NCBI GenBank assembly: GCA_965203555.1 | Contig: CBDBCY010000004.1 | Location: 136,961 to 200,960 of the forward strand | Length of the DNA stretch: 64,000 nucleotides | Direction: 5' to 3' | DNA from: Acidimicrobiia bacterium | GTDB lineage: Bacteria; Actinomycetota; Acidimicrobiia; Spongiisociales; ZC4RG35 | Part shown: positions 1-64,000 of the stretch, piece after piece | Layout of the letters: each line of letters starts with the position of its first letter | How positions within the stretch are numbered: position 1 is the first letter of the stretch | The notes under the pieces: model-generated | The model's input: only the letters and a program-made list of their open reading frames with translations | Told to the model about the DNA's origin: nothing | Databases searched by the model: none | Translations under genes and position numbers: made by a program

Positions 1-415
1 GATCAAACAGAGGAAATGACCGAACCCGCGTCCTGTCTCCATGGTTCCTGCCAGCCCGTTTTTGCCACTCTTGATCCACGCCCATCCCCAATAGGGGTTT
101 CTGGAAGCACTCTGAACACCAGACTCAACACCCCCTCGCTATCTGCCCGCCGGATCAAACGCGCATAAACAGCGCGCCACCGCCCGGACGGCAACCTCCG
201 CAACCTACCGCCATACTCCCGCCACCTGCCAAACAGCGTTCAACACCTTTACAGATTCGACAGGCCTGCCCATGCACCCTGAGACCGCAAAAGAGCAAAC
301 CGCTACCCTAATCGAACTCCCCGAAAGCAGGGCTGGTCGATCACCGGGGCGCCGATCACTCCTGGTAGGTAAACTAACTGCCTGACCATTTCCTCTCACC
401 CAGGTTGCGCACAGC

Positions 416-2218
416 TTGTCTTCTCGTTCCCTGATCAGGAACTTCTGCATAATCGCCCACATCGACCACGGTAAGTCCACCCTGGCCGATCGTCTCTTGG
501 AATCGGCAGGGGCAGTTTCCCAGCGAGACATGCGAGACCAGGTGCTCGACACCATGGACCTGGAGCGAGAACGCGGGATCACCATCAAGGCGCAGGCGGT
601 CCGGTTGGACCACCCGGCATCCGATGGCCGCACCTACATCCTCAACCTGATCGATACTCCCGGCCACGTGGACTTCTCCTATGAGGTCTCCCGATCGCTG
701 GCCGCCTGCGAGGGGGCGCTTCTGCTGGTGGACGCCAACCAGGGCGTGCAGGCGCAAACGGTGGCCAACGCCTATCTGGCCGTGGAAGCAGGACTCGAAG
801 TCATCCCGGTGGTCAACAAGATAGACCTTCCCTCGGCCGAACCGGAACAGGCTGCCGAAGAACTGTCAAGGATTCTGGGCGGCGACCCGGCCGACGCCAT
901 TTTCATCTCCGCCAAGACGGGGGAGGGGATCGATGAACTCACCCAACGCATCGTGGAGATGGTCCCGCCTCCGTCCGGTGACGAGAATCTGCCGCTTTCG
1001 GCACTGATCTTCGACTCCTATTACGACATATACAGGGGAGTTGTGTGTTACGTCCGGGTTATGGAGGGAACCCTTGCGGCAGGGGAGCGGGTGATGTTCA
1101 TGGCCAGCGGCGAGAAGCGAGACGCCGCCGAAGTCGGAGTGCTCACCCCTGCCTCCGCGCCGGTGCGGGCCTTGGGGGCCGGAGAGGTGGGGTACCTGAT
1201 AACTGGCGCCAAGGAAATCGACCGGGTGCGGGTGGGGGACACGGTCACCTCCGCGTATCGACCGACAACCCGAGCCCTGGCAGGCTATACCGATCCCCGG
1301 CCGATGGTGTTCGCAGGGATATTTCCCACCGACGGCGACGACTATCCCCGCTTGCGAGAGGCCCTGGAGAAACTTCAGCTAAACGACGCTTCCCTGCAGA
1401 TCGCCCCGGAGTTCTCCCAGGCACTGGGATTCGGGTTCAGGTGTGGCTTCCTGGGTCTTCTGCACATGGAGATCGTGCGGGAACGGCTGGAAAGGGAGTA
1501 TGACCTGGATCTGGTCACAACCGCACCCTCGGTGGCATACCGCGTAACCCTTCCCGGGAGAGAACCCGATGAAGTCAGGTCCCCGGCCGATTTCCCCGCG
1601 CCGGGGAAAGAAGTGAAGGTGGAAGAACCCTGGATAAGGGCGCTGATTCTGGTGCCGCCCGAATTCCTGGGGGCGGTGATGGAGATACTCACTTCTCGGC
1701 GCGGCGAACTTGGTCCGATCAATTATCTTGGCGCCGAACGGGTGGAGATGACTTGCCGCCTTCCCCTGGCGGAGGTGGTGTTCGACTTCTATGATCAACT
1801 CAAGTCCAAGACCAGGGGCTTTGCCTCCCTCGACTACGAACCGGACGGCTACCAACGATCGGACCTGGTGAAGGTGGACCTGTTACTCAACGGCTCGCCG
1901 GTGGATGCCTTCTCGGCAGTGGTGCATCGTCAAAAGGCCTACGGATACGGACGGGAGATGGTCACGCGGCTCAAAAAGCTCATACCCCGGCAATTGTTCG
2001 ACGTTCCCATCCAGGCGGCTGTCGGAAGCCGGGTGATCTCCCGAGAAACCATCCGGGCCAAGCGCAAGGATGTGCTGGCCAAGTGCTATGGCGGCGACGT
2101 CACTCGCAAGAAAAAACTGCTGGCACGTCAGAAGGAAGGGAAGCGGCGGATGAAAATGGTGGGATCGGTGGAAGTGCCGTCCGAGGCGTTCGTGGCGGCT
2201 CTTCAGGTAAGGGATTGA
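416..2218 (+). CDS. lepA: Elongation factor 4 (LepA), translational GTPase
   Basis: 600-aa ORF; GTPase motifs [21 protein letters not shown] and LepA-type C-terminal domain; TTG start. Confidence 0.95.
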
Positions 2219-3426
2219 GCCTTCCCGACCAACCGTTGCTCTCTCCGGATGACCCTGACCTGGCGGAACAGGCGAGCAAATGGCGCTCGCTCTATCTGCA
2301 CATTCCGTTCTGCGAGCAGGTCTGTCCCTACTGTGACTTCGCGGTGGCTGCGGGAGAGGACCATCTCGCCTCCCGCTATTCCAAGGCGCTGATCGCCGAG
2401 ATCCGCTCCGCCCCTGAATGGGGGCCCCTGGAGGCCGTCAACTTCGGGGGAGGCACCCCGTCTCGGATGCCGGTCCGATGGTTGCGGAAGATCCTGGAAG
2501 AGGCGATCTGTCGTTTTGGTCTCGCCGCGGGAGCGGAGGTGAGTCTGGAGGCCAATCCCGAGGATTGGACACCGGGCAAGGCGTCGCAACTGGTGGCCGC
2601 CGGGTTCAACCGGGTGTCGTTGGGCGCCCAGTCCTTCGACCCGGTGGTGCTTGCCTACCTGGGGCGCCGGCACAGCCCCGAAGACATCACCCGGTCGGTG
2701 GCCGCTGCCCGAAGCGCCGGATTCCGGTCGGTGAACCTGGATCTGATAATGGGATCCCCACCCGAGGACGCCGCGTCGTGGTCGGCCACTTTACGGCGCG
2801 CCTTAGCTTGCGAGCCGGACCATCTCTCCACCTACGCCCTGACGGTGGAACCGGGAACCGTGCTGTGGAAGAAGGTCCGATCCGGCGCAAGCGCTCCGGA
2901 CGCCGATAGGCAGGCCGATTGCTGGGAGGAGGCGGACAAGGTGTGCCGGGCGGCGGGACTGGTGCGATATGAAGTCTCCAACGCCGCCCGGCCCGGGCAC
3001 CCTTGCCGCTACAACCTCTCCGTGTGGGGCCAGGGAGAGTACCTGGGGTTCGGAAACGGGGCTCACTCCTTTCAACAGGGGCGAAGGTGGGAGAACGTAC
3101 GGGACCTGCGCCGTTACCTGGATGCTGTGGAAAGCGGTGCATCACCGGGCAGAAGATACGAGAAAGTAGAAGGGTGGTCGGCGGAGACGGAGCGCCTGCT
3201 GCTGGGCATCCGGAGGCGGGCCGGCGTGAAGAAAGGCAAGGCGGGTGGAGTGCTGTGGCATTCAGGGCCGGGCCGCAGGCTCAGGGCGGCAGAGGTAATC
3301 AGTTCGCACCGGGGACGTCTTCGAGTGGAGCGTCCCCTGTTGACCGACGAGGTGAGCCGGGCCATCCTGGCCATCCGGCCACCGGGTGAGAGCCGAACCG
3401 GGTCCCTGGAGGAAAGCCTTTCATAG
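2215..3426 (+). CDS. hemW: Radical SAM heme chaperone HemW / HemN-like protein
   Basis: Radical-SAM motif [10 protein letters not shown] and HemN-like C-terminus. ORF track opens at 2083 (135-nt overlap with lepA); TTG at 2215 overlapping the lepA stop (TTGA) is the more likely start. Confidence 0.85.
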
Positions 3427-3444
3427 TTTGGTACTCTGAGGGCA

Positions 3445-4437
3445 ATGCTGGAGGATCGCCGCGCCGAGATATTGCGTTCCCTCGTGGAGTGCCACATACG
3501 GACCGGAGCCCCGGTGAGCTCCCAGATGGTCCTTGAGCACAGCGATCTGGAAGTCTCCCCCGCCACCGTCCGAAAAGAGTTGGCCCGGTTGGAAGAGGAC
3601 GGGTATGCAGACCAACCTCACACCTCGGCCGGCCGGATTCCCACGGCTGCGGCCTACCGCTTTTACGTGGACAACCATGCGGCCTTCCAGTTGCGCCGGG
3701 CGGTTCGCTCCCGCATCTCGTCTTTTTTCGCCGAGGTGGAGTTGGAATTGGACCGGTTGCTTCACTCCACTACCCGCCTCCTGTCCGACATCACCCGGTT
3801 GCCGGCGGTGGTGGTGGGTCCCCACCTGGCTGCGGAGCGCATTCGCAGCATTCACCTGGTGTCCCTGCAACTGCGTATGGCCCTGCTGGTCGTGGTCACG
3901 GAATCGGCGCGGGTACTGCAGGAGATCTGCCGCCTTCCGGCGCCTTTGACCGGAACGGAGATTTCGGAAATGGAGACGCTGCTTCGCAGTCACGCCCTGG
4001 GATCACCGCTCGGTTTGCCGGCCCCGCCCGCCGTTGCCGCGCCCGGGGTCGGGGGTCCGTCCTTTCAAAGTTGCTTCCAGGAGGTTTGGGACACCCTGGA
4101 GAGAACTGCGCGGCGAGCGTCCGATGTCTACGTGATGGGAACCGGACGATCGGCCCATCTGTGGGATGATCTGGATGCGGTCGCCCAGGTGTTGGGGGTG
4201 CTGGAGAGGGAGGCGGCAGTGCTCAACCTGTTGGCCGCCGATCCGGGCATCAACATCCGCATCGGGGAGGAGATTCCCGATCTGGAAATGGATCTGGCAG
4301 TGATCTCCACCTCGTTCATGGCCGGAAACTCCGCCGGACGGATTGGAGTCCTGGGGCCGATGCGCATGGACTACGGCCGTGCCATCTCGGTGTTGCAGAG
4401 AGTAAGCGCCGGGCTGGCCGATCGCATCGCCGTCTGA
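3445..4437 (+). CDS. hrcA: Heat-inducible transcription repressor HrcA
   Basis: 330-aa ORF, N-terminal winged-helix region (RRAEILRSLVECHIRTGAPVSS), classical position directly upstream of dnaJ. Confidence 0.9.
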   Translation: MLEDRRAEILRSLVECHIRTGAPVSSQMVLEHSDLEVSPATVRKELARLEEDGYADQPHTSAGRIPTAAAYRFYVDNHAAFQLRRAVRSRISSFFAEVELELDRLLHSTTRLLSDITRLPAVVVGPHLAAERIRSIHLVSLQLRMALLVVVTESARVLQEICRLPAPLTGTEISEMETLLRSHALGSPLGLPAPPAVAAPGVGGPSFQSCFQEVWDTLERTARRASDVYVMGTGRSAHLWDDLDAVAQVLGVLEREAAVLNLLAADPGINIRIGEEIPDLEMDLAVISTSFMAGNSAGRIGVLGPMRMDYGRAISVLQRVSAGLADRIAV

Positions 4438-4450
4438 ACAACCGGTACCG

Positions 4451-5549
4451 ATGGCCAAGGACTATTACCAGATTCTGGGAGTGGATCGCGAAGCCGACTC
4501 CAACCAGATCAAGAGGGCCTTCAGAAAACTCGCCCGCCAGACCCATCCCGACGCCAATCCCGGAGATCCTCAGGCGGAAGCCCGATTCAGGGAAGTGGCG
4601 GAAGCATACGAGGTGCTGTCCGACCCGGATCGCCGCCGGTCCTATGACCAGGGGGAGCAGATCGACATCTCGGGTATGTTCGGTGATCTCGACGACCTGC
4701 TTCGCTCGGTATTCGGAGGGTCGGGTTTCTTTGGGGGTCAAGGCGCCTCTCAACGTTCCCGCGGGCAGGACATCCTGGTGAGAGTCGGACTGAGTTTGGA
4801 AGAGGCGGCGTTCGGCGTTGAAAAGAGAGTGGAATTCGAAGCCCAGGCGGCCTGTTCCACTTGTGGTGGGGACGGGGGCGGCCGCCGGGTCTGAGATAAC
4901 TTCGTGCCGGGGGTGTGGGGGATCAGGGATGCTGCGCTCCACGCGTTCCAGCTTCTTCGGGTCGATGGTGACTACCTCCACCTGTCTCCGATGCGGGGGG
5001 AGAGGTCGGGAAGTCACCCAGATCTGTGGAAAGTGCCAAGGCGCGGGTGTCCATCCCGAGCGTCAGGCTCTGAAGGTCGAAATACCGGCCGGGGTTTCGG
5101 AGGGAACTCGTCTCCGCCTGAGAGGCAGGGGGGCGGCCGCTCCCCTGGGAGGCATGCCGGGGGATCTGTATGTGGAGGTGCTGGTTCGTTCCGACAGCCG
5201 GTTTGAGAGAGAGGGGGACCATCTCTACCATCGGGTCACGGTCGGGATCGCAGAGGCGGCTCTGGGAGCGGAAGTGAAGATACCGCTGCTCGAGGGCGGC
5301 TTCCACACTCTTCGCGTCCCGCCCGGTACCCAGCCGGGATGGGTCAGTCGGCTGCCGGGACATGGAACGCCTCTCATGGGTGGAAGACGGAGGGGGGACA
5401 TGTTGGTGGAGGTGGAGGTTGAGATTCCCAGGACGGTTTCCCGTGAAGAGGAGGACCTGCTGAGAGAACTGGCCGACCTGCGAGGGGAGTCTCCGCTGCC
5501 TCGATCTTTTCGAAGGGCAAGACGCCGGAGATCCGGCAAAAGACGGTAG
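4451..5549 (+). pseudogene. dnaJ: Chaperone DnaJ, reading frame broken by a 1-nt shift (ORFs 4451..4894 and 4818..5549)
   Basis: First ORF carries J domain (HPD in RQTHPDANPGD), G/F region and start of Zn finger (CSTCGGDG); second ORF in another frame continues AAAGSEITSCRGCGGSG...CLRCGGRG...CGKCQGAG and the C-terminal domains. The switch falls in the run gacgggggcggcc at about 4871..4883. Confidence 0.85.
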
Positions 5550-5613
5550 GAAGGAGGGCATTTTGGTAGGGTTGGCCAAAAGGTGGCACATATAACCGCA
5601 CGGACCGCTTTGC

Positions 5614-5964
5614 ATGGGAGGTTCGGTGAATAGCGATTGTCTCTTCTGCAGGATCGTGGAGGGATCAGTCCCTGCCGACATAGTGGCGGAATCCGAAGGC
5701 GCCGTTGCATTCCGCGATATAAATCCACAGGCGCCCACCCATGTCCTGATCATTCCCCGTCGGCATGTCGAATCGTTGGAGGAGGTGGACGACTCTCAAA
5801 TGATGGGGGACCTGGTGAGCCTGGCCAAGGTGGTGGCGTCCCTGGAAGGACTTGACAATGGCTGGAGGCTGGTCGCCAATGTCGGACCGGACGCAGGCCA
5901 GACAGTGTTTCACCTCCATCTACATTTGTTGGGCGGCCGCCGGATGGGGTGGCCGCCGGGATGA
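5614..5964 (+). CDS. HIT (histidine triad) family nucleotide hydrolase
   Basis: 116-aa ORF with CLFCRI N-terminus and histidine triad HLHLHLLGG. Confidence 0.85.
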   Translation: MGGSVNSDCLFCRIVEGSVPADIVAESEGAVAFRDINPQAPTHVLIIPRRHVESLEEVDDSQMMGDLVSLAKVVASLEGLDNGWRLVANVGPDAGQTVFHLHLHLLGGRRMGWPPG

Positions 5965-6014
5965 ATCTGTGGATACCTCTTACTGCCGGGGCGTCGCGGG
6001 TTCGATCTGTCTAG

Positions 6015-7013
6015 ATGAGCACTGAGACTGTTCACCGAGAGGTGGTGGTTCCCAGCCAACACCTGTTGCGGGATTTGCTGGGGACCAGCGATTCCTATTT
6101 TCGGGTGCTGCAGGAGTCCTTTCCGGAGGTGCGGATGGTGGCGCGCGGTGCCAACGTTTCACTCCGGGGCCCTTCGGACGAGGTTGGTTTGGCCGAGTCG
6201 GTGATCAATGAACTTCTCCTGCTCGTACAGGAGGGCGCCTCTCTGGCCGGACAGGTCGGTTCGGTAGTGCAGATGGTCCGAGATGATCTTCCCGATCCCG
6301 CCGTCGTGTTGAGCGCTACCTTGTCGGTGGGGCGCGGCAGACTGGTAAGAGTGAAGACCCACCGCCAGTTGCTCTATGTCCAATCCATTCGGGAGAACAC
6401 CGCCACCTTCGCGGTGGGCCCGGCCGGGACGGGCAAGACCTATCTGGCCATGGCGGCGGCAGTGGAAGCTCTGACACAGGGGAGTTGTCAACGAATCGTC
6501 CTGACCCGCCCGGCGGTGGAGGCGGGGGAGCGTCTTGGCTTTCTTCCCGGCGACCTTTCCGCCAAGGTGGATCCTTACCTGCGCCCCCTCTATGATGCGT
6601 TGTGGGCGATGCTGGGACCCGATGAGACATCCCGTTTGATTGATCGGGGAACAATCGAGATCGCACCTCTCGCCTATATGAGGGGCCGAACGCTCAACGA
6701 TGCCTGCGTCATCCTGGACGAGGCGCAGAACACATCTCCCGAGCAGATGAAGATGTTTTTGACCCGGCTGGGTTTCAACTCCAAGATGATCATCACCGGA
6801 GATCTCACCCAGACCGATCTCCCCTCGGGCCGCTCTTCCGGTCTGGAAGTGGTCCGGCACATTCTTGACGGGATTGCCGGGGTGGCCTTTGTGGAACTGA
6901 CCAGCCGGGATGTGGTGCGGCATCGGGTGGTCGCCGACATTATCGATGCCTACCAGCGTTATGAGACTTCCAACTTCGCGTCGGGAGGCCGGGCGAGAAG
7001 GGCCGAGAAATGA
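6015..7013 (+). CDS. phoH: PhoH-like ATPase (YbeZ family)
   Basis: 332-aa ORF, Walker A GPAGTGKT, ILDEAQN box; conserved phoH-HD-ybeY-era neighbourhood. Confidence 0.9.
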   Translation: MSTETVHREVVVPSQHLLRDLLGTSDSYFRVLQESFPEVRMVARGANVSLRGPSDEVGLAESVINELLLLVQEGASLAGQVGSVVQMVRDDLPDPAVVLSATLSVGRGRLVRVKTHRQLLYVQSIRENTATFAVGPAGTGKTYLAMAAAVEALTQGSCQRIVLTRPAVEAGERLGFLPGDLSAKVDPYLRPLYDALWAMLGPDETSRLIDRGTIEIAPLAYMRGRTLNDACVILDEAQNTSPEQMKMFLTRLGFNSKMIITGDLTQTDLPSGRSSGLEVVRHILDGIAGVAFVELTSRDVVRHRVVADIIDAYQRYETSNFASGGRARRAEK

Positions 7014-9766
7014 CTACAGGAGATAGACGACCTCCCAGGACGGGAGAAAAGTCGCTGATCCGCGGCCTGCTGCTGGTGTCCACGGTGTTGCTGGCCTGGG
7101 CCACCCTGACCATCGGCGCCGCCAGCGGAGAAGTCGATCTGAGAGTAGGAGAGTTGGCCACCCGCAATTACGTCGCTCAGCGGAGCAGCGAGGTCACCGA
7201 CCAGGAGGCCACCGAGACTCTTCGTGAAGAGGAGGCTGCCCGAGTGGAGAGTGTCACCACCCGGGACGAGAGCATAGAACAACAGGTCAACGACGACCTG
7301 TCGCAGTTGTTCGAGGCGATCAGAAGCGGAGTGCTGGCGCCCGAACCGGAGTGGGTGGGAACCCTGTCGCTTCCTCCCACCAGTACGACCACTACAACCA
7401 CCACCGCTGCGGCCCAGCCCACGACCACCACGTCGCCGCCCACCACCGAGACGGTTCCACCCCTGCAAGGGGAAGAAACTCCCGAAGGCGGCACCGATGG
7501 TGAACAAACGCCTCCTGCCGAAAGTCAGGAACAGGAATCGGATGTAATCACTACCACCACCGAGGCGGCTCAGGCTGCTGAGACTCCCGGGACGAATGCA
7601 GTGACCACTGCGGAACAACCGGCCAGGATCAACCTCAGTGGGAGAGTTTTCCTCGATTTCGACTCGGACGCAGCCATCACCGAGTCGGGCGACTACCCGG
7701 ACTTGGGAGTGGAGTTGGTGACGGTCCGGGTCGTCTCTCTCGCCGGTGAGGGATATGACACCCAGACCGATGCCAACGGGCACTTTAGCATTGAGGTGCC
7801 GGAAGGGGTATGGGAGGTGGTGGTGGACAGCCAGGATTCTGATCTCCCTGCGGGTTTCACCATTTACCTTCCCGGGCGAAGCCAAACAGTGGTGTGTTTG
7901 GGACAGGGATCGGAGTGTGCCACGCAACCGGTTCCCTTCGTTCCGCTTCTCCGTTCCGCCCAGGTGCAAAACCAGGAGTTGATCCGTTCCTACCCGCAGT
8001 TGAACACTGGCACGGTGGCCACCATGGTGGAGGTTGCCCGCAACGATGTGATCCGGCAGGTATCGGACATTGCGCCCGGCTTGGTGGAGATCGAGAGGGC
8101 GGCCCTTACCTTGATGGTCGAATCTTTTGCCAACGAGATCAAGAGTGAGGACCTGCTCTCGGCCCAGAGCAGTATCCTGTCGGATCCGCCGGTGGTGTTC
8201 ATTGACAATGTGCGCAACCCGGCGGCTGGCGAAGCGGCCGCCGACATCGCCGCGTCCTTCCTGCGCCCGAATTCCCTGCTCGACACCCAGGCCACGGAGG
8301 AGTTGCGACAAGCGGCTCGAGAAGCCTTGGAAGAGGTTACGGTCTCCTATCGTTCGGGGCAGCCCATAATCGCCGAGGGCGAGCCTCTCACCCGACTGGT
8401 CATCGATGTCATATCGGCGACCGGAGCCGCCACCGGAAGACCCGTGCAGGAGGCCGGTGTGCTGGTGGTCCTGGGGGCGGTGGTGGCGGTGTTGTCTCTC
8501 TTCCTCTACAGGTTCCGCCTCGATCTTTGGGAACAGATCCCGCTGCTCACCCTGTTCGGGCTTCTCACCGTGCTGGCGGCCGGCGCGGTGCGGGGCGCCA
8601 CCTTCATAGGTGAGGTATTCGGATACGAAGTGGGCGTATATCTGCTCCCAGCGGTGGCTTTCGGGTACTTGACGGCGGTTCTCTTGGACAACCGGGTTGG
8701 GCTCCTGATGGCTATTGTCCTGGCGGTGGTGACGGCGGTCGGCACCCGCGACCCCGGCGCGACCACCTACGCGCTGCTGGCCACCCTGGCGCCGGTGGGA
8801 TTCGTCTCGGCGGCCTCGAGTCGCCGGGCCTTCCGCAATTCGGTGGCGGTCTCCGCGGCGGCCTTGGCGGTTATCGCAGCGGCCACTGCGTGGATATTTC
8901 ACACCAGCATCGCCCAGTCTCCGGTGGGGGTGATGCTGCAGGCGGGGGTGCTGGCGTTCGCCTCCACCCTGATAGCCGCTCTCGTGGCCCTGGCGTCCAT
9001 TGCCTTTTTCGAAGGCATCTTCGACGTGACCACCACTCTCCGTTTGCTCGACTTGACCGATCGCAACCACGAGGCCCTGCAATTGCTGCAAGAGAAGGCT
9101 TTCGGTACCTTCAATCATTCCCTGATGGTGGGGACGCTGGCCAGCGCGGCGGCAAAGGCGATCGGGGCCAACAATCTCTTGGCTCGCGCGGCCGCCTATT
9201 ACCACGATCTGGGTAAGACGGAGAACCCCGGATTCTTTATAGAGAACCAGTTCGGCGCCGTCAATCCGCATGACGAGATGAGACCCGAGGAGTCCGCCGA
9301 GGTGATCCGCCGGCATGTGTCCGACGGCATAAGCCTGGCGACCCGCTATCAAATCCCCTCATCGGTGAGGGAGGGGATCCTTACTCATCACGGCACCGGG
9401 ATAATACGCTATTTCTACGACAAGGCCCTGGGCTTGTACGGGGAGGAAAACGTCGATGTGGATGACTATCGACACATTGGGGCGAAGCCCCGATCCAAGG
9501 AAATGGCCATTGTGATGCTGGCCGACGGGGTGGAGGGAGCATGCCGGGCCGCTTTCCAGGTCAATTATGGGGAAGGCGCTCCTCCAGAGCCCACCCTGCA
9601 AGCCATTGCTGCGGTGATAGACGGGATCATCCGTGAAAAGATGTCCGATTACCAGTTGAGCGAAGCCTCCCTCACCTTCAGCGAACTTCAGGCGATTCGC
9701 AATGCCTTCGCGGAAGCGATGGCGGGTCACTACCATCAGCGCATTCGATACCCCAACTTTCCCTGA
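7010..9766 (+). CDS. 7TM-receptor HD/HDIG-domain membrane phosphohydrolase (PgpH-like) with long N-terminal extracytoplasmic extension
   Basis: 918-aa ORF; N-terminal TM, Thr/Pro-rich linker, multi-TM block (about 8450..9000), C-terminal HD domain (AAYYHDLGK ... ILTHHGTG). Confidence 0.85.
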   Translation: MTTGDRRPPRTGEKSLIRGLLLVSTVLLAWATLTIGAASGEVDLRVGELATRNYVAQRSSEVTDQEATETLREEEAARVESVTTRDESIEQQVNDDLSQLFEAIRSGVLAPEPEWVGTLSLPPTSTTTTTTTAAAQPTTTTSPPTTETVPPLQGEETPEGGTDGEQTPPAESQEQESDVITTTTEAAQAAETPGTNAVTTAEQPARINLSGRVFLDFDSDAAITESGDYPDLGVELVTVRVVSLAGEGYDTQTDANGHFSIEVPEGVWEVVVDSQDSDLPAGFTIYLPGRSQTVVCLGQGSECATQPVPFVPLLRSAQVQNQELIRSYPQLNTGTVATMVEVARNDVIRQVSDIAPGLVEIERAALTLMVESFANEIKSEDLLSAQSSILSDPPVVFIDNVRNPAAGEAAADIAASFLRPNSLLDTQATEELRQAAREALEEVTVSYRSGQPIIAEGEPLTRLVIDVISATGAATGRPVQEAGVLVVLGAVVAVLSLFLYRFRLDLWEQIPLLTLFGLLTVLAAGAVRGATFIGEVFGYEVGVYLLPAVAFGYLTAVLLDNRVGLLMAIVLAVVTAVGTRDPGATTYALLATLAPVGFVSAASSRRAFRNSVAVSAAALAVIAAATAWIFHTSIAQSPVGVMLQAGVLAFASTLIAALVALASIAFFEGIFDVTTTLRLLDLTDRNHEALQLLQEKAFGTFNHSLMVGTLASAAAKAIGANNLLARAAAYYHDLGKTENPGFFIENQFGAVNPHDEMRPEESAEVIRRHVSDGISLATRYQIPSSVREGILTHHGTGIIRYFYDKALGLYGEENVDVDDYRHIGAKPRSKEMAIVMLADGVEGACRAAFQVNYGEGAPPEPTLQAIAAVIDGIIREKMSDYQLSEASLTFSELQAIRNAFAEAMAGHYHQRIRYPNFP

Positions 9767-9822
9767 ATGGAAGACCCTTCATCTAGCAGTCCGAAGGGGC
9801 CTCCCGACGCGATCGGCGAGAC

Positions 9823-10296
9823 TTGCAGATGAACGTCCAGATTGTTGACGAGCAGGATTCCTCGGTGGATTTGCACCTGCTGGGTCGCTTGGCGGAGGCT
9901 GTGCTGCAGGGTGAGGGATACGGTTCGGGATGCATGGTGGATGTGACGTTGGTGCCTGACAGGCGGATGAAGGAGATGAACCTTCAACACCGTGGCCGCG
10001 AGGGTCCCACCGATGTCTTGGCGCTTCCCCTGCAAGTTATAGATCCGACCCGCAGCGCCCGCGCTCCCCGGAGGGGCGGGCCTCCCCTCCACCTGGGCGA
10101 TGTGGTGATCGCTCCAGGCTATGTGAGTCGTCAATCGGACGTGGGGGGCTGGAACTTTGCTGAGGAAATGGGTTTGATGGTGGTGCATGGTGTCTTGCAT
10201 CTGTTGGGCTACCGGCACGATTCCGACCGGCAAGCTGTGGTAATGGAGAACCGGGAACGGCGCGTTTTGGCCGGGGAGGGCTTGAGGAGGCGATGA
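9823..10296 (+). CDS. ybeY: rRNA maturation endoribonuclease YbeY
   Basis: 157-aa ORF with zinc motif HGVLHLLGYRHD; TTG at 9823 or ATG at 9829. Confidence 0.9.
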   Translation: MQMNVQIVDEQDSSVDLHLLGRLAEAVLQGEGYGSGCMVDVTLVPDRRMKEMNLQHRGREGPTDVLALPLQVIDPTRSARAPRRGGPPLHLGDVVIAPGYVSRQSDVGGWNFAEEMGLMVVHGVLHLLGYRHDSDRQAVVMENRERRVLAGEGLRRR

Positions 10297-11471
10297 TGCT
10301 GATCTGGCTCGGGGCCGCACTGATGGTGATTGCCGCGCTGCTACGGATGGGACTGGGCGCTCTGGCGGGTATGGACAGAGCCGGCGAAGCCCAGGCTGCG
10401 GCGGAAGGCCACTTCAGAGCGGAGCGCCACAACCGCATTCTGAGAGGGGATCGCTGGATGGTCATGGCCGGATGGCGGATGGAAGGCGCCTTCACCATTG
10501 TGGCGGTGGTGCTGCTGACGGCGGGACTCTCTGCCGCCGGTCTCGGCGCGTGGGAAGCCGCGGCATGGGCGGTGGTGTCCATCCTGGCGGTACGAGTGGT
10601 CGCCGGCTGGACGGCTCGCCGGTGGGAGGGGGCGGAGCGAATGAGCGGACTGGTGGAGTTGTCCGCACGTTTCCACGCCCGGTTGTGGAAGCCTCCCTCG
10701 TCCCTTGACGCCGACACTCCCCAGTCCGAGGAGCAGGAAATATCAGAGGAGAAAGAAATGATCTCCTCGGTGTTGGAGTTCTCCGACACCATTGTGCGGG
10801 AAGTGATGGTGCCCCGCACCGACATGGTGACCGTCACGGTGGACGCCGAGTTGGACGAACTGGCGGAAGTCGTCAAAGAATACGGATTCTCCCGATTTCC
10901 GGTATTGGATGGAGGAATAGACCGGGTAGTGGGAATGGCCCTGGCCAAGGATCTCATTTCGATCCTGGTGGAAGGCGGAAACGGCGCCACGGTCAGGGAC
11001 ATTCAACGGACTCCGCTGTATGTGCCGGAAACCAAGGCGGTCTCCGATTTGTTGCGGGAGATGCGCCGCAACGGAGACCACATGGCGGTAGTGATCGATG
11101 AACACGGCGGGACAGCGGGGCTGGTCACCATCGAAGATTTGCTGGAGGAGTTGGTCGGGGAGATCGTGGATGAGCACGACGAGCAGGATGAATGGGTGAG
11201 GGCGAAGGAAGGGGGAGTGTTGCATGTGGACGGACGCTTCCCGGTGGATGACCTGGGTGACTTGTTGGGCGTAAAACTGCCTCAAGAGGAGTGGGACACG
11301 GTGGGTGGGTTGGTGCTTGCCTTGGCCGGCAGGGTCCCGGAAGTGGGAGAAACCCTCTCCACCCACGGCGTGGAATTCGTGGTCAGGGAAGTTCTCGGAC
11401 ATCGGGTGTCGGAGTTGCGGGTCCAGCGCAGTGGCGAGATGTTCGGGGAAGGGATGAGAGCAGTCGGTTAG
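10293..11471 (+). CDS. Hemolysin-like / CorC family membrane protein (DUF21 + CBS pair + CorC_HlyC)
   Basis: 392-aa ORF, N-terminal TM region, CBS-pair region (VREVMVPRTDM...), C-terminal transporter-associated domain; start overlaps ybeY stop. Confidence 0.85.
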   Translation: MMLIWLGAALMVIAALLRMGLGALAGMDRAGEAQAAAEGHFRAERHNRILRGDRWMVMAGWRMEGAFTIVAVVLLTAGLSAAGLGAWEAAAWAVVSILAVRVVAGWTARRWEGAERMSGLVELSARFHARLWKPPSSLDADTPQSEEQEISEEKEMISSVLEFSDTIVREVMVPRTDMVTVTVDAELDELAEVVKEYGFSRFPVLDGGIDRVVGMALAKDLISILVEGGNGATVRDIQRTPLYVPETKAVSDLLREMRRNGDHMAVVIDEHGGTAGLVTIEDLLEELVGEIVDEHDEQDEWVRAKEGGVLHVDGRFPVDDLGDLLGVKLPQEEWDTVGGLVLALAGRVPEVGETLSTHGVEFVVREVLGHRVSELRVQRSGEMFGEGMRAVG

Positions 11472-11500
11472 CCCTTGTTCGCCGGAAACTGTTCAGTATC

Positions 11501-12388
11501 GTGAGATCGGGCTTCGTCTCGGTGGTGGGGCGGCCCAATGTCGGCAAGTCCACCCTGGTGAATTCCTTGGCAGGGCAGAAGGTTGCTATCACCTCTCATC
11601 GCCCCCAGACCACCCGAAACGCCATCCGGGCGGTGGTGACCGATCCCCACAACCAACCTCCCGACTGGCAGATGGTGCTGGTCGACACGCCCGGATTGCA
11701 TAAGCCCCGTAATGAGCTGGGTGAGCGGCTGAACCGGCTGGTGTACGGCGCCCTGGCTGATGCGGATGTGGTGGCCTTCCTGGTGGATGCCCGCCAACCG
11801 GTCGGGCCGGGGGATCGAAGGATCGCTCAACGCTTGGCCCAGGACCGGTCGAAGGTGGTGGTGCTGGTAAACAAGACGGACCGGTTCTCCAAGGAGAAAA
11901 TCGCGGTCCGGCTCATGGAGGTGGCCCGGTGGGACTTCGCCGCTTATGTGCCGATCAGCGCCTTGCGCGGTGACAATCTCCCGGCGGTGGTGGCGGAGAT
12001 CTGCGGCCGGCTGCCCGAAGGGCCGATGTACTTTCCCCCCGGCGCCGTCACCGATCAACCCGATTCATTTTTCGCCTCCGAGGTGATCAGGGAGAAGTTC
12101 CTGGCTGGATTGCACCAGGAACTCCCTCATTCGCTCTTGGTGGCGGTGGAGGATTTCCATGTCCGTGGGGATGGGCTGGTCACCGTCAGCGCCAAGCTGG
12201 TGGTGGAGAGTCCCTCCCAGAAGGGAATAGTCATTGGAAGGGGAGGCGCTCGTCTACGTGAGCACGGCACTGAGGCGCGACGGGAACTTGAGACGTTTTT
12301 CGGCGCCAAAGTGTACCTGGACCTGCGTGTGGTTGTGGAGAAGAAGTGGCAACGGAGGTCGGTGCTTTTGGATCGATTCGGGTTCTGA
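11501..12388 (+). CDS. era: GTPase Era
   Basis: GRPNVGKSTL, DTPG, NKTD motifs and KH C-terminus. ORF track opens at 11291 inside the previous gene; GTG at 11501 (VRSGFVSVVGRPNVGKS) fits the usual Era N-terminus. Confidence 0.9.
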   Translation: MRSGFVSVVGRPNVGKSTLVNSLAGQKVAITSHRPQTTRNAIRAVVTDPHNQPPDWQMVLVDTPGLHKPRNELGERLNRLVYGALADADVVAFLVDARQPVGPGDRRIAQRLAQDRSKVVVLVNKTDRFSKEKIAVRLMEVARWDFAAYVPISALRGDNLPAVVAEICGRLPEGPMYFPPGAVTDQPDSFFASEVIREKFLAGLHQELPHSLLVAVEDFHVRGDGLVTVSAKLVVESPSQKGIVIGRGGARLREHGTEARRELETFFGAKVYLDLRVVVEKKWQRRSVLLDRFGF

Positions 12389-12654
12389 ACTGCTCGTTCG
12401 GGCAGATACGAACCCCCGCTGGCGGCGAGTGTTCGTGCCGCGGAGGGTTCTGTGCCTCTGTTATCTCGGGGTGAAAGCAGGGAAGTATGTCGAGATTTGG
12501 GGAGGGGCTACCTGTGGTTTAGTGCAAGGCGTGGGCCGATGACCCCAATGGTGGGGGTCCTCCACAATTCGGGTGCGTGAGATCGGAGGCCAGGAGCGAG
12601 TATGTGCAGGGAGAGCAAGGCATCCGGACACCGATGGGTTCCCCCTCTTTCCGG

Positions 12655-12888
12655 CTATCGCTTATCGAGATACTCCAAGACCTGTCGGAAACCCCGGTCG
12701 AGTTTCTCGTCCGTGGCCTGACGATTCACGTCTATTTTGACGTTGAGCAGGTGAATGTCGTGTTTCACCTCGGCGAAATCGTGTTTCACTTCGGCGATAT
12801 CCTGTTTCACCTCCGCGATGTCGCGTTTCACCTCGGAGATGTCGTTCCCGATGCGTCTCTGCAGGCTGTTGAGGGCATCGGCGGTCAT
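12655..12888 (-). CDS. Small coiled-coil protein, paralog 1 (77 aa), unknown function
   Basis: ORF MTADALNSLQRRIGNDISEVKRDIAEVKQDIAEVKHDFAEVKHDIHLLNVK...; heptad repeats DIxEVKx; AAGGA 10 nt upstream of the ATG. Strand choice is not certain (see rejected). Confidence 0.5.
   Translation of the reverse strand: MTADALNSLQRRIGNDISEVKRDIAEVKQDIAEVKHDFAEVKHDIHLLNVKIDVNRQATDEKLDRGFRQVLEYLDKR
12760..12843. repeat. 4 x 21-bp in-frame tandem repeat (consensus gtgtttcacctcggcgatatc)
   Basis: Units at 12760, 12781, 12802 and 12823; each encodes one DIAEVKx heptad on the minus strand. Confidence 0.8.
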
Positions 12889-13130
12889 CGAAGCGACGTC
12901 CTTGGCGTCATGCTTCCCGAGTATATCCGGGATCGGCTGTCAATGCCACAGACGCGTCCGCTGCTTGCCTGTGATCTCATCCGGTCCGTCCACCGCGTTC
13001 CAGGATCATCTTCTCTTTGTTCAGCGTCCTTGCTCTGGTAGCGGCCCTCTGTCGGGAGATCGGGAGAGTCGTTTCAATGTAGCAGGGATAGCATGGCAGT
13101 CGGACACCGATGGGTTCCCCCTCTTTCCGG

Positions 13131-13367
13131 CTATCGCTTATCGAGATACTCCAAGACCTGTTGGAAACCCCGGTCGAGTTTCTCGTCCGTGGCCTGACGA
13201 TTCACGTCTATTTTGACGTTGACCAGGTGAATGTCGTGTTTCACTTCGGCGATGTCCTGTTTCACCTCCGCGATGTCGCGTTTCACCTCGGAGATGTCGT
13301 TCCCGATGCGTCTCTCCAGGCTGTTGAGGGCATCGGCAGTCATCGAAGCGATGTCCTTGGCGTCCAT
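13131..13367 (-). CDS. Small coiled-coil protein, paralog 2 (78 aa; 70 aa if started at the conserved internal ATG at 13343)
   Basis: ORF MDAKDIASMTADALNSLERRIGNDISEVKRDIAEVKQDIAEVKHDIHLVNVK...; same family as 12655..12888 but one heptad shorter. Confidence 0.5.
   Translation of the reverse strand: MDAKDIASMTADALNSLERRIGNDISEVKRDIAEVKQDIAEVKHDIHLVNVKIDVNRQATDEKLDRGFQQVLEYLDKR
13236..13298. repeat. 3 x 21-bp in-frame tandem repeat (same family as 12760..12843)
   Basis: Units at 13236, 13257 and 13278. Confidence 0.8.
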
Positions 13368-13595
13368 GCTTCCCGAGTATATCCGGGATCAGCTATCAAG
13401 GCCACAGACGCGTCCGCTGCTTGCCTGTGATCTCATCCGGTCCGTCCACCGCGTTCCAGGATCATCCTCTCTTTGTTCAGCGTCCTTCTTTTGGCAACGG
13501 CTCTCAATAACACAGAAACCAATGGCGCAGACCAAGGCCGTTCGTTTACTGAAGTAGAGCATTTTGCTGTTGTCTGATATCCTTATTGGTGCATT

Positions 13596-16500
13596 ATGAA
13601 AAAAATAATGGCAGCCAACCGGGGGGAGATAGCCGTCCGGATCATGAGGGCCGCGACGGAACTCGGTTTGCGAACTGCAACCATCTACTCGAACGAGGAT
13701 CGCTACAGTCTGCACCGTTTCAAGGCGGACGAAGCTTACGAGATCGGAAGCGACAAGGGGCCGGTGGCGGCCTACCTTGACATCGACGGGATTATCACTC
13801 TGGCCAGGGAGAGAGGGGTGGACGCCATCCATCCCGGTTACGGGTTCCTGTCCGAGAATGCCAGGTTCTCGCGAGCATGTGCGGAGGCCGGCATCACATT
13901 CATCGGCCCGCCACCCGAGTTGCTTGAAGCGCTCGGCGACAAGACCGCGGCGCGGCGACTGGCTGCGCAGGCCGGGGTACCCACCGTCCCCGGCACCGGT
14001 CTGGCGCCCGATGATCCCCGGGAGATTGTCCTCAGTGCGGAATCGGTGGGCTTTCCGCTGATAGTCAAGGCGTCGTTCGGCGGCGGCGGTCGGGGTATGC
14101 GAGTGGTCAACAGTCCCGATGAACTGCTGGGCAGGCTGGAGGAGGCGCGGGGGGAGGCTCAGCGTACTTTCGGGGACGGCTCTGTCTTCCTGGAGCGTTA
14201 CATCGCCCGGGCCCGCCACATCGAAGTGCAGATTCTGGCCGACTCGCACGGCTCGGTGGTCCACCTTTGGGAGCGTGATTGCTCGGTACAGCGGCGCCAT
14301 CAGAAAGTTGTGGAACTGGCGCCGGCGCCGAATCTGGCGGATCAACTCCGCGACGAGATTTGTGCGGCGGCCATCCGGGTTGCCCGGACAACCGGTTACG
14401 TCAATGCCGGCACCGTCGAGTTCCTGGTGGATGCTGATACGGGTGAGTGGTTCTTCATGGAGGTCAACCCGCGAATCCAGGTGGAGCACACCGTTACCGA
14501 GTTGGTGACCGGTGTCGACCTGGTCCGGTCGCAGATTCTGGTGGCGCAGGGATGCCGGCTCCACGAGGCGCCCCTTTCCATCCCTGCGCAGAGCGAAATC
14601 CCTCGTCGGGGAACCGCCATACAGTGCCGCATAACGACCGAGGATCCCAAGAACGAGTTCTCCCCTGACTACGGGCGCCTGCAAACTTACCGCAGCCCGG
14701 GAGGTTTGGGGATCCGACTCGATGGAAATGCCTATACCGGGGCGGTGCTCAGCCCGTTTTACGATTCGCTCCTGGTCAAACTCACCGCGTCGGATACCAA
14801 CCTGCCCGACGCCTGCACCCGGGCCGACCGAGCCTTGCAGGAGTTCCGGGTCCGGGGTGTCGAAACCAACATTCAGTTTCTGCGCAATGTCATCAACCAT
14901 CCCGATTTTCGCAACGGCGTGGTAACCACCCACTTCCTGGAGGAGACGCCCGAACTCTTCGAAATACGACCGCCTCGTGATCGCGCCAACCGGCTGCTGA
15001 GCTATATCGGCGACACCATCCTCAACGGGAATCCCACCGTGGTGGGCAAGGACCATCCGACGAATCTGAATGCCCCTCCCATAGTGCCGGTGGACATGAG
15101 TGCCGAGCCTCCGCCCGGTACCCGGGATCTGCTGCTGGAGATGGGACCGGACAAGTTCGCCGAGTGGGTCTGGGATCAAAAGCGCCTTCTGGTGACCGAC
15201 ACCACTTTCCGTGACGCACATCAGTCGCTTCTGGCAACTCGGGTGCGCACCTACGATTTGTTGGGTACGGCCGGGGCAGTGGCGCGGCGTCTGTCGAACC
15301 TGTTCAGTGTCGAGATGTGGGGCGGCGCGACCTTCGACGCAGCGTTGCGTTTCCTGTACGAGGACCCGTGGGAGCGTTTGCGTCTGATGCGCGAGGCGAT
15401 TCCCAACATCTGTTTCCAGATGCTGCTGCGAGCTTCCAATGCGGTGGGCTACACCAGCTATCCGGACAATGTCGTGCGTGAATTCACCATTGAGGCCGCC
15501 CGGCAGGGGATCGATGTTTTCCGGGTTTTCGACTCCCTGAACGACGTGCGCAACATGGAGGTGGCGATCGAGGCGGTGCGCAGCACTCATGCCGTTTGCG
15601 AGGCCGCCATCTGCTATACGGGCGATCTCCTCGATCCGGATCGCCCCAAATACAGTCTCAACTATTACGTGAACCTTGCCCGCCGTCTACAGGAGATGGG
15701 GGCGCACTTACTGTGCATCAAGGACATGGCGGGGCTGTGCCGTCCTTATGCCGCCGACCAGTTGGTGAGGGTCCTGCGGGAGGAGGTGGGCATTCCGATC
15801 CACTTCCATACCCACGACGCCAGTGGTATCCAGGCGGCGACTCTCATAAAGGGGGGCGAGGCCGGGATAGACATCATAGACGCGGCCGTGGCGGCGGTGT
15901 CGGGTTCCACCAGCCAACCCAACCTGAATACGATGGTCGGTTCGCTGGAAGGTACCGAACGCGACACCGAACTCGACTCGGATGCCTTGGGCGATTGCTC
16001 CCTTTTCTGGGAGACGGTGCGTACCTACTACCAACCCTTCGACAACTCTCCCAAGTCCGGCAGTGCCCGGCTGTACGACCATGAGATCCCCGGCGGGCAG
16101 TTCACCAATTTGCAACAGCAGGCGACCGCGCTGGGCCTGGGTCAACGCTGGCGAGAGGTAGAAGAGATGTACGCGGATGTCAACCAGATGCTGGGGGACA
16201 TTGTGAAGGTCACTCCGTCCAGCAAAGTGGTCGGCGATCTGGCTCTGTTCCTGCTCTCCAAGGGGATGACGTGCGATGAGGTGCGAGGGCTTCCTCCCGA
16301 CCACAACATCGGATTCCCCGAATCGGTGGTTGACATGATGCGAGGGTCGCTCGGTGAGCCTCCCGGCGGTTGGCCCGAGGACATTCGAGAGATACTGCTG
16401 TGCCGCAACCGGCCTATCGAGGGACGGGCGGGCGCCAAACTCCCCAGCGCCGACATCGGTGCGGCCGTAGAGACGGCTACGGAGTTGCTGGGACATCGAG

Positions 16501-17036
16501 CAGGGTGGGCCGACGGCCTGAGCTACCTGCTCTATCCGGTTGAGTTCCAAAAATTCGCCGAGACGCGTCGCAAGTTCGCCGATGTCGGCTTGCTTCCCAC
16601 TCCTGTCTTCTTCTACGGACTGGAAGAAGGAGAAGAGTGTGTGTTCGATATCGAGCCGGGGAAGCGCTTGATCGTAAAGTTCCACACCGTAGGTGAACCG
16701 CAGCCCGACGGAACCCGCACGATCTTCTTCGATCTCAACGGAGCCCCCCGTGAGGTCAGGATTCGGGACCGGTCACTGCAATCCGACCGGCCGGCGGCTC
16801 GCAAGGCCGACAGCGGGAACCCGCAACACATCGGGGCGCCCACCCCGGGGGTTGTTACCGGCGTATTCGTAGCCGTCGGGGATGAGGTGACTGCCAACAC
16901 CAAACTGCTGACGCTGGAAGCGATGAAGATGCAGAGCACCATCTACGCACCGGACGCCGGCCGGGTGAAGGAACTGTTGATTCAGGCTGGTAGCCAGGTC
17001 GAGGCCAAAGACCTGCTGGCGGTTCTGGAGTCTTGA
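13596..17036 (+). CDS. pyc: Pyruvate carboxylase
   Basis: 1146-aa ORF: biotin carboxylase N-terminus, carboxyltransferase TIM-barrel domain, C-terminal biotinyl domain with EAMKMQ. Confidence 0.95.
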   Translation: MKKIMAANRGEIAVRIMRAATELGLRTATIYSNEDRYSLHRFKADEAYEIGSDKGPVAAYLDIDGIITLARERGVDAIHPGYGFLSENARFSRACAEAGITFIGPPPELLEALGDKTAARRLAAQAGVPTVPGTGLAPDDPREIVLSAESVGFPLIVKASFGGGGRGMRVVNSPDELLGRLEEARGEAQRTFGDGSVFLERYIARARHIEVQILADSHGSVVHLWERDCSVQRRHQKVVELAPAPNLADQLRDEICAAAIRVARTTGYVNAGTVEFLVDADTGEWFFMEVNPRIQVEHTVTELVTGVDLVRSQILVAQGCRLHEAPLSIPAQSEIPRRGTAIQCRITTEDPKNEFSPDYGRLQTYRSPGGLGIRLDGNAYTGAVLSPFYDSLLVKLTASDTNLPDACTRADRALQEFRVRGVETNIQFLRNVINHPDFRNGVVTTHFLEETPELFEIRPPRDRANRLLSYIGDTILNGNPTVVGKDHPTNLNAPPIVPVDMSAEPPPGTRDLLLEMGPDKFAEWVWDQKRLLVTDTTFRDAHQSLLATRVRTYDLLGTAGAVARRLSNLFSVEMWGGATFDAALRFLYEDPWERLRLMREAIPNICFQMLLRASNAVGYTSYPDNVVREFTIEAARQGIDVFRVFDSLNDVRNMEVAIEAVRSTHAVCEAAICYTGDLLDPDRPKYSLNYYVNLARRLQEMGAHLLCIKDMAGLCRPYAADQLVRVLREEVGIPIHFHTHDASGIQAATLIKGGEAGIDIIDAAVAAVSGSTSQPNLNTMVGSLEGTERDTELDSDALGDCSLFWETVRTYYQPFDNSPKSGSARLYDHEIPGGQFTNLQQQATALGLGQRWREVEEMYADVNQMLGDIVKVTPSSKVVGDLALFLLSKGMTCDEVRGLPPDHNIGFPESVVDMMRGSLGEPPGGWPEDIREILLCRNRPIEGRAGAKLPSADIGAAVETATELLGHRAGWADGLSYLLYPVEFQKFAETRRKFADVGLLPTPVFFYGLEEGEECVFDIEPGKRLIVKFHTVGEPQPDGTRTIFFDLNGAPREVRIRDRSLQSDRPAARKADSGNPQHIGAPTPGVVTGVFVAVGDEVTANTKLLTLEAMKMQSTIYAPDAGRVKELLIQAGSQVEAKDLLAVLES

Positions 17037-17050
17037 TTCATCTCTTCCTC

Positions 17051-17072
17051 GGATCCCTCTCCCGCGGGATCC
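17051..17072 (+). terminator. Possible terminator hairpin after pyc (no U tract)
   Basis: GGATCCC (17051..17057) - 8-nt loop - GGGATCC (17066..17072), 15 nt after the pyc stop. Confidence 0.3.
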
Positions 17073-17161
17073 AAGGACAAAGCGATCCGGGTTGAGCGCC
17101 CGTCGACCCAACGGTGTAGTCTGCTTGATGGCCGAGATTCAAGATGAGGTTGGGTTAGAAA

Positions 17162-18364
17162 ATGCCGAAGAAAATCACGATGACCGATCAGGGACTGATC
17201 ACTCCCGATCGACCCATTATTCCGTTCATCGAGGGAGACGGGATAGGACCGGATGTGTGGAGGGCGGCGCGGCGGGTGATCGACCAAGCGGTCGAGAAGG
17301 CTTACGGCGGGGCTCGCCGCATCGAATGGGTGGAGGTGCTGGCCGGCGAGAAGGCCCACGAACAGACCGGGTCCTGGCTACCGGAGGAGACTATCGAGTC
17401 TATTCGCGAGCACATCGTGGCGATCAAGGGCCCTCTCACCACCCCGGTGGGGGGAGGGATACGCAGCATCAATGTCGCTATGCGTCAGATTCTTGACCTG
17501 TATGCCTGTGTCCGTCCCGTGCGGTGGCTGAAGGGAGTTCCCTCTCCGGCTCTGCGCCCGGAGTTGGTGAATATGGTGATCTTCCGAGAGAACACCGAAG
17601 ATGTCTATGCCGGGATGGAAGTGGAAGCCAAGAGTCCCGAAGCAGCTCGCCTGATCTCCCACATGGAAACCGAGTTCGGTTGGGAGATCCGACCGGACTC
17701 GGGCATCGGGATCAAACCGGTGTCGGAGACCGGGACCAAACGTCTGGTGAGGGCGGCCCTGAATTTCGCCATAGGCTTCGGTCGCCGATCGGTGACTCTG
17801 GTGCACAAGGGAAACATCATGAAGTACACCGAAGGCGCCTTCCGCGAATGGGGATACGAGCTGGTGCGGGAGGAATTCTCGGATCGGGCAGTCGGTTGGG
17901 AGGACAGCGGGGGTGACCCGGGCGACCGGCTGCTGGTTCAGGACGTGATCGCCGATGCCTTCTTGCAGAAGATTCTCACCCGACCCGCCGAATTCGATGT
18001 GATCGCCACCCTGAACCTCAATGGCGACTACATTTCCGACGCTCTGGCAGCCCAGGTGGGAGGGATCGGCATGGCGCCGGGGGGAAACGTGAATTTCGAA
18101 GACGGGTACGCTCTCTTCGAGGCCACCCACGGGACCGCTCCCAAGTATGCCGGGCTCGACAAGGTCAACCCGGGGTCACTGATGCTGTCGGGTGAACTGA
18201 TGCTCTTCTACATGGGTTGGAGGGAGGCGGCCAGAATGATCTCGAGGGGGATGGAAAGATCCATCATGGAAAAGATCGTCACCTACGACCTGGCCCGACT
18301 CACCGAAGGGGCCAACGAGGTGTCTACATCCGGATTCGCCACTGCCGTCATCGAAAGGATGTAG
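17162..18364 (+). CDS. icd: Isocitrate dehydrogenase (NADP-dependent, homodimeric type)
   Basis: 400-aa ORF with [25 protein letters not shown] signature region. Confidence 0.95.
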
Positions 18365-18462
18365 TCCGTCCGCCAGGCCTGTGCTTTGCGAGGCGAGTTG
18401 CTGTGTGAGTGCAGAGCCGACTCTCGGTCTATTTCGCCGACTTGTGGAACAGCGTCTGGCAC

Positions 18463-18486
18463 AACTGTACGTTTAATATACGTTTA
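18463..18486 (+). promoter_or_regulatory. Candidate -10 box (TAATAT, 18474..18479) flanked by direct repeats ACGTTTA (18469..18475 and 18480..18486)
   Basis: The -10-like hexamer ends 7 nt before GTG 18487, which is the geometry of a leaderless transcript. The 7-nt direct repeats are 11 nt apart and could be an operator. Confidence 0.3.
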
Positions 18487-18495
18487 GTGAGATAA

Positions 18496-18696
18496 CTGAC
18501 GATTACGATCGCCGACGACGTCTACGAAGGTCTCTACCAGCGGATCGGTCCCAGAAAATTAAGCCGGTTTCTGGAGGGCCTTGCCCGACCTCATGTGGTG
18601 GGCGGCGACCTGGTGGTCGCATACCGGGAGATGGCAATTGACGAGACCCGGGAGCGTGAAGCCTTGGAATGGTCGGAGGGACTGATCGGCGAGTAG
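18496..18696 (+). CDS. MazE-like / RHH-type antitoxin, start unresolved (no canonical start codon in the open frame)
   Basis: Open frame ..TITIADDVYEGLYQRIGPRKLSRFLEGLARPHVVGGDLVVAYREMAIDETREREALEWSEGLIGE ends 3 nt before mazF. In-frame upstream sequence reads GTG AGA TAA (18487..18495). Confidence 0.55.
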   Translation: MTITIADDVYEGLYQRIGPRKLSRFLEGLARPHVVGGDLVVAYREMAIDETREREALEWSEGLIGE

Positions 18697-18699
18697 CCG

Positions 18700-19020
18700 A
18701 TGCTCCGCGGTGATGTCTGGTGGCTAGCCTTCGACTCTGCCGTCGGGGGTGCGATCCGCAAGACGAGCCCGGCCGTCGTGGTCAGCAATGACGCCGCCAA
18801 TCGGGTACTAAACCGGGTTCAGGTCGTGGCCCTGACGTCGAATGTAGGGAGACTCTATCCCAGGGAGGCATATGTCGAGGTCTCGGGCAAGCAACACAAG
18901 GTCATGGCAGATCAGATCGCGACCGCGGCGAAAGGTCGACTGCGTCGCAGGATCGGCCGGATCTCGGATGCCGACCTGTCCGGGATGGAACGAGCTATCC
19001 GGATACAACTCGGCCTGTAA
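18700..19020 (+). CDS. mazF: MazF/PemK family endoribonuclease toxin
   Basis: 106-aa [38 protein letters not shown]...[12 protein letters not shown], typical PemK/MazF pattern. Confidence 0.85.
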
Positions 19021-19182
19021 AACTCGAGGGTGGCCGCCGTGCACCGTCACATTTCCAAGGAGAGGTAGTCATCTGCGTTGCCCGCGGTCATGCGCTATCG
19101 ATGACATCCGCCGGGTCGGTGCGGCCGGATTTCGCAAGCCGAGACCGAGTATTCTTGCACTACAAATCCAGAACTATTCGAC

Positions 19183-20153
19183 ATGACCGTATCGACCCTT
19201 GAAATCACTCGTAAGCCTTCGGTTTTTCCTCCCGAAGAGCGGGCGGCCCTGCAGCCTCTGATCCAAGAGATCGAGCATTTGAAGAGAGACCGGAATGCTC
19301 TCATCACCGCTCACAACTACATGACGCCCGACATCTACTACGGCGTGGCCGACCTGGTGGGCGATTCCCTGGCGCTGGCGCAAATGGCGGCCCGAAGCGA
19401 CGCCGAGGTGATCCTGATGGCCGGTGTCCATTTCATGGCGGAGACATCCAAGATCATCAATCCCGACGCCACCGTGCTGATTCCCGATCTGCGCGCCGGG
19501 TGTTCTCTGGCCGAAGGGATATCCGCTGAGGATGTGCGCCGTCTCAAGCGACTTCACCCGGGGGCGCCGGTGGTCAGTTATGTGAACACCACCGCCGAAG
19601 TGAAGGCCGAATCCGACATCTGCTGCACTTCGGGGAACGCGGCGGCGGTGGTGGAGTCACTGGGAGCGGAACGGGTGATCTTTTTGCCCGACGGCTTTCT
19701 GGGCCGCTACGTGGCCGCCCACACCGACGTGGAGATCATCATGTGGGAAGGAAGATGCATCGTCCACGAGAGATTCGACGGGGAGGAATTGGAGGAACTT
19801 CGCGACATGCTCCCCGAGATCCCGGTGATTGCCCATCCCGAGTGTTCTCCTGACGTACTGGAGCAGGCTGACTATGTGGGATCGACCCACGGGATAGTCA
19901 ACTGGGTGCGCGAGTTGCGACCCCCGCAGGTGATGATGCTCACCGAGTGTTCGATGGCCGACAACGTCGCCTACGAGTTGGACGATGTGGAGATAATGCG
20001 TCCCTGTAACCTGTGTCCCCACATGAAGAAGATCACCTTGGAGAACATCAGGAACTCGCTTCGAACCATGACCCATGAGGTGGTCTTGGAACCTGACATA
20101 GCGGCCCGGCCCGGTTGGCGGTGGAGCGGATGCTCCAGGTGGGCCGCAGCTGA
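19183..20153 (+). CDS. nadA: Quinolinate synthase NadA (3' end needs a 1-nt frame correction near 20107..20112)
   Basis: NadA homology to ...VVLEPDIAAR in the 19183 frame. The expected C-terminus ARLAVERMLQVGRS* is in the adjacent frame, ending TGA 20151..20153. The uncorrected 419-aa ORF tail is G/R-rich nonsense running over nadC. Confidence 0.85.
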
Positions 20154-20992
20154 TCCGTTCGGGAGACCTTCATCACCTCCTGGAACAGGCCTTTTACGAA
20201 GATCTGGGAACCGGGGGCGATCTCACCTCCGTTGCTCTTATCGATGCGGGATGGGAGGCGCTGGGGTGGGTGGTGTTCAAATCCGAGGGGAGGGTCGCCG
20301 GGCTGGGGGCGGCGGAGGCGGCTTTCCGGTTTGTGGATGGCCGGGTGGTGTTCGAAGCGAAGACTCACGACGGGGCGGACCTGTCGCCGGGATCGGTGGC
20401 GGCCGAGGTGAGGGGCCCGGCCAGGGGCATCCTGGCAACTGAAAGAGTGGCCCTCAACTTGCTGGGTCATCTGTCGGGTGTCGCCACCGCCACTAGAGAA
20501 CTGGTGGCATCCGTATCCGGGACCGGGGTTGAGATCACCGACACCCGCAAGACCACCCCCGGTTTGCGAATGTTGGAGAAGGAGGCGGTCCGGATCGGGG
20601 GAGGGGTGAACCATCGGATGGGTTTGTGGGATGCGGTGCTGATCAAGGACAACCATCTCTGCATGGTGGAGAGCGCTGCCGGGGCAGTGCGAACCGCCCG
20701 CCGCAAGACCGGGGGAAAGGTGAAGGTAATCGTCGAGGTAGCGGACCCCGACAATCTCGAGGAGGTGGTGGCGGCCCGCCCCGATGTGATCCTGTTGGAC
20801 AATATGACCACCGTTCAGATGACGGAGGCGGTTCGCCTGGTTGGAGGCCGGGTGATCCTGGAGGCCAGCGGGGGCGTATCGCTCTCCAATGTCAGGAGCG
20901 TGGCGGAGACGGGGGTGGACATCATTTCCACCGGTTGGATCACCCATTCAGCGCCGGTGGTGGACGTTAGCCTGCGGTTGGCGCGTGTTTGA
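20150..20992 (+). CDS. nadC: Nicotinate-nucleotide pyrophosphorylase (carboxylating) NadC
   Basis: NadC homology begins upstream of the first canonical start (GTG 20270): LIRSGDLHHLLEQAFYEDLGTGGDLTS is in frame from 20150. The frame is open only from 20102 and has no ATG/GTG/TTG before 20270; CTG 20150 overlaps the corrected nadA stop (CTGA). Confidence 0.8.
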   Translation: MIRSGDLHHLLEQAFYEDLGTGGDLTSVALIDAGWEALGWVVFKSEGRVAGLGAAEAAFRFVDGRVVFEAKTHDGADLSPGSVAAEVRGPARGILATERVALNLLGHLSGVATATRELVASVSGTGVEITDTRKTTPGLRMLEKEAVRIGGGVNHRMGLWDAVLIKDNHLCMVESAAGAVRTARRKTGGKVKVIVEVADPDNLEEVVAARPDVILLDNMTTVQMTEAVRLVGGRVILEASGGVSLSNVRSVAETGVDIISTGWITHSAPVVDVSLRLARV

Positions 20993-22079
20993 ATCCGGCC
21001 CCTCTGCTCCGGGGGGCGCCGTCGAAAGGCCTCTGCGGGTGGTTGTTCCCGCTCACGATGAACAGAACGTGATCGCTGACCTGGTCTCCGATCTGCGAAG
21101 CCAGAATTATCCTCCAGCTTCCTATCAGGTGTGGGTGTTGGCCGACCGTTGCGCAGACGATACGGCCAAGGTGGCTGCCGATGCCGGAGCTTCGGTAACG
21201 GAGCGCCACTCGGGACCCGACGGCAAGGGGGAACTTCTGAAGTGGTACCTGTCGGATAGTCCGTTGGCGGACGATGAGGTGTTGGTGGTGCTGGACGCCG
21301 ACAACCGGGTGGAGCCGGACTTTCTGTCGTTGCTGTCCGGCGCCGTCACAGATGGCGATCAAGTGGTGCAGGCCTCAGTGCTTCCCTCCAACCTCGATGC
21401 CTCTCCTATCGCCGCGGCCGCCGGGCTGGGTGATTGGATGGCGAGGGAGATGATTTATAAGAGAGCGGCTGCCCGGGGGTGGCCGGTGGAACTGGGTGGA
21501 ACGGGGTTCTGCATCAGTGCTGCGGCATTGTCCGCCGCCGGGGGCTGGAGCGGGTCGTTCACCGAGGATCTCGATCTGACGGTAAGACTCCTCCTGGCGG
21601 GGTATGCGGTCAGATACTTGCCCCAAGCCCAGGTGTGGGACGAGAAACCGACCGGTTTGAGAGCGGCGGTGGGACAGCGGGGAAGATGGGCGCAAGGTAG
21701 GACCGGCGTCCGTAAGAGCCGGGGAGGAAAGTTGTGGAAAACCGCCCTGGCCCGACGGTCTCTTCCAATGTGGCTAATGGCTTGGAGGCTGGCTGCGCCC
21801 GGACGGTCGTTCCGGCTGCTGGTCACGACGGCGGTGTTGGCCCTGTCAGTGATATGGGAATGGGGATCTCCGTTCTCGTGGCCGGTGTGGGCGGCAATCG
21901 CCCTATGGCAGGGAGGCCGACCGCTACTGGCTCTATGGAGAGTGAAAGAGATCCGGCCGCATTTGAGGTGGTACCCCCTCACCCTGATCTGGGGGTTTGT
22001 GTGGCTGTGGGTGCGGCTGGGTCGCCGGCGGCGAGGATGGTATCACACTCCTCACCGCGGCAAGGTTGCTCGGAGATAA
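20985..22079 (+). CDS. Family 2 glycosyltransferase, processive type, with C-terminal TM segments
   Basis: D, DAD and QRGRW (QxxRW) signature; hydrophobic C-terminal third. GTG 20985 overlapping the nadC stop is preferred over ORF-track start 20889. Confidence 0.8.
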   Translation: MFESGPSAPGGAVERPLRVVVPAHDEQNVIADLVSDLRSQNYPPASYQVWVLADRCADDTAKVAADAGASVTERHSGPDGKGELLKWYLSDSPLADDEVLVVLDADNRVEPDFLSLLSGAVTDGDQVVQASVLPSNLDASPIAAAAGLGDWMAREMIYKRAAARGWPVELGGTGFCISAAALSAAGGWSGSFTEDLDLTVRLLLAGYAVRYLPQAQVWDEKPTGLRAAVGQRGRWAQGRTGVRKSRGGKLWKTALARRSLPMWLMAWRLAAPGRSFRLLVTTAVLALSVIWEWGSPFSWPVWAAIALWQGGRPLLALWRVKEIRPHLRWYPLTLIWGFVWLWVRLGRRRRGWYHTPHRGKVARR

Positions 22080-22134
22080 CAAAAAAGGGCCTTTTTCCAG
22101 GGAAACTGCGCGATACATTTGCCCCTATATGGTT

Positions 22135-22163
22135 TTGTCCGCTGGGGATAGGGTGTATATACT
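22135..22163 (+). promoter_or_regulatory. Candidate sigma-70-type promoter of the str operon
   Basis: TTGTCC (22135..22140) - 17 nt - TATACT (22158..22163), about 155 nt upstream of rpsL. Confidence 0.35.
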
Positions 22164-22319
22164 TGCCCTTCGTGGTCTTAGTGCCTCAAACCGACTCTTA
22201 GGACTCTCCGCCTGACCCAGTGCCGGAGTGTCCTCCGGGTGCGGTCAAAAGCAAGATAAGGGCAAAGCGGTTTTTCCTGCGCGTGCGGGAGAGAAGTGTC
22301 GCCTTGGCGAAGGAAAAGT

Positions 22320-22691
22320 ATGCCGACCATCCAGCAGTTGGTGCGCCGCGGGCGCAAGCCGAAAAAGAAGAAGGTCAAGACCGCCGGTCTGGCCGGAGCG
22401 CCCCAGAGGAGGGGGGTGTGCACGCGCGTTTACACCGTCACCCCCAAGAAGCCCAATTCGGCGCTGCGCAAGGTCTGCCGGGTGAGATTGTCGTCAGGGA
22501 TCGAGGTGACCGCCTACATTCCCGGGGAAGGACACAACCTGCAGGAGCATTCCATAGTGCTGGTCAGAGGAGGTCGGGTTCGTGACCTTCCGGGAGTGAG
22601 GTACAAGGTGATCAGGGGAACTCTGGATGCGGCGGGCGTCTCCGAACGCCGCCAGGCCCGTTCCCGCTATGGAGCGAGGAGAGGGCGATGA
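22320..22691 (+). CDS. rpsL: 30S ribosomal protein S12
   Basis: [13 protein letters not shown]...; ATG 22320 preceded by AAGGAAAAG; ORF track opens at 22296. Confidence 0.95.
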
Positions 22692-23155
22692 GAAGAGCTG
22701 CCGCCACCAAGCGGAAGATCGATCCCGATCCGGTATTCCGAAATGTGTTGGTGAGCCGGGTGATCAATAAAGTGTTGTGGAAGGGGAAAAAGGACCTTGC
22801 TCGCAGGATCGTCTACTCCGCCCTAGAGCGGGTGGAACAACGAACCCGACAGGATCCGGTGAGCGTGCTGAGGAGGGCAATCGACAACCTCAAGCCTCAG
22901 ATGGAAGTGAGGTCCCGACGGGTGGGAGGCTCCTCCTACCAGGTTCCCATGGACGTCCGTGCGGACCGGGCTCGCTGCCTGGCTATCCGCTGGTTGGTAG
23001 GTTACGCTCGCCGGCGCCGGGAACCCACCATGGCATTGCGGTTGGCCGGAGAGATCCTTGATGCCGCCAACAACACCGGGTCCGCCATCAAGAGGCGCGA
23101 AGACATGCACAAGATGGCGGAGTCCAACAAGGCTTTCGCCCACTACCGCTGGTAA
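22688..23155 (+). CDS. rpsG: 30S ribosomal protein S7
   Basis: 155-aa ORF, S7 homology; ATGA overlap with rpsL. Confidence 0.95.
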
Positions 23156-23199
23156 GAGGCATTGCTGTGGCTGCTGACCGAGGGCATCGTCTCCTGCGC

Positions 23200-25284
23200 A
23201 TGCGTCAGGTGCCCCTGAGTCGCACCCGCAATATCGGAATCATGGCCCACATCGATGCAGGAAAGACCACTCTGACCGAGCGGATTCTTTACTACACCGG
23301 TCGCAACTACAAAATCGGGGAGGTCCACGAGGGCGCCGCCACCATGGATTGGATGGCACAGGAGCAGGAGCGGGGAATCACCATCACCTCTGCCGCCACC
23401 ACCTGTATCTGGCACGATCACAGCATCAACATCATCGACACTCCGGGTCATGTCGATTTCACCGTCGAGGTGGAACGTAGTCTTCGAGTCCTGGATGGGG
23501 CGGTGGCGGTATTCGACGGGGTGGCGGGAGTGGAACCACAGTCGGAGACGGTGTGGCGGCAGGCCGACCGCTACGAAGTTCCCCGCATCTGCTTCATCAA
23601 CAAACTCGACCGACTGGGGGCGGACTTCTTCGCCGATGTGGAATCGATCCGCACCCGACTCAACGCAACACCTCTGGTGGTCCAACTGCCCGTGGGTGAG
23701 GAGAGTGATTTCCGAGGTGTTCTGGACCTGGTGGAAATGCAGATTCACGAGTGGCGGGGGGACGACGGCAGGCACTGGGACACCGGCGACATCCCCGAAT
23801 CGATGCAGGACCTGGCTTATGAATACCGGGCGCGGATGTTGGAGCAGGTAGCCGAGGTTGACGAGAAACTCCTGATCAAGTTCCTCGAAGATCTGTACAT
23901 AACCCCCGACGAGATCCGAACCGCTATCCGTACGGGGGTGCTTCAGCACATGTTCGTGCCGGTGCTTTGTGGTGCGGCCTTCAAGAACAAGGGAGTGCAG
24001 CCGCTGCTTGACGCCATTGTCCACTATCTGCCCAGCCCCTTGGACCTTCCTCCGGTGAAGGGTTTCGCCCCCAAGAATCCGGAACAGGTTCTGGAACGGA
24101 AGGCCAATGACGACGAGCCATTTTCGGCTCTCGCCTTCAAGATCATGAGCGATCCCCACGTCGGCAAGCTCACCTATTTCCGGGTCTATTCGGGCTCGGT
24201 CTCCAAGGGCGGCGCGGTGTTCAATACCACCAACGGCAAGAAGGAGCGCCTGGGACGGCTGCTTCGCATGCATGCCAACCATCGTGAGGATGTCAACATT
24301 GTTTACACCGGTGACATCGTGGCGGCGGTGGGATTGCGACACACCACCACCGGCGACACCCTTTCCGGTGTCGGTCACCCCATCAGCCTGGAATCGATGG
24401 CCTTTCCCGCGCCGGTTATCTGGGTAGCCATCGAGCCTCGCACCAGGGTTGACCAGGACAAGTTGTCCGAGTCCCTGCAAAAGCTGTCGGAGGAGGACCC
24501 GACCTTTCTGGTGAGAAGTGACGAAGAGACCGGGCAAACCATCATCTCGGGAATGGGCGAGCTCCACCTGGAGGTATTGGTGGACCGGCTGATCCGGGAA
24601 TTCAAGGTCGCGGCCAACATCGGTAAGCCGCAGGTCGCCTATCGAGAATCAATCCTGTCGGCCGTAGAGAAAGTGGAAGGCCGTTACGTCCGCCAGAGTG
24701 GCGGCCGGGGTCAGTACGGTCATGTCGTCATCGACATCGAACCCACCGGTCCCGGAGGAGGTTACGAATTCGTCAACAAGATCAGGGGCGGTCGCGTCCC
24801 CCGTGAATACATTCCGGCGGTGGCCGCCGGCATCGGAGAGGCTCTCGATGGGGGTATCCTGGCGGGCTACCCGGTGGTGGATGTGCGGGTCACCCTGGTT
24901 GACGGTTCACATCATGAAGTAGATTCTTCCGAACTGGCCTTTCGGATAGCCGGTTCCATGGCTGTTCGCGCCGCCACCAACAAGGCGGGGCTGAAACTGC
25001 TGGAGCCGGTGATGGAAGTCGAGGTGGTCACTCCCGACGAGTACATGGGAGACGTGATCGCCGACATTTCCGCTCGCCGGGGCCGTATTGGAGAAACCGA
25101 TCAGCGGGGATCGGCCCGGCTAATCACCGCCGCCGTACCGCTGGCCGCAATGTTCGGCTTTGCTACTGATATCCGGTCCAGGACTCAGGGGCGAGCAACG
25201 TATTCGATGCAATTCAAGGCTTACCAAGATGTTCCTGACTCTATTTGTCAGGACATCCTTCATTTGAGAACTGGTAAGTATTAG
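23200..25284 (+). CDS. fusA: Elongation factor G
   Basis: [28 protein letters not shown] motifs. ATG 23200 gives the usual N-terminal length; in-frame GTG 23167 is an alternative. Confidence 0.95.
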
Positions 25285-26497
25285 AAATGGGGGTGTTTGG
25301 TTGTGGGTAAGGTGAGGTTTGAGCGGGTGAAGCCGCATTTGAATGTGGGTACTATGGGTCATATTGATCATGGGAAGACTACGTTGACTGCTGCGATTAC
25401 TAGGGTGTTGTCTGAGCGGGTTGGTGGGGTGAATGTGGTGACTGGGTTTGATGATATTGATCGTGCTCCTGAGGAGCGTGAGCGGGGTATTACGATTCAG
25501 ATTGCGCATGTTGAGTATGAGACTGTTTTGCGTCATTATGCGCATGTGGATATGCCGGGGCATGCGGATTATATTAAGAATATGATTACGGGGGCGGCTC
25601 AGGTGGATGGGGCGGTGTTGGTGGTGTCGGCGGTTGATGGTCCGATGCCGCAGACTCGTGAGCATGTGTTGTTGGCGCGGCAGGTGGGTGTGCCGCGGAT
25701 TGTGGTGTTTTTGAATAAGTGTGATTTGGTGGATGATGGTGAGTTGTTGGATTTGGTGGAGTTGGAGGTTCGGGATTTGTTGACGGAGTATGAGTTTCCG
25801 GGTGATGATGTTCCGGTGGTGAGGGGTTCGGCGTTGTTGGCGTTGGAGGGTGATGTGGTGGCTGGTGATGGGGTTATGGAGTTGATGGATGCGGTTGATG
25901 GGTATGTTGATGTGCCGGTTCGGGATGTGGATCGTCCGTTTTTGATGCCGATTGAGGATGTGTTTTCGATTACTGGTCGGGGTACGGTGGTGACTGGTCG
26001 GGTTGAGCAGGGTGTGTTGCGGGTTGGTGAGGCGGTTGAGGTGGTTGGTTTGCGTGATACGCGTGGGTCGGTGGCTACTGGTGTGGAGATGTTTAGGAAG
26101 TTGTTGGATGAGGGTCGGGCTGGTGATAATGTGGGGGTGTTGTTGCGGGGGGTGGGGAAGTCGGAGGTGGAGCGTGGTCAGGTGTTGGCTGCTCCTGGGT
26201 CGATTTTGCCGCATGTGGGTTTTGAGGCGCAGGTGTATGTGTTGACGAAGGAGGAGGGGGGGAGGCATAATCCGTTTTTTTCGGGTTATCGTCCGCAGTT
26301 TTATTTTCGGACTACGGATGTGACGGGTTCGGTGTTGTTGCCTGTTGGGGTGCAGATGGTGATGCCGGGTGATAATGTGGAGTTGTCGGTGGAGTTGATT
26401 GCTCCGATTGCGATGTCGGTGGGGTTGGATTTCGCGATTCGTGAGGGTGGTCGGACTGTGGGGGCGGGTCGGGTCACCAAGATCACCAAATAACCCC
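25283..26497. repeat. 1,215-bp block apparently identical to 61421..62635 (tuf plus 20 nt of leader and 4 nt after the stop)
   Basis: Identical translations in sense, sense-shifted and antisense frames for both copies, plus spot checks of the nucleotide lines at offset 36138. Confidence 0.9.
25303..26493 (+). CDS. tuf: Elongation factor Tu, copy 1 (tufA-like position after fusA)
   Basis: [24 protein letters not shown] motifs. GTG 25303 gives [12 protein letters not shown], matching canonical EF-Tu length; ORF track opens at TTG 25297. Confidence 0.95.
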
Positions 26498-26583
26498 AAA
26501 CCCAAGAAGGCAAAGGATTGTGGACAACAACCGGCAAGGGCAAGTAGAGAATAAGCCGAGCAAGCGAGGACAGTAGAAGAGAC

Positions 26584-26895
26584 ATGAACGGTTCCCATAA
26601 GATCCGCATAAAGCTCAAGGCTTATGACCATCAGAGTGTGGATGAGTCAGCGCGCAAGATCGCTGCTACGGTTACTCGTACCCAGGCCAAAATAAGAGGT
26701 CCTGTTCCGTTGCCTACCGAGATCCACAGATACTGCGTTATACGCGGACCCCATGTCGATAAAGACTCCCGGGAACACTTCGAGATGCGCATTCATAAGC
26801 GGTTGATCGATATCTTGGATCCAACCGCTAAAACGGTTGATTCATTGATGCGCCTTGATCTTCCTTCCGGAGTGGAAGTAGAGATAAAGCTGTGA
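26584..26895 (+). CDS. rpsJ: 30S ribosomal protein S10
   Basis: 103-aa ORF, S10 homology, head of the S10 operon. Confidence 0.95.
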
Positions 26896-27530
26896 ACACG
26901 ATTCTGGGCACAAAACTGGGTATGAGCCAGATTTTCAATGATGCGGCTCAGGCGCTCCCGGTTACGGTTATCAAGGCCGGACCGTGCAAGGTTGTACAGG
27001 TCAAGACATCCGAGAAGGACGGGTATGAGGCCGTGCAACTCACCTTGGAGATCGCGAAGCCGGCCAAGGTGAATAAAGCGGTAGCCGGCCATTTCGCCAA
27101 GGCGGGGGTGACTCCGTCCCCCCATCTGGTGGAGGCGCTCGTGGATAATTCCGCTCGATTCGAACCGGGTTCGACCATCAAGGTGGATGAAGTCTTCGAG
27201 CCTGGTATTCGAGCCGATGTGACGGGGATATCCAAGGGCAAGGGCTTTGCCGGAGTGATGAAGCGTCACAACTTCGCCGGACAGTGCGCCAGTCACGGCA
27301 ATCACAAGAAGCACCGCGCCGGCGGGGCGATCGGCGCCTGCGCCACGCCGTCGAGGGTGTTCAAAGGCAAGGCTATGCCGGGTCGGATGGGGGCTCAACG
27401 TACCACCGTCCTCAATCTGGAGGTGGTGAGGGTGCTGGCCGAAGAAGGCCTGCTTTTGCTTCGTGGCGCAGTTCCCGGCCCCAAGGGAGGATTGGTGATG
27501 ATCAGGAAGGCAGTCAAGTCCGATGGCTGA
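26892..27530 (+). CDS. rplC: 50S ribosomal protein L3
   Basis: 212-aa ORF, L3 homology, conserved order. Confidence 0.95.
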
Positions 27531-28182
27531 GCTGACCGCCCCGCGGTATGACGGCGACGGGTCCCTCCAGGGGGAGACCGCCCTGGATCCGGCCGTGTTC
27601 GGGGTGACTCCCAATCTTGCGGTGCTTCACCAGGTGGTTACCGCCCAGTTGGCCGGGAAGCGTTCCGGAACAGCTTCCACCAAGACAAGGGCCGAGGTAA
27701 GGGGAGGAGGTCGCAAGCCCTGGCGCCAGAAGGGGATCGGAAGGGCAAGGCACGGTTCGATCCGCTCGCCCATGTGGCGAGGCGGAGGTGTCGCCCATGG
27801 TCCCAAGCCCCGCAGCTACCACCAGCGGACTCCTGCCAAGATGCGCCGTCTGGCGCTGCGCAGCGCCCTCTCCGCCCGGGCCTCGGAAGGCGCCGTCTAC
27901 ACCACCGCGCCTCTTGGTTGGGAGGTCCCCCGCACCAAGTCGGCGGTGGCGCTGCTTCAGGCTATGGGATTGGAGGGAAAGGCTTTGATCGTTGTGGAGC
28001 GGATGGGTGGAGTTGAACACCGGTCCTTCCGGAACATCCCGTCGATGCGGATCGTCGAGGCCAGGTACATAACCCCGTACGATGTCCTCTGGGCTCGGGA
28101 TATGGTGTTCTTCGCCGGCTCGCTGGAGATCGTGGAGGGCGCCGGTCGGGAGAAGGAGTCGGTGGAGGCCAGGGCGTCATGA
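27523..28182 (+). CDS. rplD: 50S ribosomal protein L4
   Basis: 219-aa ORF, L4 homology. Confidence 0.95.
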
Positions 28183-28466
28183 AGTATCCGCACGACGTGA
28201 TCCTGGGACCGGTGGTCTCCGAGAAGTCTTTCGACCTGATTGAGGACTTCAACACCTATTCCTTTCTGGTCGATCCCCGAGCCAACAAGACCGAGATTCG
28301 CCAGTCGGTGGAAGCCGTTTTCGATGTTCGGGTGGTCTCGGTCAATACGTACAACCGACGGGGCAAGATGAAGCGCACCCGTCGGACCCTGGGCAAACGC
28401 AAGGACACCAAGCGAGCCTTGGTGACCCTGGCCGAGGGTGAGTCCATCGATCTGTTCGGGTTGTAG
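28179..28466 (+). CDS. rplW: 50S ribosomal protein L23
   Basis: 95-aa ORF, L23 homology. Confidence 0.95.
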
Positions 28467-28468
28467 AT

Positions 28469-29302
28469 ATGGCAGTTCAAAAACGCAAGCCCACCTCTCC
28501 GGGAAGACGGTTTCAGACCGTTTCCGACTTCTCGGACATCACCAGAAGCCGCCCGGAAAAGTCGCTACTGGCGCCCCGGACCTCCAAGGCTGGCAGGAAC
28601 AGTTACGGTCGCATCACTTCCCGTCACCGGGGTGGCGGGCACAAGCGGCGGTACCGGGTAATAGACTTCCGGAGGAACAAGGACGGCGTGCCCGCCAAGG
28701 TGGCGGCCATCGAGTACGATCCCAACCGCAACGCCCGCATCGCCCTGCTCCACTACGTGGACGGCGAGAAGCGATATATCCTGGCGCCGGTCGGGGTGGG
28801 AGTCGGAGACCGGATCAGTTCGGGACCCGAGGCGGAGATTCGGCCCGGAAACGCTCTCCCCATGCGCAACATCCCGGCGGGCAGCACCGTGCATGCGGTG
28901 GAGATGAGACCGGGAGGCGGCGCCAAGATCGCCCGGTCGGCGGGAGCTTCGGTGCAGTTGATGTCGAAAGATGCAGGGATGGCCCTTCTGCGGTTGCCCT
29001 CCGGTGAGATGCGCATGGTGCCGCTCGACTGCCGGGCCACCATCGGCCAGGTGGGCAACACCGAAGCCGAGTTGATCAAGCTGGGCAAGGCGGGACGCAA
29101 CCGATGGAAGGGAGTACGTCCCCAAACCAGGGGAGTGGCCATGAACCCCGTCGATCATCCTCTGGGAGGCGGAGAGGGCAAGTCCTCGGGAGGCCGCACC
29201 CCGGTCAGCCCGTGGGGGAAGCCGGAGGGACGGACCCGTCGCAAGAACAAGCAGAGCAACAAGTACATCGTTCGGCGTCGCTACGCCAAAGGCCGGAGGT
29301 AG
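28469..29302 (+). CDS. rplB: 50S ribosomal protein L2
   Basis: 277-aa [19 protein letters not shown]... Confidence 0.95.
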
Positions 29303-29304
29303 CC

Positions 29305-29592
29305 GTGGGTAGAAGTTTGAAGAAAGGTCCGTTCGTCGACGACCATCTGCTGGAAAAGATCGAAGAATTGAACGCCGCTCGCCAAAAGCGCGTGATACGG
29401 ACCTGGAGCCGGCGCTCCACCGTGATACCCGCCATGATCGGGCACACCATTGCCGTACATGACGGACGGCGCCACGTGCCCATCTATCTCACCGAGTCGA
29501 TGGTGGGGCACAAATTGGGCGAGTTCGCTCCCACCCGCACGTTCCGCAAGCACCCGGGCGGCAAGAGGGACAAGGCGGTGAGAAAGCGATGA
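29305..29592 (+). CDS. rpsS: 30S ribosomal protein S19
   Basis: GTG 29305: [19 protein letters not shown]...; lies inside the longer ORF-track entry 29104..29592. Confidence 0.93.
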
Positions 29593-29942
29593 GAACCCAG
29601 GCTCGGGCCCGGTATCTGCGCCACTCCCCCTACAAGATGAGGCGGGTGGCCGATTTGGTCAAGGGTAAGTCGGTGGAGGACGCCCAGGCGCTTTTGGCTC
29701 ATCTCAACCGGGGGGCCGCCCCCGCAGTCCGCAAGGTGCTGGATTCGGCGGTGGCCAATGCCGAGAACAACCTTGAGTTGGACTACGACCAACTCAAGGT
29801 CGAGGCGGTCTATGTGGATGAGGGACCCACCTTGCGATCCTTCCGCGCCCGGGCCAGAGGGCGGGTCACCCGGATCCGCAAACGCACCAGTCATTTGACC
29901 ATCGTGGTCGCTGACTCCCACAACGACGAGGAGACTTACTGA
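29589..29942 (+). CDS. rplV: 50S ribosomal protein L22
   Basis: 117-aa ORF, L22 homology. Confidence 0.95.
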
Positions 29943-30874
29943 TGGGACAGAAAACGCACCCCTATTCCTTCCGGCTGGGCGTGGTTACCGACTGGAAATC
30001 CAAGTGGTACTCCGACAAGGACTACGTGAACCTGGTGAACGAGGATTGGCAAATTAGGGACTACCTGCGTGGATGCCTGGTGCGGGGAGCGGTTTCCCGC
30101 ATCGAGGTCGAGAGGACCCGGGATCGGGTGGTGGTGGAGATCCACACCGCGCGGCCGGGGGTGGTGATAGGTCGCAGGGGCGCCGAAGCCGAGCGGCTGC
30201 GCAAAGGTTTGGAGAAGCTGACCTCCAAGTCGATAAAGCTCAACATCATCGAGGTCAAGGACCCGGAATTGGACGCCCAACTGCTGGCGCAGGGAATCGC
30301 CGACCAACTGGAAAACCGGGTTTCGTTTCGCCGAGCCATGAAGCGGGCGCTGGGAACGGCTCGCAAGGCCGGCGCGCAAGGGGTGCGGGTGGAGTGCAAG
30401 GGCAGATTGGGCGGCGCTGACATGGGCCGCCGGGAGTGGTACCTGGAAGGCCGGGTGCCGCTGCACACCATCCGGGCCGACATCGATTACGGAGTGGCCA
30501 CCGCTCACACCATGGTGGGCTCCATCGGGGTGAAGGTCTGGGTATACAAGGGAGATGTCTTCAAGACTCGGTCCTCGGGTGAGAAGATGGCCGCTGAAGT
30601 CGCCCTGGCTGCGGGAGGCCCCACCCGTCGGCGTCGGCGCACACCCGCCAAGGCGCGGGCCGAGGCGGCGGCCGGAGGGAGGAAGCGGCCCAGGTTGATC
30701 GAAGCCGGCGGTGGCAAGCGACCTGTGCAGGCCACCACCCCCAAGCGGGACGGCCGCAAGCGCCTGATCGAAGCCGGAGGCGGAAGGAAGCGATCCGAGC
30801 AGGCATCCCAGCAGGACTGGGAGAGAGACGACGCGACGCAGGCGGATTCATCGTCGGATACCGGGACTTCGTAG
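29942..30874 (+). CDS. rpsC: 30S ribosomal protein S3 with basic, repeat-containing C-terminal extension
   Basis: [13 protein letters not shown]..., KH and S3-C domains; about 80 extra C-terminal residues. Confidence 0.95.
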
Positions 30875-30887
30875 GAGCGTTGTTGAG

Positions 30888-31301
30888 ATGTTGATGCCCA
30901 AGAGAACTCGTCACCGCAAGGTGCACCGCGGTCGCAGGAAGGGAATCGCCAAGGGCGGCACCAAGGTCCATTTCGGCGAGTACGGGCTACAGGCCCTGTC
31001 GGCGGGATGGATAACTGCTCGCCAGATCGAATCGGCCCGGGTCGCCATCACCCGTTCGGTGCGGCGAGGAGGAAGGGTATGGATAACCATCTTCCCCGAT
31101 AAGCCGGTCACCGCCAAACCGGCCGAGACCCGAATGGGGTCCGGTAAGGGCAACCCCGAGTTTTGGGTGGCGGTTGTAAAGCCGGGCCGTGTCATGTTCG
31201 AATTGGCCGGCGTCTCCGAGCCGCAGGCTCGCGAGGCAATGCGCAAGGCGGGACACAAGTTGCCGATCAAGACCAGGTTTGTCAAGAGGGAGGACTCATG
31301 A
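30888..31301 (+). CDS. rplP: 50S ribosomal protein L16
   Basis: [19 protein letters not shown]... Confidence 0.95.
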
Positions 31302-31525
31302 AACCGGCCGAGCTGCGGGAACTCAACTACCGGGAACTGCGGGAGAAGCTTGCCGAGTCCAAGGAGGAGTTGTTCAATCTGCGCTTCCAACTGGCCACCA
31401 ACCAACTGGACAACACCGCCCGCCTCAAGGCGGTCAAAAAAACCGTGGCCAGGATCCTCACCATCCTTCGTGACCGGGAGATCCGGCTTTGGTACGCCCA
31501 GCAGGAGGACTCGACCAATGAGTGA
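31298..31525 (+). CDS. rpmC: 50S ribosomal protein L29
   Basis: ATG 31298: [31 protein letters not shown]...; ATGA overlap with rplP. Confidence 0.93.
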
Positions 31526-31775
31526 GCGCCGCAAACGCAAGACCAGGGTCGGAGTGGTGGTGTCAGATCGTCGCGACCGCACCATTTCCGTGCAGGTCGC
31601 CACCTCCTACAAGCACCCTCGATATCACAAGGTGGTCCGCAAGAGCACTCTGTACCACGCCCACGATCAGGAGAACGACGCCCGGATGGGAGACACCGTC
31701 CGTATCGTGGAAACTCGGCCGATCTCCAAGCAGAAGCGCTGGCGCATGACCGACATCCTGGAGAGGGCCAAGTGA
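31518..31775 (+). CDS. rpsQ: 30S ribosomal protein S17
   Basis: ATG 31518: [27 protein letters not shown]... Confidence 0.93.
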
Positions 31776-32140
31776 TCCAGAAGGAGAGCAGGTTGCGGGT
31801 GGCTGATAACACCGGAGCCCGGTCGGTGCTGTGCATCGGTTTGCTGGGCGGCACCCGTCGCCGCTATGCCCGGGTGGGCGACGAGATCGTGGTCACCGTC
31901 AAAGAGGCGGTACCCGGAGGTGTGATCAAGAAGGGAGAAGTGGTGCGAGCCGTGGTGGTGCGCACCCGTAAGGAGCGCCGCCGGCCCGACGGGACCTACA
32001 TCCGTTTCGACGACAATGCCTGTGTGATTATCGATCCGGGGCGTCAACCCCGCGGCACCCGTATCTTCGGTCCTGTGGCGCGGGAACTTCGCGATCGCAG
32101 ATTCATGCGGATCGTTTCCCTGGCGCCGGAGGTGCTATGA
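31772..32140 (+). CDS. rplN: 50S ribosomal protein L14
   Basis: [16 protein letters not shown]... Confidence 0.95.
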
Positions 32141-32439
32141 GACTTCGTGTTGGAGACCGGGTGAAGGTGATCACCGGTAAGGACGTGGGACAGGTGTCCA
32201 GAATCTCGCGGGTGATTCCCAGGAGCAATAAGGTGATCGTGGAGGGAGTCAACACCGCCAGGCGGCACCAGCGTCCGCAGAGCGGGACCATGCAGGGTGG
32301 AATAATCGACAAGGACATGCCTGTCGACGCTTCCAACGTGATGATTGTTTGCGAGGAGTGTGGACCCACCAGGATCGGGAAAAGGTTTGACGACCGGGGC
32401 AAGCGCCGTGTGTGCCGCAGGTGTGGAGGCGACCTATGA
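32137..32439 (+). CDS. rplX: 50S ribosomal protein L24
   Basis: 100-aa ORF, KOW motif region [13 protein letters not shown]. Confidence 0.95.
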
Positions 32440-33008
32440 CCGAAAACGGCTCGACGCCTCGGCTCAAGGAGCGTTTCCGCGACGAGATCGCCGCCGCTTT
32501 GCAGAAGGAGCTGGGCCTCGGCAATCCGATGCAGGTTCCCCGGCTGGAGAAGATCGTGGTGAACATGGGCATAGGTGGAGCGGTCCGCGACCGCAAACAG
32601 GTCACTTCCGCCATGGAGGAACTGGCTCTGATTACCGGCCAGAAGCCCCGGCTGAACCGGGCTCGCAAGTCAGTGGCCGGTTTCCGGATCAGAAAGGGAA
32701 TGCCGGTGGGCGTTTCGGTGACACTGCGGGGAGACAGGATGTGGGAGTTCTTCGACCGGGTGATGTCGATCGCCATTCCCAGGGTGCGAGACTTCCGGGG
32801 AATGAAACCCACTTCTTTCGACGGCAGGGGCAACTACTCTTTCGGTTTCGATGAACAGTTGGTCTTTCCAGAAATACACTACGACCAGGTGACGGATACC
32901 AGGGGGATGGACATCACCATCTGCACCACCGCCACGGGTGATGACCATGCCCGCGCCTTCATGTCGGCCTTCGGGTTTCCTTTCCGGGTTACCGAATCTT
33001 TGTACTAA
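32436..33008 (+). CDS. rplE: 50S ribosomal protein L5
   Basis: ATG 32436: [18 protein letters not shown]...; ATGA overlap with rplX. Confidence 0.93.
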
Positions 33009-33017
33009 GGAGTACTT

Positions 33018-33203
33018 GTGGCGCGCAAAGCACTAATAGCAAAAGCAAAACGCCCCCCGAAATTCAAGGTGCGGGCTTACAATCGCTGTCGCCGCTGTGG
33101 GCGTTCCCGCGCCTTTTTGCGGGACTTCGGAATGTGCCGTATCTGTGTGCGGGAACTGGCTTCCCGCGGGGAGTTGCCCGGAGTTAGAAAGGCGTCGTGG
33201 TAG
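33018..33203 (+). CDS. rpsZ: 30S ribosomal protein S14 type Z (zinc-binding, 61 aa)
   Basis: [20 protein letters not shown] Zn ribbon, ends KASW. Confidence 0.95.
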
Positions 33204-33206
33204 CAA

Positions 33207-33611
33207 ATGATGACCGATCCTGTCGCCGACATGTTGACCCGCATCCGCAACGGGATTTCCGCCCGTCACATGCGGGTAGAGATGCCCTCCTCTCGATTGA
33301 AGGAGCGCATCGCCCGTATCCTGTCCGCGGAAGGATTCGTGGACGGCTTCTCTGTCTCTCCGTTGGGAGGCGGCAAGCCGCATCGGACCTTGAAGATCGA
33401 ACTGCGCTATTCGGATGAGAAGACTCCTGCCATTACCGGGCTGCGCCGGATCTCCAAACCCGGCCACCGCCGTTACAGCGGCGCCGCCGACATCAGTCGC
33501 GTGCAGGGAGGATTGGGCGTTGCGATAGTCTCCACCTCCCAGGGTCTGCTCACCGACCGAGAGGCCCGTCGGCGGCGGTTGGGCGGCGAGATCCTCTGCG
33601 AGGTGTGGTAG
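33207..33611 (+). CDS. rpsH: 30S ribosomal protein S8
   Basis: MMTDPVADMLTRIRNG... Confidence 0.95.
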   Translation: MMTDPVADMLTRIRNGISARHMRVEMPSSRLKERIARILSAEGFVDGFSVSPLGGGKPHRTLKIELRYSDEKTPAITGLRRISKPGHRRYSGAADISRVQGGLGVAIVSTSQGLLTDREARRRRLGGEILCEVW

Positions 33612-34150
33612 TGAGCAGAGTGGGAATAGCTCCCATCCCCATTCCCCCGGAGGTCAAGCTGACGGTGAACGGTTCAGATGTGGTCGTGAACGGTCCTAGG
33701 GGGGAGCTTTCCCGCACCTTCCACGACAGGGTGAGGATCGAGGTCGACAACGGCCGGGCGCTGGTGACCCGGCGTGACGAATCGCGGATGTCACGGTCTC
33801 TCCACGGGCTGTCCCGGACCTTGCTGGCCAACATGGTTACGGGGGTGGTGAAGGGTTATGTCAAGGAACTCACCGTGGTGGGAGTCGGATACCGGGCTCT
33901 GCTGCGCGGGCCCAAGCTGGTCCTGCAGGTGGGATTCAGCCATCCGGTGGAGATAGATCCGCCAGAGGGCATCACTTTCGAGTCCCCCCAGGCAACCCGC
34001 ATCATCGTGAAGGGAATCGACAAACAGCAGGTGGGTCAGGTGGCAGCGGAAATCCGGCGCATCCGCCCGCCCGAGCCCTACAAAGGCAAGGGCATCCGCT
34101 ATGTGGATGAGAAGGTGCGCCGCAAAGCAGGGAAGGCGGGAAGAGTATGA
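33611..34150 (+). CDS. rplF: 50S ribosomal protein L6
   Basis: GTG 33611: [12 protein letters not shown]...; ORF track opens 6 nt earlier. Confidence 0.93.
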
Positions 34151-34500
34151 AGGGCGCCCGTAGTCATGCCAGGATCAGGAGGCACCGGAGGGTACGTAAA
34201 AAGGTCCGGGGCAGTGCCGAGCGTCCCCGGTTGGCGGTGTTCCGTTCCAACCGGTACATTTACGCACAGGTCATCGATGATGATCGGGGGCATACGGTGG
34301 CGGCGGCTTCGTCGGTCGAACCGGCGCTGCGCACCCGGTCTCTTACTGTGGAGACGGCGGAGATGGTGGGTAGACTCTTGGCGGAGCGGTGCCGACGGGC
34401 CGGGGTGGAAACGGTAGTGTTTGACCGAGGGGGATACCAGTTTGCAGGAAGAGTCAAGGCCTTGGCGGACGCCGCTCGGGCTGACGGGTTGAGTTTCTAG
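34147..34500 (+). CDS. rplR: 50S ribosomal protein L18
   Basis: 117-aa ORF, L18 homology. Confidence 0.95.
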
Positions 34501-34509
34501 AGGTAGCCC

Positions 34510-35061
34510 ATGGCCGAGATACAACAATACGAAGAGCGGGTCATAAAGATCAACCGGGTAGCCAAGGTCGTGAAGGGCGGACGCAGGTTTTCCTTCACCG
34601 CCCTGGTGGCGGTGGGAGACGGTGCGGGCCGGGTGGGGATAGCTCACGGGAGGGCCAAAGAGGTGCCGGTGGCCATCCAGAAGGCGATGGAGATGGCCCG
34701 TCGCTCCATGATTACCGTCCCCATGACCGGGGCCACCGTGATACACCAAACCATAGGCAAGCATGACGCGTCGCGGGTGCTGATCAAGCCGGCCTCTCCG
34801 GGTACGGGCGTGATCGCCGGGGGAGCGGTGCGCCAGATTCTCGAAGCGGCCGGAATCAGGGACGCCCTCGCCAAGTCGCTCGGTTCCCCTTCTCATCTCA
34901 ATGTGGCCAGGGCCACTATGAACGCTTTGGCCGGGCAGCGCCGTCCTGACGATGTGGCTCGTCTGCGGGGCAAGCGGCCCGAGGAGTTCGTTCCTCCCGC
35001 CCTGTTGGACGCCTATCGCTCTACCGAGGCGGTTCGCGCCGCTCCCAAGCCGGTCCGATGA
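34510..35061 (+). CDS. rpsE: 30S ribosomal protein S5
   Basis: 183-aa ORF, INRVAKVVKGGRRFSF motif. Confidence 0.95.
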   Translation: MAEIQQYEERVIKINRVAKVVKGGRRFSFTALVAVGDGAGRVGIAHGRAKEVPVAIQKAMEMARRSMITVPMTGATVIHQTIGKHDASRVLIKPASPGTGVIAGGAVRQILEAAGIRDALAKSLGSPSHLNVARATMNALAGQRRPDDVARLRGKRPEEFVPPALLDAYRSTEAVRAAPKPVR

Positions 35062-35252
35062 GCGGGCCCAAAACCCTCCGGGTCACGTTGAGACGCAGCG
35101 TCATAGGCCAAAAACCCAAGACCCGCCGAACGGTACGCGGCCTGGGGCTGTGCCGCATCGACCACACCGTGGAACATGCCGACCGGCCCGAAATAAGAGG
35201 GATGATCCACCGGGTCCGGCACCTGGTGGAAGTGGAGGAATCCAATGTCTGA
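35058..35252 (+). CDS. rpmD: 50S ribosomal protein L30
   Basis: 64-aa ORF, LRVTLRRSVIGQKPKTRRTVRGLGL. Confidence 0.93.
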   Translation: MSGPKTLRVTLRRSVIGQKPKTRRTVRGLGLCRIDHTVEHADRPEIRGMIHRVRHLVEVEESNV

Positions 35253-35694
35253 CCGCCTGATGCTTCATGATCTCAAGCCGGCGCCGGGATCCCGCAAGGC
35301 CAAGATTCGGGTCGGTAGGGGCAGGGCCGCCCGCCGGGGCCGGAAAGCCGGCCGGGGAACCAAGGGCATCAACGCCCGCAACAAACTGCGTCCCGGATTC
35401 GAGGGCGGCCAGACTCCGCTGTCGCGGCGCCTTCCCAAGTTGAAGGGTTTCAAAAACCCTCACCGCCAGGAATACACGGTGGTCAACCTGGGAGCGCTGG
35501 ACGGATTCGGAGAGGGTGCGGTCCTCGGTCCCGAAACCCTCCGAGAAAAGGGTTTGGCGAAACGCCGGGGCAGGGTCAAGATCCTCGGCGATGGGGAGCT
35601 TACTTCGGGGATGACCGTCAAGGCCCATGCGTTCAGTGCTTCGGCTCGCCGTAAGATCGAAGCAGCGGGAGGAAAATGGGAAATAGTCTCCTGA
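35245..35694 (+). CDS. rplO: 50S ribosomal protein L15
   Basis: 149-aa ORF, LHDLKPAPGSRKAKIRVGRG. Confidence 0.95.
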   Translation: MSDRLMLHDLKPAPGSRKAKIRVGRGRAARRGRKAGRGTKGINARNKLRPGFEGGQTPLSRRLPKLKGFKNPHRQEYTVVNLGALDGFGEGAVLGPETLREKGLAKRRGRVKILGDGELTSGMTVKAHAFSASARRKIEAAGGKWEIVS

Positions 35695-35728
35695 TGGGTA
35701 CGGTTTCCCCGCTCCGGGAGGATGTGCG

Positions 35729-37039
35729 ATGTTGAACATCTACCGGAACATGTTCAAAGTCCCGGATCTGCGGGGAAAGATTCTTTTTACGCTGGCGATT
35801 TTCGGGGTTTACCGATTGGGCGCCACCATACCGGTTCCCGGTATCGATCTGGAGGCGGTTCAGGCCTTCCAGGAACAGCAGCAGGCGGGAGGAATCTATG
35901 GTCTTCTGAACCTGTTCTCGGGTGGCGCCCTGGAGCAGTTCTCGGTGTTCTCGCTGGGGATCATTCCCTATATCACCGCTTCCATCATGATGCAGCTCCT
36001 CACCGTGGTGATCCCCAAACTGCAGGCTTTGCAGGACGAGGGAGAAGCGGGGCGGAAGGTTATCACCCAGTGGACCAGGTACACCACGGTGGTGCTGGCG
36101 CTGATCCAGTCGACCGGTTTCACATACCTGTTCCATGTCGGCCGTTTCACCAACGGCATCGATCTGGTCCCCAACTACACACCGGGCCGGGTGGCCCTGA
36201 TCGTTCTGACCATGACGGCCGGAACCGCCTTCGTGATGTGGCTGGGTGAGCAGATCAGCCAGCGGGGGATCGGCAACGGAATGTCGCTTCTCATCTTCGT
36301 CTCCATCCTCAGCCAGTTCCCCTTCGTGTTCGGCCAGATCTGGGGACAGACCGCCGCCGTGGGGCTTTTCCTGCGCTTTGTGGTCATCATCCTGGTGTTC
36401 ATGGTGGTGATAGTCACCATCATCTATGTCGATCAGGGTCAGCGGCGGATCCCGGTTTCCTTCGCCAAGAGGGTGCGGGGACGCCGGGTGATGGGCGGCC
36501 AGAACACATACATTCCGCTCAAGGTCAACACCGCCGGGGTGATCCCGGTGATCTTCGCCACCTCGATGCTTTTGTTCCCCTCGTTGATCGTCACTGCCAT
36601 CCCCTCCGACGCGGCCTGGGTCCAGGCTCTGTACCGATGGGTCGATCAAAACCTGGGCGGCGGCGGGCAGATCAGTTGGTGGTACGTCGCTTTGTTGTTC
36701 TCTTTGATCATCTTCTTCACCTACTTCTACAACGCCATCCAGTTCGATCCTGCCCGCCAGGCAGAGATGTTGCAGAGGCAGGGTGGGTTCATACCGGGTG
36801 TGCGCCCGGGTGGGCAGACCGCATCGTTTCTGGGCAGAATCCTCAACCGCATCACCCTTCCCGGGTCGGTCTTCTTGGCGGTGATCGCCGTTTTGCCGGC
36901 CCTGGCGGGTCTTCTGTGGAACATACCCATCAGTTTTTCCGGGGTATCCATACTGATTGTGGTGGGTGTGGCTCTTGAGACGATGAAACAGATCGAAAGC
37001 CAACTCACCATGCGCAACTACGAAGGTTTCCTTACCTGA
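35729..37039 (+). CDS. secY: Preprotein translocase subunit SecY
   Basis: 436-aa polytopic membrane ORF, conserved position after rplO. Confidence 0.95.
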   Translation: MLNIYRNMFKVPDLRGKILFTLAIFGVYRLGATIPVPGIDLEAVQAFQEQQQAGGIYGLLNLFSGGALEQFSVFSLGIIPYITASIMMQLLTVVIPKLQALQDEGEAGRKVITQWTRYTTVVLALIQSTGFTYLFHVGRFTNGIDLVPNYTPGRVALIVLTMTAGTAFVMWLGEQISQRGIGNGMSLLIFVSILSQFPFVFGQIWGQTAAVGLFLRFVVIILVFMVVIVTIIYVDQGQRRIPVSFAKRVRGRRVMGGQNTYIPLKVNTAGVIPVIFATSMLLFPSLIVTAIPSDAAWVQALYRWVDQNLGGGGQISWWYVALLFSLIIFFTYFYNAIQFDPARQAEMLQRQGGFIPGVRPGGQTASFLGRILNRITLPGSVFLAVIAVLPALAGLLWNIPISFSGVSILIVVGVALETMKQIESQLTMRNYEGFLT

Positions 37040-37056
37040 GCGATGGGACAAGGTAG

Positions 37057-37626
37057 ATGAGGCTTCTGATCGTGGGTCCGCCGGGGTCGGGGAAGGGTAC
37101 CCAGGCTGTGCGGATGGCGCAGCAACTGGGAATCCCCCACATTTCCACCGGAGAGATGTTCCGTGGTCATGTCTCCCGCGGCACTGCGCTGGGAAAGCAG
37201 GTGAGGGTGTTGATGGAGGCGGGGGAATATGTTCCCGACCGGATCACCGGAGAGATGCTGGCTGAACGGTTGACTCATTCCGACACTTCCGGGGGGTTCA
37301 TTCTCGACGGTTTTCCTCGCACCCTTCCCCAGGCGCGTCTGCTGGATGAACTCTTGACGGAAACGCCGCTGGATGCAGTGGTCTCGCTGGAAGTGGAGAA
37401 TGAAGAACTGATGGGCAGGATGCTCTCCCGAGGTCGGGCGGATGACACCCCTGACACCATTCGTCGCCGCTTGGAGGTCTATCAGGTCCAGACGGCGCCG
37501 CTATTGGACTTCTACGCCTCTGCGGGGTTGATCCAGGCGGTGGATGGTTCCGGTGACATAAACCAGATAACCGAGCGCATCATGGTGACGCTTTCGACGA
37601 CATTTCCGCGGCGGCGTCTTCTTTGA
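37057..37626 (+). CDS. adk: Adenylate kinase
   Basis: P-loop GPPGSGKGTQ, 189 aa. Confidence 0.95.
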   Translation: MRLLIVGPPGSGKGTQAVRMAQQLGIPHISTGEMFRGHVSRGTALGKQVRVLMEAGEYVPDRITGEMLAERLTHSDTSGGFILDGFPRTLPQARLLDELLTETPLDAVVSLEVENEELMGRMLSRGRADDTPDTIRRRLEVYQVQTAPLLDFYASAGLIQAVDGSGDINQITERIMVTLSTTFPRRRLL

Positions 37627-38405
37627 TCACCTTTAAGACACCCGCCCAGTTCAAGAAGATGGAGGTGGCGGGGCGGTGCGTGGCAAAGGTCCACGAAGCT
37701 GTCCGGGAGGCGGTCCGCCCGGGAGTCACCACCATGGAGTTGGACCAAGTGGCTGAGAGAGTGATCCGTGCGCATGGGTGCATTCCCTCTTTTCTGGGGT
37801 ACCGCGGTTTTCCGGCCTCCATATGCTCATCCCCCAACGATGTGATCGTTCACGGCATCCCTGACTTTCGACGGTTGCGCTCCGGGGACCTGCTTTCCAT
37901 TGATGTCGGGGCCATCTACGAGGGTTTTCACGCCGATGCCGCTTTCACGGTTGCGGTGGGCGACGTGTCGGACGAGGCGGCTGCCCTGTCGGACACCACC
38001 TACAAGGCCCTGTGGGCGGGCCTGCGGATGGCCCGTCCCCGGATGAGAATCGGAGATATAGGGGCTGCGGTGGAGGCGTTGGCTCGTCCTGCAGGCTACG
38101 GGGTGGTGGAAGGCTATGTCGGGCACGGCATTGGCCGGCAGATGCACGAAAAGCCCGACGTTCCCAATGTGGGACGACCCGGCAAGGGAGTGAAACTGAG
38201 AGTGGGGATGGCTCTGTGCGTAGAGCCCATGTTCAATCTGGGCGCCGCCGACACCCGGGTGGACCCCGACGGTTGGACGGTGCGTACCGCTGATGGTACG
38301 CTGTCGGCGCATTGGGAACACACCGTTTGTCTCACCCCTGACGGGCCTCTGGTCACCACCACTGCGTCGGCAATCAATTTGCTTGAAGCGGCGTGTAGTT
38401 GGTAA
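37623..38405 (+). CDS. map: Type I methionine aminopeptidase
   Basis: 260-aa ORF, pita-bread fold metal ligands (D..D..H..E..E pattern). Confidence 0.93.
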   Translation: MITFKTPAQFKKMEVAGRCVAKVHEAVREAVRPGVTTMELDQVAERVIRAHGCIPSFLGYRGFPASICSSPNDVIVHGIPDFRRLRSGDLLSIDVGAIYEGFHADAAFTVAVGDVSDEAAALSDTTYKALWAGLRMARPRMRIGDIGAAVEALARPAGYGVVEGYVGHGIGRQMHEKPDVPNVGRPGKGVKLRVGMALCVEPMFNLGAADTRVDPDGWTVRTADGTLSAHWEHTVCLTPDGPLVTTTASAINLLEAACSW

Positions 38406-38435
38406 TATGCATGAAGTTGGCGCGAAAAACTCCGA

Positions 38436-38657
38436 ATGACTGAAGACGCTTCCGTTGTTCGGGTCCAGGGCACCGTTCTTCAAAACCTTCCGAATGCCAC
38501 ATTCAAGGTGGAGGTTGACGGTGGCCTGGTGGTGTTGGCTCATGTTTCGGGGAAAATGCGTATGAGATACATCCGGATTCTTCCTGGTGACCGAGTGGAC
38601 CTGGAGTTGTCTGCCTACGACCCCACCAGGGGCAGAATCGTCTGGAGATACAGGTGA
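38436..38657 (+). CDS. infA: Translation initiation factor IF-1
   Basis: 73-aa S1-like ORF ...[32 protein letters not shown]. Confidence 0.95.
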
Positions 38658-38767
38658 AAGTAAAACCATCGACCCGCAAGATGTGCGAGAAGTGCCGGAT
38701 AATCCGGCGCCACCGTCGCGTGTGGGTTATTTGCGAAAACCCCCGGCACAAGCAAAGGCAGGGATGA
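38654..38767 (+). CDS. rpmJ: 50S ribosomal protein L36
   Basis: Not in the ORF track (37 aa). GTG 38654 overlapping the infA stop: [37 protein letters not shown]. Confidence 0.9.
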
Positions 38768-38770
38768 GCA

Positions 38771-39151
38771 GTGGCCAGAATTGCCGGCGTAGATCTGCCT
38801 CGCGACAAGCGGTTGGAAATCTCACTGACCTACATCTTTGGAGTAGGCCGCTCCCGGGCGCTGGAGATCTGTGAGTTCATGAGAATCGATCCGGGCACCA
38901 AGGTGCGGGATCTGACCGAAGAGGAAGCGGCCTCCATCAGGCGCTTCATCGACGTCAACTATCAGGTGGAAGGTGATCTGCGCCGCCAGATCGGCCAGAA
39001 CATCCGCCGCAAGACCGAGATCAGTTGCTACCAGGGCATCCGGCATCGTCGCGGCTTGCCGGTTCGCGGTCAGCGGACCCATACCAACGGGCGGACTCGC
39101 AAGGGCAGACGGATAGCGATTGCCGGCAAGAAAAAGCCTGCCAAACACTGA
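38771..39151 (+). CDS. rpsM: 30S ribosomal protein S13
   Basis: [26 protein letters not shown]. Confidence 0.95.
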
Positions 39152-39168
39152 GAACGCTAAGGGGCGAT

Positions 39169-39564
39169 ATGGCTGCCAGAGGACCACAAAAACGGGTGCG
39201 CCGCCGTGAGCGCAAGAACATCGCTTACGCCAAAGCACACATCAAGGCAAGTTTCAATAACACCATCATCAACATCACCGACCAGCAGGGAAACACCATC
39301 GTGTGGACCTCGGGAGGTTCGGTGGGATTCAAGGGTTCTCGCAAGTCGACCCCTTACGCGGCCCAGCTTGCAGCCGAGGAGGCCGCCCGGCAGGCCGGAG
39401 AGCATGGTGTGCGCAAGATAGAGGTGATCATCAGCGGCACCGGTCCGGGCAAGGATGCGTGGCGGACCCTGCAGCACATGGGACTGGAGGTTGCCGGTTC
39501 TCCTCGCGACGCCACTCCCACCGTTCACAACGGATGCCGCCCCAAGAAGCGGAGAAGAGGCTGA
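39169..39564 (+). CDS. rpsK: 30S ribosomal protein S11
   Basis: ATG 39169: [34 protein letters not shown]... Confidence 0.93.
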
Positions 39565-40169
39565 TGGCCCGCTACACCGGCCCCCGACACAAGGCTTGCC
39601 GCCGGGCGCGCGAGACGCTCTGTCAATCCCGCAAATGTCCGGTGGACCGCCGTCCCTATCCCCCCGGGGAGCACGGGCGACGCAGGATCAGGGAGAGCGA
39701 CTATCTTATCCGTCTGCGGGAGAAGCAGAAGCTGCGGGCCATGTATGGTGTCCTGGAGCGTCAGTTCCGCGGCTACTACCATCGCGCCGCCCGGGGTGAG
39801 GGCATCACCGGAGAGAGTCTGCTGCGGCTCTTGGAGTTGCGCCTCGACAATGTGGTTTGGAGATCCGGCATGGCGGCCACTCGGGCCCAGGCCCGTCAAT
39901 TGGTCAACCACGGCCACTTCCAGGTCAACGGCAAGAAGGTTGATATCCCGTCCTACCAGGTGCGCCAGGGTGACGTGGTGACTCTTCGGGAAAAGAGCAC
40001 GGACCTGATCATCGTGCAACACGCCATAGATACGCTCACCCGCAACGTTCCTGAATGGCTGACCGTTGATCATGAAGCGCGCCGGATCGAGGTATTCAGC
40101 CTGCCCAGCAAAGAGCAGATTGACACACGCATCGACGTGCAGTTGGTCGTTGAGCTCTATTCGAAGTAA
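39564..40169 (+). CDS. rpsD: 30S ribosomal protein S4
   Basis: ATG 39564: [14 protein letters not shown]..., S4 RNA-binding domain. Confidence 0.93.
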   Translation: MARYTGPRHKACRRARETLCQSRKCPVDRRPYPPGEHGRRRIRESDYLIRLREKQKLRAMYGVLERQFRGYYHRAARGEGITGESLLRLLELRLDNVVWRSGMAATRAQARQLVNHGHFQVNGKKVDIPSYQVRQGDVVTLREKSTDLIIVQHAIDTLTRNVPEWLTVDHEARRIEVFSLPSKEQIDTRIDVQLVVELYSK

Positions 40170-40196
40170 TCCGAAGGGTAGAAGGGGGTTTTTGCC

Positions 40197-41156
40197 ATGT
40201 TGATAGTTCAACGTCCTGAGATATTCGAGAAAGAGAAGAGCGAAGTCCGTTCGGAGTTTGTGATGGAGCCGTTGGAGCCCGGTTTGGGACACACCCTCGG
40301 CAACACTGTCAGGCGCTCGCTTCTGTCCCGGGTACCGGGGGCGGCCATAACCGCCATTCAGATCGAGGGGACCGACCACGAGTTCGCCACCATCGAGGGT
40401 GTGGTGGAGGACGTGGTGGACATCATCCTCAATCTCAAGGCGGTGGTGATCCGCCTGGAGGGAAGCGGTCCCGAGCGAGTGTATCTCAAGGCAACGGGCG
40501 CCGGGCCTGTCTCCGCGGGAGCTTTCGAGACGCCGGCCGAGGTGAAGGTGATCAATCCCACGACTCACATCGCCACCCTTTCGACGAGGGGCCGGTTGGA
40601 GATCGAGGCCTGGGTCCATGCCGGCGTGGGCTACCGGTCCGCTGAGGACAACAAGGAGAAGACCAGCGGAGCGGTGGGGGTGATCCCCATCGATTCCATT
40701 TTCTCGCCGGTGCGCCGGGTGTCCTACAGGGTGGAGAACACCCAGGTCGGTCAGATGACCAACTACGAGCGGCTCATCCTCGACGTTGAGACCAATGGGT
40801 CGGTACGTCCGGCGCAGGCGGTGTCCTCGGTGGGCAAGACGCTGGGAGAATTGGTCGGCCTTATCGCCGGAGTGGGCGAGGGTATGGGACTGGAACTGGG
40901 CGACTTCCCGGTTCCCGAAACCGGAAGCGATGACCTTCATCTTCCCATCGAAGCCCTGGAGTTGTCCGAGCGGCCCCGCAACTGTTTGCGGCGGTCGGGA
41001 ATCGCCACGGTGGGAGATCTGGTGAAGTGCACCTCAGGACAACTGCTCGACATCACCAACTTCGGGCAGAGGAGCCTGGAGGAGGTCCAGGAGCGTCTCG
41101 ATGAAATGGGTTTGAGCCTCAGCGACCAGGAAGCGTCCAATGCCGCGTCCTCCTAA
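40197..41156 (+). CDS. rpoA: DNA-directed RNA polymerase subunit alpha
   Basis: 319-aa ORF with N-terminal dimerisation domain and C-terminal domain ([22 protein letters not shown]). Confidence 0.95.
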
Positions 41157-41490
41157 AGGCGCCCGCCTGGGGGGTTCCCCCGCCCATCACCACAGAATGA
41201 TGGCCAACCTGGCTGCTTCATTGATTATCGAGGAGAAGATCACCACCACTCATGGCCGGGCCCGCTCGGTGCGTCCCGTAGTGGAGAAACTGATAACCCG
41301 GGCACGGCGCGGCGACCTGCATTCCAGGCGGATCGTTCTCAGGACCATTCAGGACACCGACGTGGTGACCAAGCTCTTCGACGAGGTGGCGCCTCGCTAC
41401 AACCACCGTCCCGGCGGCTATACCCGCATCGTCAAGTTGGGTCCCCGGCGCGGGGACGGGGCGGAGATGGCCGTCATCGAGTTGGTTTGA
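41140..41490 (+). CDS. rplQ: 50S ribosomal protein L17
   Basis: 116-aa ORF, L17 homology. Confidence 0.93.
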
Positions 41491-41527
41491 CGGCCGACTC
41501 CCTGGTGCGGCGCCGCGGTATCAGGCG

Positions 41528-42028
41528 ATGATCATCATCAGGAGGGCGGCGGCCGCAGCCTTCTTTCGAAAGAACGCGGTGTTCGAGATCTACCTGGATC
41601 ACCGCGCCACCGCAGACGCGGCCCTACTCATCCTCGGATTGGCCGGAATCGGCTACCTGTGGAGGGTGGTCCTTGAAGGTTATAGATTCTCGGTGTGGAA
41701 TCTGCTGCTCTTGCTGCTCAACGCATTGATGCTCTGGATCGTTCGGGCGGGTGTCTGCCTGCTGGTCGGCAAGGTCTTTTTCCGCAAAGACTCGTCGATG
41801 GCGACCATCATGCGTCTCCAGGGATTCTGCTACCTGCCGCTGGTATTGACTTTTCTCTCTGCCTCGATCGGCGTGTTCGGCATCATCTGGTTCTTGGCTT
41901 TGCTGGTGTTTGCCACCGCCGAAGCGATGGAGTTGCTGATCTGGCAGGCCGCGGTGACGATTGCTGCCAGCGTGGTCGGGCTGTTCCTCATCAGCCCTCT
42001 GCTCTGGGGTGGCTACCGGCTGTTCTAG
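41528..42028 (+). CDS. Hypothetical integral membrane protein (possibly Yip1-like), 166 aa
   Basis: Four to five hydrophobic segments; sits between rplQ and truA; function not recognised. Confidence 0.6.
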   Translation: MIIIRRAAAAAFFRKNAVFEIYLDHRATADAALLILGLAGIGYLWRVVLEGYRFSVWNLLLLLLNALMLWIVRAGVCLLVGKVFFRKDSSMATIMRLQGFCYLPLVLTFLSASIGVFGIIWFLALLVFATAEAMELLIWQAAVTIAASVVGLFLISPLLWGGYRLF

Positions 42029-42823
42029 ATGACGCGTTCACAAGCGGTCGGGCTGTTCTCCTATCGTCTCGACCTGGCCTATGAGGGAACCGGGTTTCAC
42101 GGCTTCGCTCGACAGCCGTCGGTGCGGACCGTGCAGGTAGAGTTGGAGAAGGCGCTGCGGGTAGTGCTCCGGGAAGAGGTGACCAGCACCTGTGCCGGCC
42201 GCACGGACGCCGGAGTCCATGCCCGCCGCCAAGTGGTCAGCATGACCCTGGGGCGCCCGGTGGAAGACCCGATGGCGGTGGTTCGCTCTCTCAATCGGCT
42301 TCTGCCTGCGGACATGGCTGTCATTCGACTGTCTGCGGTAGCCGAGGGGTGGAGCGCCCGCTTCACGGCGAAGTGGCGGGCTTACCGTTACCATTTACGG
42401 ACCGATCCGGCGCCCGACCCGTTGCAACGTCGCCTGGTTTGGCATGTGGGGTTTCCATTGGACGTCGAGGCCATGAATCGGGCGGCAGGCCATCTGGTGG
42501 GAATCCATGACTTCGCGTCTTTCTGCCGCGCCGCGGAAGGTCGCTCCACCGTTCGAGAGGTCGAGTATGCGCGCTGGAGTGTGCACGGAGTTGGCCGCCT
42601 GGTGTTTGAAGTCCGGGCGTCGGCGTTCTGTCACCAGATGGTTAGATCGCTGGTGGGGTGGTGTGTGGCCGTCGGCCGGGGACGCCGCCGCGCCGCTGAG
42701 ACTCCCGCCGTGCTCGCAGCCCGCTCTCGGCAGGCGGCTGGTCCGGTGGCGCCTCCCCATGGGCTGATCCTTTGGGAAGTAGGTTATGGAGAGACCGGAG
42801 ACGAAGAGACCGGAGACGGTTAG
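42029..42823 (+). CDS. truA: tRNA pseudouridine(38-40) synthase TruA
   Basis: 264-aa ORF, catalytic region GRTDAGVHA. Confidence 0.92.
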   Translation: MTRSQAVGLFSYRLDLAYEGTGFHGFARQPSVRTVQVELEKALRVVLREEVTSTCAGRTDAGVHARRQVVSMTLGRPVEDPMAVVRSLNRLLPADMAVIRLSAVAEGWSARFTAKWRAYRYHLRTDPAPDPLQRRLVWHVGFPLDVEAMNRAAGHLVGIHDFASFCRAAEGRSTVREVEYARWSVHGVGRLVFEVRASAFCHQMVRSLVGWCVAVGRGRRRAAETPAVLAARSRQAAGPVAPPHGLILWEVGYGETGDEETGDG

Positions 42824-42832
42824 GAGAAGGTT

Positions 42833-43486
42833 GTGAGAGTTAAGGCTGTGCTGTTCGACGCCGGTGGGACATTGGTTTTGCAACACCCCGAGTTGATGGG
42901 CGAAGTATTGGGCGTCGATCTCGACCAGGACTCCTGCTTCGAGGCCCATTATCTGGCCATGGACGCCTACTCGCGGCGCTATCGCAACGGTGTGCGAACC
43001 CATGGCTGGGAGTGGTGGTTGGAGCACTATTTCACCACCTTGCAGGTTCCGTCCCCATCGGAAGCCGGGCCCAGAATCCGGTTCGGTCACGGTATGTGGA
43101 ATCTGCCCATTCGGGGAGTGGAGGCAGGGGTGTCCCGCCTGCTGGACCAGGGCATGCGCTGCGCGGTCATCTCGAACTCGGACGGATCGATTCGGGCCTC
43201 TTTGGCGGAAGCCGACCTCTCCCATCTGTTTGAGTTCGTGATCGACTCTTCCGAGGTGGGTTGCCGCAAGCCCCAACCGAAGATCTTCGAGATGGGCATC
43301 GAGAAACTGGGCGGGGTCACTGCCGGTGAGGTGGCTTACGTGGGTGATTCCATGTTCCACGACGTGGACGGGGCGCTGCAGGCCGGCTACGGTCAGGCCT
43401 GGTTGGTGGATCCCTTGGGCCTCTATCCCGATCAGATCTTGCGGGTGTCGTCGGTGGCAGCAATGCCCGAAGCCCTGGGGCTTTGA
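42833..43486 (+). CDS. HAD-superfamily hydrolase (subfamily IA-like)
   Basis: Motif I VLFDAGGTLV, motif IV-like VGDSMFHDVDGA. Confidence 0.75.
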   Translation: MRVKAVLFDAGGTLVLQHPELMGEVLGVDLDQDSCFEAHYLAMDAYSRRYRNGVRTHGWEWWLEHYFTTLQVPSPSEAGPRIRFGHGMWNLPIRGVEAGVSRLLDQGMRCAVISNSDGSIRASLAEADLSHLFEFVIDSSEVGCRKPQPKIFEMGIEKLGGVTAGEVAYVGDSMFHDVDGALQAGYGQAWLVDPLGLYPDQILRVSSVAAMPEALGL

Positions 43487-43714
43487 GGTGGTCACGGCCT
43501 GCACCGCCGCACTGGGATCGGACGGAGGCGCAGCCGGCCCGCTGGACGGAAGATCTGACCTATCTCCTGCTTTTCCATGCGCTCCGCAGAAAATCCCGTT
43601 TTTGATCTGGAGCGGGGCGGCTTTATCATTGGGGGGCCGAGTCGGCTATTCGGCTCAGTTTGGCGCCCTTTTCATCTAAATGGAGTTTGTGGCTTGACTG
43701 CGCGAACTAAACCT

Positions 43715-44173
43715 GTGATCTCCAAGACCTTCTCGCCCTCCGCTGACCGGGTTGATCCCGATTGGTGGGTGGTGGACGCTTCCGGCCTTCCGCTGGGGAG
43801 GCTGGCGTCGGAGATAGCCAAAGTGATCCGCGGTAAGCACAAGCCGACTTTCGCTCCCCACGTCGACGGAGGCGACTACGTGGTGGTTGTAAACGCCGAC
43901 CGAGTGGGCCTGACCGCGTCCAAGAGGGAGCAAAAGGTGTACTACCGGCACTCAGGCTATCCGGGCGGTATCAAAGCTGAGTCATTTCAGTCTCTCATCA
44001 GGCGGCGACCGCAAGAAGTGATCGAACGGGCCGTGCGGGGGATGCTTCCCAAGAACCGGCTGGGGAGAAAGATGTTCCGCAAACTCAAGGTTTATGCAGG
44101 GGCCTCCCATCCGCACGCTTCCCAAAAGCCGGTGGCCTTGGAGCTGAAGATCCGTAAGGTGGACGATAGATGA
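43715..44173 (+). CDS. rplM: 50S ribosomal protein L13
   Basis: L13 homology ([31 protein letters not shown]). GTG 43715 gives the usual N-terminal length; TTG 43694 is an alternative; ORF track opens at 43577. Confidence 0.9.
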
Positions 44174-44562
44174 GCGCTCCGTTGGTTCAAGCGACCGGAC
44201 GCCGCAAGGCCTCGGTGGCGCGGGTAAGGCTTTACGAGGGGAGCGGACAGATCACCCTGAACAAGCGCCCTATCGAAGATTACTTCCCGACCATTGCTCG
44301 CCGGATCAGAGTGTTGGAACCGTTGGAGGTCACCAGCACCAGGGGCCGGTATGATGTCAACGCCACTCTTCACGGAGGAGGCGTCACGGGACAGGCCGAT
44401 GCCCTGCGACTGGGAATCGCCCGCGCATTGGCGGAGGTGGAACCCGGATTGCGTCTCACTCTGAAGAGGCAGGGTCTGCTGCGCCGGGACGCGCGGGTGG
44501 TGGAGCGCAAGAAGTACGGCCTGAAGAAAGCCCGCCGCGCTCCCCAGTACACCAAGCGCTGA
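44170..44562 (+). CDS. rpsI: 30S ribosomal protein S9
   Basis: 130-aa ORF ending ...RRAPQYTKR. Confidence 0.95.
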
Positions 44563-44595
44563 TCCTCGGTTGACGGCAGGCGCGCCAAGGCCGAG

Positions 44596-45930
44596 ATGGA
44601 CGAGGTCGGAGGCGCAAGCCTGTTTGGCACCGACGGCATTAGGGGAATTGCCGGTCGGGATCTCACGGCCGGTTTGGCCTACGGGGTGGGTAGGGCTGCC
44701 GGGGAGGTGGCTGGGGACGGCAGGGTGCTGGTGGGGATGGACACTCGTCCCTCGGGTCCCGAGTTGTCCCGCGCATTGTGTGCGGGCCTGGAAAGCGCAG
44801 GCCTGCAAGCCGTGGATCTGGGAGTGATGCCGGCGGGGGGAATAAGTCATCTGACCGCTGTGACCCGGGCAGTGATGGGAGTGGTCATTTCGGCCTCGCA
44901 CAATCCCGCTGCATACAACGGGATCAAGCTGCTGGGCCCGGACGGCGCCAAACTCTCCGACCAGAGAGAAGCTGAGATCTCTGCGCGGGTCAGACCGGTG
45001 GAGAAGGGGGGATCAGGGACCGCCTTGATCGGATCGGAGTGGCCCGCAGCTTTGGACGCTTATATAGAGTGGTTGGCCGGGACGGTCACCGTCGACCTGT
45101 CGGGGCTCTCGGTGATGGTGGACTGCGCCAACGGGGCGGCCTACCGGGCCGCTCCCAGGGTACTTCGTTTGTTGGGGGTGGACACGGAAACGACCGCTGC
45201 CGGCGGGGACGGTTCGGCTATCAACCAGGGATGCGGCGCCACCCATCCGCAGTGGGTCGCCTCCCGGGCCGGGGGACGAATCGGATTGGCCCTGGACGGA
45301 GACGCTGATCGCCTGATCGCCGTGGACGAGACCGGGTGCGTGGTTGACGGGGATTTTCTGATGGCGATCCTGGCTCGGTATCTGCACCTTCGACGGCAAT
45401 TGGATCCACCTGTGGTGGTGGCCACCGTGATGTCCAATCTGGGCTTTCGGACGGCCATGTCCTCACAGGGAATAGAGATCGTCCGGACCAGGGTGGGAGA
45501 TCGATATGTGCGGGAGGAGATGATCAGGCGGGGCGCCATGCTGGGGGGTGAACAGTCCGGACACATCATCTTCGGCAATCTGGCGGTCACCGGCGACGGT
45601 CTCCTCACCGCCTTGCAACTCTTGCAGGTAGTGGCCTCCACCGGCCGGACGTTGGATGACCTTCGCACTGAAGCGATGCAGCGCTACCCGCAGGTCCTGA
45701 TCAACGTGGAGGTGGAAGATCCGGCCCGGGTAAGAGAGTTCACCGGGATTTGGGAGAAGGTTTCCAGGGTTGAACGGGAGTTGGGATCCGAAGGGCGGGT
45801 GCTGGTCCGACCGTCGGGCACAGAGCCCCTGGTGCGGGTAATGGTGGAATGCCTTGAGTCTGAGCCGGCTGAGAGGTATGCTGAGGAATTGGCCGAGGTG
45901 ATTGCCTTGGTTATGAACAGGTCGACCTGA
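44596..45930 (+). CDS. glmM: Phosphoglucosamine mutase
   Basis: 444-aa ORF, FGTDGIRG N-terminus, active-site SASHNP. Confidence 0.93.
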   Translation: MDEVGGASLFGTDGIRGIAGRDLTAGLAYGVGRAAGEVAGDGRVLVGMDTRPSGPELSRALCAGLESAGLQAVDLGVMPAGGISHLTAVTRAVMGVVISASHNPAAYNGIKLLGPDGAKLSDQREAEISARVRPVEKGGSGTALIGSEWPAALDAYIEWLAGTVTVDLSGLSVMVDCANGAAYRAAPRVLRLLGVDTETTAAGGDGSAINQGCGATHPQWVASRAGGRIGLALDGDADRLIAVDETGCVVDGDFLMAILARYLHLRRQLDPPVVVATVMSNLGFRTAMSSQGIEIVRTRVGDRYVREEMIRRGAMLGGEQSGHIIFGNLAVTGDGLLTALQLLQVVASTGRTLDDLRTEAMQRYPQVLINVEVEDPARVREFTGIWEKVSRVERELGSEGRVLVRPSGTEPLVRVMVECLESEPAERYAEELAEVIALVMNRST

Positions 45931-45989
45931 GAAAGGAGGAATTTCCCACCCCACAACTCGGCGTGCAGCGGAGTTATCTCACAACAAAC

Positions 45990-46150
45990 AAGCGCCAGGC
46001 CTCTTGAACCGCCGGTCGGCGGATTCCGGAGGTGACGAGGAGGAAGGCGATCGAATCTTTCGGCGGATGCCTTTCCGGCCACCACAGTCGTGACGATCGG
46101 AGCAAATCCCGCCGGTAACGGCGGGGACAAAAGACGGTCGAAGTGGAGCG
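45990..46150 (+). ncRNA. glmS: glmS ribozyme / GlcN6P riboswitch
   Basis: Directly upstream of glmS: AGCGCCAGG (45991) ... GACGAGGAGGAAGGCGATCGAATCTTTCGGCGGATGCCTTTCCGG. This closely matches the remembered Bacillus core GACGAGGAUGGAGGUUAUCGAAUUUUCGGCGGAUGCCUCCCGG. A downstream hairpin CCGCCGGTAACGGCGGGG and GACAAAAGA follow. Ends are approximate. Confidence 0.75.
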
Positions 46151-46196
46151 TTCCGCAATGCGCGCGCAGAGGGGGTTTGTGGAAATTGGCGCGATC

Positions 46197-48032
46197 ATGT
46201 GCGGAATAGTTGGTTATGTTGGCTCCCGCCCTGCTCGAGATTTGTTGCTGGGTGGTTTGGCCCGGTTGGAGTACCGGGGCTACGACTCGGCGGGAATGGC
46301 TATCGGTCAGAACGGCGCATTGACAAGTGTCCGACAGGTTGGAAAGATCTCCGATCTGGCCGCGGTGGTCCAGGAAGGTTCGGAGTCTTTCCCCGGGGGG
46401 TATGGAGTCGGGCATACCCGATGGGCGACTCACGGGGCGCCCACCACTCCCAATGCTCACCCTCACTTCGATTGCTCGGGGGAGGTGGCGATCGTCCACA
46501 ACGGGATTATTGAGAATTGGACGGAGTTGAAGGCTTGGTTGGAAGGCCGGGGGCACGGATTTGCCTCCGACACCGACACGGAGGTGGCCGCCCATCTCAT
46601 CGAGGAACTGTCTTCGCTCCCCCTGTCAGAGGCAGTGGCGCAGGTCCTGCGACGCTGTGAGGGCGCCCTGGCCCTGGCGGTGATTCGCCGCTCCGATCCA
46701 GGGCTGGTTGTGGGAGGTCGGAAGGGAAGCCCGCTGGTGATCGGCCGGGGATCGGGGGAGAATTTCCTGGCTTCCGACATCCCTGCGTTCATGGCCCATA
46801 CCCGTCGCATGATGGTGGTTCCCGAAGATCGGGTGGTGGAGATCCGCTCGGACTCGGTGCGCATCACCGACCTACGCGGACAGGAGCAGGAACCAGAGGA
46901 ACGGGAGGTGGAATGGGACGTGGAGGCCGCCGAGAAGGGCGGCTATCCCACTTTCATGCTCAAGGAGATATACGAGCAGCCCAAAGCCGTGGCGGAGACC
47001 CTGTTGGGACGCATCAGTTCCACCGGTCTGCCCATGCTGGAGGAAACGGGAGTGACCGCCGAGATTGCCAAGGACGTGGACAAGGTGTTCGTGGTGGCCT
47101 GCGGTACCTCCTATCACGCCGGGATGATGGCCAAATACGCATTGGAGCGATGGGCGAAGCTTCCGGTGGAGGTAGATCTGTCCTCGGAGTTCCGGTATCG
47201 AGATCCGGTTCTCAACTCCCGCTCGCTGGTGATCGGCATCAGCCAGTCGGGAGAGACTGCGGACACTTTGGGCGCGATCCGATATGCGCTCGGACAGGGC
47301 GCCCGGGTGGCGGCGGTGACCAACGTGGTCGGATCGTCGCTGGCCCGAGAGGCGCACATGGTGCTGCAAACCAGGGCGGGCCCCGAAATCGGAGTGGCGG
47401 CTTCCAAGACCTTCATCACCCAGATGGCCCTGCTTCAACTATTGGGTCTGCATATGGCCATCGAGCGAGGCGTGATGAGTCCCGCAGAAGCGGCAGGGCC
47501 GGTGAATGCGCTGCGCAGCCTGCCTGATCGGCTCGATGAAGTGTTGGGCCTTTCCGATCAGATGCTGGAGTTGGCGCAGGAGTGGCGGGACGTGCGAGAT
47601 TTCTTCTTCCTGGGCAGGTCTGTCGACTATCCGGCGGCTCTGGAAGGCGCCTTGAAGCTGAAGGAATTGTCCTATGTGCGAGCCGAGGGTTATGCGGCCG
47701 GTGAGATGAAGCACGGTCCCATCGCCCTGATCGAGCCGGGAGTGGTGGTGATCGGAGTGGCCACCGACCGCCGGCTGCGTCCCAAGATGTTCTCCAATCT
47801 CTCGGAGATGAAGGCGCGGGGCGGTACGGTGGTGACCCTGGTCGGAGAGGAGGACCGGGCCGAGGCGGCAATCACCTCCGATCTGGTGATAACCCTTCCC
47901 GAAGACGCTGATCTGATCGGAGCGGTGCTGGCAGTGGTTCCGCTGCAACTCTTCTCCTACCACCTTGCCACCCTCAAGGGACTGGACGTCGACCAACCCC
48001 GCAACCTTGCCAAGACGGTGACCGTGGAGTAG
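46197..48032 (+). CDS. glmS: Glutamine--fructose-6-phosphate aminotransferase
   Basis: ATG 46197 gives the obligatory MCGIVGY N-terminus (Cys2 nucleophile); two SIS domains; ends ...TVTVE. ORF track opens at 46143. Confidence 0.95.
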   Translation: MCGIVGYVGSRPARDLLLGGLARLEYRGYDSAGMAIGQNGALTSVRQVGKISDLAAVVQEGSESFPGGYGVGHTRWATHGAPTTPNAHPHFDCSGEVAIVHNGIIENWTELKAWLEGRGHGFASDTDTEVAAHLIEELSSLPLSEAVAQVLRRCEGALALAVIRRSDPGLVVGGRKGSPLVIGRGSGENFLASDIPAFMAHTRRMMVVPEDRVVEIRSDSVRITDLRGQEQEPEEREVEWDVEAAEKGGYPTFMLKEIYEQPKAVAETLLGRISSTGLPMLEETGVTAEIAKDVDKVFVVACGTSYHAGMMAKYALERWAKLPVEVDLSSEFRYRDPVLNSRSLVIGISQSGETADTLGAIRYALGQGARVAAVTNVVGSSLAREAHMVLQTRAGPEIGVAASKTFITQMALLQLLGLHMAIERGVMSPAEAAGPVNALRSLPDRLDEVLGLSDQMLELAQEWRDVRDFFFLGRSVDYPAALEGALKLKELSYVRAEGYAAGEMKHGPIALIEPGVVVIGVATDRRLRPKMFSNLSEMKARGGTVVTLVGEEDRAEAAITSDLVITLPEDADLIGAVLAVVPLQLFSYHLATLKGLDVDQPRNLAKTVTVE

Positions 48033-48123
48033 CCTAAGCTATTGAAACTCAGACGATTTGGATTTTGTTTTCAGAAATACTCTATGATGAGGCATATCCG
48101 ACCAATCGTGAAGGAGCACGCAG

Positions 48124-48354
48124 ATGAGTGGATTGGTTGCCGTTCCCTATCGACCCAAGTCGTCATTCCTGGGGGGAGTCGCACTAATCGTGGATTTTGG
48201 ACACGCCCTGATCTGCTACGAATCCTTTGAGTCAGAAGCAGAAGCGGACATGTATGCGCTTCAGAGGGACTTTGACAGGGTCTGCCAGGACATCCGCGAG
48301 GTTGGTGGTGTCGCTCTTGCTGAGGTAAACGCCGTGTTGAACACACCAAAGTAG
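48124..48354 (+). CDS. Hypothetical protein, 76 aa
   Basis: GAAGGAG 7 nt upstream of the ATG; lower-GC islet; stop overlaps the next start (TAGTG); no family recognised. Confidence 0.55.
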   Translation: MSGLVAVPYRPKSSFLGGVALIVDFGHALICYESFESEAEADMYALQRDFDRVCQDIREVGGVALAEVNAVLNTPK

Positions 48355-48827
48355 TGAGTGATGACGGAACCCCTCTCCAGAGCCATCCAGAGGGTGAGAA
48401 CGAACTTCGGGAAACTGAGCTAACGGCTGTCCCGGGCGACCAGTCCGAGGGCGGATCAGTGCCTGGGAGCACGACTGCTGTTCGGTTTGAATGGAGTGCC
48501 CCACTACCACCCCCACCCGTGATGCGTGAGTATGGGGAAATACTCCATGACGCACCGAATAGGATTTTTGAGATGGCCGAGCGGCAGGTTGGAATGGCTG
48601 AGCGTCAGATTGACGGCCGGTTGGCGTTGGAGAAGGCACAGTCTCGCAATGTGTCATTGGGGCTGTGGGGTGGTATTTTGATATCTCTGGTAGGTTTAGT
48701 CGGAGGGATCTATCTTGTTAACAGCGGTTATCAGTGGCCAGGATTGATAGTTATCGGTGTGGATTTTGGGTGGTCGTTTAGCTCGTTTTTCTTTACGTAC
48801 CGGACTAACTCCAGACAGAGCAAGTAG
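48354..48827 (+). CDS. DUF2335-like membrane protein, 157 aa
   Basis: Pattern SAPLPPPPVMREYGEILHDAPNRIFEMAERQ... followed by two TM helices resembles the DUF2335 family as I recall it. Confidence 0.6.
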   Translation: MSDDGTPLQSHPEGENELRETELTAVPGDQSEGGSVPGSTTAVRFEWSAPLPPPPVMREYGEILHDAPNRIFEMAERQVGMAERQIDGRLALEKAQSRNVSLGLWGGILISLVGLVGGIYLVNSGYQWPGLIVIGVDFGWSFSSFFFTYRTNSRQSK

Positions 48828-48913
48828 CGCGTCCCGCTTGGCTTTTTCCCTTACCCGCCAAAATGCTCCAAGCATTCGGCACAAAGCAGTGGCGGACAGG
48901 TAGCATCGTTGGA

Positions 48914-49288
48914 GTGAGGATCATTGGCTTGGGGGTGGACCTAACGGCTGTCGAGCGGGTGAGGTCGATTCTGGAGCGCTACCCGCGGTTCCGCGAGCGC
49001 TGCTTCACCACCCATGAACGAGAGTACGCCGACCGTTATCAAAAGCCCGAGCGAAGGTTTGCCGCCCGGTTTGCCGGCAAGGAGGCGGTTATGAAATCGC
49101 TCGGGACCGGCTGGCGCCGTCTGCGCTGGACCGATATCGAGATCACCGGGGGCGGGAAACCACGCGTGAACCTGTCGGGGACGGCTCAACGCCATGCGGA
49201 ACGCTTGGGAGTAACGGAGGTGCAGGTGACTATCACCCATACCGACGACACTGCTCTGGTAATGGCTTTGGCCCTCGGAGAGCATTAG
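48914..49288 (+). CDS. acpS: Holo-[acyl-carrier-protein] synthase
   Basis: GTG 48914: VRIIGLGVDLTAVERV..., typical AcpS N-terminus; ORF track opens at 48863. Confidence 0.88.
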   Translation: MRIIGLGVDLTAVERVRSILERYPRFRERCFTTHEREYADRYQKPERRFAARFAGKEAVMKSLGTGWRRLRWTDIEITGGGKPRVNLSGTAQRHAERLGVTEVQVTITHTDDTALVMALALGEH

Positions 49289-49330
49289 ACATCCTGTTAT
49301 GGGAGTGGTTTTTCACCCGGGAACAGGCAA

Positions 49331-50761
49331 GTGAAGCCGGTTATCACCCCCGAAGAAGCCGCTCGGTTGGACCGGGTGAGCGCCGAGCCGGTCGAAATCC
49401 TCATGGAGCGAGCCGGCTGGGCAGTGGAGATCGCTGCGGCCCGGATGGGAGCGGGTTACGGGAGCCGGGTGGCGGTACTGGTCGGGCCGGGCAACAACGG
49501 AGGGGATGGCTACGTGGCTGCCGGACTGCTGCGCCGGCGGGGAGCGGCGGTTGTCATACACCAGTTGAGGGAGCCGAAGACCCAAGCCGCCCTCTGGGCA
49601 CTGCAGCGGGCGGTAGCCGCCGGAGTGCAGATTCAGGAGATGGCCGGGCCGCCTCCCTCAGGGGTAGATCTGGTGGTGGACGCCGTGTTCGGAGGAGGGT
49701 ATCGCGGCCGGTGCCCGCCGACGCTGGCAGCGTGGATGGACCTTCCGGCGCCCGTTCTGGCGGTGGACTTTCCCTCCGGGGTGGATCCGGCCACCGGTGA
49801 GGTCGGAGACCGAGCATTCTCGGCTGACCTCACCGTCACCTTCCAAGCTCTCAAAACCGGCCATCTCCTGGGAGAGGGACCCGACCGGTGCGGAAGGATC
49901 GAAGTTGCCGACATCGGCCTGACCGGGTTGAGACCCTCGATGTTGGTGGCCGAGGAGAGCGACTGTCCTCGCCCGAACCGGCGCCGGACCGCCCACAAGT
50001 GGACGGCCGGATCGGTGATTGTGGTCGGGGGATCCCGGGGAATGACCGGGGCGGCGCTGTTAGCCGCTCGGTCCGCGCTCCGTGCCGGAGCGGGAGCGGT
50101 GGAATTGATGGTCCCTGGGGGATGTCAATCGTTGGTGGCGGGCGCCGCCCCTGAACTGTTGACGTCCGGTCTTGGAAAAGGACAGCATTTCGAACCGGCT
50201 CGAGTGGAGGCTTGCGTGGAGAGAGCGGCCCGTTTCGACGTGATGGTCATCGGGCCGGGCATCGGGAGGGCCGAAGAGACCCGGCAATGGGCGCGGCGAG
50301 TCATCGCCCGGCGGGCCGGTGCTCTGGTGGTGGATGCAGATGCCCTGCGAGCCGCGGACGTGGCGCTTCTGTCGGGGCGGCGAGAGCCCACGGTGATCAC
50401 TCCGCATCGGGGTGAACTGGCGTCGCTGACCGGCCCCGATCCCGGCCTGGCCGAGATGCAGGGCTTGGGTATGTTGGGGATGGTGGTGTTGGGCAAGGGC
50501 GCCCCGACCTTGGTGTGTGATGAATCAACGACCTGGGCCGTGACTGAGGGTGGTCCTGAACTGGCCACCATCGGCTCGGGGGATGTCCTGGCCGGGTGGT
50601 TGGCTGCTCTGTGGGCGCGGGGCCTGTCACCGTCGGTGGCTGCTCGTTCGGCGGCCTTCTGGCATGGGCGGGCGGGCGCCTTCCTGGCAGCGCGTCGAAC
50701 GGTGACCGCCGATGGCCTGGCCGATGAGGTGGGCCGCTGGGCCTGGGAGAGGAGCAGGTGA
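49331..50761 (+). CDS. nnr: Bifunctional NAD(P)H-hydrate repair enzyme Nnr (epimerase + ADP-dependent dehydratase)
   Basis: 476-aa ORF with YjeF N-terminal (GPGNNGGDG) and C-terminal carbohydrate-kinase-like domains. Confidence 0.88.
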   Translation: MKPVITPEEAARLDRVSAEPVEILMERAGWAVEIAAARMGAGYGSRVAVLVGPGNNGGDGYVAAGLLRRRGAAVVIHQLREPKTQAALWALQRAVAAGVQIQEMAGPPPSGVDLVVDAVFGGGYRGRCPPTLAAWMDLPAPVLAVDFPSGVDPATGEVGDRAFSADLTVTFQALKTGHLLGEGPDRCGRIEVADIGLTGLRPSMLVAEESDCPRPNRRRTAHKWTAGSVIVVGGSRGMTGAALLAARSALRAGAGAVELMVPGGCQSLVAGAAPELLTSGLGKGQHFEPARVEACVERAARFDVMVIGPGIGRAEETRQWARRVIARRAGALVVDADALRAADVALLSGRREPTVITPHRGELASLTGPDPGLAEMQGLGMLGMVVLGKGAPTLVCDESTTWAVTEGGPELATIGSGDVLAGWLAALWARGLSPSVAARSAAFWHGRAGAFLAARRTVTADGLADEVGRWAWERSR

Positions 50762-51876
50762 GCAGACCGTCCTGGGCGGAGGTCGATCTGAGGGCGGTGG
50801 CCCACAACGTCGGGGAATTGGTTCGCTGTGCATCAGGCGCCCGGGTGTGCGCGGTGGTGAAGGCGAACGGGTACGGCCACGGGGCGCCCCAGGTGGCCGG
50901 GGCCGCGTTGGCGGGTGGGGCCGAATGGTTGGCGGTGGCGACGGTGGAGGAGGGAGTCCAATTGCGGGAGGAAGGAATAAAAGCGCCCGTGCTACTGCTT
51001 TCTGAACCGCCAGGAGGCGATCTGGAGGAGGTGATAAGACAGGGAATCACCCCCACCGTTTACCGCGGGAAAACCATCGCTGCCCTGGCCCGGGCAACCA
51101 TGGATCTTGGAAAGCAGGCATTCGACATACACCTCAAAGTCGACACCGGGATGCATCGGGTCGGCGCCCCACCCCAGGCGCTGGGCCGGCTGGTAGGGGA
51201 GGTGTCGAGAGCCGGTGTTCTGACGTTGGGCGGAATCTGGAGTCACTTTGCAGTGGCGGACACCGATCCCGAATTCACCGGCGCCCAGATCAAGGCCTAT
51301 GCGGAGGCTTTCCGGCAAGCCCGCCGGTCGCCGGCTGTGCGCCGGTCACCACCTCTGCGGCATCTTGCCAACACCCCGGGTACGCTCTTTCACCTGGAGT
51401 CTCATCTGGACATGGTGCGTCCCGGACTGGGGATCTACGGCCTCTATCCGCATCCGGCGGTTCGAAAGTTGATCGACCTTCGCCCGGCTATGAGAATCGT
51501 TTCCCATGTATCCCATTTGTCGCGACACCCGCCGGGGACCCGCCCCTCCTACGGTCGCATCCGCGGCTTGATGACAGAGTCAGCGGTCGCCACCCTGCCC
51601 CTGGGTTACGCTGACGGGGTGCCCCGCCTCATCTCCGAAGGAGGGGAGGTGTTGATCGGGGGACGGCGATTCCCATTGGCGGGTCGAGTGACGATGGACC
51701 AATTGGTGGTGGAGGTGGGCGATCACCCGGTTTCGGTGGGCGATGAGGCGGTGTTGATCGGTAGCCAGGGATCCGAATCGATTAGTTTCGATGACTGGGC
51801 AGCGCTGTCCGATACAATCAACTATGAAGTCGTTAGTCGGATTGGTCCCCGCTTGCCCAGACGCTATATCTCATGA
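50758..51876 (+). CDS. alr: Alanine racemase
   Basis: PLP-lysine motif AVVKANGYGHG; 372 aa. Confidence 0.93.
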   Translation: MSRPSWAEVDLRAVAHNVGELVRCASGARVCAVVKANGYGHGAPQVAGAALAGGAEWLAVATVEEGVQLREEGIKAPVLLLSEPPGGDLEEVIRQGITPTVYRGKTIAALARATMDLGKQAFDIHLKVDTGMHRVGAPPQALGRLVGEVSRAGVLTLGGIWSHFAVADTDPEFTGAQIKAYAEAFRQARRSPAVRRSPPLRHLANTPGTLFHLESHLDMVRPGLGIYGLYPHPAVRKLIDLRPAMRIVSHVSHLSRHPPGTRPSYGRIRGLMTESAVATLPLGYADGVPRLISEGGEVLIGGRRFPLAGRVTMDQLVVEVGDHPVSVGDEAVLIGSQGSESISFDDWAALSDTINYEVVSRIGPRLPRRYIS

Positions 51877-52937
51877 AGCCTGCTGATTTTCCTCTCGCTC
51901 TCGCTTACGACGACGTGTTGCTGGTGCCCCGCCGCTCGTCGGTGGGCTCCCGGCAGGAGGTAAGCCTGGCCACCCGACTGAGCCGCCGCCTCGACCTGGG
52001 GATACCGGTTATCGCCGCCAACATGGACACGGTGTGCGAGGCCGAAATGGCGGTGGCCATGGCACAGATGGGAGGCGTGGGGATCATTCATCGGTTCTTG
52101 CCGGTGGAGGATCACGCCCGGGAAGTGGAGAAGGTTAAAGAGGTCGGAGAGGACCTGCTGGTGGGCGCAGCTTTGGGAGTGGGAGAGGGCATGACCCGCC
52201 GCGCCAAGAATTGTGTGGCCGCCGGGGTGGATATTCTTGTTCTGGACATCGCCCACGGGCACGCCGAGCATGCTCTCCGGGCGGTGCGGGTTTTGAAGAA
52301 TGAGTTTGCGGAGGTGGACCTGATCGCCGGAAACATCGCCACGGGACAGGGGGCGATCGACTTGGTGAAAGCGGGAGCGGACGCCGTGAAGGTAGGAGTG
52401 GGTCCGGGAGGGGTGTGTACCACCCGGGTGGTGACCGGGGTGGGGGTTCCGCAGGTCAGCGCCCTTTACGATGTGGTGAAATCGGGGGTGGAAGCGCCTA
52501 TCATCGCCGACGGAGGGATCCGGGCCGGCGGTGACATAGCCAAGGCGCTGGCGTTGGGGGCCGACTCGGTGATGATAGGCAGCCTGCTTGCCGGCACCCG
52601 GGAAAGCCCTGGCGAAGTTGAAGAGACTTCGACCGGTCCGATCAAGCGGGTCCGGGGAATGGCGTCGTTGGAGGCGGCGGTGCTGCGGGCCGCTCGTCGG
52701 GGCGCTGAGCTCGATGACGAGTATTTCGAACACCGTTCCCCGGAAGGAATCGAACGCACAGTGGCATACCGGGGAACTGCGGCGGAGGTGATACGGTCGC
52801 TGATGGGTGGGGTGCGAAGCGCCATGAGCTATTTGGGGGCCACCGATCTGGATACCTTCCAACGCAACGCCCGTTTCGTGAGAACCACGCCCGCCGGAGT
52901 GGCGGAGAGTCATCCTCACGCTTCCTCTGGTAGCTAG
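51873..52937 (+). CDS. IMP dehydrogenase/GMP reductase family protein lacking the CBS subdomain (GuaB3-like)
   Basis: 354-aa TIM-barrel ORF with catalytic-loop motif [11 protein letters not shown]; no CBS insert. Confidence 0.85.
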
Positions 52938-52943
52938 GGGTTT

Positions 52944-53549
52944 ATGCGGGAACTGGAGGAGTTGGGCGCCCGGGCGAGGGTGTGCACCGACTGCCGGCTG
53001 TCCCGAAGCCGCACCAAGGTGGTGTTCGGAGTGGGCCGACCTGATGCACAGGTCATGATGGTGGGAGAGGCGCCGGGAAAGAATGAGGACCTCCAGGGCG
53101 AACCCTTTGTGGGAGCGGCCGGAAACCTTCTGAACGGGCTGCTGGCGGAGGTGGGAATGCGCCGGCAGGATGTCTACATCGCCAACGTGCTGAAGTGCCG
53201 TCCCCCCAACAATCGCGACCCGCGGCCCGACGAGATATCGGCCTGCAAGGGGTACTTGCGCCGGCAACTTGATCTGGTGGATCCCGAGGTGGTGATGACC
53301 CTGGGGAATTTCGCCACCCAACTTCTGTTACGCACCACCACCGGCATCAGCCGGATGCGGGGACGCAGCTACAAATGGTGGAGGGACAAGATCGTGATAC
53401 CGACTTTCCATCCGGCAGCCGCGCTGCGAGGCGGCGAGCGGGTGACCAACCAGATCCGTGAAGACTTGGCATTGATGAGATCGGTTCTGGACTCCCTGGA
53501 CACCGGGGAGGGAATTGAATCCGAACCGGAGCAGTTGGGCCTGTTCTGA
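52944..53549 (+). CDS. Uracil-DNA glycosylase, family 4
   Basis: CTDCRLS...; GEAPGKNED and FVGAAG motifs; HPAAALR. Confidence 0.88.
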   Translation: MRELEELGARARVCTDCRLSRSRTKVVFGVGRPDAQVMMVGEAPGKNEDLQGEPFVGAAGNLLNGLLAEVGMRRQDVYIANVLKCRPPNNRDPRPDEISACKGYLRRQLDLVDPEVVMTLGNFATQLLLRTTTGISRMRGRSYKWWRDKIVIPTFHPAAALRGGERVTNQIREDLALMRSVLDSLDTGEGIESEPEQLGLF

Positions 53550-54004
53550 TGACTATCCGGGTGGCTTGTCCCACCGCTGAACACACCTATGCGGTGGCGA
53601 CGCGTCTGGCGCCCCTGCTTCGGGCAGGAGATGTGATCGCTCTTTCCGGCCCGCTGGGATGTGGAAAGACGCTGTTCACCGGTGGGTTGGCTGCCGCTTT
53701 GGGAGTGGATGGCCCGGTTCCCAGTCCTACTTTCGTGTTGGCCCGCCACTACGACGACGGGTTCCTCCCGCTGGTGCACGTGGATGTCTACCGGCTGGGC
53801 TCTTACAACGAATTCTTGGACCTGGGCGTGCTGGACGCAGCCTCCGAAGGGGTGTTGGTTGTGGAGTGGGGAGAAGCGGTGGAGTCGCTGCTTCCGGAGC
53901 ATCTCTTGATCCGCTTCGTCGTGACCGAAGATGGAGAGCGAGTGCTGTTCTTGCAGGCGCCCCCTTCCTGGAAGTCCCGGCCGCTTCGGGAGGTGGCCAT
54001 ATGA
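53549..54004 (+). CDS. tsaE: tRNA t6A37 biosynthesis ATPase TsaE
   Basis: P-loop GPLGCGKT, 151 aa, conserved tsaE-tsaB-rimI-tsaD order. Confidence 0.9.
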   Translation: MTIRVACPTAEHTYAVATRLAPLLRAGDVIALSGPLGCGKTLFTGGLAAALGVDGPVPSPTFVLARHYDDGFLPLVHVDVYRLGSYNEFLDLGVLDAASEGVLVVEWGEAVESLLPEHLLIRFVVTEDGERVLFLQAPPSWKSRPLREVAI

Positions 54005-54714
54005 AGATAGCGGCAATCACCACCTCCACCCCGGCCTCCTCGGTGGCGCTGGTCGAAGGTCGTCGGGTGGTTTCTTCGGCGGAAAACGTCAATTCCCGGG
54101 GGCATGCCGGCTTTGTGGTGGCCGCCCTGGACTTCTGCGCCCGATCCGCCGGCTGGGCGCCGGAAGAGATAGAGTCGGTGGTGGTGGACGTGGGCCCGGG
54201 TCTCTACACCGGCATCAGGGTGGGAATCTCGGTGGCCCAGGGAATAGGCGCTTCGGTGGGCGCCCAGGTGGCGCCGGCCAGTTCCCTGGATGCGTTGGCC
54301 CTTAGGGCCGCTACCGGGCACAGACGGATTTTCGCAGTGGTGGACGTCCGTCGCCGGGAGGTGGCGGTGGCCGGCTACCGTCCGGTTCCGGGCGGAGTGA
54401 TGCGCGATCATCCGGTGGAGTTGACCACTGCGGAGCGGTTCCTGGCGATGCTCAGCACCGTTAGAGAGCAGATCCTGCTGGTAGGCGACACCGCGGCGTT
54501 GGGACAGGGGGCTATGGCCGGCTTGCAGGGGGTCCGGGTGGGCAGGCCTCGCTATCCAACCGCCGAGGCGATTGCCGAGGCCGGTCTGGGAATTCTGGAA
54601 CGAGGAGAGGCGCCCCATCCCGACGCGGTCCGACCCAAATACCTACGAGAGGCCGACGTCAACATCAATTGGGACCGTCTGCGCTCCCCGTTCAAATGGA
54701 AGGAGCGAGAATGA
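54001..54714 (+). CDS. tsaB: tRNA t6A37 biosynthesis protein TsaB
   Basis: ATG 54001 (ATGA overlap with tsaE): MKIAAITTSTPASSVALVEG...; ORF track opens at 53659 inside tsaE. Confidence 0.88.
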   Translation: MKIAAITTSTPASSVALVEGRRVVSSAENVNSRGHAGFVVAALDFCARSAGWAPEEIESVVVDVGPGLYTGIRVGISVAQGIGASVGAQVAPASSLDALALRAATGHRRIFAVVDVRRREVAVAGYRPVPGGVMRDHPVELTTAERFLAMLSTVREQILLVGDTAALGQGAMAGLQGVRVGRPRYPTAEAIAEAGLGILERGEAPHPDAVRPKYLREADVNINWDRLRSPFKWKERE

Positions 54715-55196
54715 TCGAGATCGTTCCCCTGACCGCCGATCGGCTGGACGAGGTGGTGGAGATCGAACGGAGGGTCTATCCGACGCCATGGAGCGAGGAG
54801 ACGTTCCTGGAAGAACTGGCCGCTCCCCGTCGCATCTACCTGGTGGCTCTACTGGAAGGAGAGGTGGTCGGATACGCCGGGATGATGTTGGTTGCGGACG
54901 AGGCGCATGTCACTACCGTGGTCACCGAGCCACAGCGGCGCAGGGAACGTGTGGCTACTCGACTGATGTTGCGCCTTGCCCACCGGGCGGTGCAGTCGAG
55001 AGCGCGCAGTCTCACATTGGAGGTGCGTTCTTCCAACAAAGGCGCCCAAGCCCTGTATCGGCGCTTCGGGATGGCGCCGGTGGGAGTGCGAAAGAAGTAC
55101 TACGTCTCCGAGGACGCGCTGATCATGTGGGTTCACGATATTGACGGTCCCGACTTTCAGGCACGGCTGGACGAAATCGCGGCGGGTCTGCGATGA
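54711..55196 (+). CDS. rimI: Ribosomal-protein-alanine N-acetyltransferase RimI (GNAT)
   Basis: ATG 54711 (ATGA overlap): MIEIVPLTADRLDEV...; acetyl-CoA motif RRRERVATRLM. Confidence 0.85.
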   Translation: MIEIVPLTADRLDEVVEIERRVYPTPWSEETFLEELAAPRRIYLVALLEGEVVGYAGMMLVADEAHVTTVVTEPQRRRERVATRLMLRLAHRAVQSRARSLTLEVRSSNKGAQALYRRFGMAPVGVRKKYYVSEDALIMWVHDIDGPDFQARLDEIAAGLR

Positions 55197-56203
55197 GCGG
55201 GCTGATCCTGGCGTTCGAGACCAGTTGCGACGAGACCGGGGTGGCCGTGGTCGAGGGTAACCGGGCCCTTTCCAACGTGCTCTCCTCCCAGGTGGAGTTG
55301 CATGCCCGGTTCGGCGGGGTGGTTCCCGAAGTGGCGGCCCGTTCCCATGTGGAGGCGATCCGCGGTCTGGCCCATCGAGCCCTGCTCGAAGCCGGGGTGC
55401 ATCTGAACGAACTGGAGGCGGTGGCGGCCACCCAGGGACCGGGTCTGGTGGGCGCGCTCCTGGTGGGTCATTCCTTCGCCAAAGCGTTGGCCTGGTCCCG
55501 TCGATTGCCCTTTCTTGGAATCGACCACATGGAGGGGCATCTCTTCTCGCCCCGTCTGGAGTTCCCCGACTACCGGCCGCCGGCGGTGGTGCTGCTGGCG
55601 TCCGGAGGGCACACCCAGTTGGTCCATATGCGAGGCTGGGGCGACTATCAGGTGTTGGGGGAAACGATCGACGACGCCGCCGGAGAGGCATTCGACAAAC
55701 TGGCCCGGGTGATGGGAATGGGATTTCCGGGGGGTCCGGCCATTGATCGGGCTTCCGAACATGGGGATCCCAAAGCGATACGCTTTCCTCGCGCCATGCC
55801 GCACCGTCGTCACCACTTTTCCTTCTCGGGTTTGAAGACGTCTGTGATCACCTACCTGGAAAAGGCGGCTCGCCAAGGTGCACTCCCTGATCGGGCAGAT
55901 GTCGCCGCCTCCATCCAGGAGGCCATTGTGGATGTGCTGGTCCGAAAGACGCTCAATGCGGTGGAGGACACCGGGGCAAGGGTGATCGGCGCCGGGGGCG
56001 GAGTGCTGGCCAACCGGCGCCTTCGGCATAAACTCACCGAAGCTGCTCACCAGAGAGGATTGGAGTTGTACCTGCCCTCTCCGAAACTGTGCGTCGACAA
56101 TGGCGCGATGATTGGCGCGGCCGCAGTTTTTCGCATGGAGCGAGGGGAGATAACCTCTTGGGGAGCGGGCGTCGATCCCGGCCTGCGACTGGGGCCCGGG
56201 TAG
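55193..56203 (+). CDS. tsaD: tRNA N6-adenosine threonylcarbamoyltransferase TsaD
   Basis: 336-aa ORF, FETSCDETGVAVV N-terminus, HMEGH metal site. Confidence 0.93.
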   Translation: MSGLILAFETSCDETGVAVVEGNRALSNVLSSQVELHARFGGVVPEVAARSHVEAIRGLAHRALLEAGVHLNELEAVAATQGPGLVGALLVGHSFAKALAWSRRLPFLGIDHMEGHLFSPRLEFPDYRPPAVVLLASGGHTQLVHMRGWGDYQVLGETIDDAAGEAFDKLARVMGMGFPGGPAIDRASEHGDPKAIRFPRAMPHRRHHFSFSGLKTSVITYLEKAARQGALPDRADVAASIQEAIVDVLVRKTLNAVEDTGARVIGAGGGVLANRRLRHKLTEAAHQRGLELYLPSPKLCVDNGAMIGAAAVFRMERGEITSWGAGVDPGLRLGPG

Positions 56204-56229
56204 GCGGCTCAGCCTCGTTCCCATCCTGA

Positions 56230-56256
56230 TTAGCACTCTCCATCCGAGAGTGCTAA
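56230..56256 (+). promoter_or_regulatory. CIRCE operator (HrcA binding site) upstream of groES
   Basis: Perfect TTAGCACTC-N9-GAGTGCTAA inverted repeat, 74 nt upstream of the groES ATG. Confidence 0.9.
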
Positions 56257-56329
56257 CATAGACGGGTATCTGGGAAGGTCTCTCCTAGCAGATGGCTTTC
56301 CCGTTCAGTCCAGAAAGGAAGGAGCCACT

Positions 56330-56620
56330 ATGAGGCTGGTGCCTCTTGGTGATCGGGTGGTCGTGGAACCCGACGAGGATCAGGATATGAGAACCCCGTC
56401 AGGTCTGGTTATTCCCGATACAGCCAAGGAAAAGCCCCAAATGGGGAAAGTAGTAGCGGTAGGTCCCGGTCGGCGGAATGACGACGGAGAGCGGACGCCG
56501 GTGGATGTGAGCGAGGGCGACAAAGTCCTCTATTCCAAGTACGGCGGTACCGAGGTGAAGATCGATGGGATCGAATACCTGGTGCTCTCTGCCAACGATC
56601 TGCTGGCCGTGGTCAAGTAG
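56330..56620 (+). CDS. groES: Co-chaperonin GroES
   Basis: 96-aa [17 protein letters not shown]... Confidence 0.95.
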
Positions 56621-56636
56621 TTCAGGGAGGCAGTGA

Positions 56637-58277
<1,641 letters not shown>

Positions 58278-58307
58278 TCCAACCGACTGAAACCTCTACA
58301 ACCGGAG

Positions 58308-58337
58308 AAGGGACCCTTGCCGCAGCGAGGGTCCCTT
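58308..58337 (+). terminator. Intrinsic terminator-like hairpin after groEL
   Basis: AAGGGACCCT (58308..58317) - 10-nt loop - AGGGTCCCTT (58328..58337), perfect 10-bp stem followed by a T-containing tract. Confidence 0.55.
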
Positions 58338-58443
58338 TCCTGTACTTCTGGGAGTTGGAGGGGAAACTCCACCGGTGGCCGATCAACTTACCGCAGCATT
58401 AAGATATGCAGACCAAGACTATTTCTGGTTGGAGGATACGTCT

Positions 58444-59085
58444 ATGAGTCACCGTTTAGTGGTGACCCTGTTGGCATTGGGCCTTTGGGGATGTCAGAAT
58501 CCAGATACCGATGCAATGTCGGCATCATACAATTATCAGCCAGCTGTGAGAATCCAAGATACCGAGATTCTTATAGAGGACCAAGATACTGGCCCGGTTA
58601 TAGAGAGGTTACATGCAGATGGGTTTGACGGGAGCACTAGTGACGGAATAACGCTTAGACCAAATAACAATAGGTATTACTTCATGACCTTTGTCTGCCG
58701 AAGAACAAAGGAAGGTACGCCGGAGTTTGGTTTAAGCTTTGAAGTGGGCCGGTCTTTTGAGTCTGATGAAGTGCAGGTAACAATCAGAATTGGTAATAAT
58801 CAGCCTGTTACTGAAACATGGCAAATCAGAGGTGAGTCTAACTGGTGGGCGAGTCCACCAAGAGATGCTGACGTTGTCAGGTGGGTAGGAAGAATTATCA
58901 AGGCAAATAATCGGAAGATCGAAGTGTGGATCAAGGAAGCCGGTGACACCGCCGATCTGAAAACGTATACATTTCGCTTCGAGAATCGTGGTCCGGAGTT
59001 CGAGGAAGTAGGCCGATTCATCAAATCGGAACATGGCTGCGGCCATCCGATACTGGTTCGGCAGATCAATGAAAGTCCTGAATAG
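58444..59085 (+). CDS. Putative lipoprotein, unknown function (213 aa)
   Basis: ATG 58444: MSHRLVVTLLALGLWGC with lipobox-like LWGC. Gene is about 45% GC against a >60% background. ORF track opens at 58375. Confidence 0.65.
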   Translation: MSHRLVVTLLALGLWGCQNPDTDAMSASYNYQPAVRIQDTEILIEDQDTGPVIERLHADGFDGSTSDGITLRPNNNRYYFMTFVCRRTKEGTPEFGLSFEVGRSFESDEVQVTIRIGNNQPVTETWQIRGESNWWASPPRDADVVRWVGRIIKANNRKIEVWIKEAGDTADLKTYTFRFENRGPEFEEVGRFIKSEHGCGHPILVRQINESPE

Positions 59086-59090
59086 GTGGT

Positions 59091-60137
59091 GTGCCGTTGA
59101 TGGAGCGAATCCGGGAGAGAACCCCGGTCACCTTTGAAGTCTTTATGGACATGGCTCTTTACGGAACAGAGGGAGGTTACTTTCGAGCGGGGATGTTGCG
59201 ATCGGTAAAATCAGGTGACTTTCTTACCAGTCCCGAGGTGAGTTCGCTGTTTGGACAGACTCTGGCGGAGTTTGTTGGCCGGGAAGCACGGCGGGGTTGT
59301 CTTTCCCGGCCTTTAGTGGTGGATGTGGGAGCAGGGTCGGGGTCCCTCCTGCGTCCCTTGGAGGAGGTCATGCGACCGAACGTGGATCCCTGGGCGGTGG
59401 AGGTTTCACCTCCAGCCCGCCAAGCTCTTGCGGAAGTAATCGGTGAGCGGCGGGTAGTGACGGATCTGGAGGAGTTGCCAGAGAGGATCCATGGAGTGAT
59501 CTTTGCCAACGAACTTCTGGACAATCTGCCCATGGCGCTGGCCCGTAAGACCTCAAGAGGCTGGCGGGAGCTTTGGGTGGGAGACCAAGGAGGAAGACTG
59601 GAGTGGTTTGAAGAACCCCTCCGCCCGGAAGTGGAGAAGTGGTTGAAGAGATTCGCCGGGCCTGTGCCGGAAGGAGGCATGGTCGAAGTGCAACTCAAGG
59701 CTTGCCAGTGGATCAGGGACGCCTTGGCTCGATTGGAATCCGGAGCATTGGTGGTGATCGACTATGGCGACACGGCAGAGGGGTTGGAGAATCGGCGAGC
59801 CGAGGGGACGCTGCGAACATATCGGGACCATCATCTCGGCCCGCATCCGCTGGCGGAGCCGGGCCAAACGGACATCACGGCCGATGTGAACTTCACCGCG
59901 GTGATGGAAGCGGCCCGGGAAGCGGGGGCCTCGGTGACCCTGCTTCGGCAGGATGAATTCTTGGAGGATCTGGGTCTGGGGGAGCGGATCGAGGAACTCC
60001 GCCGCCAGGAAGTCGAGCTTGCCCGATCAGGCGATGAACTGCGTCGTTTGCAGGTCCGGTCGCTTCGTACCGGCGCCCAGACACTTATGCACCCCCGCGG
60101 GCTGGGAGATTTCCGGGTACTGATAGCGCGCCGATAG
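59091..60137 (+). CDS. SAM-dependent methyltransferase, DUF185 / NDUFAF7 (MidA) family
   Basis: 348-aa ORF, FLTSPEVSSLFG and VVDVGAGSGSL motifs typical of the family. Confidence 0.75.
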   Translation: MPLMERIRERTPVTFEVFMDMALYGTEGGYFRAGMLRSVKSGDFLTSPEVSSLFGQTLAEFVGREARRGCLSRPLVVDVGAGSGSLLRPLEEVMRPNVDPWAVEVSPPARQALAEVIGERRVVTDLEELPERIHGVIFANELLDNLPMALARKTSRGWRELWVGDQGGRLEWFEEPLRPEVEKWLKRFAGPVPEGGMVEVQLKACQWIRDALARLESGALVVIDYGDTAEGLENRRAEGTLRTYRDHHLGPHPLAEPGQTDITADVNFTAVMEAAREAGASVTLLRQDEFLEDLGLGERIEELRRQEVELARSGDELRRLQVRSLRTGAQTLMHPRGLGDFRVLIARR

Positions 60138-60158
60138 CGTATAAACTCCGGATCACTC

Positions 60159-61016
60159 ATGAACAACGTAAAGACCGTGGTGTTGCTGACGCTGCTCACG
60201 CTGCTCTTCTGGTGGCTGGGTGTCACCCTCTTTCCCAACGGAGGGTTCTGGATAGGACTGGCCTTGGCGGCGCTCATCAACCTGGGCGCCTATTTCTTCT
60301 CCTCCAAACTCGCCCTGATGGCGAGCCGCGCCCGCCCGGTGTCCGAGGAGGAACTTCCCCAGGTCTACGGCACGGTGCGCATGCTGACCGACTATTCCAA
60401 CATGCCGATGCCCCGCATCTACCTGATCGACTCTCCCCAGCCCAACGCCTTCGCCACCGGGCGCAGTCCCAAGCACGGGGTGGTGGCGGTCACCACCGGG
60501 CTGCTGCGGATCATGGATCGGCGTGAATTGGAAGGGGTGCTGGCGCATGAGCTTTCCCATATCCGCAACCGGGACATCCTGATCTCCTCGGTGGCGGCGA
60601 TGCTGGCGTCCGCCCTGGTCATGATGTCCCGGATGGCCTTCTGGTTCGGCGGAGGGCGCGACCGGAACAACCAGGTGGGAGCGATCATCGCCTTGGTGGC
60701 GATGATCCTGGCGCCCATTGCGGCCATCCTGATCAGAATGGCCATCTCCCGCTCCCGGGAGTACCAGGCGGACCGGACCGGCGCCGAGATCACCGGGCAG
60801 CCGCTGGCGCTGGCGTCGGCCCTGAGCAAGATCGGAATCGCCGCGGAGCGCATCCCCATGCGGGTCAACGACGCGTTCAGCCAGCTCTACATCGAAAATC
60901 CCCTCAAAAGCAACTTCCGTCGGGGAGGAGGGGGTGTCATGAAGCTCATCTCCACCCATCCGCCTATCGAGGACCGGATCCGGCGCCTCGAAAAGATGGC
61001 CGACCCCTTCTCCTGA
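60159..61016 (+). CDS. htpX: Zinc metalloprotease HtpX (peptidase M48)
   Basis: Membrane ORF with HELSHIRNRD zinc motif. Confidence 0.92.
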   Translation: MNNVKTVVLLTLLTLLFWWLGVTLFPNGGFWIGLALAALINLGAYFFSSKLALMASRARPVSEEELPQVYGTVRMLTDYSNMPMPRIYLIDSPQPNAFATGRSPKHGVVAVTTGLLRIMDRRELEGVLAHELSHIRNRDILISSVAAMLASALVMMSRMAFWFGGGRDRNNQVGAIIALVAMILAPIAAILIRMAISRSREYQADRTGAEITGQPLALASALSKIGIAAERIPMRVNDAFSQLYIENPLKSNFRRGGGGVMKLISTHPPIEDRIRRLEKMADPFS

Positions 61017-61103
61017 GACCGGTGATCACCCCCTGGGGAGAATAGGAATGCGGATTCGGAGCGGGACGCGCTAAGATATCCCATTCGGGAAAGCCTTAAC
61101 CAG

Positions 61104-61185
61104 GCCGGGATACCCAAGCGGCCAAAGGGAGCAGACTGTAAATCTGCCGGCGATGCCTTCGGAGGTTCAAATCCTTCTCCCGGCA
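61104..61185 (+). tRNA. tRNA-Tyr (anticodon GTA), long variable arm
   Basis: Acceptor GCCGGGA/TCCCGGC, anticodon stem-loop GCAGA-CTGTAAA-TCTGC, T arm GGAGG-TTCAAAT-CCTTC; CCA not encoded. Confidence 0.9.
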
Positions 61186-61209
61186 CCGGCTTTCCCGCAA
61201 AGACCAAGC

Positions 61210-61283
61210 GCCCCCTTAGCTCAGACGGCCAGAGCGCCTCCATGGTAAGGAGGAGGTCTCCGGTTCGAATCCGGAAGGGGGCT
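61210..61283 (+). tRNA. tRNA-Thr (anticodon GGT)
   Basis: Acceptor GCCCCCT/AGGGGGC, anticodon stem-loop CCTCC-ATGGTAA-GGAGG, T arm TCCGG-TTCGAAT-CCGGA. Confidence 0.9.
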
Positions 61284-61314
61284 CCCCCGTGCGGCCCGCG
61301 CCGACTACGGGTAA

Positions 61315-61388
61315 AGGCGGCGTAGCTCAGTTGGTAAGAGCGCTCGACTCATAATCGAGAGGTCGGCAGTTCAAGTCTGCCCGCCGCT
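61315..61388 (+). tRNA. tRNA-Met (anticodon CAT), elongator type
   Basis: Acceptor GGCGGCG/CGCCGCT, anticodon stem-loop CTCGA-CTCATAA-TCGAG (no GGG/CCC initiator signature), T arm GGCAG-TTCAAGT-CTGCC. Confidence 0.88.
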
Positions 61389-61420
61389 ACATGGAACCAA
61401 AGACAGCTATCGATAAATAC

Positions 61421-62635
61421 AGAAATGGGGGTGTTTGGTTGTGGGTAAGGTGAGGTTTGAGCGGGTGAAGCCGCATTTGAATGTGGGTACTATGGGTCAT
61501 ATTGATCATGGGAAGACTACGTTGACTGCTGCGATTACTAGGGTGTTGTCTGAGCGGGTTGGTGGGGTGAATGTGGTGACTGGGTTTGATGATATTGATC
61601 GTGCTCCTGAGGAGCGTGAGCGGGGTATTACGATTCAGATTGCGCATGTTGAGTATGAGACTGTTTTGCGTCATTATGCGCATGTGGATATGCCGGGGCA
61701 TGCGGATTATATTAAGAATATGATTACGGGGGCGGCTCAGGTGGATGGGGCGGTGTTGGTGGTGTCGGCGGTTGATGGTCCGATGCCGCAGACTCGTGAG
61801 CATGTGTTGTTGGCGCGGCAGGTGGGTGTGCCGCGGATTGTGGTGTTTTTGAATAAGTGTGATTTGGTGGATGATGGTGAGTTGTTGGATTTGGTGGAGT
61901 TGGAGGTTCGGGATTTGTTGACGGAGTATGAGTTTCCGGGTGATGATGTTCCGGTGGTGAGGGGTTCGGCGTTGTTGGCGTTGGAGGGTGATGTGGTGGC
62001 TGGTGATGGGGTTATGGAGTTGATGGATGCGGTTGATGGGTATGTTGATGTGCCGGTTCGGGATGTGGATCGTCCGTTTTTGATGCCGATTGAGGATGTG
62101 TTTTCGATTACTGGTCGGGGTACGGTGGTGACTGGTCGGGTTGAGCAGGGTGTGTTGCGGGTTGGTGAGGCGGTTGAGGTGGTTGGTTTGCGTGATACGC
62201 GTGGGTCGGTGGCTACTGGTGTGGAGATGTTTAGGAAGTTGTTGGATGAGGGTCGGGCTGGTGATAATGTGGGGGTGTTGTTGCGGGGGGTGGGGAAGTC
62301 GGAGGTGGAGCGTGGTCAGGTGTTGGCTGCTCCTGGGTCGATTTTGCCGCATGTGGGTTTTGAGGCGCAGGTGTATGTGTTGACGAAGGAGGAGGGGGGG
62401 AGGCATAATCCGTTTTTTTCGGGTTATCGTCCGCAGTTTTATTTTCGGACTACGGATGTGACGGGTTCGGTGTTGTTGCCTGTTGGGGTGCAGATGGTGA
62501 TGCCGGGTGATAATGTGGAGTTGTCGGTGGAGTTGATTGCTCCGATTGCGATGTCGGTGGGGTTGGATTTCGCGATTCGTGAGGGTGGTCGGACTGTGGG
62601 GGCGGGTCGGGTCACCAAGATCACCAAATAACCCC
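61421..62635. repeat. Second copy of the 1,215-bp tuf block (partner of 25283..26497)
   Basis: Same evidence as copy 1. After the identical part, similarity continues about 10 nt across a 2-nt C-run indel. Confidence 0.9.
61441..62631 (+). CDS. tuf: Elongation factor Tu, copy 2 (tufB-like position after a tRNA cluster)
   Basis: Translation identical to copy 1; located 52 nt after tRNA-Met on the same strand. Confidence 0.95.
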
Positions 62636-62696
62636 CCAAACCCAAAGACTGACGCCAATAGCGCAAGAAGCCAGGACGTAAGAAAGAAAGCAACCG

Positions 62697-62888
62697 ATGC
62701 CAAGTGACAAGAGACCCCCGGTGAAACTTGCCTGCACCGAGTGCAAGCGGCGCAACTACGTGACCACCCGCGGCAGGGCGAACCAGCACGACAAGGCGCA
62801 GCGCCGCAACCTCGTGCGAGGCCGGTTGGTGCTTCGCAAGTACTGTCGGTGGTGCCGCATTCACACTTCCCACCGGGAAACGCGATAG
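62697..62888 (+). CDS. rpmG: 50S ribosomal protein L33
   Basis: 63-aa [15 protein letters not shown] ... [14 protein letters not shown] zinc-ribbon pattern. Confidence 0.88.
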
Positions 62889-62929
62889 GCCAGGCCAAGG
62901 CGTCTGCTTCCAAGGGGGTGGCCGGCCAG

Positions 62930-63784
62930 ATGACTCTCGCCGATCTGGAGGGCATGGTTTTCGGGCCCGAGCCCCTGCGGGTTTCCAGGGACCGCGTCGC
63001 CGCCTACGTGGAGGTAACCGGCGACCAACCCGATCGATGGGGCGATGTCGCTCCGCCCGGCATGGCCGGCGCCGCGTTGTTTGCGGTAGCTCCCACGTTG
63101 CTTTCTCATCCGGCGGTTATGGCCGAGGGCGGTGCGGCGATTCACGGGGAGCAGGTCTTCATATGGAAGGCCCCACTTCAGGCGGAGGCAACCTGGTCGG
63201 TGGTAGGTGAGGTCAAGCGGGTGCGACATCGTCGGGGCGTCTGGTTTGTGGACTTTTCCGCAGCCGTCGCCGACTCCCATGGCGGGACAATGGTGGAGGG
63301 CAGGTCTTCTTTCCTGATCGCCGGAGGTAGCCCGCCGGCTCGGAGCGGGACGGTGGATACCGAACCGCCTCCCCATCACCGTGCCGACAACCGACCGGCG
63401 TCCGGCGCCGACCTTCCCGAGGTGGGCTGTGAGACTCCCACGCTCTCCAAATCGGCGAGTCGTGCGGATCTGATTCGCTACGCCGCGGTCACCAGGGATT
63501 GGAATCCGATCCACTGGGATCATCAGTCGGCGGTGGGAGCGGGGCTTCCGGGCGTGGTGGTGCACGGATTGGCCTGCGCAGCCTGGATGTGCCAGGGCGT
63601 CACCCGGTTGCTGGACGGAGAGGCGCCCATTGGTAGAGCCAAGTTCCGGTTTCGGCGGCCGCTACGCCCCGCGGTGTCCGCGCAGGTGGAGGGCAGGCGG
63701 ACCGGTGAAGACCGGTTCGCAATGCGTTTGGTCTCGGAAGGACACGTTCTCATCACAGCCACGATGGAGACGGCGCTCCATTAG
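62930..63784 (+). CDS. Double hot-dog (3R)-hydroxyacyl-ACP/CoA dehydratase, fused HadA-like + HadB-like (MaoC) domains
   Basis: C-terminal half carries the hydratase-2 motif (AAVTRDWNPIHWD); N-terminal half is a non-catalytic hot-dog. ATG 62930 (or GTG 62918); ORF track opens at 62741 inside rpmG. Confidence 0.8.
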   Translation: MTLADLEGMVFGPEPLRVSRDRVAAYVEVTGDQPDRWGDVAPPGMAGAALFAVAPTLLSHPAVMAEGGAAIHGEQVFIWKAPLQAEATWSVVGEVKRVRHRRGVWFVDFSAAVADSHGGTMVEGRSSFLIAGGSPPARSGTVDTEPPPHHRADNRPASGADLPEVGCETPTLSKSASRADLIRYAAVTRDWNPIHWDHQSAVGAGLPGVVVHGLACAAWMCQGVTRLLDGEAPIGRAKFRFRRPLRPAVSAQVEGRRTGEDRFAMRLVSEGHVLITATMETALH

Positions 63785-63829
63785 TCGGGCGTCTTTGCCC
63801 AGAATCAAGCCCCGGTAGTCTGTAACCCC

Positions 63830-64000
63830 ATGAGCGCGCGTCCGGTCAAAAGGGATGACGAACACGAGTTGCTGGCCCGAGCCAGAGAGGGTGACAGGGA
63901 AGCCTTCTCGGTTCTGGCCCGGCGGCACCAGCACCAGGTGTTCACTTTGGCGATGCGTTTGGCGGGAGACCACGACTTGGCAGCAGACATATCCCAGGAA
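63830..64000 (+). CDS. ECF-type RNA polymerase sigma factor, 5' partial (runs off the window)
   Basis: ATG 63830: MSARPVKRDDEHELLARAREGDREAFSVLARRHQHQVFTLAMRLAGDHDLAADISQE, a region-2 pattern. Confidence 0.7.
   Translation, partial: MSARPVKRDDEHELLARAREGDREAFSVLARRHQHQVFTLAMRLAGDHDLAADISQE

Follow-up and report, generated by a model that had tools for sequence, protein, structure and literature searches.

A tandem pair of small, probably leaderless coiled-coil genes between era and pyc of an Acidimicrobiia bacterium

Between the era and pyc genes of an Acidimicrobiia bacterium, a short minus-strand open reading frame and the ~240 nt of non-coding DNA that accompany it are found twice in tandem, and we asked what this duplicated unit represents. 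The original prediction, made on the 64,000-nt stretch of DNA analyzed here (the window), had offered either a recently expanding small-protein gene family or a regulatory or structural element. The account that we consider likely, and which we develop below from sequence comparisons, is that the locus holds two tandem, independently promoted small accessory genes whose product would be a single-helix coiled coil, with an old duplication followed by gene conversion and with expression from leaderless mRNAs.

The repeat alignments placed unit 1, the era-proximal copy, at 12579..13054 and unit 2, the pyc-proximal and era-distal copy, at 13055..13512, both on the minus strand and each made up of a promoter and spacer, an ORF (77 aa in unit 1, 78 aa in unit 2) and a 3′ tail. 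Direct repeats were detected with a spacing of 476 nt (12606-12823 and 13082-13299, 92% identity) and with a spacing of 455-456 nt (12779-12909 and 13234-13364, 97%; 12909-13049 and 13365-13505, 93%). By pairwise alignment, the units differ by a 21-nt indel, equal to one heptad, and by a 1-nt indel at the upstream ATG; relative to unit 2, unit 1 has one 21-nt heptad more and a 1-nt deletion after this ATG. The high-identity cores (12606-13049 in unit 1, 13082-13505 in unit 2) are 97-100% identical outside the heptad array, but the edges of the units are only ~62% identical, so that the description of the units as near-identical applies to a core of ~420 nt and not to the edges. A sister-strain contig from an independent metagenome assembly (L002), 98.7% identical over 10.9 kb, carries the same two units beside era, which argues that the repeat is not an assembly artefact. 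The tandem duplication is therefore real, and its copy number is the same in this related strain. BLAST searches of the 64-kb window returned no further copies or fragments of the unit. A third, decayed unit suspected at 12389-12600 was not borne out; this region had no BLAST similarity, and its best local alignment score of 21 was equalled or beaten by 48 of 300 shuffles. Within 12389-12625, only 12579-12625 is related to the repeat, and it corresponds to the diverged 3′ tail of unit 1. The AT-rich spacer that had been noted at 13500..13595 was confirmed, with a GC content of 0.43 over 13500-13599 versus 0.615 for the window.

Both minus-strand ORFs were found as predicted. Copy 2 (13131..13367, 78 aa, MDAKDIASMTADALNSLERRIG...KLDRGFQQVLEYLDKR) has three heptads and an intact family-type start, as judged from the ORF list, the M/V-DAKD starts of homologs, and pN/pS. 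Copy 1, as now readable in the ORF list (12655..12888), encodes 77 aa from an internal Met (MTADALNSLQRRIG...), has four heptads, and yields a protein identical to the database protein P0001. The 21-nt tandem arrays that specify the heptads (D-I-x-E-V-K-x) were delimited with TRF on the minus strand at 12758-12845 in copy 1 (4.2 copies) and at 13231-13300 in copy 2 (3.3 copies). Translation and alignment revealed the remnant of a family-type start in copy 1 (12885..12911, minus strand), where an ATG followed by the 1-nt deletion now reads MTPRTSLR* and the TGA stop overlaps the ATG of the 77-aa ORF (ATGA). The proposal that a 1-nt indel costs copy 1 its longer N-terminus was thus seen in the alignment, and the internal ATG is indeed kept in both copies with AAGGA 10 nt upstream. 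Past the lesion, the copy 1 protein is 93% identical to copy 2 and has no stop codon or frameshift. Peptides that would distinguish the copies are ...SLQR/HDFAEVK and GFR/QVLEYLDK for copy 1 and ...DIASMTADALNSLER and GFQQVLEYLDK for copy 2. Gene callers treat the family poorly: they set starts wrongly and append spurious N-terminal extensions, and no identical database protein was returned for copy 2.

The sense frame has a pN/pS of 0.44, compared to 0.99 for the stop-free antisense frame, and the small gene, with GC1/2/3 values of 0.62/0.25/0.76, has the same GC3 as era and pyc. The codons of the invariant ADALNS motif carry synonymous changes. On the evidence of pN/pS and GC3, the minus-strand ORFs are coding frames, and the pN/pS value of 0.44 shows moderate constraint only. 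The view of the units as copies of a minus-strand small-protein gene, which would be transcribed away from pyc, is supported.

We also compared the DNA directly before the start codons. A -10-like hexamer, TATACT, is located 8 nt before the ATG of copy 2 (13376..13381, minus strand), and the same hexamer is present in copy 1 (12920..12925, minus strand), where a promoter scan placed a GTGGCA 18 nt further upstream. A TANNNT hexamer stands 6-8 nt before the ATG or GTG in 9/9 independent loci, both window copies among them, against a background of 0.9% per locus. In Actinobacteria, leaderless mRNAs are known to have their TANNNT -10 element ~7 nt ahead of the +1. The recurrence of the hexamer at this distance implies that the mRNAs would be leaderless or near-leaderless. 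Each of the two tandem minus-strand copies would then have its own promoter, and transcription of each unit would start at or next to the family ATG, driven from the TATACT 8 nt upstream.

The family to which the two proteins belong was defined by an N-module of the form (M/V)DA(K/R/Q)D..(x)3(A/I)(D/E)ALN, a heptad array, a (V/I)K(I/V)(D/E)V motif and a C-terminal (L/M)D(R/E)GF(Q/R)Q...(K/R)R. At least 10 homologs can be aligned with both window ORFs over their full length (hmmsearch E = 1e-41 to 1e-44). Only 13 clusters represent the family in a set of 5.8 billion proteins, and 185,579 species genomes contain just 7 loci; an exhaustive profile search of 1.84 billion representatives gave 126 matches, ~20 of them full length and the remainder matching the heptads only. 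All taxonomically placed members among the loci found come from Acidimicrobiia MAGs, one of which is bin76 of the sponge Aplysina aerophoba (PMC5649159). One genome carries 3-4 dispersed copies. The homolog loci are not syntenic and are often surrounded by toxin-antitoxin or Abi genes and transposases; some lie close to contig ends and to IS110, ISL3 and DDE transposases. When the flanks of 10 loci were compared all against all and 20 neighbours were searched with Pfam, no conserved gene neighbour emerged; what recurs across the 10 loci has a toxin-antitoxin and transposase flavour only. Since the sites are non-syntenic and often lie among toxin-antitoxin genes and transposases, these contexts suggest that the protein is accessory and dispensable, with a structural or adaptor role or one in phage or host interaction, rather than a housekeeping one.

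The family had not been recognized in the original prediction, and no match at curated level was found in Pfam, NCBIfam, PHROG or PADLOC, nor any homolog with an assigned function. The best scores were E = 0.0037 in Pfam-A (17.7 bits versus a cut-off of 34.6), E = 8e-5 in NCBIfam (NF053525, 23 bits versus a cut-off of 38), E = 2e-4 for a partial match in PHROGs and E = 0.0019 in PADLOC; a PDB profile search, like the other four, gave generic coiled-coil noise only. Literature searches on ssr2422, on the protein of PDB 7o97 and on leaderless genes in sponge Acidimicrobiia turned up nothing of use for this family.

How the two copies came to be so alike can be read from the distribution of their differences. 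The edges are ~38% diverged versus ~3% for the core, and the tail differences are common to both strains; in the core, 3 sites are fixed between the copies versus 19 singletons when both strains are considered. Heptad counts are 3 in copy 2 and 4 in copy 1 of the window, versus 4 and 3 in the sister strain. Because the edges have diverged so much further than the core, both copies are shared with the sister strain, and fixed sites are few relative to singletons, the comparison indicates an old tandem gene duplication that has been homogenized by gene conversion and in which the number of heptads varies. Conversion would have kept the core of ~420 nt, including the ~120 nt of upstream spacer, near-identical. 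This dating presupposes that the ~62% edges are homologous; if they are instead unrelated flanks that share the microhomology CCGATCTC, the duplication could be younger, but would still predate the split of the strains. The view of a recently expanding family did not hold up, since both copies and their diverged edges are shared with the sister strain and since the family is tiny and rare. The pair resembles tandem paralogs under concerted evolution, in which the core is likewise homogenized and the flanks diverged, and the in-frame gain and loss of 21-nt repeats between copies and strains recalls bacterial surface and contingency proteins. In contrast to contingency proteins, the start lesions lie outside any homopolymer tract and there is no sign of phase variation, and in contrast to surface proteins, the era-pyc protein gives no sign of surface exposure.

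The start lesions raise the most serious alternative, which is that one copy is a decaying pseudogene and that the pair, being redundant, is on its way to losing a copy instead of being kept as two functional genes. The 1-nt deletion in copy 1 of the window falls right after the family-type ATG, and the sister strain is damaged in the opposite copy, where ATG is changed to ACG. Both lesions are strain-specific singletons and hence recent. However, the damaged copies keep the full frame from the internal Met with its AAGGA 10 nt upstream, the ATGA overlap in the window could permit coupled re-initiation, the frame of copy 1 past the lesion is unbroken and 93% identical to copy 2, and gene conversion is able to repair such lesions. 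We consider decay of one copy possible but the less probable outcome. Under the account of two accessory genes, one copy in each strain would recently have lost its leaderless start and may still make an N-terminally shortened form from the internal Met that follows the Shine-Dalgarno-like sequence.

The protein itself has 70-90 residues across the family, is acidic, and lacks a hydrophobic or signal segment. An AF2 monomer prediction of the copy 2 protein returned one continuous helix over residues 3-77 (pLDDT 95.9). The N-terminal module (DAKD..ADALNSLERR.G) and a C-terminal module of 22 residues (VKIDVN....EKLDRGFQQ.LE.L.KR) are conserved, and between them lie one to four heptads (D-I-A-E-V-K-x) with beta-branched or aliphatic residues at the a and d positions. 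Invariant residues are A11, D12, A13, L14, N15, S16, R20, K43, D45, H47, K52, E62-F68, E73 and R78. The periodicity is mixed, combining heptads with an 11/22-residue pattern, and a D-R/E-G-F motif is conserved. The most likely form is a homo-oligomeric, parallel coiled-coil rod, possibly a trimer; the parallel trimer is suggested by the beta-branched I/V at a/d and by g-e′ D/K pairs in the sequence. The assembly of a single helix can hardly be judged from a monomer model. The length of such a rod would shift in steps of ~1 nm as the 21-nt repeat is gained or lost by slippage or unequal exchange.

Several known proteins share some of these properties. ZapB (81 aa) and the trimeric Lpp helix (58 aa) are of the same size class, with nearly the whole chain forming one amphipathic helix with a heptad core, and they form the kind of homo-oligomeric rod expected here; in Lpp, rod length is functionally meaningful. 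There is no significant sequence match to either (Pfam LPP E = 0.039, ZapB not matched), they belong to another phylum, and the era-pyc protein differs in its mixed periodicity and D-R/E-G-F motif and has no cell-division or envelope gene context. Braun lipoprotein was rejected as an identity on the same grounds of score (PF04728, 14.7 bits versus 29.1) and because the protein starts with MDAKD and has no hydrophobic leader and no lipobox. The NF053525 family (ssr2422 family thylakoid membrane protein) is likewise small (~77 residues) with a coiled-coil N-terminal part, but only positions 1-54 of its 77-position profile align, the era-pyc protein lacks a hydrophobic segment, and its organisms are non-photosynthetic Actinomycetota. 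WXG100/Esx proteins of Actinobacteria are helix-turn-helix hairpins of ~100 aa with a central W-x-G, encoded by paired genes near type VII secretion genes. A WXG100/Esx pair was rejected, as the protein has no W-x-G motif, is one unbroken helix in the AF2 model, has era and pyc as neighbours, and gave an LXG domain (E = 0.026) as the only related match. The long proteins P0026, P0028 and P0031 have nearly the same heptad (D-V-A-E-V-K-Q), encoded by 21-nt tandem repeats of highly variable copy number, but they are 290-370 aa long, have other N- and C-terminal domains in place of the family modules, and match the heptads only (profile positions ~19-45).

A further resemblance is to the coiled coils of phage fibritin and short tail fibres, and it raises the question of whether the protein derives from, or interacts with, such trimeric coiled coils and might function as a decoy, in defence against phages or in superinfection exclusion, with heptad variation as the mark of an arms race. 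The repeat unit of P0019 (536 aa), a protein that itself matches the PHROG "fibritin neck whisker," is colinear with the family through the motifs ..LN.....IG, D-I-A-x-V-K-x-D and K-(I/V)-D-V, and both have beta-branched residues at both core positions. The family profile matches this unit with E = 2e-15 over five stretches, but the hhalign comparison (probability 70%, E = 4e-5) was sub-threshold, and the matches to tail-fibre PHROGs (E = 0.006-0.09) and to the short tail fibre of PDB 9cuy (E = 0.0015) are all weak. The frequent location of homologs among toxin-antitoxin and Abi genes and transposases would suit such a role. Against this, the similarities are all sub-threshold and of the kind that coiled-coil composition alone gives, PADLOC returned no match of weight, the window copies lie between era and pyc with no phage genes near, and their GC3 is native rather than foreign. 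The protein is, moreover, a stand-alone chain of 70-90 aa with no foldon, collar or receptor-binding domain. We regard a phage-fibre connection as unlikely. It also enters a broader conjecture, to which we give a low probability, namely that the protein is a length-tunable "ruler" or decoy specific to the Acidimicrobiia, a lineage that includes sponge symbionts, with a phage fibritin-type repeat as its possible ancestor. Slippage of the 21-nt repeat and shuffling of the 22-residue C-module would then reset the length of the rod, and the two tandem genes, whose leaderless starts are disabled in alternation, would supply two isoforms differing in length or N-terminus for phage or host interaction.

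It is very improbable that the ~240 nt between the ORFs is itself functional, as a structured RNA, riboswitch, sRNA or protein-binding regulatory region. Between the units, the ~120 nt upstream reach 96.6% identity, no lower than that of the coding sequence, and the palindrome GACGCGTC is present in both, at 12951 and 13407. While its presence in both units was confirmed, the palindrome does not merit the attention it had been given; the window contains 5 occurrences where 1.85 are expected, a count that is also attained in 5 of 100 shuffles and is thus within chance, and we rejected the palindrome as a meaningful site. A scan of the non-coding part against Rfam 15 found no match, the sole hit at E <= 1 being a chance snoRNA at 12535-12610 (15.8 bits versus a gathering score of 49). 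Folding did not exceed that of shuffled sequences, with z = -0.77 over the 145-nt upstream segment and z = 0.00 over the 242 nt between the ORFs, and no inverted repeats were found in 12300-13650. Beyond the sister strain, homologs have unrelated upstream DNA, and nothing is kept across loci except the -10-like hexamer directly before the start codon. The suggestion of a regulatory or structural element was thus not supported, and the "conserved non-coding sequence" is better explained as promoter and spacer copied with the gene and held near-identical within the conversion tract.

We give equally little credence to the idea of the 476-bp unit as a mobile module or one born of recombination, whether a MITE-like repeat, a cassette of integron type, or an IS fragment with a passenger ORF. 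Its size and single small ORF are cassette-like, and the family is found at unrelated sites near transposases and contig ends and in 3-4 dispersed copies in one genome. But terminal or attC-like inverted repeats and excess DNA or RNA folding are absent, the window has no integrase or transposase nearby and no further copies in 64 kb, and similarity between genomes extends no further than ~40-50 nt before and ~0-100 nt after the coding sequence, with no defined shared ends. An integron cassette or MITE was rejected on the lack of inverted repeats, the inter-ORF fold (z = 0.00) and the lack of other copies in the window. The two small-ORF-rich loci that had suggested a cassette (L014 and L015) are on long-read contigs of 1x-2x coverage, and their fragmented ORFs are probably sequencing-error artefacts. 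Finally, it is extremely unlikely that the true genes are the plus-strand ORFs at 12577..13041, 12755..13216, 13110..13430 and 13231..13557, with the minus-strand ORFs as their shadows, since these plus-strand ORFs, though 106-154 aa long and in a frame that is stop-free in 11/11 homologs examined, evolve with a pN/pS of 0.99 against 0.44 in the sense frame, cross the unit boundaries, differ between units, and occupy the antisense frame in which stop-free shadows arise where TTA, CTA and TCA codons are avoided, as in this GC-rich genome.

The preferred reading remains that of two tandem small accessory genes. Tandem gene duplication is ordinary in kind, and the significance of the finding as it stands is limited; a role in symbiosis or phage interaction would raise its importance, but the present evidence does not require one. 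The era-pyc pair illustrates, in compact form, concerted evolution combined with in-frame change in repeat number. It also adds an undescribed small-protein family that is very rare, carries clear sequence hallmarks and has a consistent, putatively leaderless promoter architecture.

Repeat finding showed that the era-pyc gap contains a direct tandem repeat. The gap is bordered on the left by a plus-strand Era-type GTPase ORF (stop at 12388), whose ortholog on the sister-strain contig carries the Pfam domains MMR_HSR1 and KH_2, and on the right by a pyruvate-carboxylase-type ORF of 1146 aa (start 13596) with an N-terminal NRGEIAVRI motif and a C-terminal EAMKM biotinylation motif. Within the gap, 12606-12823 recurs at 13082-13299 (spacing 476), 12779-12909 at 13234-13364 (spacing 455), and 12909-13049 at 13365-13505 (spacing 456); the spacing shifts because of a 21-nt indel within a 21-nt tandem array, for which TRF gave copy numbers of 4.2 (12758-12845) and 3.3 (13231-13300). 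The repeat and its two minus-strand ORFs, of 77 aa in copy 1 (12655..12888) and 78 aa in copy 2 (13131..13367), were as the original prediction described them. The third, decayed unit proposed at 12389-12600 was not borne out, as BLAST gave no match and 48 of 300 shuffles equaled or exceeded the best local alignment. No further copies or fragments of the unit were found elsewhere in the 64-kb window, and the palindrome GACGCGTC occurs there 5 times against 1.85 expected, an unremarkable count. Elsewhere in the window, a glmS ribozyme (45980-46150, plus strand; Rfam RF00234, 86.7 bits) lies directly upstream of a 629-aa ORF, presumably glmS (46143..48032), slightly overlapping its listed start, and a cluster of three tRNAs lies at 61104-61389 on the plus strand (Rfam tRNA matches of 55-73 bits).

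Long ORFs are present on both strands of the region, and we compared pN/pS between frames in seven homologs with 25-50% nucleotide divergence. The minus-strand frame gave 0.44, whereas the antisense frame gave 0.99. Codons for the invariant A-D-A-L-N-S residues vary synonymously among homologs, and GC at codon positions 1/2/3 was 0.62/0.25/0.76, with GC3 equal to that of era, pyc, and other neighbors. The long plus-strand ORFs antisense to the real genes (12577..13041, 12755..13216, 13110..13430, and 13231..13557) are therefore the usual shadows of a GC-rich genome; they were ruled out as genes by a pN/pS of ∼1, despite a frame that was free of stops opposite the small CDS in 11/11 homologs examined. 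A further shadow ORF of 733 aa lies on the minus strand antisense to pyc (13389..15590), and such ORFs could mislead gene callers. The two units in the window are small genes arranged in tandem and subject to purifying selection.

For the window protein, searches of Pfam, NCBIfam, PHROGs, PADLOC, and PDB sequences returned no curated family above threshold; the best match, NCBIfam ssr2422, scored 23 bits against a cut-off of 38 and was confined to positions 1-54 of the 77 in the profile. AlphaFold2, run with the family alignment, predicted a single uninterrupted helix over residues 3-77 (mean pLDDT 95.9). The proteins are modular, with repeats in varying number: the N-module, (M/V)DA(K/R/Q)D...ADALNS(L/M)E.R, is conserved and is followed by between one and four heptads, then by a (V/I)K(I/V)DV segment and a C-module, (L/M)D(R/E)GF(Q/R)Q..E.L.(K/R)R. 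Among L008 6001-6261 and database proteins P0007, P0009, P0014, P0025, P0029, and P0034, the C-terminal (K/Q)(L/M)D(R/x)GF(Q/R)Q module occurs in duplicate in several homologs and makes up 22-residue repeats in distant members, so that members differ through module shuffling and not only in their number of heptads.

Among 5.8 billion proteins, a word-indexed search recovered 13 clusters, and when 1.84 billion representatives were searched exhaustively with a profile, only about 20 of the 126 matches were full-length relatives. The others, which include long D-V-A-E-V-K-Q-array proteins and the fibritin-like, phage-type P0019, share the heptads only. The part of the original prediction that proposed a small-protein gene family is upheld. 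When 185,579 species were scanned, each represented by a single genome, all 7 family loci came from Acidimicrobiia MAGs; a scan of JGI metagenomes contributed one more locus. Among the hosts is bin76 (MPNA00000000), an Acidimicrobiia symbiont of the OM1 clade from the sponge Aplysina aerophoba (PMC5649159). A 4.1-Mb genome holds three dispersed copies and a divergent fourth; this last member (L012 4412-4630, minus strand; hmmsearch E = 9e-9) is separated by ∼1.4 kb from the main copy, which is on the other strand, giving at least four family members in that genome. A dispersed repeat of ∼210 bp, whose copies are 70-85% identical and lie in both orientations, is very abundant in the Acidimicrobiia MAG OY760694.1: the 36 kb sampled contained at least 7 copies (L009 7863-8075; L010 688-897, 2180-2388, 9966-10163, and 10205-10416; L012 9164-9372 and 10971-11178). 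The window has none. The settings of the family loci are unlike era-pyc and unlike one another, with neighbors that include a suf operon, a PLD-like gene with a DDE transposase, an SLH protein with AbiEii, HepT/MNT, DUF2442/DUF4160, and IS110, ISL3, and an rve integrase. No protein-level neighbor recurred across the loci compared, and nucleotide similarity among them reaches ∼40-50 nt upstream of the CDS and 0-100 nt beyond its end.

A conserved −10 hexamer stands beside the start codon: at 9/9 independent loci, a TANNNT ends 6-8 nt before the ATG or GTG of the conserved MDAKD start, against a chance rate of 0.9% per locus from the hexamer background. It reads TATACT in copy 2 (13376-13381) and in copy 1 (12920-12925), where a generic promoter scan also picked it up. 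In Actinobacteria, TANNNT just before the start codon is a signature of leaderless mRNAs, and the family genes are probably expressed in this way. Alignment of the two copies placed a 1-nt indel at this upstream ATG. Copy 1 in the window has lost one G directly after it (12909-12911), and the frameshift leaves an 8-codon ORF, MTPRTSLR*, whose end overlaps (ATGA) the internal start Met of the 77-aa ORF, with AAGGA 10 nt upstream of this Met. In the sister strain, the other copy has ATG changed to ACG (L002 218-220); in both strains, then, one copy is intact and one has a damaged start. This alternation could be a coincidence, but it could also reflect a form of isoform switching or a redundant start on which selection is relaxed. 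Gene callers gave many family members spurious long N-terminal extensions (114-198 aa) or internal-Met starts (P0004, P0006, P0007, P0014, P0016, and P0039 have mis-set starts); for window copy 2, no identical database protein was returned.

No support was found for the noncoding part as the regulatory or structural element that had been offered as an alternative: it had no Rfam match, no more folding than shuffled sequence (the 145 nt upstream gave z = -0.77, the 242-nt inter-ORF segment z = 0.00), no inverted repeats within the repeat region, and no conservation outside the sister strain. In that strain, an independently assembled metagenome contig (L002) shares 98.7% identity with the window across 10.9 kb and has both units adjoining era; the tandem repeat is no assembly artifact. 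Past the distal unit, at the contig end, L002 1-52 is unrelated to the window's pyc upstream spacer (13531-13595), contains a palindromic CCGGGAAACCCGG motif, and matches over 27 nt another Acidimicrobiia genome (L012 4004-4030, E = 3e-5); the assembly may have been broken here by a REP-like or insertion element.

In a four-way alignment of both copies from both strains, the unit core (the CDS apart from its heptads, with ∼120 nt upstream and 31 nt downstream of it) was 96.6-100% identical between copies, with 3 paralog-fixed sites against 19 copy- or strain-specific singletons. Around this homogenized core the edges have diverged, and the tail differences between copies are common to both strains. 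These features, and the presence of both copies in the sister strain, speak against the recent expansion originally envisaged. Most simply, the duplication is old and its core has probably been homogenized repeatedly by gene conversion. Should the edges (62% identity at the 5′ edge and 62% at the 3′ tail) lack true homology, however, a younger date is possible, though one that would still precede the split of the two strains. Conservation of the noncoding sequence would then be a by-product of its lying in a gene-conversion tract, if the copies are indeed converted.

We propose that, alongside gene conversion between the copies, slippage of the 21-nt repeats would change the length of the putative protein rod in ∼1-nm steps. 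The protein probably assembles into such a rod as a parallel homo-oligomeric coiled coil, possibly a trimer; a parallel bundle is favored because beta-branched I/V occupy the a/d positions and D/K the g/e positions. Given the accessory, island-like contexts and a faint likeness to repeats of the fibritin type, a role in phage or host interaction is conceivable, although we consider it improbable. The family is new and rare, of an ordinary kind, a small coiled-coil protein, and its genetic arrangement here is likewise ordinary: tandem paralogs under concerted evolution.

Follow-up and report, generated by a model that had tools for sequence, protein, structure and literature searches.

The window, by which we mean the whole stretch of 64,000 nucleotides that was analyzed, carries two copies of tuf, the gene for EF-Tu, one between fusA and rpsJ and the other between three tRNA genes and a gene for a MaoC-like dehydratase (Table 1).

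Two identical tuf copies and the minus-strand frames opposite them

The predicted product of tuf has more than 8000 EF-Tu homologues and carries the PF00009, PF03144 and PF03143 domains. A database look-up returned no exact record of this EF-Tu, and therefore the comparisons reported here were built on tuf relatives. Since the proteins of these relatives are 396 aa long, the true start of copy 1 is likely the GTG at 25303. The two copies, the only duplicated gene in the window, form repeat family D1 of the window's repeat search, and the block of exact identity, which marks the gene-converted unit, begins 14 nt ahead of the TTG and ends 4 nt past the stop codon. Concerted evolution was also apparent outside the window: three relatives showed 0-6 differences between their own two tuf copies, and between species ~5% of the tuf sites and ~50% of the four-fold sites of the flanks differed. 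Both genomic contexts, the fusA side and the tRNA side, recur in relatives, and by analogy with tufB-type operons the three tRNAs are probably co-transcribed with tuf copy 2.

Table 1. Coordinates of the tuf loci, their elements and the antisense frames discussed in the text
Feature	Position	Strand	Description
tuf copy 1 (EF-Tu)	25297..26493	+	Order fusA-tuf-rpsJ; assigned from ORF and translation
tuf copy 2	61435..62631	+	Order tRNA-Tyr/Thr/Met, tuf, MaoC-like dehydratase gene; sequence identical to copy 1
Identical block, copy 1	25283..26497		1215 nt, 100% identical to 61421..62635
Identical block, copy 2	61421..62635		Extension of exact identity
SD-like GGGGG run	25289..25293 (copy 2: 61427..61431)	+	9 nt upstream of GTG 25303, within the identical block
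tuf 3′ tail escaping the bias	26473..26493 (copy 2: 62611..62631)	+	GTC ACC AAG ATC ACC AAA TAA; ancestral C/A-ending codons kept
tRNA-Tyr(GTA), tRNA-Thr(GGT), tRNA-Met(CAT)	61104..61390	+	Directly upstream of tuf copy 2; arrangement recurs in relatives
Shadow ORF 1	25120..26631	-	503 aa; codon-aligned antisense of tuf copy 1; starts in rpsJ, ends in fusA; judged non-coding
Shadow ORF 2	61387..62955	-	522 aa; antisense frame of tuf copy 2 with other flank extensions; judged non-coding
Longer antisense frame	6959..9352	-	797 aa, opposite 7010..9766
Longer antisense frame	13389..15590	-	733 aa, opposite 13596..17036

A sequence-only reading of this DNA had pointed out a long minus-strand ORF opposite each tuf copy, and the positions and lengths that it gave (25120..26631, 503 aa; 61387..62955, 522 aa) were correct. 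As it also reported, the two ORFs carry different N- and C-terminal extensions, which was seen in the sequence of both loci and is due to their non-homologous flanks. When the frame alignment was checked, the antisense codons proved to be the exact reverse complements of the tuf codons, and because the tuf codon table contains TTA, CTA and TCA zero times, the antisense frame has no stops. The assertion that every sense wobble base is G or T holds for codons 1-378 (100%), but not for the gene as a whole, in which 392 of the 399 codons end in G or T; the exceptions are TTC at codon 379 and GTC, ACC, ATC, ACC, AAA and TAA at codons 393, 394 and 396-399. Since nearly all tuf codons end in this way, the antisense codons begin with C or A and the antisense product is confined to an 11-letter amino-acid alphabet. 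This alphabet accounts for 393 of the 399 antisense codons within the repeat, and D, E, F and G appear opposite codon 379 and the 3′ end of tuf. Such a product would contain 15% His and 13.5% Arg, with acidic residues almost absent. The further claim that this is the longest open frame in the window opposite a single gene was wrong, given that antisense frames of 797 aa and 733 aa exist.

Coding potential of the antisense frames

A stop-free, codon-aligned antisense frame across the whole of tuf was found in 108 of 163 sampled tuf genes, and in 42 of the 49 sampled genes with a locus GC of 0.60-0.65. Under the window's own codon usage the probability of finding no antisense stop in 397 codons was 0.165; the open antisense frame over tuf is not more than expected by chance. 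The 108 genes lack TTA, CTA and TCA, in agreement with the earlier remark that avoiding these three codons is enough to keep the frame open. As most high-GC tuf genes have such a frame, the NNK pattern is not required for it, and to this extent the view of the open frame as a by-product of NNK has to be corrected.

We then compared how the two frames change. In the comparison of the window with its relative L001, the sense frame had 47 synonymous codon changes and 13 non-synonymous ones; for the antisense frame these numbers were 8 and 52, and other sequence pairs gave the same pattern. As many as 50 of the 52 third-position differences were exchanges between G and T, 25 in each direction, so that the antisense "protein" was altered at nearly every sense-synonymous difference. 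The rate of this exchange at tuf four-fold sites was 0.19-0.22, and the probability that a keto base is replaced by the other one was 0.145-0.16 in fusA, rpsJ, rplC and rplD. The toggling thus proceeds at roughly the flank rate, and no slowing is seen at antisense codon position 1. Purifying selection on the antisense translation was not found in this substitution comparison among tuf relatives.

The search for homologues and expression signals led to the same result. The antisense translation had no match in Pfam, and its 36 database matches, among 5.8 billion clusters, were all singletons located opposite other tuf genes, on the minus strand, i.e., they are miscalls; hence, no homologue independent of the sense gene was found. 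A search of the minus strand detected no sigma-70-like promoter site, and none of the 10 in-frame antisense ATGs that were checked is preceded by an SD. The starts of the two ORFs are not conserved, as they fall in different, unrelated flanking genes. Rfam returned nothing within or opposite tuf, and the contigs of relatives contained no antisense gene calls opposite tuf.

One could argue that the frame is nevertheless a real gene, for a His/Arg/Leu/Ile-rich protein selected for composition only, and that this selection created the NNK pattern; the frame is indeed open over the whole gene in both copies, and selection of this kind would escape dN/dS-type tests. We find this hardly credible, because NNK goes far beyond what openness needs and open frames are usual opposite tuf, the use of TTG rather than CTG or CTT for Leu brings no gain in openness, and the bias is graded among lineages and drops toward the tuf 3′ end, which corresponds to the N-terminal part of the antisense product. 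The unconstrained antisense residues, the start signals and the homologue search described above speak against it as well. It is thus highly probable (about 0.9, as judged from sequence comparison) that the two long minus-strand ORFs are non-coding shadows, caused by the keto enrichment and amino depletion of the tuf sense strand. This was also the interpretation preferred by the sequence-only reading, a compositional shadow of NNK without a real antisense product, and the substitutions, the homologue search, the expression signals and the gene calls all support it. The 503-aa and 522-aa ORFs should not be annotated as genes, the more so as public protein databases already contain sporadic tuf-antisense miscalls (the 36 singleton clusters).

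Keto enrichment of the tuf sense strand and its possible causes

The noteworthy object is the sense-strand bias and not the antisense frame. What causes the shadow is an extreme enrichment in G and T, with depletion of A and C, that is restricted to the two gene-converted copies of tuf; nearly every replaceable A and C has been purged from the coding strand of a single essential gene. All 35 Leu codons of tuf are TTG. Among the 410 ORFs of at least 50 aa in the window, with a mean keto level at the wobble position (K3) of 0.50 (sd 0.08), tuf is the only one with K3 > 0.8, and its NNK pattern is more than chance. The ribosomal-protein genes, fusA and groEL have K3 values of 0.42-0.57 and use C-ending codons and CTN. 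Although fusA ends only 12 nt upstream of tuf and rpsJ starts 90 nt downstream, neither shares the bias: K3 was ~0.6 in the first 50 codons of rpsJ, and in the last 25-100 codons of fusA it was 0.56-0.68 in saturated lineages and 0.40-0.50 in the intermediates L168 and L166. The tuf UTRs are A/C-rich and unbiased. The bias also reaches the SD and the start codon, which in less biased relatives are of the AGGAG type and ATG, respectively.

When changes from the outgroup to the window were counted at codon positions 1 and 2, all four classes leading from A or C to G or T were favoured, transversions included. The forward and reverse values were 36.6 and 4.1 for A>G, 29.4 and 2.6 for C>T, 20.3 and 2.2 for A>T, and 12.5 and 4.9 for C>G; changes between A and C and between G and T were symmetric. 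In saturated tuf genes Val amounts to 16.4% vs 9.9%, and Lys to 2.5% vs 5.8%. The keto bias therefore spills into codon positions 1 and 2 after synonymous saturation and alters the composition of EF-Tu.

In a set of Acidimicrobiia lineages the K3 of tuf formed a gradient from 0.73 to 0.99 and the bias was always tuf-specific. In the flanking genes of these relatives T/(T+C) was 0.0-0.5 and the TTG/CTN ratio ~0/45; for tuf itself these values were 0.35-0.99 and up to 34/0. Nearly all biased lineages spare the last 6-40 tuf codons and the UTRs. Several intermediates have G/T endings throughout the first ~60 codons; in intermediates, moreover, C-ending codons are retained among the last 20-40, and the two-fold NAC codons are the slowest to change. 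Independent public assemblies show the pattern with different sequences, which rules out a synthetic or recoded artefact; the bias is natural and heritable. The literature on tuf codon usage, keto skew and Acidimicrobiia did not describe the phenomenon, so that the keto bias of tuf in this group apparently has not been reported so far.

Among the possible causes, selection on the tuf mRNA, rather than on the DNA or on an antisense product, ranks first, before biased gene conversion and mutation linked to transcription, and we favour it tentatively, at somewhat below even odds. Where the obligatory bases of an mRNA are G (position 1) and U (position 2), dropping C and A would remove their Watson-Crick partners, so that the coding and initiation regions of tuf would stay weakly structured. 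Consistent with this, the minimum free energy (MFE) of the tuf mRNA was -382 kcal/mol, whereas recoding the same protein with the codon usage of the flanks gave -516 +/- 15; one of the seven codon-usage references of this control was the pyruvate carboxylase gene at 13596..17036, and the result was unaffected by it. The mean duplex energy of the initiation region with its own mRNA was -9 kcal/mol, against -17 in unbiased relatives. G/T is the least structured wobble alphabet among those that avoid A, but A/G-, A/T- and A/C-ending designs are less structured, and thus minimal structure can be the reason only if something else bars A-ending codons; as an overall structure-minimising alphabet G/T was rejected. 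Additional selection on codon arrangement was likewise rejected, since a synonymous shuffle with the same usage gave -378 vs -382. In the window the initiation region can pair with the A/C-rich 3′ tail (-22.6 and -23.8 kcal/mol, rank 1 of 235), but this pairing is absent in L171/L172 and was discarded as a by-product.

A second advantage may lie in mRNA stability and transcription. Rho requires C-rich, G-poor RNA, and actinobacterial RNase E cuts 5′ of C, so that loss of C removes its preferred sites. In tuf the removal of C would delete these sites and, at the same time, end the C-rich, G-poor character that Rho needs. This protection could matter most for tuf because it is probably co-transcribed here with tRNAs, and the tRNA-tuf transcript would have a processed 5′ end and, at the start, no ribosome coupled to it. 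Compared with its neighbours the tuf mRNA is indeed strongly depleted in C and enriched in G: the C/G ratio rises from 0.29 in the window through 0.44 in an intermediate to 1.06 in an unbiased relative. For mycobacterial RNase E, cleavage 5′ of cytidines at RN|CNU is given in the retrieved passages of PMC10641625. The RNase E and Rho arguments cover the loss of C and the gain of G, but not the predominance of A>T over T>A by 9:1, and selection on the mRNA offers no firm explanation for the sparing of the last 6-40 codons. Furthermore, the ribosomal-protein genes, fusA and groEL of the window show no bias, so that simple scaling with expression level fails and a reason specific to tuf has to be assumed.

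Strand-polar biased gene conversion between the two copies, by a hypothetical NucS-type activity, was considered as an alternative. NucS recognises only G-G, G-T and T-T, and it rejects such mismatches in lagging-strand oligonucleotide recombination (PMC11551744). In the proposed drive, the resident sense strand, as lagging-strand template, would form a heteroduplex with the incoming antisense strand of the other copy. A resident G/T allele facing a donor A/C allele would give a G.T, G.G or T.T mismatch, which NucS would recognise so that the incoming strand is rejected; the reciprocal A.C, A.A and C.C mismatches would go unrecognised, and G/T alleles would spread to both copies while A/C is erased. 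The substitution spectrum matches this specificity, as each of the four driven classes has a reciprocal heteroduplex of the G.T, G.G or T.T type, and the exchanges between G and T and between A and C are neutral. In relatives, too, tuf is duplicated with identical or nearly identical copies. Moreover, cumulative GC skew rises across the window, so that the plus strand is probably the leading strand, the bias begins at the 5′ edge of the homology block, and a drive would explain amino-acid changes fixed in a very conserved protein. However, in L173/L174, which belong to Actinomycetota, two co-oriented tuf copies differ at 2 of 1185 nt with a K3 of only 0.40; the bias does not appear wherever actinobacterial tuf duplicates convert, and conversion as a sufficient cause is ruled out. 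In L167/L168, L171/L172 and L081/L082, in addition, the block of identity also covers the unbiased 3′ tail plus 30-65 nt of 3′ UTR that is not G/T-rich, which forces the extra assumption of a strong polarity. The predicted direction also depends on an unproven recombination route, and we regard this mechanism, which would be new and analogous to GC-biased gene conversion, as unlikely.

Slightly less likely still is a transcription-associated mutational asymmetry, by which the exposed non-template strand of the most transcribed gene, as ssDNA and possibly in R-loops favoured by G, would lose A and C through deamination or alkylation while the template strand is preferentially repaired. Asymmetry linked to transcription or replication classically shows up as a G+T excess on the coding strand, C>T and A>G outnumber the other classes, and the fully G/T-ending first ~60 codons of several intermediates, with the drop near the 3′ end, would fit. 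A process of this kind should nevertheless affect the whole transcription unit and be dominated by transitions, and we found sharp limits at the tuf start and before the stop: the co-transcribed or adjacent sequences (fusA, rpsJ and the UTRs) are unbiased, the final tuf codons retain synonymous C, and other highly expressed genes are normal. Strong directionality is also seen in the transversions A>T and C>G, which together with the spared flanks and UTRs rule out plain deamination of cytosine and adenine as the sole cause. A mutation bias of >100-fold would be required, and the four-fold flux between G and T is only ~1.3 times that of the flanks.

Translational selection, i.e., G/T-ending codons and TTG being optimal for a special tRNA pool or modification state of the clade, could be invoked as tuf is the most highly translated gene and the resistance of NAC codons in intermediates shows that translation weighs on the outcome, but it is very improbable and was largely refuted by our tests, since the other highly expressed genes use C-ending codons and CTN, intermediates exempt the 3′ tail of tuf itself, and the bias extends to codon positions 1 and 2, the SD and the start codon.

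A broader proposal, that the keto-only tuf is the footprint of an unrecognised force acting on one gene, be it a strand-polar, mismatch-specific conversion (e.g., NucS-dependent) or selection for an mRNA nearly free of A and C, seems doubtful to us. If true, the conversion candidate would be a bacterial counterpart of GC-biased gene conversion, and either force would override codon optimisation and would have replaced a sizeable share of the residues of EF-Tu, which is among the most conserved proteins known. The tuf bias is a rare natural experiment on forces below the codon level, and since lineages at 40%, 75%, 87% and 99% are available for comparison, it is testable whether codon optimisation and conservation of the protein can be overridden by nucleotide selection on an mRNA or by a bias of recombination or repair.

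Comparison with known systems

Known strand asymmetries comprise the G+T excess of leading and coding strands and the purine loading of mRNAs, and they amount to a few per cent across replichores or transcription units. The enrichment of keto bases on the coding (leading) strand of tuf is of the same sense, but it reaches 98-100% at synonymous sites, is restricted to one coding region with exclusion of the UTRs and the 3′ tail, and includes transversions. The RNase E specificity in PMC10641625 offers a reason for a long-lived, C-poor mRNA in Actinomycetota, although it concerns mycobacteria only and leaves the loss of A unexplained; its retrieved passages mention no C-purged gene, and 'tuf' occurs nowhere in its text. 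According to the retrieved passages of PMC6053082, Actinobacteria are among the phyla with converting tuf duplicates, and the tuf copies of the window resemble the tufA/tufB case in their classical contexts (fusA-tuf and tRNA-tuf) and in an identity limited to the CDS and a few nt. Those passages mention no compositional consequence of conversion, and an unbiased converting pair also exists.

Two long antisense overlapping genes of Pseudomonas aeruginosa, translated and under purifying selection, are described in the retrieved part of PMC8850804. As with the tuf shadows, the host is a GC-rich bacterium and a long ORF is embedded, in antisense orientation, within an annotated gene; in contrast to them, neither constraint nor start signals were seen for the tuf frame, and its only homologues are other tuf shadows. 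A case related to the shadow ORFs of codon-biased genomes, judging from the part of the preprint retrieved, is a 'pseudoambigrammatic' virus with an extreme GC3 bias (bioRxiv 10.1101/2025.03.14.643323). A parallel also exists with the shadow ORFs that codon bias produces in GC-rich genomes, the statistics of which have been treated (PMC3454372). Like the tuf shadows these are codon-aligned and open through the absence of TTA, CTA and TCA, and many of them are present in the window, those of 797 aa and 733 aa being the longest. However, the sense bias behind them is NNS (G/C) and that of tuf is NNK (G/T), from which the restricted 11-letter alphabet of the shadow product follows, and the tuf frame covers an entire gene in two identical copies.

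The antisense frames opposite tuf

The two copies of the EF-Tu gene tuf share a block of complete identity, and a minus-strand ORF runs opposite each of them, as the sequence-only reading had claimed (see the table). Over tuf, each codon of either ORF is the exact reverse complement of a sense codon. That every sense wobble base is G or T was true of 392 of the 399 codons, and without exception for codons 1-378, but not of TTC (codon 379) and of six codons at the extreme 3′ end, GTC ACC. ATC ACC AAA TAA, where the dot is a conforming codon; similarly, the proposed 11-letter amino-acid alphabet covered 393 of the 399 antisense codons but not the remainder. These ORFs had also been taken for the longest open frames opposite a single gene, which is incorrect, because frames of 797 and 733 aa oppose other, ordinary genes, and stop-free antisense frames are thus common in this 61% GC genome. 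Since EF-Tu of the relatives has 396 aa, the true start of tuf copy 1 is probably the GTG at 25303, which has a GGGGG run 9 nt 5′ of it.

The open antisense frame is not remarkable. A stop-free codon-aligned frame was present in 108 of a sample of 163 tuf genes drawn from genomes and metagenomes, and in 42 of the 49 with a locus GC of 0.60-0.65; under the ordinary codon usage of the window, the probability of meeting no antisense stop over 397 codons is 0.165. When tuf was compared with that of L001, a related locus whose EF-Tu is 96% identical, 60 codons differed, and the changes were synonymous in 47 cases in the sense frame and in only 8 in the antisense frame, a picture repeated in further lineage pairs. 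The third-position differences were G↔T in 50 of 52 cases, 25 each way. Exchange at four-fold sites of tuf (0.19-0.22) was not below the G↔T exchange in fusA, rpsJ, rplC and rplD (0.145-0.16), and therefore no slowing occurs at antisense codon position 1; about 50% of the four-fold sites of the flanks differ overall.

The homologue search suggested by the sequence-only reading gave no Pfam match with the antisense translation, and among 5.8 billion protein clusters 36 matches, all of them singletons that map antisense to tuf in assorted bacteria, and which are sporadic miscalls. No antisense gene was called in the relatives' contigs, and the suggested inspection of the minus strand detected neither promoter-like sites at either tuf copy nor SD-like motifs 5′ of any of the ten in-frame antisense ATGs. 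The full-length starts of the two ORFs fall in unrelated flanking genes, and the hypothetical product has 15% His, 13.5% Arg and nearly no acidic residues. By every test available the antisense frame is not a gene but a compositional shadow, the explanation preferred from the start. As a finding, the possible antisense product is ordinary, and the matter can be regarded as settled.

Two further features of the window, a tandem duplication without G/T enrichment and a glmS ribozyme/riboswitch, are included in the table.

Features of the window and their positions
Feature	Position	Strand	Context
tuf copy 1 (EF-Tu)	25297..26493	+	between fusA and rpsJ
tuf copy 2 (EF-Tu)	61435..62631	+	3′ of tRNA-Tyr, tRNA-Thr, tRNA-Met; 5′ of MaoC-like dehydratase gene
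Block of 100% identity	25283..26497 = 61421..62635		from 14 nt 5′ of TTG to 4 nt 3′ of stop
tuf initiation sites	25289-25305; 61427-61443		
Initiation region and complementary tail, copy 1	25283-25314; 26463-26503		tail: A/C-rich last codons and 3′ UTR
rpsJ	26584-26895		
Shadow ORF 1, 503 aa	25120..26631	-	opposite tuf copy 1
Shadow ORF 2, 522 aa	61387..62955	-	opposite tuf copy 2
Shadow ORF, 797 aa	6959-9352	-	opposite an ordinary gene
Shadow ORF, 733 aa	13389-15590	-	opposite an ordinary gene
Tandem duplication	12606-13505		period ~456-476 nt, 92-97% identity; between Era-like GTPase and pyruvate carboxylase genes
ORFs of the duplicates, 77-78 aa	12655..12888; 13131..13367	-	heptad-like DIAEVK repeats
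glmS ribozyme/riboswitch	45980-46150	+	Rfam RF00234, 86.7 bits; directly 5′ of 629-aa ORF
629-aa ORF	46143..48032		

A keto bias confined to tuf

The true anomaly is the sense strand of tuf, and the cause of its pattern is genuinely unusual. Among 410 window ORFs of at least 50 aa, tuf alone had a G+T share at codon position 3 (K3) above 0.8 (mean 0.50, sd 0.08), and every long ORF in the region lay near 0.5, groEL (K3 0.42) among them. Leucine was encoded by TTG in 35 of 35 cases, although CTG and CTT also end in G or T, whereas CTN was favoured in fusA, which lies 12 nt 5′ of tuf (K3 0.50; TTG/CTN 6/50), in the two ribosomal-protein genes scored (rplC, 3/12; rplD, 3/13) and in htpX (4/31). 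In rpsJ and its orthologues at the related loci L001 and L082, a small sample from lineages saturated for the bias only, wobble T/(T+C) was 0.43-0.52, vs 0.19-0.35 in fusA, rplC and rplD.

The bias sets keto against amino bases and is not a transition bias. At codon positions 1 and 2, the outgroup-to-window changes and their reversals numbered 36.6 and 4.1 for A>G, 29.4 and 2.6 for C>T, 20.3 and 2.2 for A>T, and 12.5 and 4.9 for C>G, and A↔C and G↔T changes were symmetric. At saturation the EF-Tu protein itself is altered (Val 16.4% vs 9.9%, Gly 11.9% vs 9.4%, Lys 2.5% vs 5.8%, Ile 4.0% vs 6.8%). The translation signals were apparently reshaped by the nucleotide pressure too, given that the saturated lineages have a GGGGG ribosome binding site and a GTG start (or TTG two codons 5′), whereas less biased relatives have an AGGAG-type SD and ATG. 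The tuf mRNA of the window contains 42% G, 31% U, 15% A and 12% C, vs 32% G, 14% U, 20% A and 34% C in an unbiased relative. Whether G or T occupies a given site is free to vary; it is composition that is maintained in tuf, not any motif.

The bias is also polar. In some intermediate lineages all of the first 60 tuf codons end in G or T and this share is mostly 0.65-1.0 in mid-gene, and ordinary C-ending codons are kept in the last 20-40 codons of most of them; in saturated lineages this exempt tail is down to ~6 codons. Outside tuf, K3 is 0.56-0.68 over the last 25-100 codons of fusA in saturated lineages and ~0.6 over the first 50 codons of rpsJ, and the tuf UTRs are A/C-rich. In both window copies the G/U-rich initiation region is strongly complementary to the tail (-22.6 and -23.8 kcal/mol, the best among 235 segments); this pairing is probably a by-product of composition, because it is weaker or absent in the close relatives L001 and L171/L172.

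The pattern is natural, since it recurs, in different sequences, in independent public assemblies. The tuf K3 was 0.98-0.99 at L001, L081/L082, L083 and L171/L172 (EF-Tu identity 88-97%), 0.87-0.94 in further lineages, 0.78-0.82 in Ilumatobacteraceae, 0.64-0.73 in Microthrixaceae and 0.36-0.6 in other Actinomycetota and other phyla. The flanking genes were normal in every biased lineage; at the locus L061, for example, T/(T+C) and TTG/CTN were 0.61 and 23/6 in tuf, vs 0.08 and 0/44 in fusA. A rough NJ tree placed the window inside one coherent biased clade, and additional biased lineages were scattered among unbiased ones, so that the bias looks, from these sequences, like a labile trait. Two metagenome loci, L101 and L115 (tuf K3 0.91 and 0.65), have the order fusA-tuf-rpmG, in which the 5′ context of one tuf copy is joined to the 3′ context of the other; this suggests a rearrangement via the tuf repeats.

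Candidate causes of the bias

We tentatively favour selection on the tuf mRNA, to which we assign a probability of roughly 0.45. The bias tracks the translated region. EF-Tu obliges its gene to keep G at first and U at second codon positions, and a purge of C and A would remove their Watson-Crick partners. The predicted MFE of the tuf mRNA is -382 kcal/mol, vs -516 ± 15 when EF-Tu is recoded with the codon usage of the flanks, and pairing of the initiation region with its own mRNA averages -9 kcal/mol, vs -17 in unbiased relatives. Rho needs C-rich, G-poor RNA, a character that loss of C would also remove. Preferred RNase E sites would be lost as well, the actinobacterial enzyme cleaving 5′ of cytidine (PMC10641625). 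From the tRNA-tuf arrangement, the transcript of one copy would begin ribosome-uncoupled and with a processed 5′ end. Against mRNA selection, however, the bias is absent from every other highly expressed gene, wobble alphabets containing A would be less structured still, RNase E and Rho do not account for the A>T excess, and the exempt 3′ tail does not follow from it.

Biased gene conversion between the tuf copies is an attractive alternative, tuf being the sole duplicated gene in the window. Actinobacterial NucS recognises only G-G, G-T and T-T mismatches, which it rejects when they arise on the lagging strand (PMC11551744), and the favoured and neutral substitution classes fit this specificity. 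But in an Actinomycetota genome whose two tuf copies differ at 2 of 1185 nt K3 is only 0.40, and the identical block of three biased genomes extends over the tail and 30-65 nt of the 3′ UTR, both of them unbiased. An excess of G+T on coding strands is a classical asymmetry, and mutation linked to transcription would fit the direction of the tuf bias; its limits, however, are sharp inside one transcript, synonymous C is spared in the tail, the transversions are directional and the G↔T flux is near normal. Translational selection is excluded, because other highly expressed genes and the 3′ tail of tuf itself lack the bias, which moreover extends to non-wobble positions.

Relation to known systems

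A literature search found no account of a tuf-specific, polar and near-total keto enrichment, and we rate the bias in this member of the Acidimicrobiia as a new and extreme form of a known phenomenon, codon or strand bias in a single gene. The two tuf copies are a standard case of the concerted evolution of tuf (PMC6053082). Finally, the antisense ORFs fail the criteria reported for translated antisense genes such as those of P. aeruginosa (PMC8850804), and they are textbook shadow ORFs, of the same kind as those of PMC3454372.

Follow-up and report, generated by a model that had tools for sequence, protein, structure and literature searches.

Near-exclusive use of G- and T-ending codons in the duplicated tuf genes of an Acidimicrobiia lineage

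We analyzed a 64,000-nucleotide stretch of genomic DNA from an Acidimicrobiia bacterium (hereafter the window) and found tuf, the gene for elongation factor Tu (EF-Tu), to be present twice, with the two coding sequences 100% identical (Table 1). The homology around copy 1 runs on to about position 26509 if one indel is allowed, and the flanks of the two repeat blocks are unrelated to each other. The product of tuf1 has the three-domain architecture of EF-Tu, with matches to PF00009 (GTP_EFTU, 1.4e-60), PF03144 (D2, 9.7e-18) and PF03143 (D3, 4.4e-35), all above the curated cut-offs, and direct reading of the translation found the G motifs intact and SAL present. The start codon is GTG, with an alternative in-frame TTG at 25297. 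A promoter-like site was not detected at the start of the block, nor was an intrinsic terminator after tuf. Beyond the second copy lies rpmG, and relatives have a Pfam Ribosomal_L33 match at the equivalent position.

Table 1. Features mapped in and around the two tuf copies (positions in the window; K3, keto value at codon position 3)
Feature	Position	Strand	Remarks
fusA (EF-G)	23167..25284	+	Stops 18 nt before tuf1; K3 0.50, codon usage normal
Antisense ORF, 503 aa	25120..26631	-	By-product of NNK codons
Repeat block, copy 1	25283..26497	+	CDS with a 20-nt leader and 4 nt beyond; 100% identity with copy 2
Pure G/T leader	25288..25302	+	Between GGGGG Shine-Dalgarno region and GTG start
tuf1 (EF-Tu)	25303..26493	+	fusA-tuf-rpsJ (str operon context); GTG start; NNK codons 1-376
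3' tail	26431..26493	+	Keto run breaks down (TTC 377; GTC ACC AAG ATC ACC AAA TAA)
rpsJ	26584..26895	+	Downstream of tuf1; K3 0.56, codon usage normal
tRNA-Tyr(GTA), tRNA-Thr(GGT), tRNA-Met(CAT)	61104..61390	+	Directly upstream of tuf2; order kept in relatives
Second antisense ORF	61387..62955		By-product of NNK codons, as at 25120..26631
Repeat block, copy 2	61421..62635	+	Direct orientation, 36,138 nt downstream of copy 1
tuf2	61441..62631	+	tRNA-tuf-rpmG context; CDS same as tuf1
rpmG (L33)	62697..62888	+	Downstream of tuf2; translation with CxxC...RNY

The tuf1 reading frame consists of 396 sense codons and a TAA stop, and its third bases are G in 229, T in 161, C in 5 and A in 2 cases (stop counted). 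An earlier note, made from the letters of the window, had described an unbroken run of codons ending in the keto bases G or T (NNK codons, K standing for keto), and our recount agrees: every one of codons 1–376 ends in G or T, the first exception is TTC at codon 377 (position 26431), and no C- or A-ending codons are scattered before it. The remaining exceptions are GTC 391, ACC 392, ATC 394, ACC 395 and AAA 396. What the note said of the codon families held as well, with two-fold pyrimidine codons 99% T, two-fold purine codons 99% G, four-fold sites at G 0.62 and T 0.37, and leucine encoded by TTG in 34 of 34 codons, and the 15 nt at 25288..25302 were confirmed to be pure G/T. Given a background K3 of about 0.52, we estimate the probability of a 376-codon keto run arising by chance at roughly 1e-107. 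The gene has a GC content of 0.54, versus about 0.61 for the window and genome, and contains 39 GGG runs; no canonical G4 motif was found in tuf.

Along the DNA, the G+T content is 63–81% inside the block and 45–57% in the flanks, and a scan of the 64 kb in 300-nt windows found only the two tuf blocks to exceed 68%. The end of fusA forms a sharp 5' boundary of the bias, and the keto-loading extends, with the leader, to within about 5 nt of the 5' edge of homology. The view that this is neither a general nor an expression-linked bias was borne out by 17 other genes of the window, including ribosomal protein genes, fusA and groEL, all with K3 of 0.42–0.57; in groEL, the C content of third positions is 0.50, and in the flanks, 63% of two-fold pyrimidine codons end in C. 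Translational selection, through a tRNA pool or wobble modification favoring G- and U-ending codons or through translation independent of the U34, Q34 and I34 modifications, would act on a suitable target: codon bias is normally strongest in tuf, and NNG and NNU codons are known to be readable by unmodified C34 and G34 tRNAs. We consider it very improbable nevertheless, as the preference for C in the ribosomal protein genes, fusA and groEL of the window effectively refutes it. The pattern shares with translational codon bias that tuf is hit hardest. Normal Acidimicrobiia tuf genes strongly prefer C, the opposite of what such selection would require; their A-ending codons are already absent, so that the synonymous-site anomaly amounts to a loss of C. 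The direction taken in tuf opposes the optimal C-ending codons of the lineage, and the pattern, absent from other highly expressed genes, reaches noncoding and replacement sites: translational selection cannot account for a G/T-only leader, a GTG start, a shifted amino-acid composition or an exempt tail.

The NNK pattern is genuine and extends across the lineage. Diverged orthologues with K3 of 0.975–0.99 occur in at least seven further assemblies, which come from different samples and include several long-read ones; protein identity is 85–98%, and 16–56 third positions differ; synteny is conserved, with both tuf contexts represented, and the longest NNK run in a natural tuf reaches 393 consecutive codons. 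The leader is G/T-only in every member of this NNK clade and varies in length and sequence. Many other Acidimicrobiia show graded K3 values of 0.64–0.94, among them the Ilumatobacteraceae at 0.78–0.82 (per locus, whatever the copy number). The clade members were recovered by protein search, and none was among the metagenome-scan matches listed. Exact look-ups found neither the tuf protein (with either start) nor a 77-mer of the gene in two collections and gave no match for rpmG, while rpsJ, used as an anchor, was matched. The first of these absences, together with NNK being a familiar design of synthetic libraries, might suggest an artefact, synthetic recoded DNA or a recent foreign insertion, as the earlier note had considered. 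That reading is refuted and has next to no probability left: the orthologues are diverged, natural and found in independent assemblies with the same gene order, the related families form a graded K3 series, and the proteins closest to the tuf1 product are EF-Tu of Acidimicrobiia.

Substitutions among the relatives show a constraint on base class, keto against amino. Third-position differences between tuf orthologues are G↔T exchanges in 40 of 44, 15 of 16 and 50 of 52 cases, while genes flanking tuf differ by 0.21–0.43 per site with transitions about equal to transversions. When replacement changes at codon positions 1 and 2 were polarized, 26 went from A or C to G or T and two in the reverse direction. 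The commonest was A>G (14 cases), which together with C>T (4) makes up 18 of the 38 replacement changes; A>T (6) and C>G (2) had no counterparts in the reverse directions. C>T also underlies all the changes in two-fold pyrimidine codons and the leucine change from CTG to TTG. The rate of EF-Tu evolution was about doubled on the NNK branch, and the protein has shifted in composition, with V rising from about 40 to 65, G from 37 to 47, L from 26 to 34 and R from 21 to 30 and K, T, I, E, Q and N becoming scarcer. These counts, like the Pfam domains, agree with the claim of a full-length EF-Tu displaced toward V, G, L and R, and the factual statements of the earlier note hold throughout. Among orthologues, 10–18 amino-acid differences versus 16–56 third-position differences indicate purifying selection on the protein.

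Transcription-associated asymmetry classically shows itself as a coding strand with an excess of G+T. The first option of the earlier note, saturating deamination of C and A on the nontemplate strand, was of this kind. In the form weighed here, that strand of the most transcribed gene would lie single-stranded in transcription bubbles, or in R-loops that reinforce themselves, and would be deaminated (C>T and A>G) until all free sites are G or T. The direction is right, with C>T and A>G leading among the changes, the 5'-high gradient of K3 resembles asymmetries near transcription starts, and G-richness could feed back on R-loop stability. The doubt already voiced over transversion-type replacements was justified, however, as A>T and C>G are also one-way (8 vs. 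0) and not deamination transitions. The cotranscribed neighbors are untouched, including fusA up to its stop, the spacer between the tRNAs and tuf and the 3' region; the start of the block lacks a promoter-like site; and the pattern ends before the stop codon and then flips to A/C-rich. Known asymmetries amount to a few percent, scale with expression and cover whole transcription units, whereas the tuf pattern is saturating, limited to one gene, bounded by paralogue homology and inclusive of transversions, being neither unit-wide and expression-scaled nor confined to deamination. Deamination would need a forward-to-reverse rate ratio above about 100 in a single gene while ribosomal protein genes stay at K3 of about 0.5, and the link to the homology edges would be left unexplained. 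We regard mutation pressure as improbable.

A further option in the earlier note was selection on the mRNA or on the antisense strand, and of this, selection on an antisense product was excluded. The antisense frame is open automatically, since the reverse complement of an NNK codon has A or C as its first base and cannot be a stop. A gene at 25120..26631 was rejected: the G↔T swaps tolerated at the third positions of the sense strand change first positions of the antisense codons, and the antisense translation is of low complexity, rich in H, Q, T, P, R and N, with no match to a Pfam family. The other half, selection on the mRNA, survives and is weighed below.

The earlier note had taken the second copy only as a check on the assembly; on the evidence here, the duplication and its homology boundaries are central. 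In the four genomes with two copies, the paralogues lie 36–119 kb apart and differ at 0, 0, 6 and 4 nt, compared with 28–80 nt between orthologues, and their flanks are unrelated. These sequence comparisons show the copies as duplicated and, by all appearance, evolving in concert. The bias coincides with the homology block and has a polarity. K3 peaks at the 5' end and falls off in the final decile, and in four of four two-copy genomes the keto-loading ends 25–50 nt short of the 3' homology edge (post hoc, small sample). In the window, the tail within that distance of the edge retains ancestral C-ending codons. The longer the 3' homology (0, about 16, about 27 and 38 nt), the fewer the non-keto codons in the tail (12, 5, 3 and 1, respectively; post hoc, n = 4 genomes). 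The residual differences between paralogues all lie at nt 558 or later (8 of 8, P = 0.006; post hoc, small sample), which suggests that the bias is strongest where homogenization is strongest. High-K3 tuf genes are found at contig ends in 5 of 13 cases versus 7 of 94 (P = 0.006; post hoc, small sample), a position that is the signature of a collapsed repeat. The other repeat of the window, a tandem duplication at 12.6–13.5 kb, is short, possibly recent and not keto-loaded; this counts against a conversion origin of the bias, though the repeat is too short and too unlike tuf for a decisive internal control.

We consider the most likely driver to be a strand-specific bias in gene conversion between the two tuf copies that favors G and T on the sense strand, and we give this reading a probability of roughly 0.4. 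The proposed source of the bias is the mismatch repair of Actinobacteria, in which NucS/EndoMS would see only G-G, G-T and T-T mismatches. In vivo, NucS has been found to repair these mismatches only, by more than 500-fold (PMC11551767), and to suppress homeologous recombination 3- to 10-fold (PMC5290159). The base class favored in tuf equals this substrate class, transversions included and with G↔T neutral. An antisense strand copied from one tuf copy would anneal to the sense strand of the other, and this sense strand would serve as lagging-strand template if tuf points in the direction of replication. At a site with A or C in the recipient and G or T in the donor, the resulting A-C, A-A or C-C mismatch would be invisible to NucS and the site would become G or T; in the reverse case, the G-T, G-G or T-T mismatch would be repaired back or the exchange aborted; A↔C and G↔T differences would be converted without bias. 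Through such a filter, new G/T mutations would spread to both copies and new A/C mutations would be erased. The drive would override the translational preference for C-ending codons and fix about 20 extra, mildly costly amino-acid replacements as well as the change of the start from ATG to GTG. Conversion would enter from the 3' side after roughly 25–50 nt of homology and run to the 5' edge, which would leave an untouched tail and a 5'-high gradient.

The proposal assumes which strand is transferred and how tuf is oriented relative to replication; the sole hint on the latter is that tuf in the relative L006 is forward at 0.47 of 2.61 Mb. It further presupposes a NucS enzyme in this lineage that works on tuf heteroduplexes. 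In the literature, NucS is present in Ilumatobacter coccineus, of the class Acidimicrobiia, absent in Acidimicrobium ferrooxidans and patchy in the class, and a search with an approximate query gave no NucS-like match in the window or the loci of relatives, a weak negative from a small part of the genome. A 2026 preprint on Mycobacterium tuberculosis found T>C changes enriched in paralogous regions and suggested NucS to be less active in recombination (PMC13061034). The intermediate relative L169, with K3 of 0.77, has tuf at one place only on a 2.64-Mb contig and no close paralogue listed, and it is either a counterexample to the conversion model or a case of decay after loss of a copy. The generalization that the keto-only substrate range of NucS drives conversion in a strand-specific, keto-biased way, in Actinobacteria at large and potentially also in Archaea that have NucS, is put forward tentatively.

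Comparison with known systems places the tuf case between several precedents. The tufA and tufB genes of Salmonella and Escherichia coli are likewise two near-identical copies in str-operon and tRNA-adjacent contexts, with homology confined to the gene and long-term homogenization (PMC5485169). Reports describe their conversion as free of bias in position or direction, and their codon usage is ordinary, whereas the homogenization of the Acidimicrobiia genes is polar and goes with the complete disappearance of A and C from free sites. The E. coli copies, which are 13 nt apart in a species with MutS/MutL repair, have K3 of 0.50 and 87% C in two-fold pyrimidine codons. In Salmonella, conversion initiates uniformly and proceeds both ways (PMC5485169), unlike the polarity that the conversion model needs, and this counts against the model. 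With GC-biased gene conversion, tuf shares a recombination-linked fixation bias that mimics selection, is confined to recombining tracts and is able to prevail over codon preference and to fix replacements that are slightly deleterious. In tuf, however, G and C are not favored over A and T: the bias is toward keto rather than strong bases, C being purged and T gained, and it is strand-specific, saturating and acts between paralogues in one genome. NucS/EndoMS of Actinobacteria and Archaea has a substrate set equal to the base class fixed in tuf and acts on annealed incoming strands and homeologous recombination, while a compositional consequence of its specificity is undescribed and its role in tuf is one we infer.

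The homology block nearly equals the Shine-Dalgarno site plus the reading frame, so that much the same outer limits are expected from RNA-level selection, which counts against the conversion reading. Such selection would favor a G/U-rich, C- and A-poor tuf message through resistance to Rho loading, resistance to RNase E or reduced structure, and the benefit would be an EF-Tu synthesis secured when translation and transcription uncouple. Rho utilization sites are C-rich and G-poor, and actinobacterial RNase E cuts 5' of C. The keto-loaded region extends from the Shine-Dalgarno site to near the stop codon, and the last ~40 codons are least affected, as expected if late Rho loading cannot terminate within the gene. 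The 60 nt after the stop are A+C-rich (63–78%, with G at most 27%) in seven of eight NNK-clade copies examined, L168 being the exception at 43%. The predicted folding energy weakens from −0.44 to −0.32 kcal/mol/nt, and the directional bias takes in transversions, as a fixation bias would. Against this, selection on the mRNA gives no reason for the keto run to follow the 3' homology edge of the paralogues inside the 3' UTR or to peak where they are most homogenized, and other very highly expressed genes (ribosomal protein operons, fusA and groEL) show no keto-loading. A trait of diminishing returns should neither remove C down to the last one in the face of translational selection nor bring about some 20 extra protein replacements, and why exactly G+T should be favored stays unexplained. 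We judge selection on mRNA composition to be possible though rather unlikely.

Two specific forms of it were rejected: a refined Rho avoidance, since T before C is not avoided and YC dinucleotides are not specifically purged, and selection for minimal structure, since random shuffles among NNK synonyms are no more structured than the real tuf. A pairing of the leader GGGGGUGUUUGGUU with the 3' end AACCAAAUAACCCC was also rejected, as it is not conserved in L001 or L006; a match of this kind is expected between any G/U-rich and A/C-rich segments. RNAalifold paired UGGUGAU..GGUGAU (26357–26373) with GUCACC..AUCACCA (26473–26488) with a covariation term of +0.67, and no compensatory changes were found in these helices.

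Our literature search turned up no earlier account of tuf genes of the NNK type or of conversion biased toward keto bases, in line with the remark of the earlier note that no described system produces this pattern. As far as we could find, no essential gene of natural origin in which as many as 393 NNK codons follow one another has been described. The pattern holds steady throughout a clade, graded precursors of it exist, and it shows that a force that is neither translational selection nor a genome-wide mutation bias can fully set synonymous sites and reshape the EF-Tu protein. If NucS-filtered conversion is true, this would be the first compositional footprint of noncanonical mismatch repair and a new class of biased gene conversion, an evolutionary force analogous to the GC-biased form. 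Repeated genes would be rewritten to G/T saturation, with translational selection overridden and amino acids changed in a highly conserved protein, and orientation-dependent keto or amino skews would be predicted in every repeat family of NucS organisms. Caution would then be needed with tuf, rRNA spacers and other repeated markers in actinobacterial phylogeny, with codon-adaptation indices and with dN/dS tests. If selection acts on the RNA instead, the pattern would point to a constraint of unusual strength on the mRNA composition of the most abundant message in the cell.

A recount of tuf1, in its fusA-tuf-rpsJ context, agreed with the earlier note in finding G or T at the third position of every codon from 1 to 376, with TTC at codon 377 as the first exception. 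Only the last six sense codons (GTC ACC AAG ATC ACC AAA) had been held to resemble the rest of the genome; GTC 391, ACC 392, ATC 394, ACC 395 and AAA 396, before the stop TAA, do so, and TTC 377 is a further exception. As claimed, leucine is TTG in 34 of 34 codons, two-fold pyrimidine and purine codons end in T and G, respectively (99% each), and the 15 nt upstream of the GTG start are pure G/T; four-fold sites carry G (0.62) or T (0.37). Given a background fraction of G/T-ending codons (K3) of ~0.52, the chance probability of the 376-codon run is roughly 1e-107. K3 is 0.42–0.57 in 17 other genes of the window, including fusA, ribosomal protein genes, secY and groEL, bearing out the view that the bias is neither general nor expression linked. 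Translational selection for G/T-ending codons is contradicted by these highly expressed neighbors and is most improbable. In 300-nt windows, G+T exceeds 68% in two blocks only (25.5–26.4 kb and 61.6–62.5 kb), the second accounted for by the other copy, tuf2.

Coordinates of tuf features and side observations in the window and in two sets of related loci
Feature	Coordinates	Strand	Remarks
tuf1	25303..26493	+	full-length EF-Tu; three Pfam domains, intact G motifs
tuf2	61441..62631		tRNA-tuf-rpmG context
Homology block	25283..26497; 61421..62635		copies 100% identical; flanks unrelated
Antisense ORF at tuf1	25120-26631	-	503 aa
Antisense ORF at tuf2	61387-62955	-	522 aa
Post-tuf spacers	26494-26583; 62632-62696		e.g. 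ccccaacaaaccaaaacaaaaa
Predicted long-range helix	26357-26373 with 26473-26488		UGGUGAU..GGUGAU with GUCACC..AUCACCA (non-G/T tail codons)
A/C-rich segment	1-300	+	36% G+T, window minimum; probably reflects a minus-strand gene
Tandem duplication	12606-13505		~455-nt unit, 92-97% identity; internal 21-nt (7-aa) repeats, GTGTTTCACCTCGGCGA-like; putative small repeat proteins; no G/T saturation
Adjoining paralogue differences	L167:3403-3405 vs L166:3403-3405		tuf nt 903-905, CAA vs TTT
Chimeric fusA-tuf-rpmG context	L175:1-4191		ERZ28493278 ctg4075607_15x_l, 2.09 Mb

An exact look-up of the adjoining rpsJ product retrieved metagenome contigs of independent origin that share the gene order of the window; their tuf differs from the window's by 28–67 nt and has a K3 of 0.985–0.987, with nothing unusual in fusA, rpsJ or rplC. 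A complete Acidimicrobiia MAG chromosome (OZ242375.1, L006) and three further long contigs, two with paralogue pairs (L166/167 and L171/172) and L168, show the full pattern as well; the only non-G/T sense codons of L171/172 are TTC 377 and ATC 394. These independent, diverged orthologues exclude the mis-assembled, engineered or recently acquired foreign DNA considered earlier. Sample names (e.g., PetF) and the MAG accession type suggest that this NNK clade belongs to sponge-associated Acidimicrobiia. The clade, like both window copies, starts with GTG after a G/T-only spacer 3' of a GGGGG Shine–Dalgarno; in a large group 83–85% identical to the window protein, the start is ATG preceded by GAGGAG.

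Normal Acidimicrobiia tuf genes (L032, L049 and L031) have a K3 of 0.38–0.45 and nearly no A-ending codons, and those of L032 and L049 strongly prefer C (0.62–0.64 at four-fold and 0.92–0.96 at two-fold pyrimidine sites). With A-ending codons already nearly absent, the synonymous-site anomaly is a progressive loss of C. The K3 of tuf is 0.64–0.73 in Microthrixaceae, 0.78–0.82 in Ilumatobacteraceae, 0.77–0.90 in the 83–85% group, 0.86–0.94 in further metagenomic lineages and 0.975 in L168, with ordinary flanking genes throughout; judged from these sequences, the NNK tuf is the end-point of a gradient across lineages. The last C-ending holdouts are two-fold pyrimidine and Ile codons of the conserved G-domain (50, 63, 90, 91 and 93; Phe, Ile, His, Asp and Tyr), common to L169, L170, L173–L181, L086 and L087, whose 5' third is otherwise purely G/T. 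Their persistence points to unusually strong selection for C, and translational selection in favor of C should peak in the conserved G-domain.

Between orthologues of the NNK clade, tuf differs at third positions by 0.04–0.11 per site, and G↔T accounts for 40/44, 15/16 and 50/52 of the differences; adjoining genes differ by 0.21–0.43 per site, with similar numbers of transitions and transversions. G and T thus swap roughly neutrally to the exclusion of A and C; what is constrained is the base class and not a particular sequence, which rules out a conserved antisense protein, one part of the second explanation in the earlier note, and likewise a specific RNA structure. The very long antisense ORFs are an automatic by-product of NNK usage and could be mis-called by gene finders. 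The predicted helix, invariant across the clade and without covariation, may protect the 3' end as a stem or be fortuitous.

The A content of tuf falls from 0.26 to 0.18 at position 1 and from 0.32 to 0.26 at position 2, and that of C from 0.21 to 0.16 and from 0.225 to 0.195, resulting in the gain of V, G, L and R noted earlier and in fewer K, T, I, E, Q and N; the start codon has changed from ATG to GTG. EF-Tu replacements are about twice as many on the NNK branch as on its sister. At confidently polarized sites of positions 1 and 2, the branch to the clade carries 26 changes from A/C to G/T and 2 in reverse (A>G 14, A>T 6, A>C 5, C>T 4, G>T 3, C>G 2, C>A 2, G>A 1, T>C 1), and transversions are also one-way (8 vs. 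0), an asymmetry that deamination chemistry alone does not predict. Transcription-linked deamination or R-loops would match the direction and the gradient, and saturating deamination had been the first suggestion, made with a doubt over transversions that proved justified. The co-transcribed flanks are unaffected, however, the pattern ends before the stop codon and the gene-specificity is extreme, and we consider this origin improbable.

Both copies lie on one contig in four genomes, 36–119 kb apart and with 0, 0, 6 and 4 differences, and the species-level protein P0149 was found in both tuf contexts across samples. In tests of contig ends, homology edges and residual differences, several of them post hoc and on small samples, tuf lay 0–15 nt from a contig end in 5 of 13 high-K3 and 7 of 94 low-K3 cases (P = 0.006; unbiased scans, matches listed), the signature of a collapsed repeat; G/T saturation started ~5 nt in from the 5' edge of homology and always ended 25–50 nt short of the 3' edge, with 12, 5, 3 and 1 non-G/T tail codons for 0, ~16, ~27 and 38 nt of homology past the stop; and none of the 8 residual paralogue differences fell before nt 558 (P = 0.006). 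K3 peaks at the 5' end of the gene and falls steeply over its last decile, so that bias and homogenization are greatest in the same part of tuf. The CAA/TTT cluster alters one codon, creating ATC 301, the sole internal non-G/T codon of L167, and may be a fresh multinucleotide mutation that conversion has yet to erase. The chimeric context in L175 implies either inter-tuf recombination or a repeat-mediated assembly mis-join.

Selection on tuf mRNA composition, for avoidance of Rho or RNase E or for low structure, fits the exempt tail, the A/C-rich, G-poor spacer after the stop and a 27% drop in predicted folding energy. As the homology block approximates the Shine–Dalgarno site plus the ORF, RNA-level accounts predict similar outer limits. 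This remaining part of the second explanation nevertheless does not account for why the pattern follows homology edges, is confined to tuf and has exactly this base class; YC dinucleotides are not avoided, nothing is optimized beyond composition, and we regard it as rather unlikely. The post-tuf spacers (window, L166, L167, L171 and L172) are 63–78% A+C, share their first 4–38 nt between paralogues and may serve as a Rho-loading or leader element or just reflect the lineage's A-rich intergenic style.

Actinobacteria lack MutS/MutL and use the non-canonical mismatch repair enzyme NucS/EndoMS instead. We infer throughout, including for the presence of NucS in this lineage, that NucS may filter a keto-biased gene conversion between the tuf copies, with a probability of about 0.4. 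In Mycobacterium smegmatis in vivo, NucS repairs only G-G, G-T and T-T mismatches, from the annealed incoming strand and with an effect of >500-fold, and all others escape (PMC11551767); it suppresses homeologous recombination 3–10-fold (PMC5290159). The literature places NucS in Ilumatobacter coccineus and reports its absence in Acidimicrobium ferrooxidans. The model has an antisense strand, copied from one tuf gene, anneal to the sense strand of its paralogue: a recipient A/C facing a donor G/T allele would form an A-C, A-A or C-C mismatch, invisible to NucS, and convert, a recipient G/T facing a donor A/C allele would form a G-T, G-G or T-T mismatch and be rejected, and G↔T and A↔C differences would be neutral. 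Such a filter reproduces the base class, the G↔T neutrality and the one-way transversions exactly. The transferred strand would have to be antisense, which gap repair or template switching would be expected to give on the lagging-strand template when the gene is co-oriented with replication, an orientation hinted at in L006 (forward at 0.47 of 2.61 Mb). Entering the homology block from the 3' side of the gene and needing a minimal homologous segment before switching template, the nascent strand would leave the 3' margin exempt and make the bias rise toward the 5' edge.

Two points weaken the conversion model: on its 2.64-Mb contig, L169 (K3 0.77) has a single tuf for which no close paralogue is listed, and Salmonella tuf conversion is reported to be non-polar (PMC5485169). 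The Escherichia coli tufA/tufB pair also evolves in concert (13 differences) but has an ordinary K3 (0.50) and prefers C (87% of two-fold pyrimidine sites), so duplication alone is insufficient. Our literature searches, in accord with the earlier note, turned up no account of natural genes of the NNK type or of keto-biased conversion. The most akin of the known phenomena are the concerted evolution of tuf and biased gene conversion, and the nearest idea, from a 2026 preprint on M. tuberculosis, is that paralogous regions may have their composition reshaped by asymmetries in the repair that accompanies recombination (PMC13061034).

Follow-up and report, generated by a model that had tools for sequence, protein, structure and literature searches.

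In a 64,000-nt stretch of DNA from an Acidimicrobiia bacterium, the whole of which was analysed and is called here the window, two nucleotide-identical tuf genes lie 36 kb apart, and A and C have been purged from their coding strand wherever the EF-Tu protein tolerates it and partly where the protein resists. This keto (G/T) pattern points to a directional bias in the conversion of one tuf copy by the other. We consider it possible, with a probability of about 0.4, that the purge is a by-product of tufA/tufB conversion filtered by NucS/EndoMS mismatch repair.

Results

Two identical tuf genes with sharp edges

Exact pairwise comparison of the two copies gave 1215 nt without a mismatch at an offset of 36138, and identity is lost precisely at both borders (25283/61421 and 26497/62635), beyond which the flanks are unrelated (Table 1). 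A sequence-only reading of the window had described identical copies with edges 20 nt upstream of the GTG start and 4 nt after the stop, and it was exact on each point: the shared block comprises a 20-nt leader ahead of GTG, the coding sequence and 4 nt beyond TAA. On the tufA side the block begins within the fusA stop codon, which overlaps it by 2 nt. The similar bases that had been noticed past the block are also present, as both copies continue with CCCC(CC)AAACCCAA, differing by the CC indel. Their placement is the canonical tufA/tufB one, as had been stated: copy A stands behind fusA in the order rpsL-rpsG-fusA-tufA, followed by rpsJ, and copy B behind tRNA-Tyr/Thr/Met and ahead of rpmG. 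The EF-Tu reading frame and motifs are intact in both copies. Around them no promoter was found above chance, and no intrinsic terminator was found 3' of either. The window contains only one other repeat that might have served as an internal control, a small gene on the minus strand duplicated in tandem at 12.6-13.5 kb (92-97%), and it was too short and too diverged to be informative.

Table 1. Coordinates of the tuf loci and of neighbouring features in the window
Feature	Position	Strand	Basis or remark
tufA copy of the 1215-nt block (20-nt leader, CDS, 4 nt after stop)	25283..26497	+	exact identity with 61421-62635
tufA CDS, EF-Tu, 396 aa, immediately 3' of fusA	25303..26493	+	translation; Pfam GTP_EFTU, D2 and D3 domains
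tufB copy of the 1215-nt block	61421..62635	+	exact identity with tufA block
tufB CDS, EF-Tu, 396 aa, GTG start	61441..62631	+	translation, Pfam
Keto-only body	61426..62610	+	codon third-position and base counts
Amino-rich mirror tail, tufB locus, 82% A/C	62611..62650	+	base counts
Amino-rich tail, tufA locus, 80% A/C	26473..26512	+	base counts
tRNA cluster upstream of tufB	61104..61390	+	ARAGORN, Rfam
tRNA-Tyr(GTA)	61104-61187		ARAGORN, Rfam
tRNA-Thr(GGT)	61210-61285		ARAGORN, Rfam
tRNA-Met(CAT)	61316-61390		ARAGORN, Rfam
fusA (EF-G)	23167..25284	+	third-position G+T 0.50, normal
rpsJ (S10), 3' of tufA	26584..26895	+	normal composition
rpmG (L33), 3' of tufB	62697..62888	+	Pfam Ribosomal_L33
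Spurious antisense ORF, 522 aa	61387..62955	-	twin at tufA, 25120-26631

A coding strand nearly free of A and C at third positions

The third positions of tuf comprise 229 G, 161 T, 5 C and 2 A. Codons 1-376 contain no A- or C-ending codon and all their leucines are TTG; the 7 A/C-ending codons fall within codons 377-397, and up to codon 390 the TTC at codon 377 is the sole exception. Reading every third base, each copy holds a G/T run of 381, and across all six frames of the 64 kb there is no further run of at least 25, nor does a second gene within the window show a tuf-like third-position composition. The earlier judgement that the aberrant composition, fixed at both loci, is what stands out was well founded. 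The bias extends to the leader, TGGGGGTGTTTGGTT, which is G/T throughout, and over all positions of the keto-only body A+C amounts to just 26%. GC3 is 0.59 against about 0.75 in the neighbouring genes, with T making up 41% of third positions; the GC skew of tuf is 0.55 and its AT skew is negative. Since GC skew climbs over the entire window, the tuf coding strand is leading-strand sequence. The A/C-rich spacer after tRNA-Met is without the keto signature. G/T-rich patches at 20198-20416 and 48557-48816, and on the minus strand at 73-346 and 7358-7540, proved to be unremarkable coding sequence, either G-rich or low in GC, that lacks any pattern by codon position.

The 522-aa reading frame antisense to tufB stays open because each of its codons begins opposite a third position of tuf, where only G or T occurs (62955-61443 = 1512 = 3x504), so that no stop, which must begin with T, is possible. 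We therefore rejected an antisense gene on tuf, the ORF being a forced outcome of the tuf third positions.

The body ends in a tail of opposite bias, about 40-45 nt long, amino-rich and anchored at the 3' end of the block; from codon 391 it reads GTC ACC AAG ATC ACC AAA TAA CCCCCCAAACCCAAAGACT. The sequence-only reading had the G/T signature fading some 60 nt before the block ends. Its point that the boundaries of composition and identity differ stands, and the lone TTC does lie 64 nt before the end, but the real switch is at codon 391 (62611), 24 nt before the end. On the tufA side the sequence past the shared tail turns purine-rich, and related lineages carry A/C-only tails longer than those of the window.

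Substitutions follow base class

At four-fold degenerate sites, tuf of the window differs from that of relatives by 0.5% transitions and 19-21% transversions, with G↔T accounting for nearly all of the latter (38/39 and 44/44), compared with 17-19% transitions and 28-34% transversions in fusA. Conserved first and second codon positions show 36 amino>keto changes, among them 15 A>G and 11 A>T, and 2 keto>amino changes, with no T>A; the A↔C exchange at the first position (CGG/AGG) is unrestricted. Judging by these substitutions, the constraint on tuf is one of base class, within which G↔T and A↔C exchanges are free. The protein has shifted accordingly in composition (V 40>65, K 22>10, I 26>16), with about 40-50 residues altered by replacements such as K>R, I>V, M>L and E>V.

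Sequences of intermediate bias indicate the order of the purge. C>G at four-fold sites is the main and first route and NNC>NNT comes later, the four-fold sites having been cleared well ahead of ATC and the two-fold NNC codons. There is also a mild 5'-to-3' gradient of keto bias, strongest at the 5' end in the intermediates. In the extreme clade, four-fold sites stand at G123:T74.

Concerted evolution and spread of the signature

Related genomes also have two near-identical tuf copies with the same keto signature. Both loci were readable in three genomes (the window, L001/L002 and L086/L087), all of them two-copy and with the signature, a one-sided comparison in that it covers two-copy genomes only. 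Paralogues differ by 0, 6 and 1 nt, respectively, against 67-88 nt between orthologues within the clade, where L001/L002 and L086/L087 represent orthologous loci and the differences are almost exclusively G↔T swaps. These figures bear out the gene conversion invoked earlier, and they support recurrent conversion as what maintains the identity of tufA and tufB within the block. The comparison of tuf number and flanks that the sequence-only reading had suggested gave two copies in the same two contexts with conserved block edges, which lie 14 to 20 nt ahead of the start codon and, beyond the stop codon, at a distance of 4 nt or more, reaching about 27 nt in L001/L002.

Over the Acidimicrobiia the third-position G+T of tuf is graded, from 0.4 to 0.99, and all 8 of the 8 Acidimicrobiia tRNA-rpmG loci examined with tuf present carry the signature. 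In an unbiased DNA-pattern scan, values of at least 0.9 were restricted to Acidimicrobiia-like sequences and one Thermus-like lineage, assigned by the similarity of its RpoB, S10 and EF-Tu to Thermus structures. Over 100 contigs, drawn from numerous samples and from assemblies of Illumina, long-read and JGI origin, contain keto-signature tuf genes. Composition is normal for fusA, rpsL, rpsG, rpsJ, rplC, rpmG, rplK, rplL and groEL, both in the window and in all relatives examined. So it is for tuf in two Actinomycetota sequences with the gene at the rpmG locus (L075 and L006), and its third-position G+T is 0.41-0.46 in Streptomyces, Nocardia and Klenkia and 0.50 in tufA and tufB of E. coli. The duplicate keto-only pair is real and old, and the signature is, on this distribution, convergent, having arisen twice, in the Acidimicrobiia and in a Thermus-like lineage of a second phylum.

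Discussion

Proposed filtering of conversion by NucS-type repair

In tuf, amino>keto changes are allowed, keto>amino changes are blocked and exchanges within each class are free, classes that are those of NucS mismatches. NucS recognizes keto-keto mismatches and ignores amino-amino ones (PMC5290159, PMC11551744, PMC8228993); in M. smegmatis in vivo it rejected incoming strands forming G-T and G-G, and accepted those forming C-A, A-C, C-C, A-A, G-A and A-G (PMC11551744). It also suppresses homeologous recombination (PMC5290159, PMC8228993). Among bacteria, NucS has been reported from Actinobacteria and Deinococcus-Thermus only, including the acidimicrobial Ilumatobacter coccineus and some Deinococcus-Thermus, which retain MutS-MutL too (PMC5290159). 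The lineages with high-G+T tuf, Acidimicrobiia-like and Thermus-like, coincide with this range, and from the shared base classes and the shared occurrence in Actinomycetota and Deinococcota we infer a link.

We would expect NucS/EndoMS to be the mismatch repair of these bacteria, seeing G-T, G-G and T-T and blind to A-C, A-A and C-C. The tuf genes are co-oriented with replication, so their coding strand is the lagging-strand template, and the proposal assumes that the resident coding strand is always paired with a template-sense strand arriving from the other copy. An arriving A or C facing a resident C or A would then pass unnoticed and be fixed, whereas an arriving G or T facing a resident T or G would be detected and rejected. 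As a consequence, a G or T newly arisen on the coding strand of one copy would spread to the other and a new A or C would be erased, with G↔T and A↔C swaps remaining free. Such a ratchet would require two converting copies and NucS-type repair. The A/C tail could mark the place, close to where homology ends on the 3' side, at which the strand polarity of the heteroduplex switches, as expected on either side of a resected break. At the same tentative level, the window would hold an undescribed strand-specific biased gene conversion, in which two co-oriented converting copies and repair confined to keto-keto mismatches remove A and C from one strand to saturation, overriding codon optimization and rewriting part of EF-Tu, independently in Acidimicrobiia and in a lineage of Deinococcota.

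The E. coli tuf genes, which convert in the presence of MutSL and are of balanced third-position composition, serve as a control for this reading. Streptomyces, Nocardia and Klenkia, with their normal tuf, presumably have NucS and a single tuf, at the fusA locus. L075 and L006 could be counter-examples, and the mild 5'-to-3' gradient and the mirrored tail are features for which additional assumptions are needed. The retention of MutS-MutL by Deinococcus-Thermus species that have NucS also counts against this reading (PMC5290159). A tblastn search of the 1.3 Mb of retrieved DNA with a NucS query gave no match, a result uninformative for whole genomes. Ideas of a DGR-like or retro-conversion origin were rejected.

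Alternative explanations

Selection on the tuf transcript is a serious rival to repair-biased conversion, even though we regard it as rather unlikely. The body would be kept free of C (and of A) against Rho, actinobacterial RNase E or strong structure, the C/A-rich tail would serve as a Rho loading site, and conversion would merely spread the sequence. Rut sites are C-rich and G-poor, and actinobacterial RNase E is reported to cut 5' of C. The bipartite pattern, with a body poor in C and rich in G and a tail in which the reverse holds, the lack of a detected intrinsic terminator downstream of both copies and the 5'-to-3' gradient agree with such selection, as does the weaker predicted folding of the mRNA (-382 kcal/mol, compared with -523 +/- 15 for the same protein in genome-typical codons); the order of the purge, C>G at four-fold sites before NNC>NNT, is also expected from selection against C in the mRNA. 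On the other hand, fusA, which lies just 5' of tuf in the same transcript, is unaffected, as is every other highly expressed gene, A has been removed as strongly as C, including by A>T, which would be useless against Rho, and T is tolerated like G at the four-fold sites of the extreme clade. For a Rho-dependent terminator, about 60-80 nt of C-rich, G-poor sequence would be expected at the 3' end of each transcript; the A/C-rich tail agrees with this in kind, although the two loci share only about 45 nt of it, and the sequence 3' of tufA is not rut-like past the shared 20 nt. The signature is seen in two lineages only, although Rho and RNase E are almost ubiquitous. Weak per-site gains in the mRNA are furthermore unlikely to impose the 40-50 or so residue changes in EF-Tu, which are typical of a drive.

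The other explanations fare worse. Strand-specific hypermutation, in which the non-transcribed strand of this extremely heavily transcribed gene, exposed as single-stranded DNA, perhaps in R-loops favoured by G-richness, is deaminated (C>U and A>hypoxanthine, giving C>T and A>G) and ordinary keto skew reaches an extreme, would have G and T on the coding, leading strand as its end state, and the skews of tuf and the stronger effect at the 5' end of the intermediates fit it. We nevertheless find it improbable, given that transversions are equally directional (A>T 11:0, with C>G the main four-fold route), that four-fold sites were cleared long before NNC and ATC although the same C>T change is needed, that the signature ends at the edges of the conversion block, leaving fusA in the same transcript and the spacer after tRNA-Met normal, and that the bias of the tail is reversed. 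Like this simple deamination mutator, translational selection fits poorly. The gene tuf normally has the strongest codon bias, so NNG and NNT might have become optimal for EF-Tu via a special tRNA pool or modification, but T/(T+C) is 0.97 in tuf and 0.12-0.35 in groEL (0.14), in fusA and in the genes for ribosomal proteins from this genome, all of which prefer C-ending codons, and the bias reaches the untranslated leader and first and second positions and is reversed in the final codons; this we hold to be scarcely credible. An assembly or sequencing artefact, be it a collapsed or duplicated repeat or systematic miscalls, is likewise very unlikely. A collapsed repeat placed twice would yield perfect identity over 1.2 kb, and in relatives assembled from short reads the contigs are indeed interrupted where the block ends (L212, L213 and L215 begin 38-63 nt before rpmG). 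Three independent long contigs, though, carry both copies in the same two distinct syntenic contexts, with real differences between copies (1-6 nt in L001/L002 and L086/L087), the EF-Tu frame and motifs are intact, and the signature recurs across samples and technologies.

Relation to known systems

Concerted evolution of tufA and tufB has been documented in 221 species of 6 phyla, including Actinobacteria (PMC6053082), and the kinetics of tuf gene conversion have been treated (PMC5485169). As in Salmonella and E. coli, the EF-Tu genes of the window lie at the fusA locus and at a tRNA locus, both are full-length, homology breaks off sharply and does not extend beyond the gene, and paralogues are closer than orthologues. 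Such concerted evolution was reportedly described by Lathe and Bork in 2001. Known pairs keep normal, translationally optimal codons; the window block lacks A and C on one strand, has a shifted protein and does not use the codons of other highly expressed genes. GC-biased gene conversion, known from mammals and yeast and proposed in bacteria, is likewise non-adaptive, driven by repair, located in heteroduplex and able to fix mildly deleterious changes, but it favours G+C on both strands, and this strand-independent bias was not found in tuf, where G+T is favoured on one strand, C is eliminated, GC3 falls from about 0.75 to 0.59 and the bias is reversed towards the 3' edge. Replication and transcription asymmetries act in the same direction, with a G+T excess on the leading coding strand. 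Ordinary strand skews amount to a few per cent over a whole genome or operon, unlike the saturated 1.2-kb converted block of tuf with its transversions and mirror tail; changes limited to C>T and A>G over a whole transcribed unit, as deamination would leave them, are not what tuf displays. In M. tuberculosis it has been argued that repair asymmetries during conversion could reshape the composition of paralogues (2026 preprint, PMC13061034), with T>C enrichment as the reported bias, which differs from the loss of A and C from one strand of tuf. Our literature search found nothing on the codon usage of EF-Tu in Acidimicrobiia, and no paper tying NucS to strand-biased conversion or to tuf, or describing a strand-specific drive or a keto-only gene.

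Implications

On the practical side, gene callers yield spurious antisense ORFs of about 500 aa on keto-only tuf genes, short-read assemblies are interrupted at the tuf block, and trees that use tuf as a phylogenetic or barcoding marker will be distorted by the compositional drive. The gene for EF-Tu ranks among the most conserved and most highly expressed of all. Its codon usage, a textbook case of translational selection, has here been abolished by another force, non-adaptive or unknown, at the price of dozens of replacements, and the keto bias has been kept over deep divergence and has evolved twice. If repair-biased conversion is the cause, the tuf genes would read out both the mismatch specificity of NucS and the geometry of the strands during gene conversion in bacteria, and an intragenomic drive would be able to shape essential bacterial genes.

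The duplicated tuf genes

The sequence-only reading had described two seemingly identical tuf copies with sharp edges, and a pairwise comparison within the window bore this out: positions 25283-26497 and 61421-62635 agree at 1215 of 1215 positions, and the identity stops exactly at these coordinates. Each block holds an EF-Tu gene of 396 codons, with a leader of 20 nt before the GTG start and 4 nt past the TAA stop, the very edges originally read. Beyond them both loci share CCCC(CC)AAACCCAA across a CC indel, as had also been noticed. The loci are those first named, copy A (tufA) lying behind fusA and copy B (tufB) between a tRNA cluster and rpmG.

Genes for a MaoC-like dehydratase, an M48 peptidase, GroEL, S12 and S7 were also recognised in the window by Pfam. 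The true start of the MaoC-like gene probably lies past 62888, as its longest ORF begins within rpmG; in the equivalent ORF of a related genome (L001, 4298-5335) the gene caller chose the over-long start and omitted rpmG. Elsewhere in the window, a glmS ribozyme lies directly 5' of a 629-aa ORF, presumably glmS, and a tandem duplication contains a minus-strand ORF of 77-78 aa with a heptad-like repeat (DISEVKRDIAEVKQDIAEVKHD...), one copy carrying a 21-nt deletion.

Features of the window and of the Thermus-like contigs
Feature	Position	Strand	Remarks
EF-G (fusA)	23167-25284	+	Pfam
tufA CDS	25303-26493	+	GTG start, EF-Tu confirmed by Pfam
S10 (rpsJ)	26584-26895	+	Pfam
tRNA-Tyr, tRNA-Thr, tRNA-Met			upstream of tufB
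tufB CDS	61441-62631	+	GTG start, EF-Tu confirmed by Pfam
A/C tail at tufB	62611-62650	+	82% A/C
L33 (rpmG)	62697-62888	+	Pfam
MaoC-like, longest ORF	62741-63784	+	
Antisense ORF over tufA	25120-26631	-	503 aa
Antisense ORF over tufB	61387-62955	-	522 aa
Tandem duplication	12606-13505		92-97% identity, period ~456-476 nt
glmS ribozyme	45980-46150	+	Rfam RF00234, 86.7 bits
629-aa ORF	46143-48032		
Low-GC island	48100-48900		GC 0.54 vs ~0.62
Small ORF in island	48354-48827		
L090 tuf			contig Ga0180432_10047078; fusA-tuf-rpsJ locus; third-position G+T 0.99
L197 tuf			13220 nt; tRNA-Thr/Tyr/Gly/Thr-tuf locus; third-position G+T 0.96
L159 tuf			third member of the Thermus-like lineage with keto-only tuf

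Keto-only composition and base-class constraint

The third codon positions of tuf in the window are almost exclusively keto (G or T on the coding strand; G 229, T 161, C 5, A 2), all seven A/C positions falling within codons 377-397, and Leu is encoded by TTG in 34 of 34 codons. The every-third-base G/T run reaches 381 in each copy, and no other such run of at least 25 was found in any frame of the whole 64 kb; third-position G+T in the remaining genes of the window is 0.36-0.65, and T/(T+C) 0.12-0.52. The leader is G/T throughout from -15 to -1, and GGGGG replaces GGAGG as the Shine-Dalgarno sequence. The antisense ORFs spanning both copies exist only because G/T at the sense third positions forbids T-initial stops in that frame, and gene callers may report such spurious ORFs over tuf. 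The low-GC island contains a small ORF whose T/G-rich C-terminal part is probably membrane-spanning; neither has any connection with the tuf signature.

Against two relatives, 4-fold sites of the window tuf showed 0.5% transitions and 19-21% transversions, of which 38/39 and 44/44 were G<->T, while in fusA transitions amounted to 17-19% and transversions, of every type, to 28-34%. The A<->C swap CGG/AGG was also seen in tuf. Synonymous sites thus turn over freely within the keto class only, under an ongoing constraint on base class; this free turnover excludes a conserved RNA structure or sequence motif as the cause.

The protein has shifted as well. Where a first or second position is conserved in 11 or more of 14 outgroups, the changes in the window tuf number 36 from amino (A/C) to keto, two from keto to amino and 13 within class, with 11 A>T against 15 A>G. 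The residue counts of EF-Tu accord with this direction (V 40>65, G 36>47, R 21>30; K 22>10, I 26>16, T 33>23), and its GTPase motifs are intact.

Relatives and recurrence

The nearest EF-Tu proteins are from Acidimicrobiia. On a related 1.35-Mb contig, tuf occurs both behind fusA (L002) and ahead of rpmG (L001); 6 nt separate the two copies and 77-82 nt separate them from the window, and each has 2-4 A/C third positions amid normal neighbouring genes. A much more distant genome (L086/L087; EF-G 74% identical, MaoC 49%) has two copies 1 nt apart, with third-position G+T of 0.86 and the same residual C pattern in both. Block edges are kept in these relatives, lying 14-20 nt ahead of the start and 4 nt or more past the stop (~27 nt in L001/L002). 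The conversion between copies to which the sequence-only reading had pointed is supported by paralogues far closer to each other than to the window, and the homogenisation is concerted evolution, already known for tuf, Actinobacteria included (PMC6053082).

L002 retains ATC AAG (Ile-Lys) at codons 301-302, where L001 and both window copies have ATT TTG (Ile-Leu), a 3-nt amino-rich patch surviving in a single paralogue. Directly past tufA, L087 carries a 4x tandem heptamer (ACGTGAG)n at 7322-7355 that is lacking at tufB of the same genome. Three short-read contigs from different samples (L212, L213, L215) begin 38-63 nt before rpmG, so that their first 40-65 nt mark the 3' edge of the tuf repeat; such starts would be expected if assemblers break there, and suggest routine breakage or collapse at the tuf duplication.

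Among 80 species-representative genomes, high-GC tuf typically has third-position G+T of 0.38-0.46. Acidimicrobiia are graded, from Microthrixaceae (0.64, 0.73) through Ilumatobacteraceae (0.78, 0.82) and a further 0.82 to the window clade (0.98-0.99), with adjoining fusA and rpsJ normal in every case, and the signature occurs in 8/8 of their tRNA-rpmG loci holding tuf. In the intermediates 4-fold sites lose C first, mostly to G, and two-fold NNC and ATC later; a mild 5'-to-3' gradient ends in a sharp shift within the last ~30 codons. Two Actinomycetota tuf genes at the rpmG locus (L075, L006) are of normal composition. Streptomyces, Nocardia and Klenkia, presumably with NucS and a single tuf, next to fusA, have 0.41-0.46. 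E. coli tufA/B, which convert under MutS-MutL repair, stand at 0.50, unlike the keto-only tuf of the window.

Many Acidimicrobiia tuf genes end in a mirror image, the last 20-35 codons having only A/C third positions. These include A-ending codons that such genomes do not use elsewhere (GAA, CGA, GTA, GGA, AGA, ATA, AAA); A takes up 5-9 of 30 third positions in the tail, compared with 0-2 in a normal tuf and 0.5-2% within the body. The window clade keeps only the last seven codons (stop included) and a common 3' trailer.

A metagenome scan with a pattern of 39 nt for the EF-Tu P-loop, in which every third base was K, matched at least 120 contigs; among the matches listed, G+T of at least 0.9 in the rest of the gene was confined to Acidimicrobiia-like sequences and one second lineage (L090, L197, L159; 0.94-0.99). 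Its EF-Tu is 81% identical to that of Thermus (reference from a PDB alignment), its S10 is closest to Thermus, and its RpoB scores 1699 bits end to end against the Thermus beta subunit (next organism, 1255). L090 and L197 tuf differ at 15% of sites, 88 of 106 third-position differences being G<->T, and lie among genes of normal composition. Keto-only tuf has arisen convergently in Acidimicrobiia and a Thermus-like (Deinococcota) lineage.

Duplication and homogenisation of tuf are of a known kind; within the literature searched, a saturated purge of A and C from one strand is not known to have been described, nor are the mirror tail, the protein effect and the independent recurrence.

Possible causes

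Translational selection for NNG and NNT codons is contradicted by other expressed genes of the same genome, since T/(T+C) of 0.14 in GroEL shows an expression-linked preference for C-ending codons. A C>T and A>G deamination mutator on the coding strand fits poorly: it leaves the transversions and the purging of 4-fold ahead of two-fold sites unexplained, co-transcribed fusA is normal, the spacer past tRNA-Met is A/C-rich and the tail has the reversed bias. Two readings are left, a filter that operates in the course of conversion and selection on the nucleic acid. The second is the main rival, a serious if less likely one: the mRNA would be selected to be poor in C, weakly structured and resistant to Rho or RNase, with a terminator region rich in C. 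It accounts for the bipartite body and tail and for the order of purge, and the predicted folding energy of tuf mRNA is 27% weaker than expected. It gives no reason why tuf alone is affected, nor why A is purged (A>T included) or the protein gives way.

We favour, with a rough probability of 0.4, a filter by the mismatch repair enzyme NucS/EndoMS, expected in these bacteria, acting on tuf-tuf conversion as the putative cause. The two substitution classes of tuf are exactly those that this enzyme distinguishes: in M. smegmatis a strand entering opposite the lagging-strand template is rejected if it makes G-T or G-G, and retained if it makes C-A, A-C, C-C, A-A, G-A or A-G (PMC11551744). Homeologous recombination is held in check by NucS (PMC5290159, PMC8228993), gene conversion in Haloferax requires the enzyme (PMC11276520), and a preprint of 2026, on paralogues in M. 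tuberculosis, puts forward the general idea that repair asymmetry in conversion can reshape composition (PMC13061034). Cumulative GC skew climbs monotonically over 1-64000 (G 21748 vs C 17627) and almost every gene is on the plus strand, which places the window on one replichore, co-oriented with replication, and makes the tuf coding strand leading-strand sequence, i.e. lagging-strand template. If the heteroduplex joins this strand to the other copy's template-sense strand, keto bases would all be protected and amino bases all convertible, an irreversible ratchet towards G/T; the A/C tail might reflect the opposite heteroduplex polarity beyond a favoured initiation site close to the 3' edge. 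Such a ratchet would explain why the purge is confined to the duplicated block, runs to saturation and overrides protein constraint, and why G<->T and A<->C exchanges stay free; it would also explain the occurrence of the signature in Acidimicrobiia and the Thermus-like lineage, given that bacterial NucS is reported from Actinobacteria (Ilumatobacter included) and Deinococcus-Thermus only (PMC5290159).
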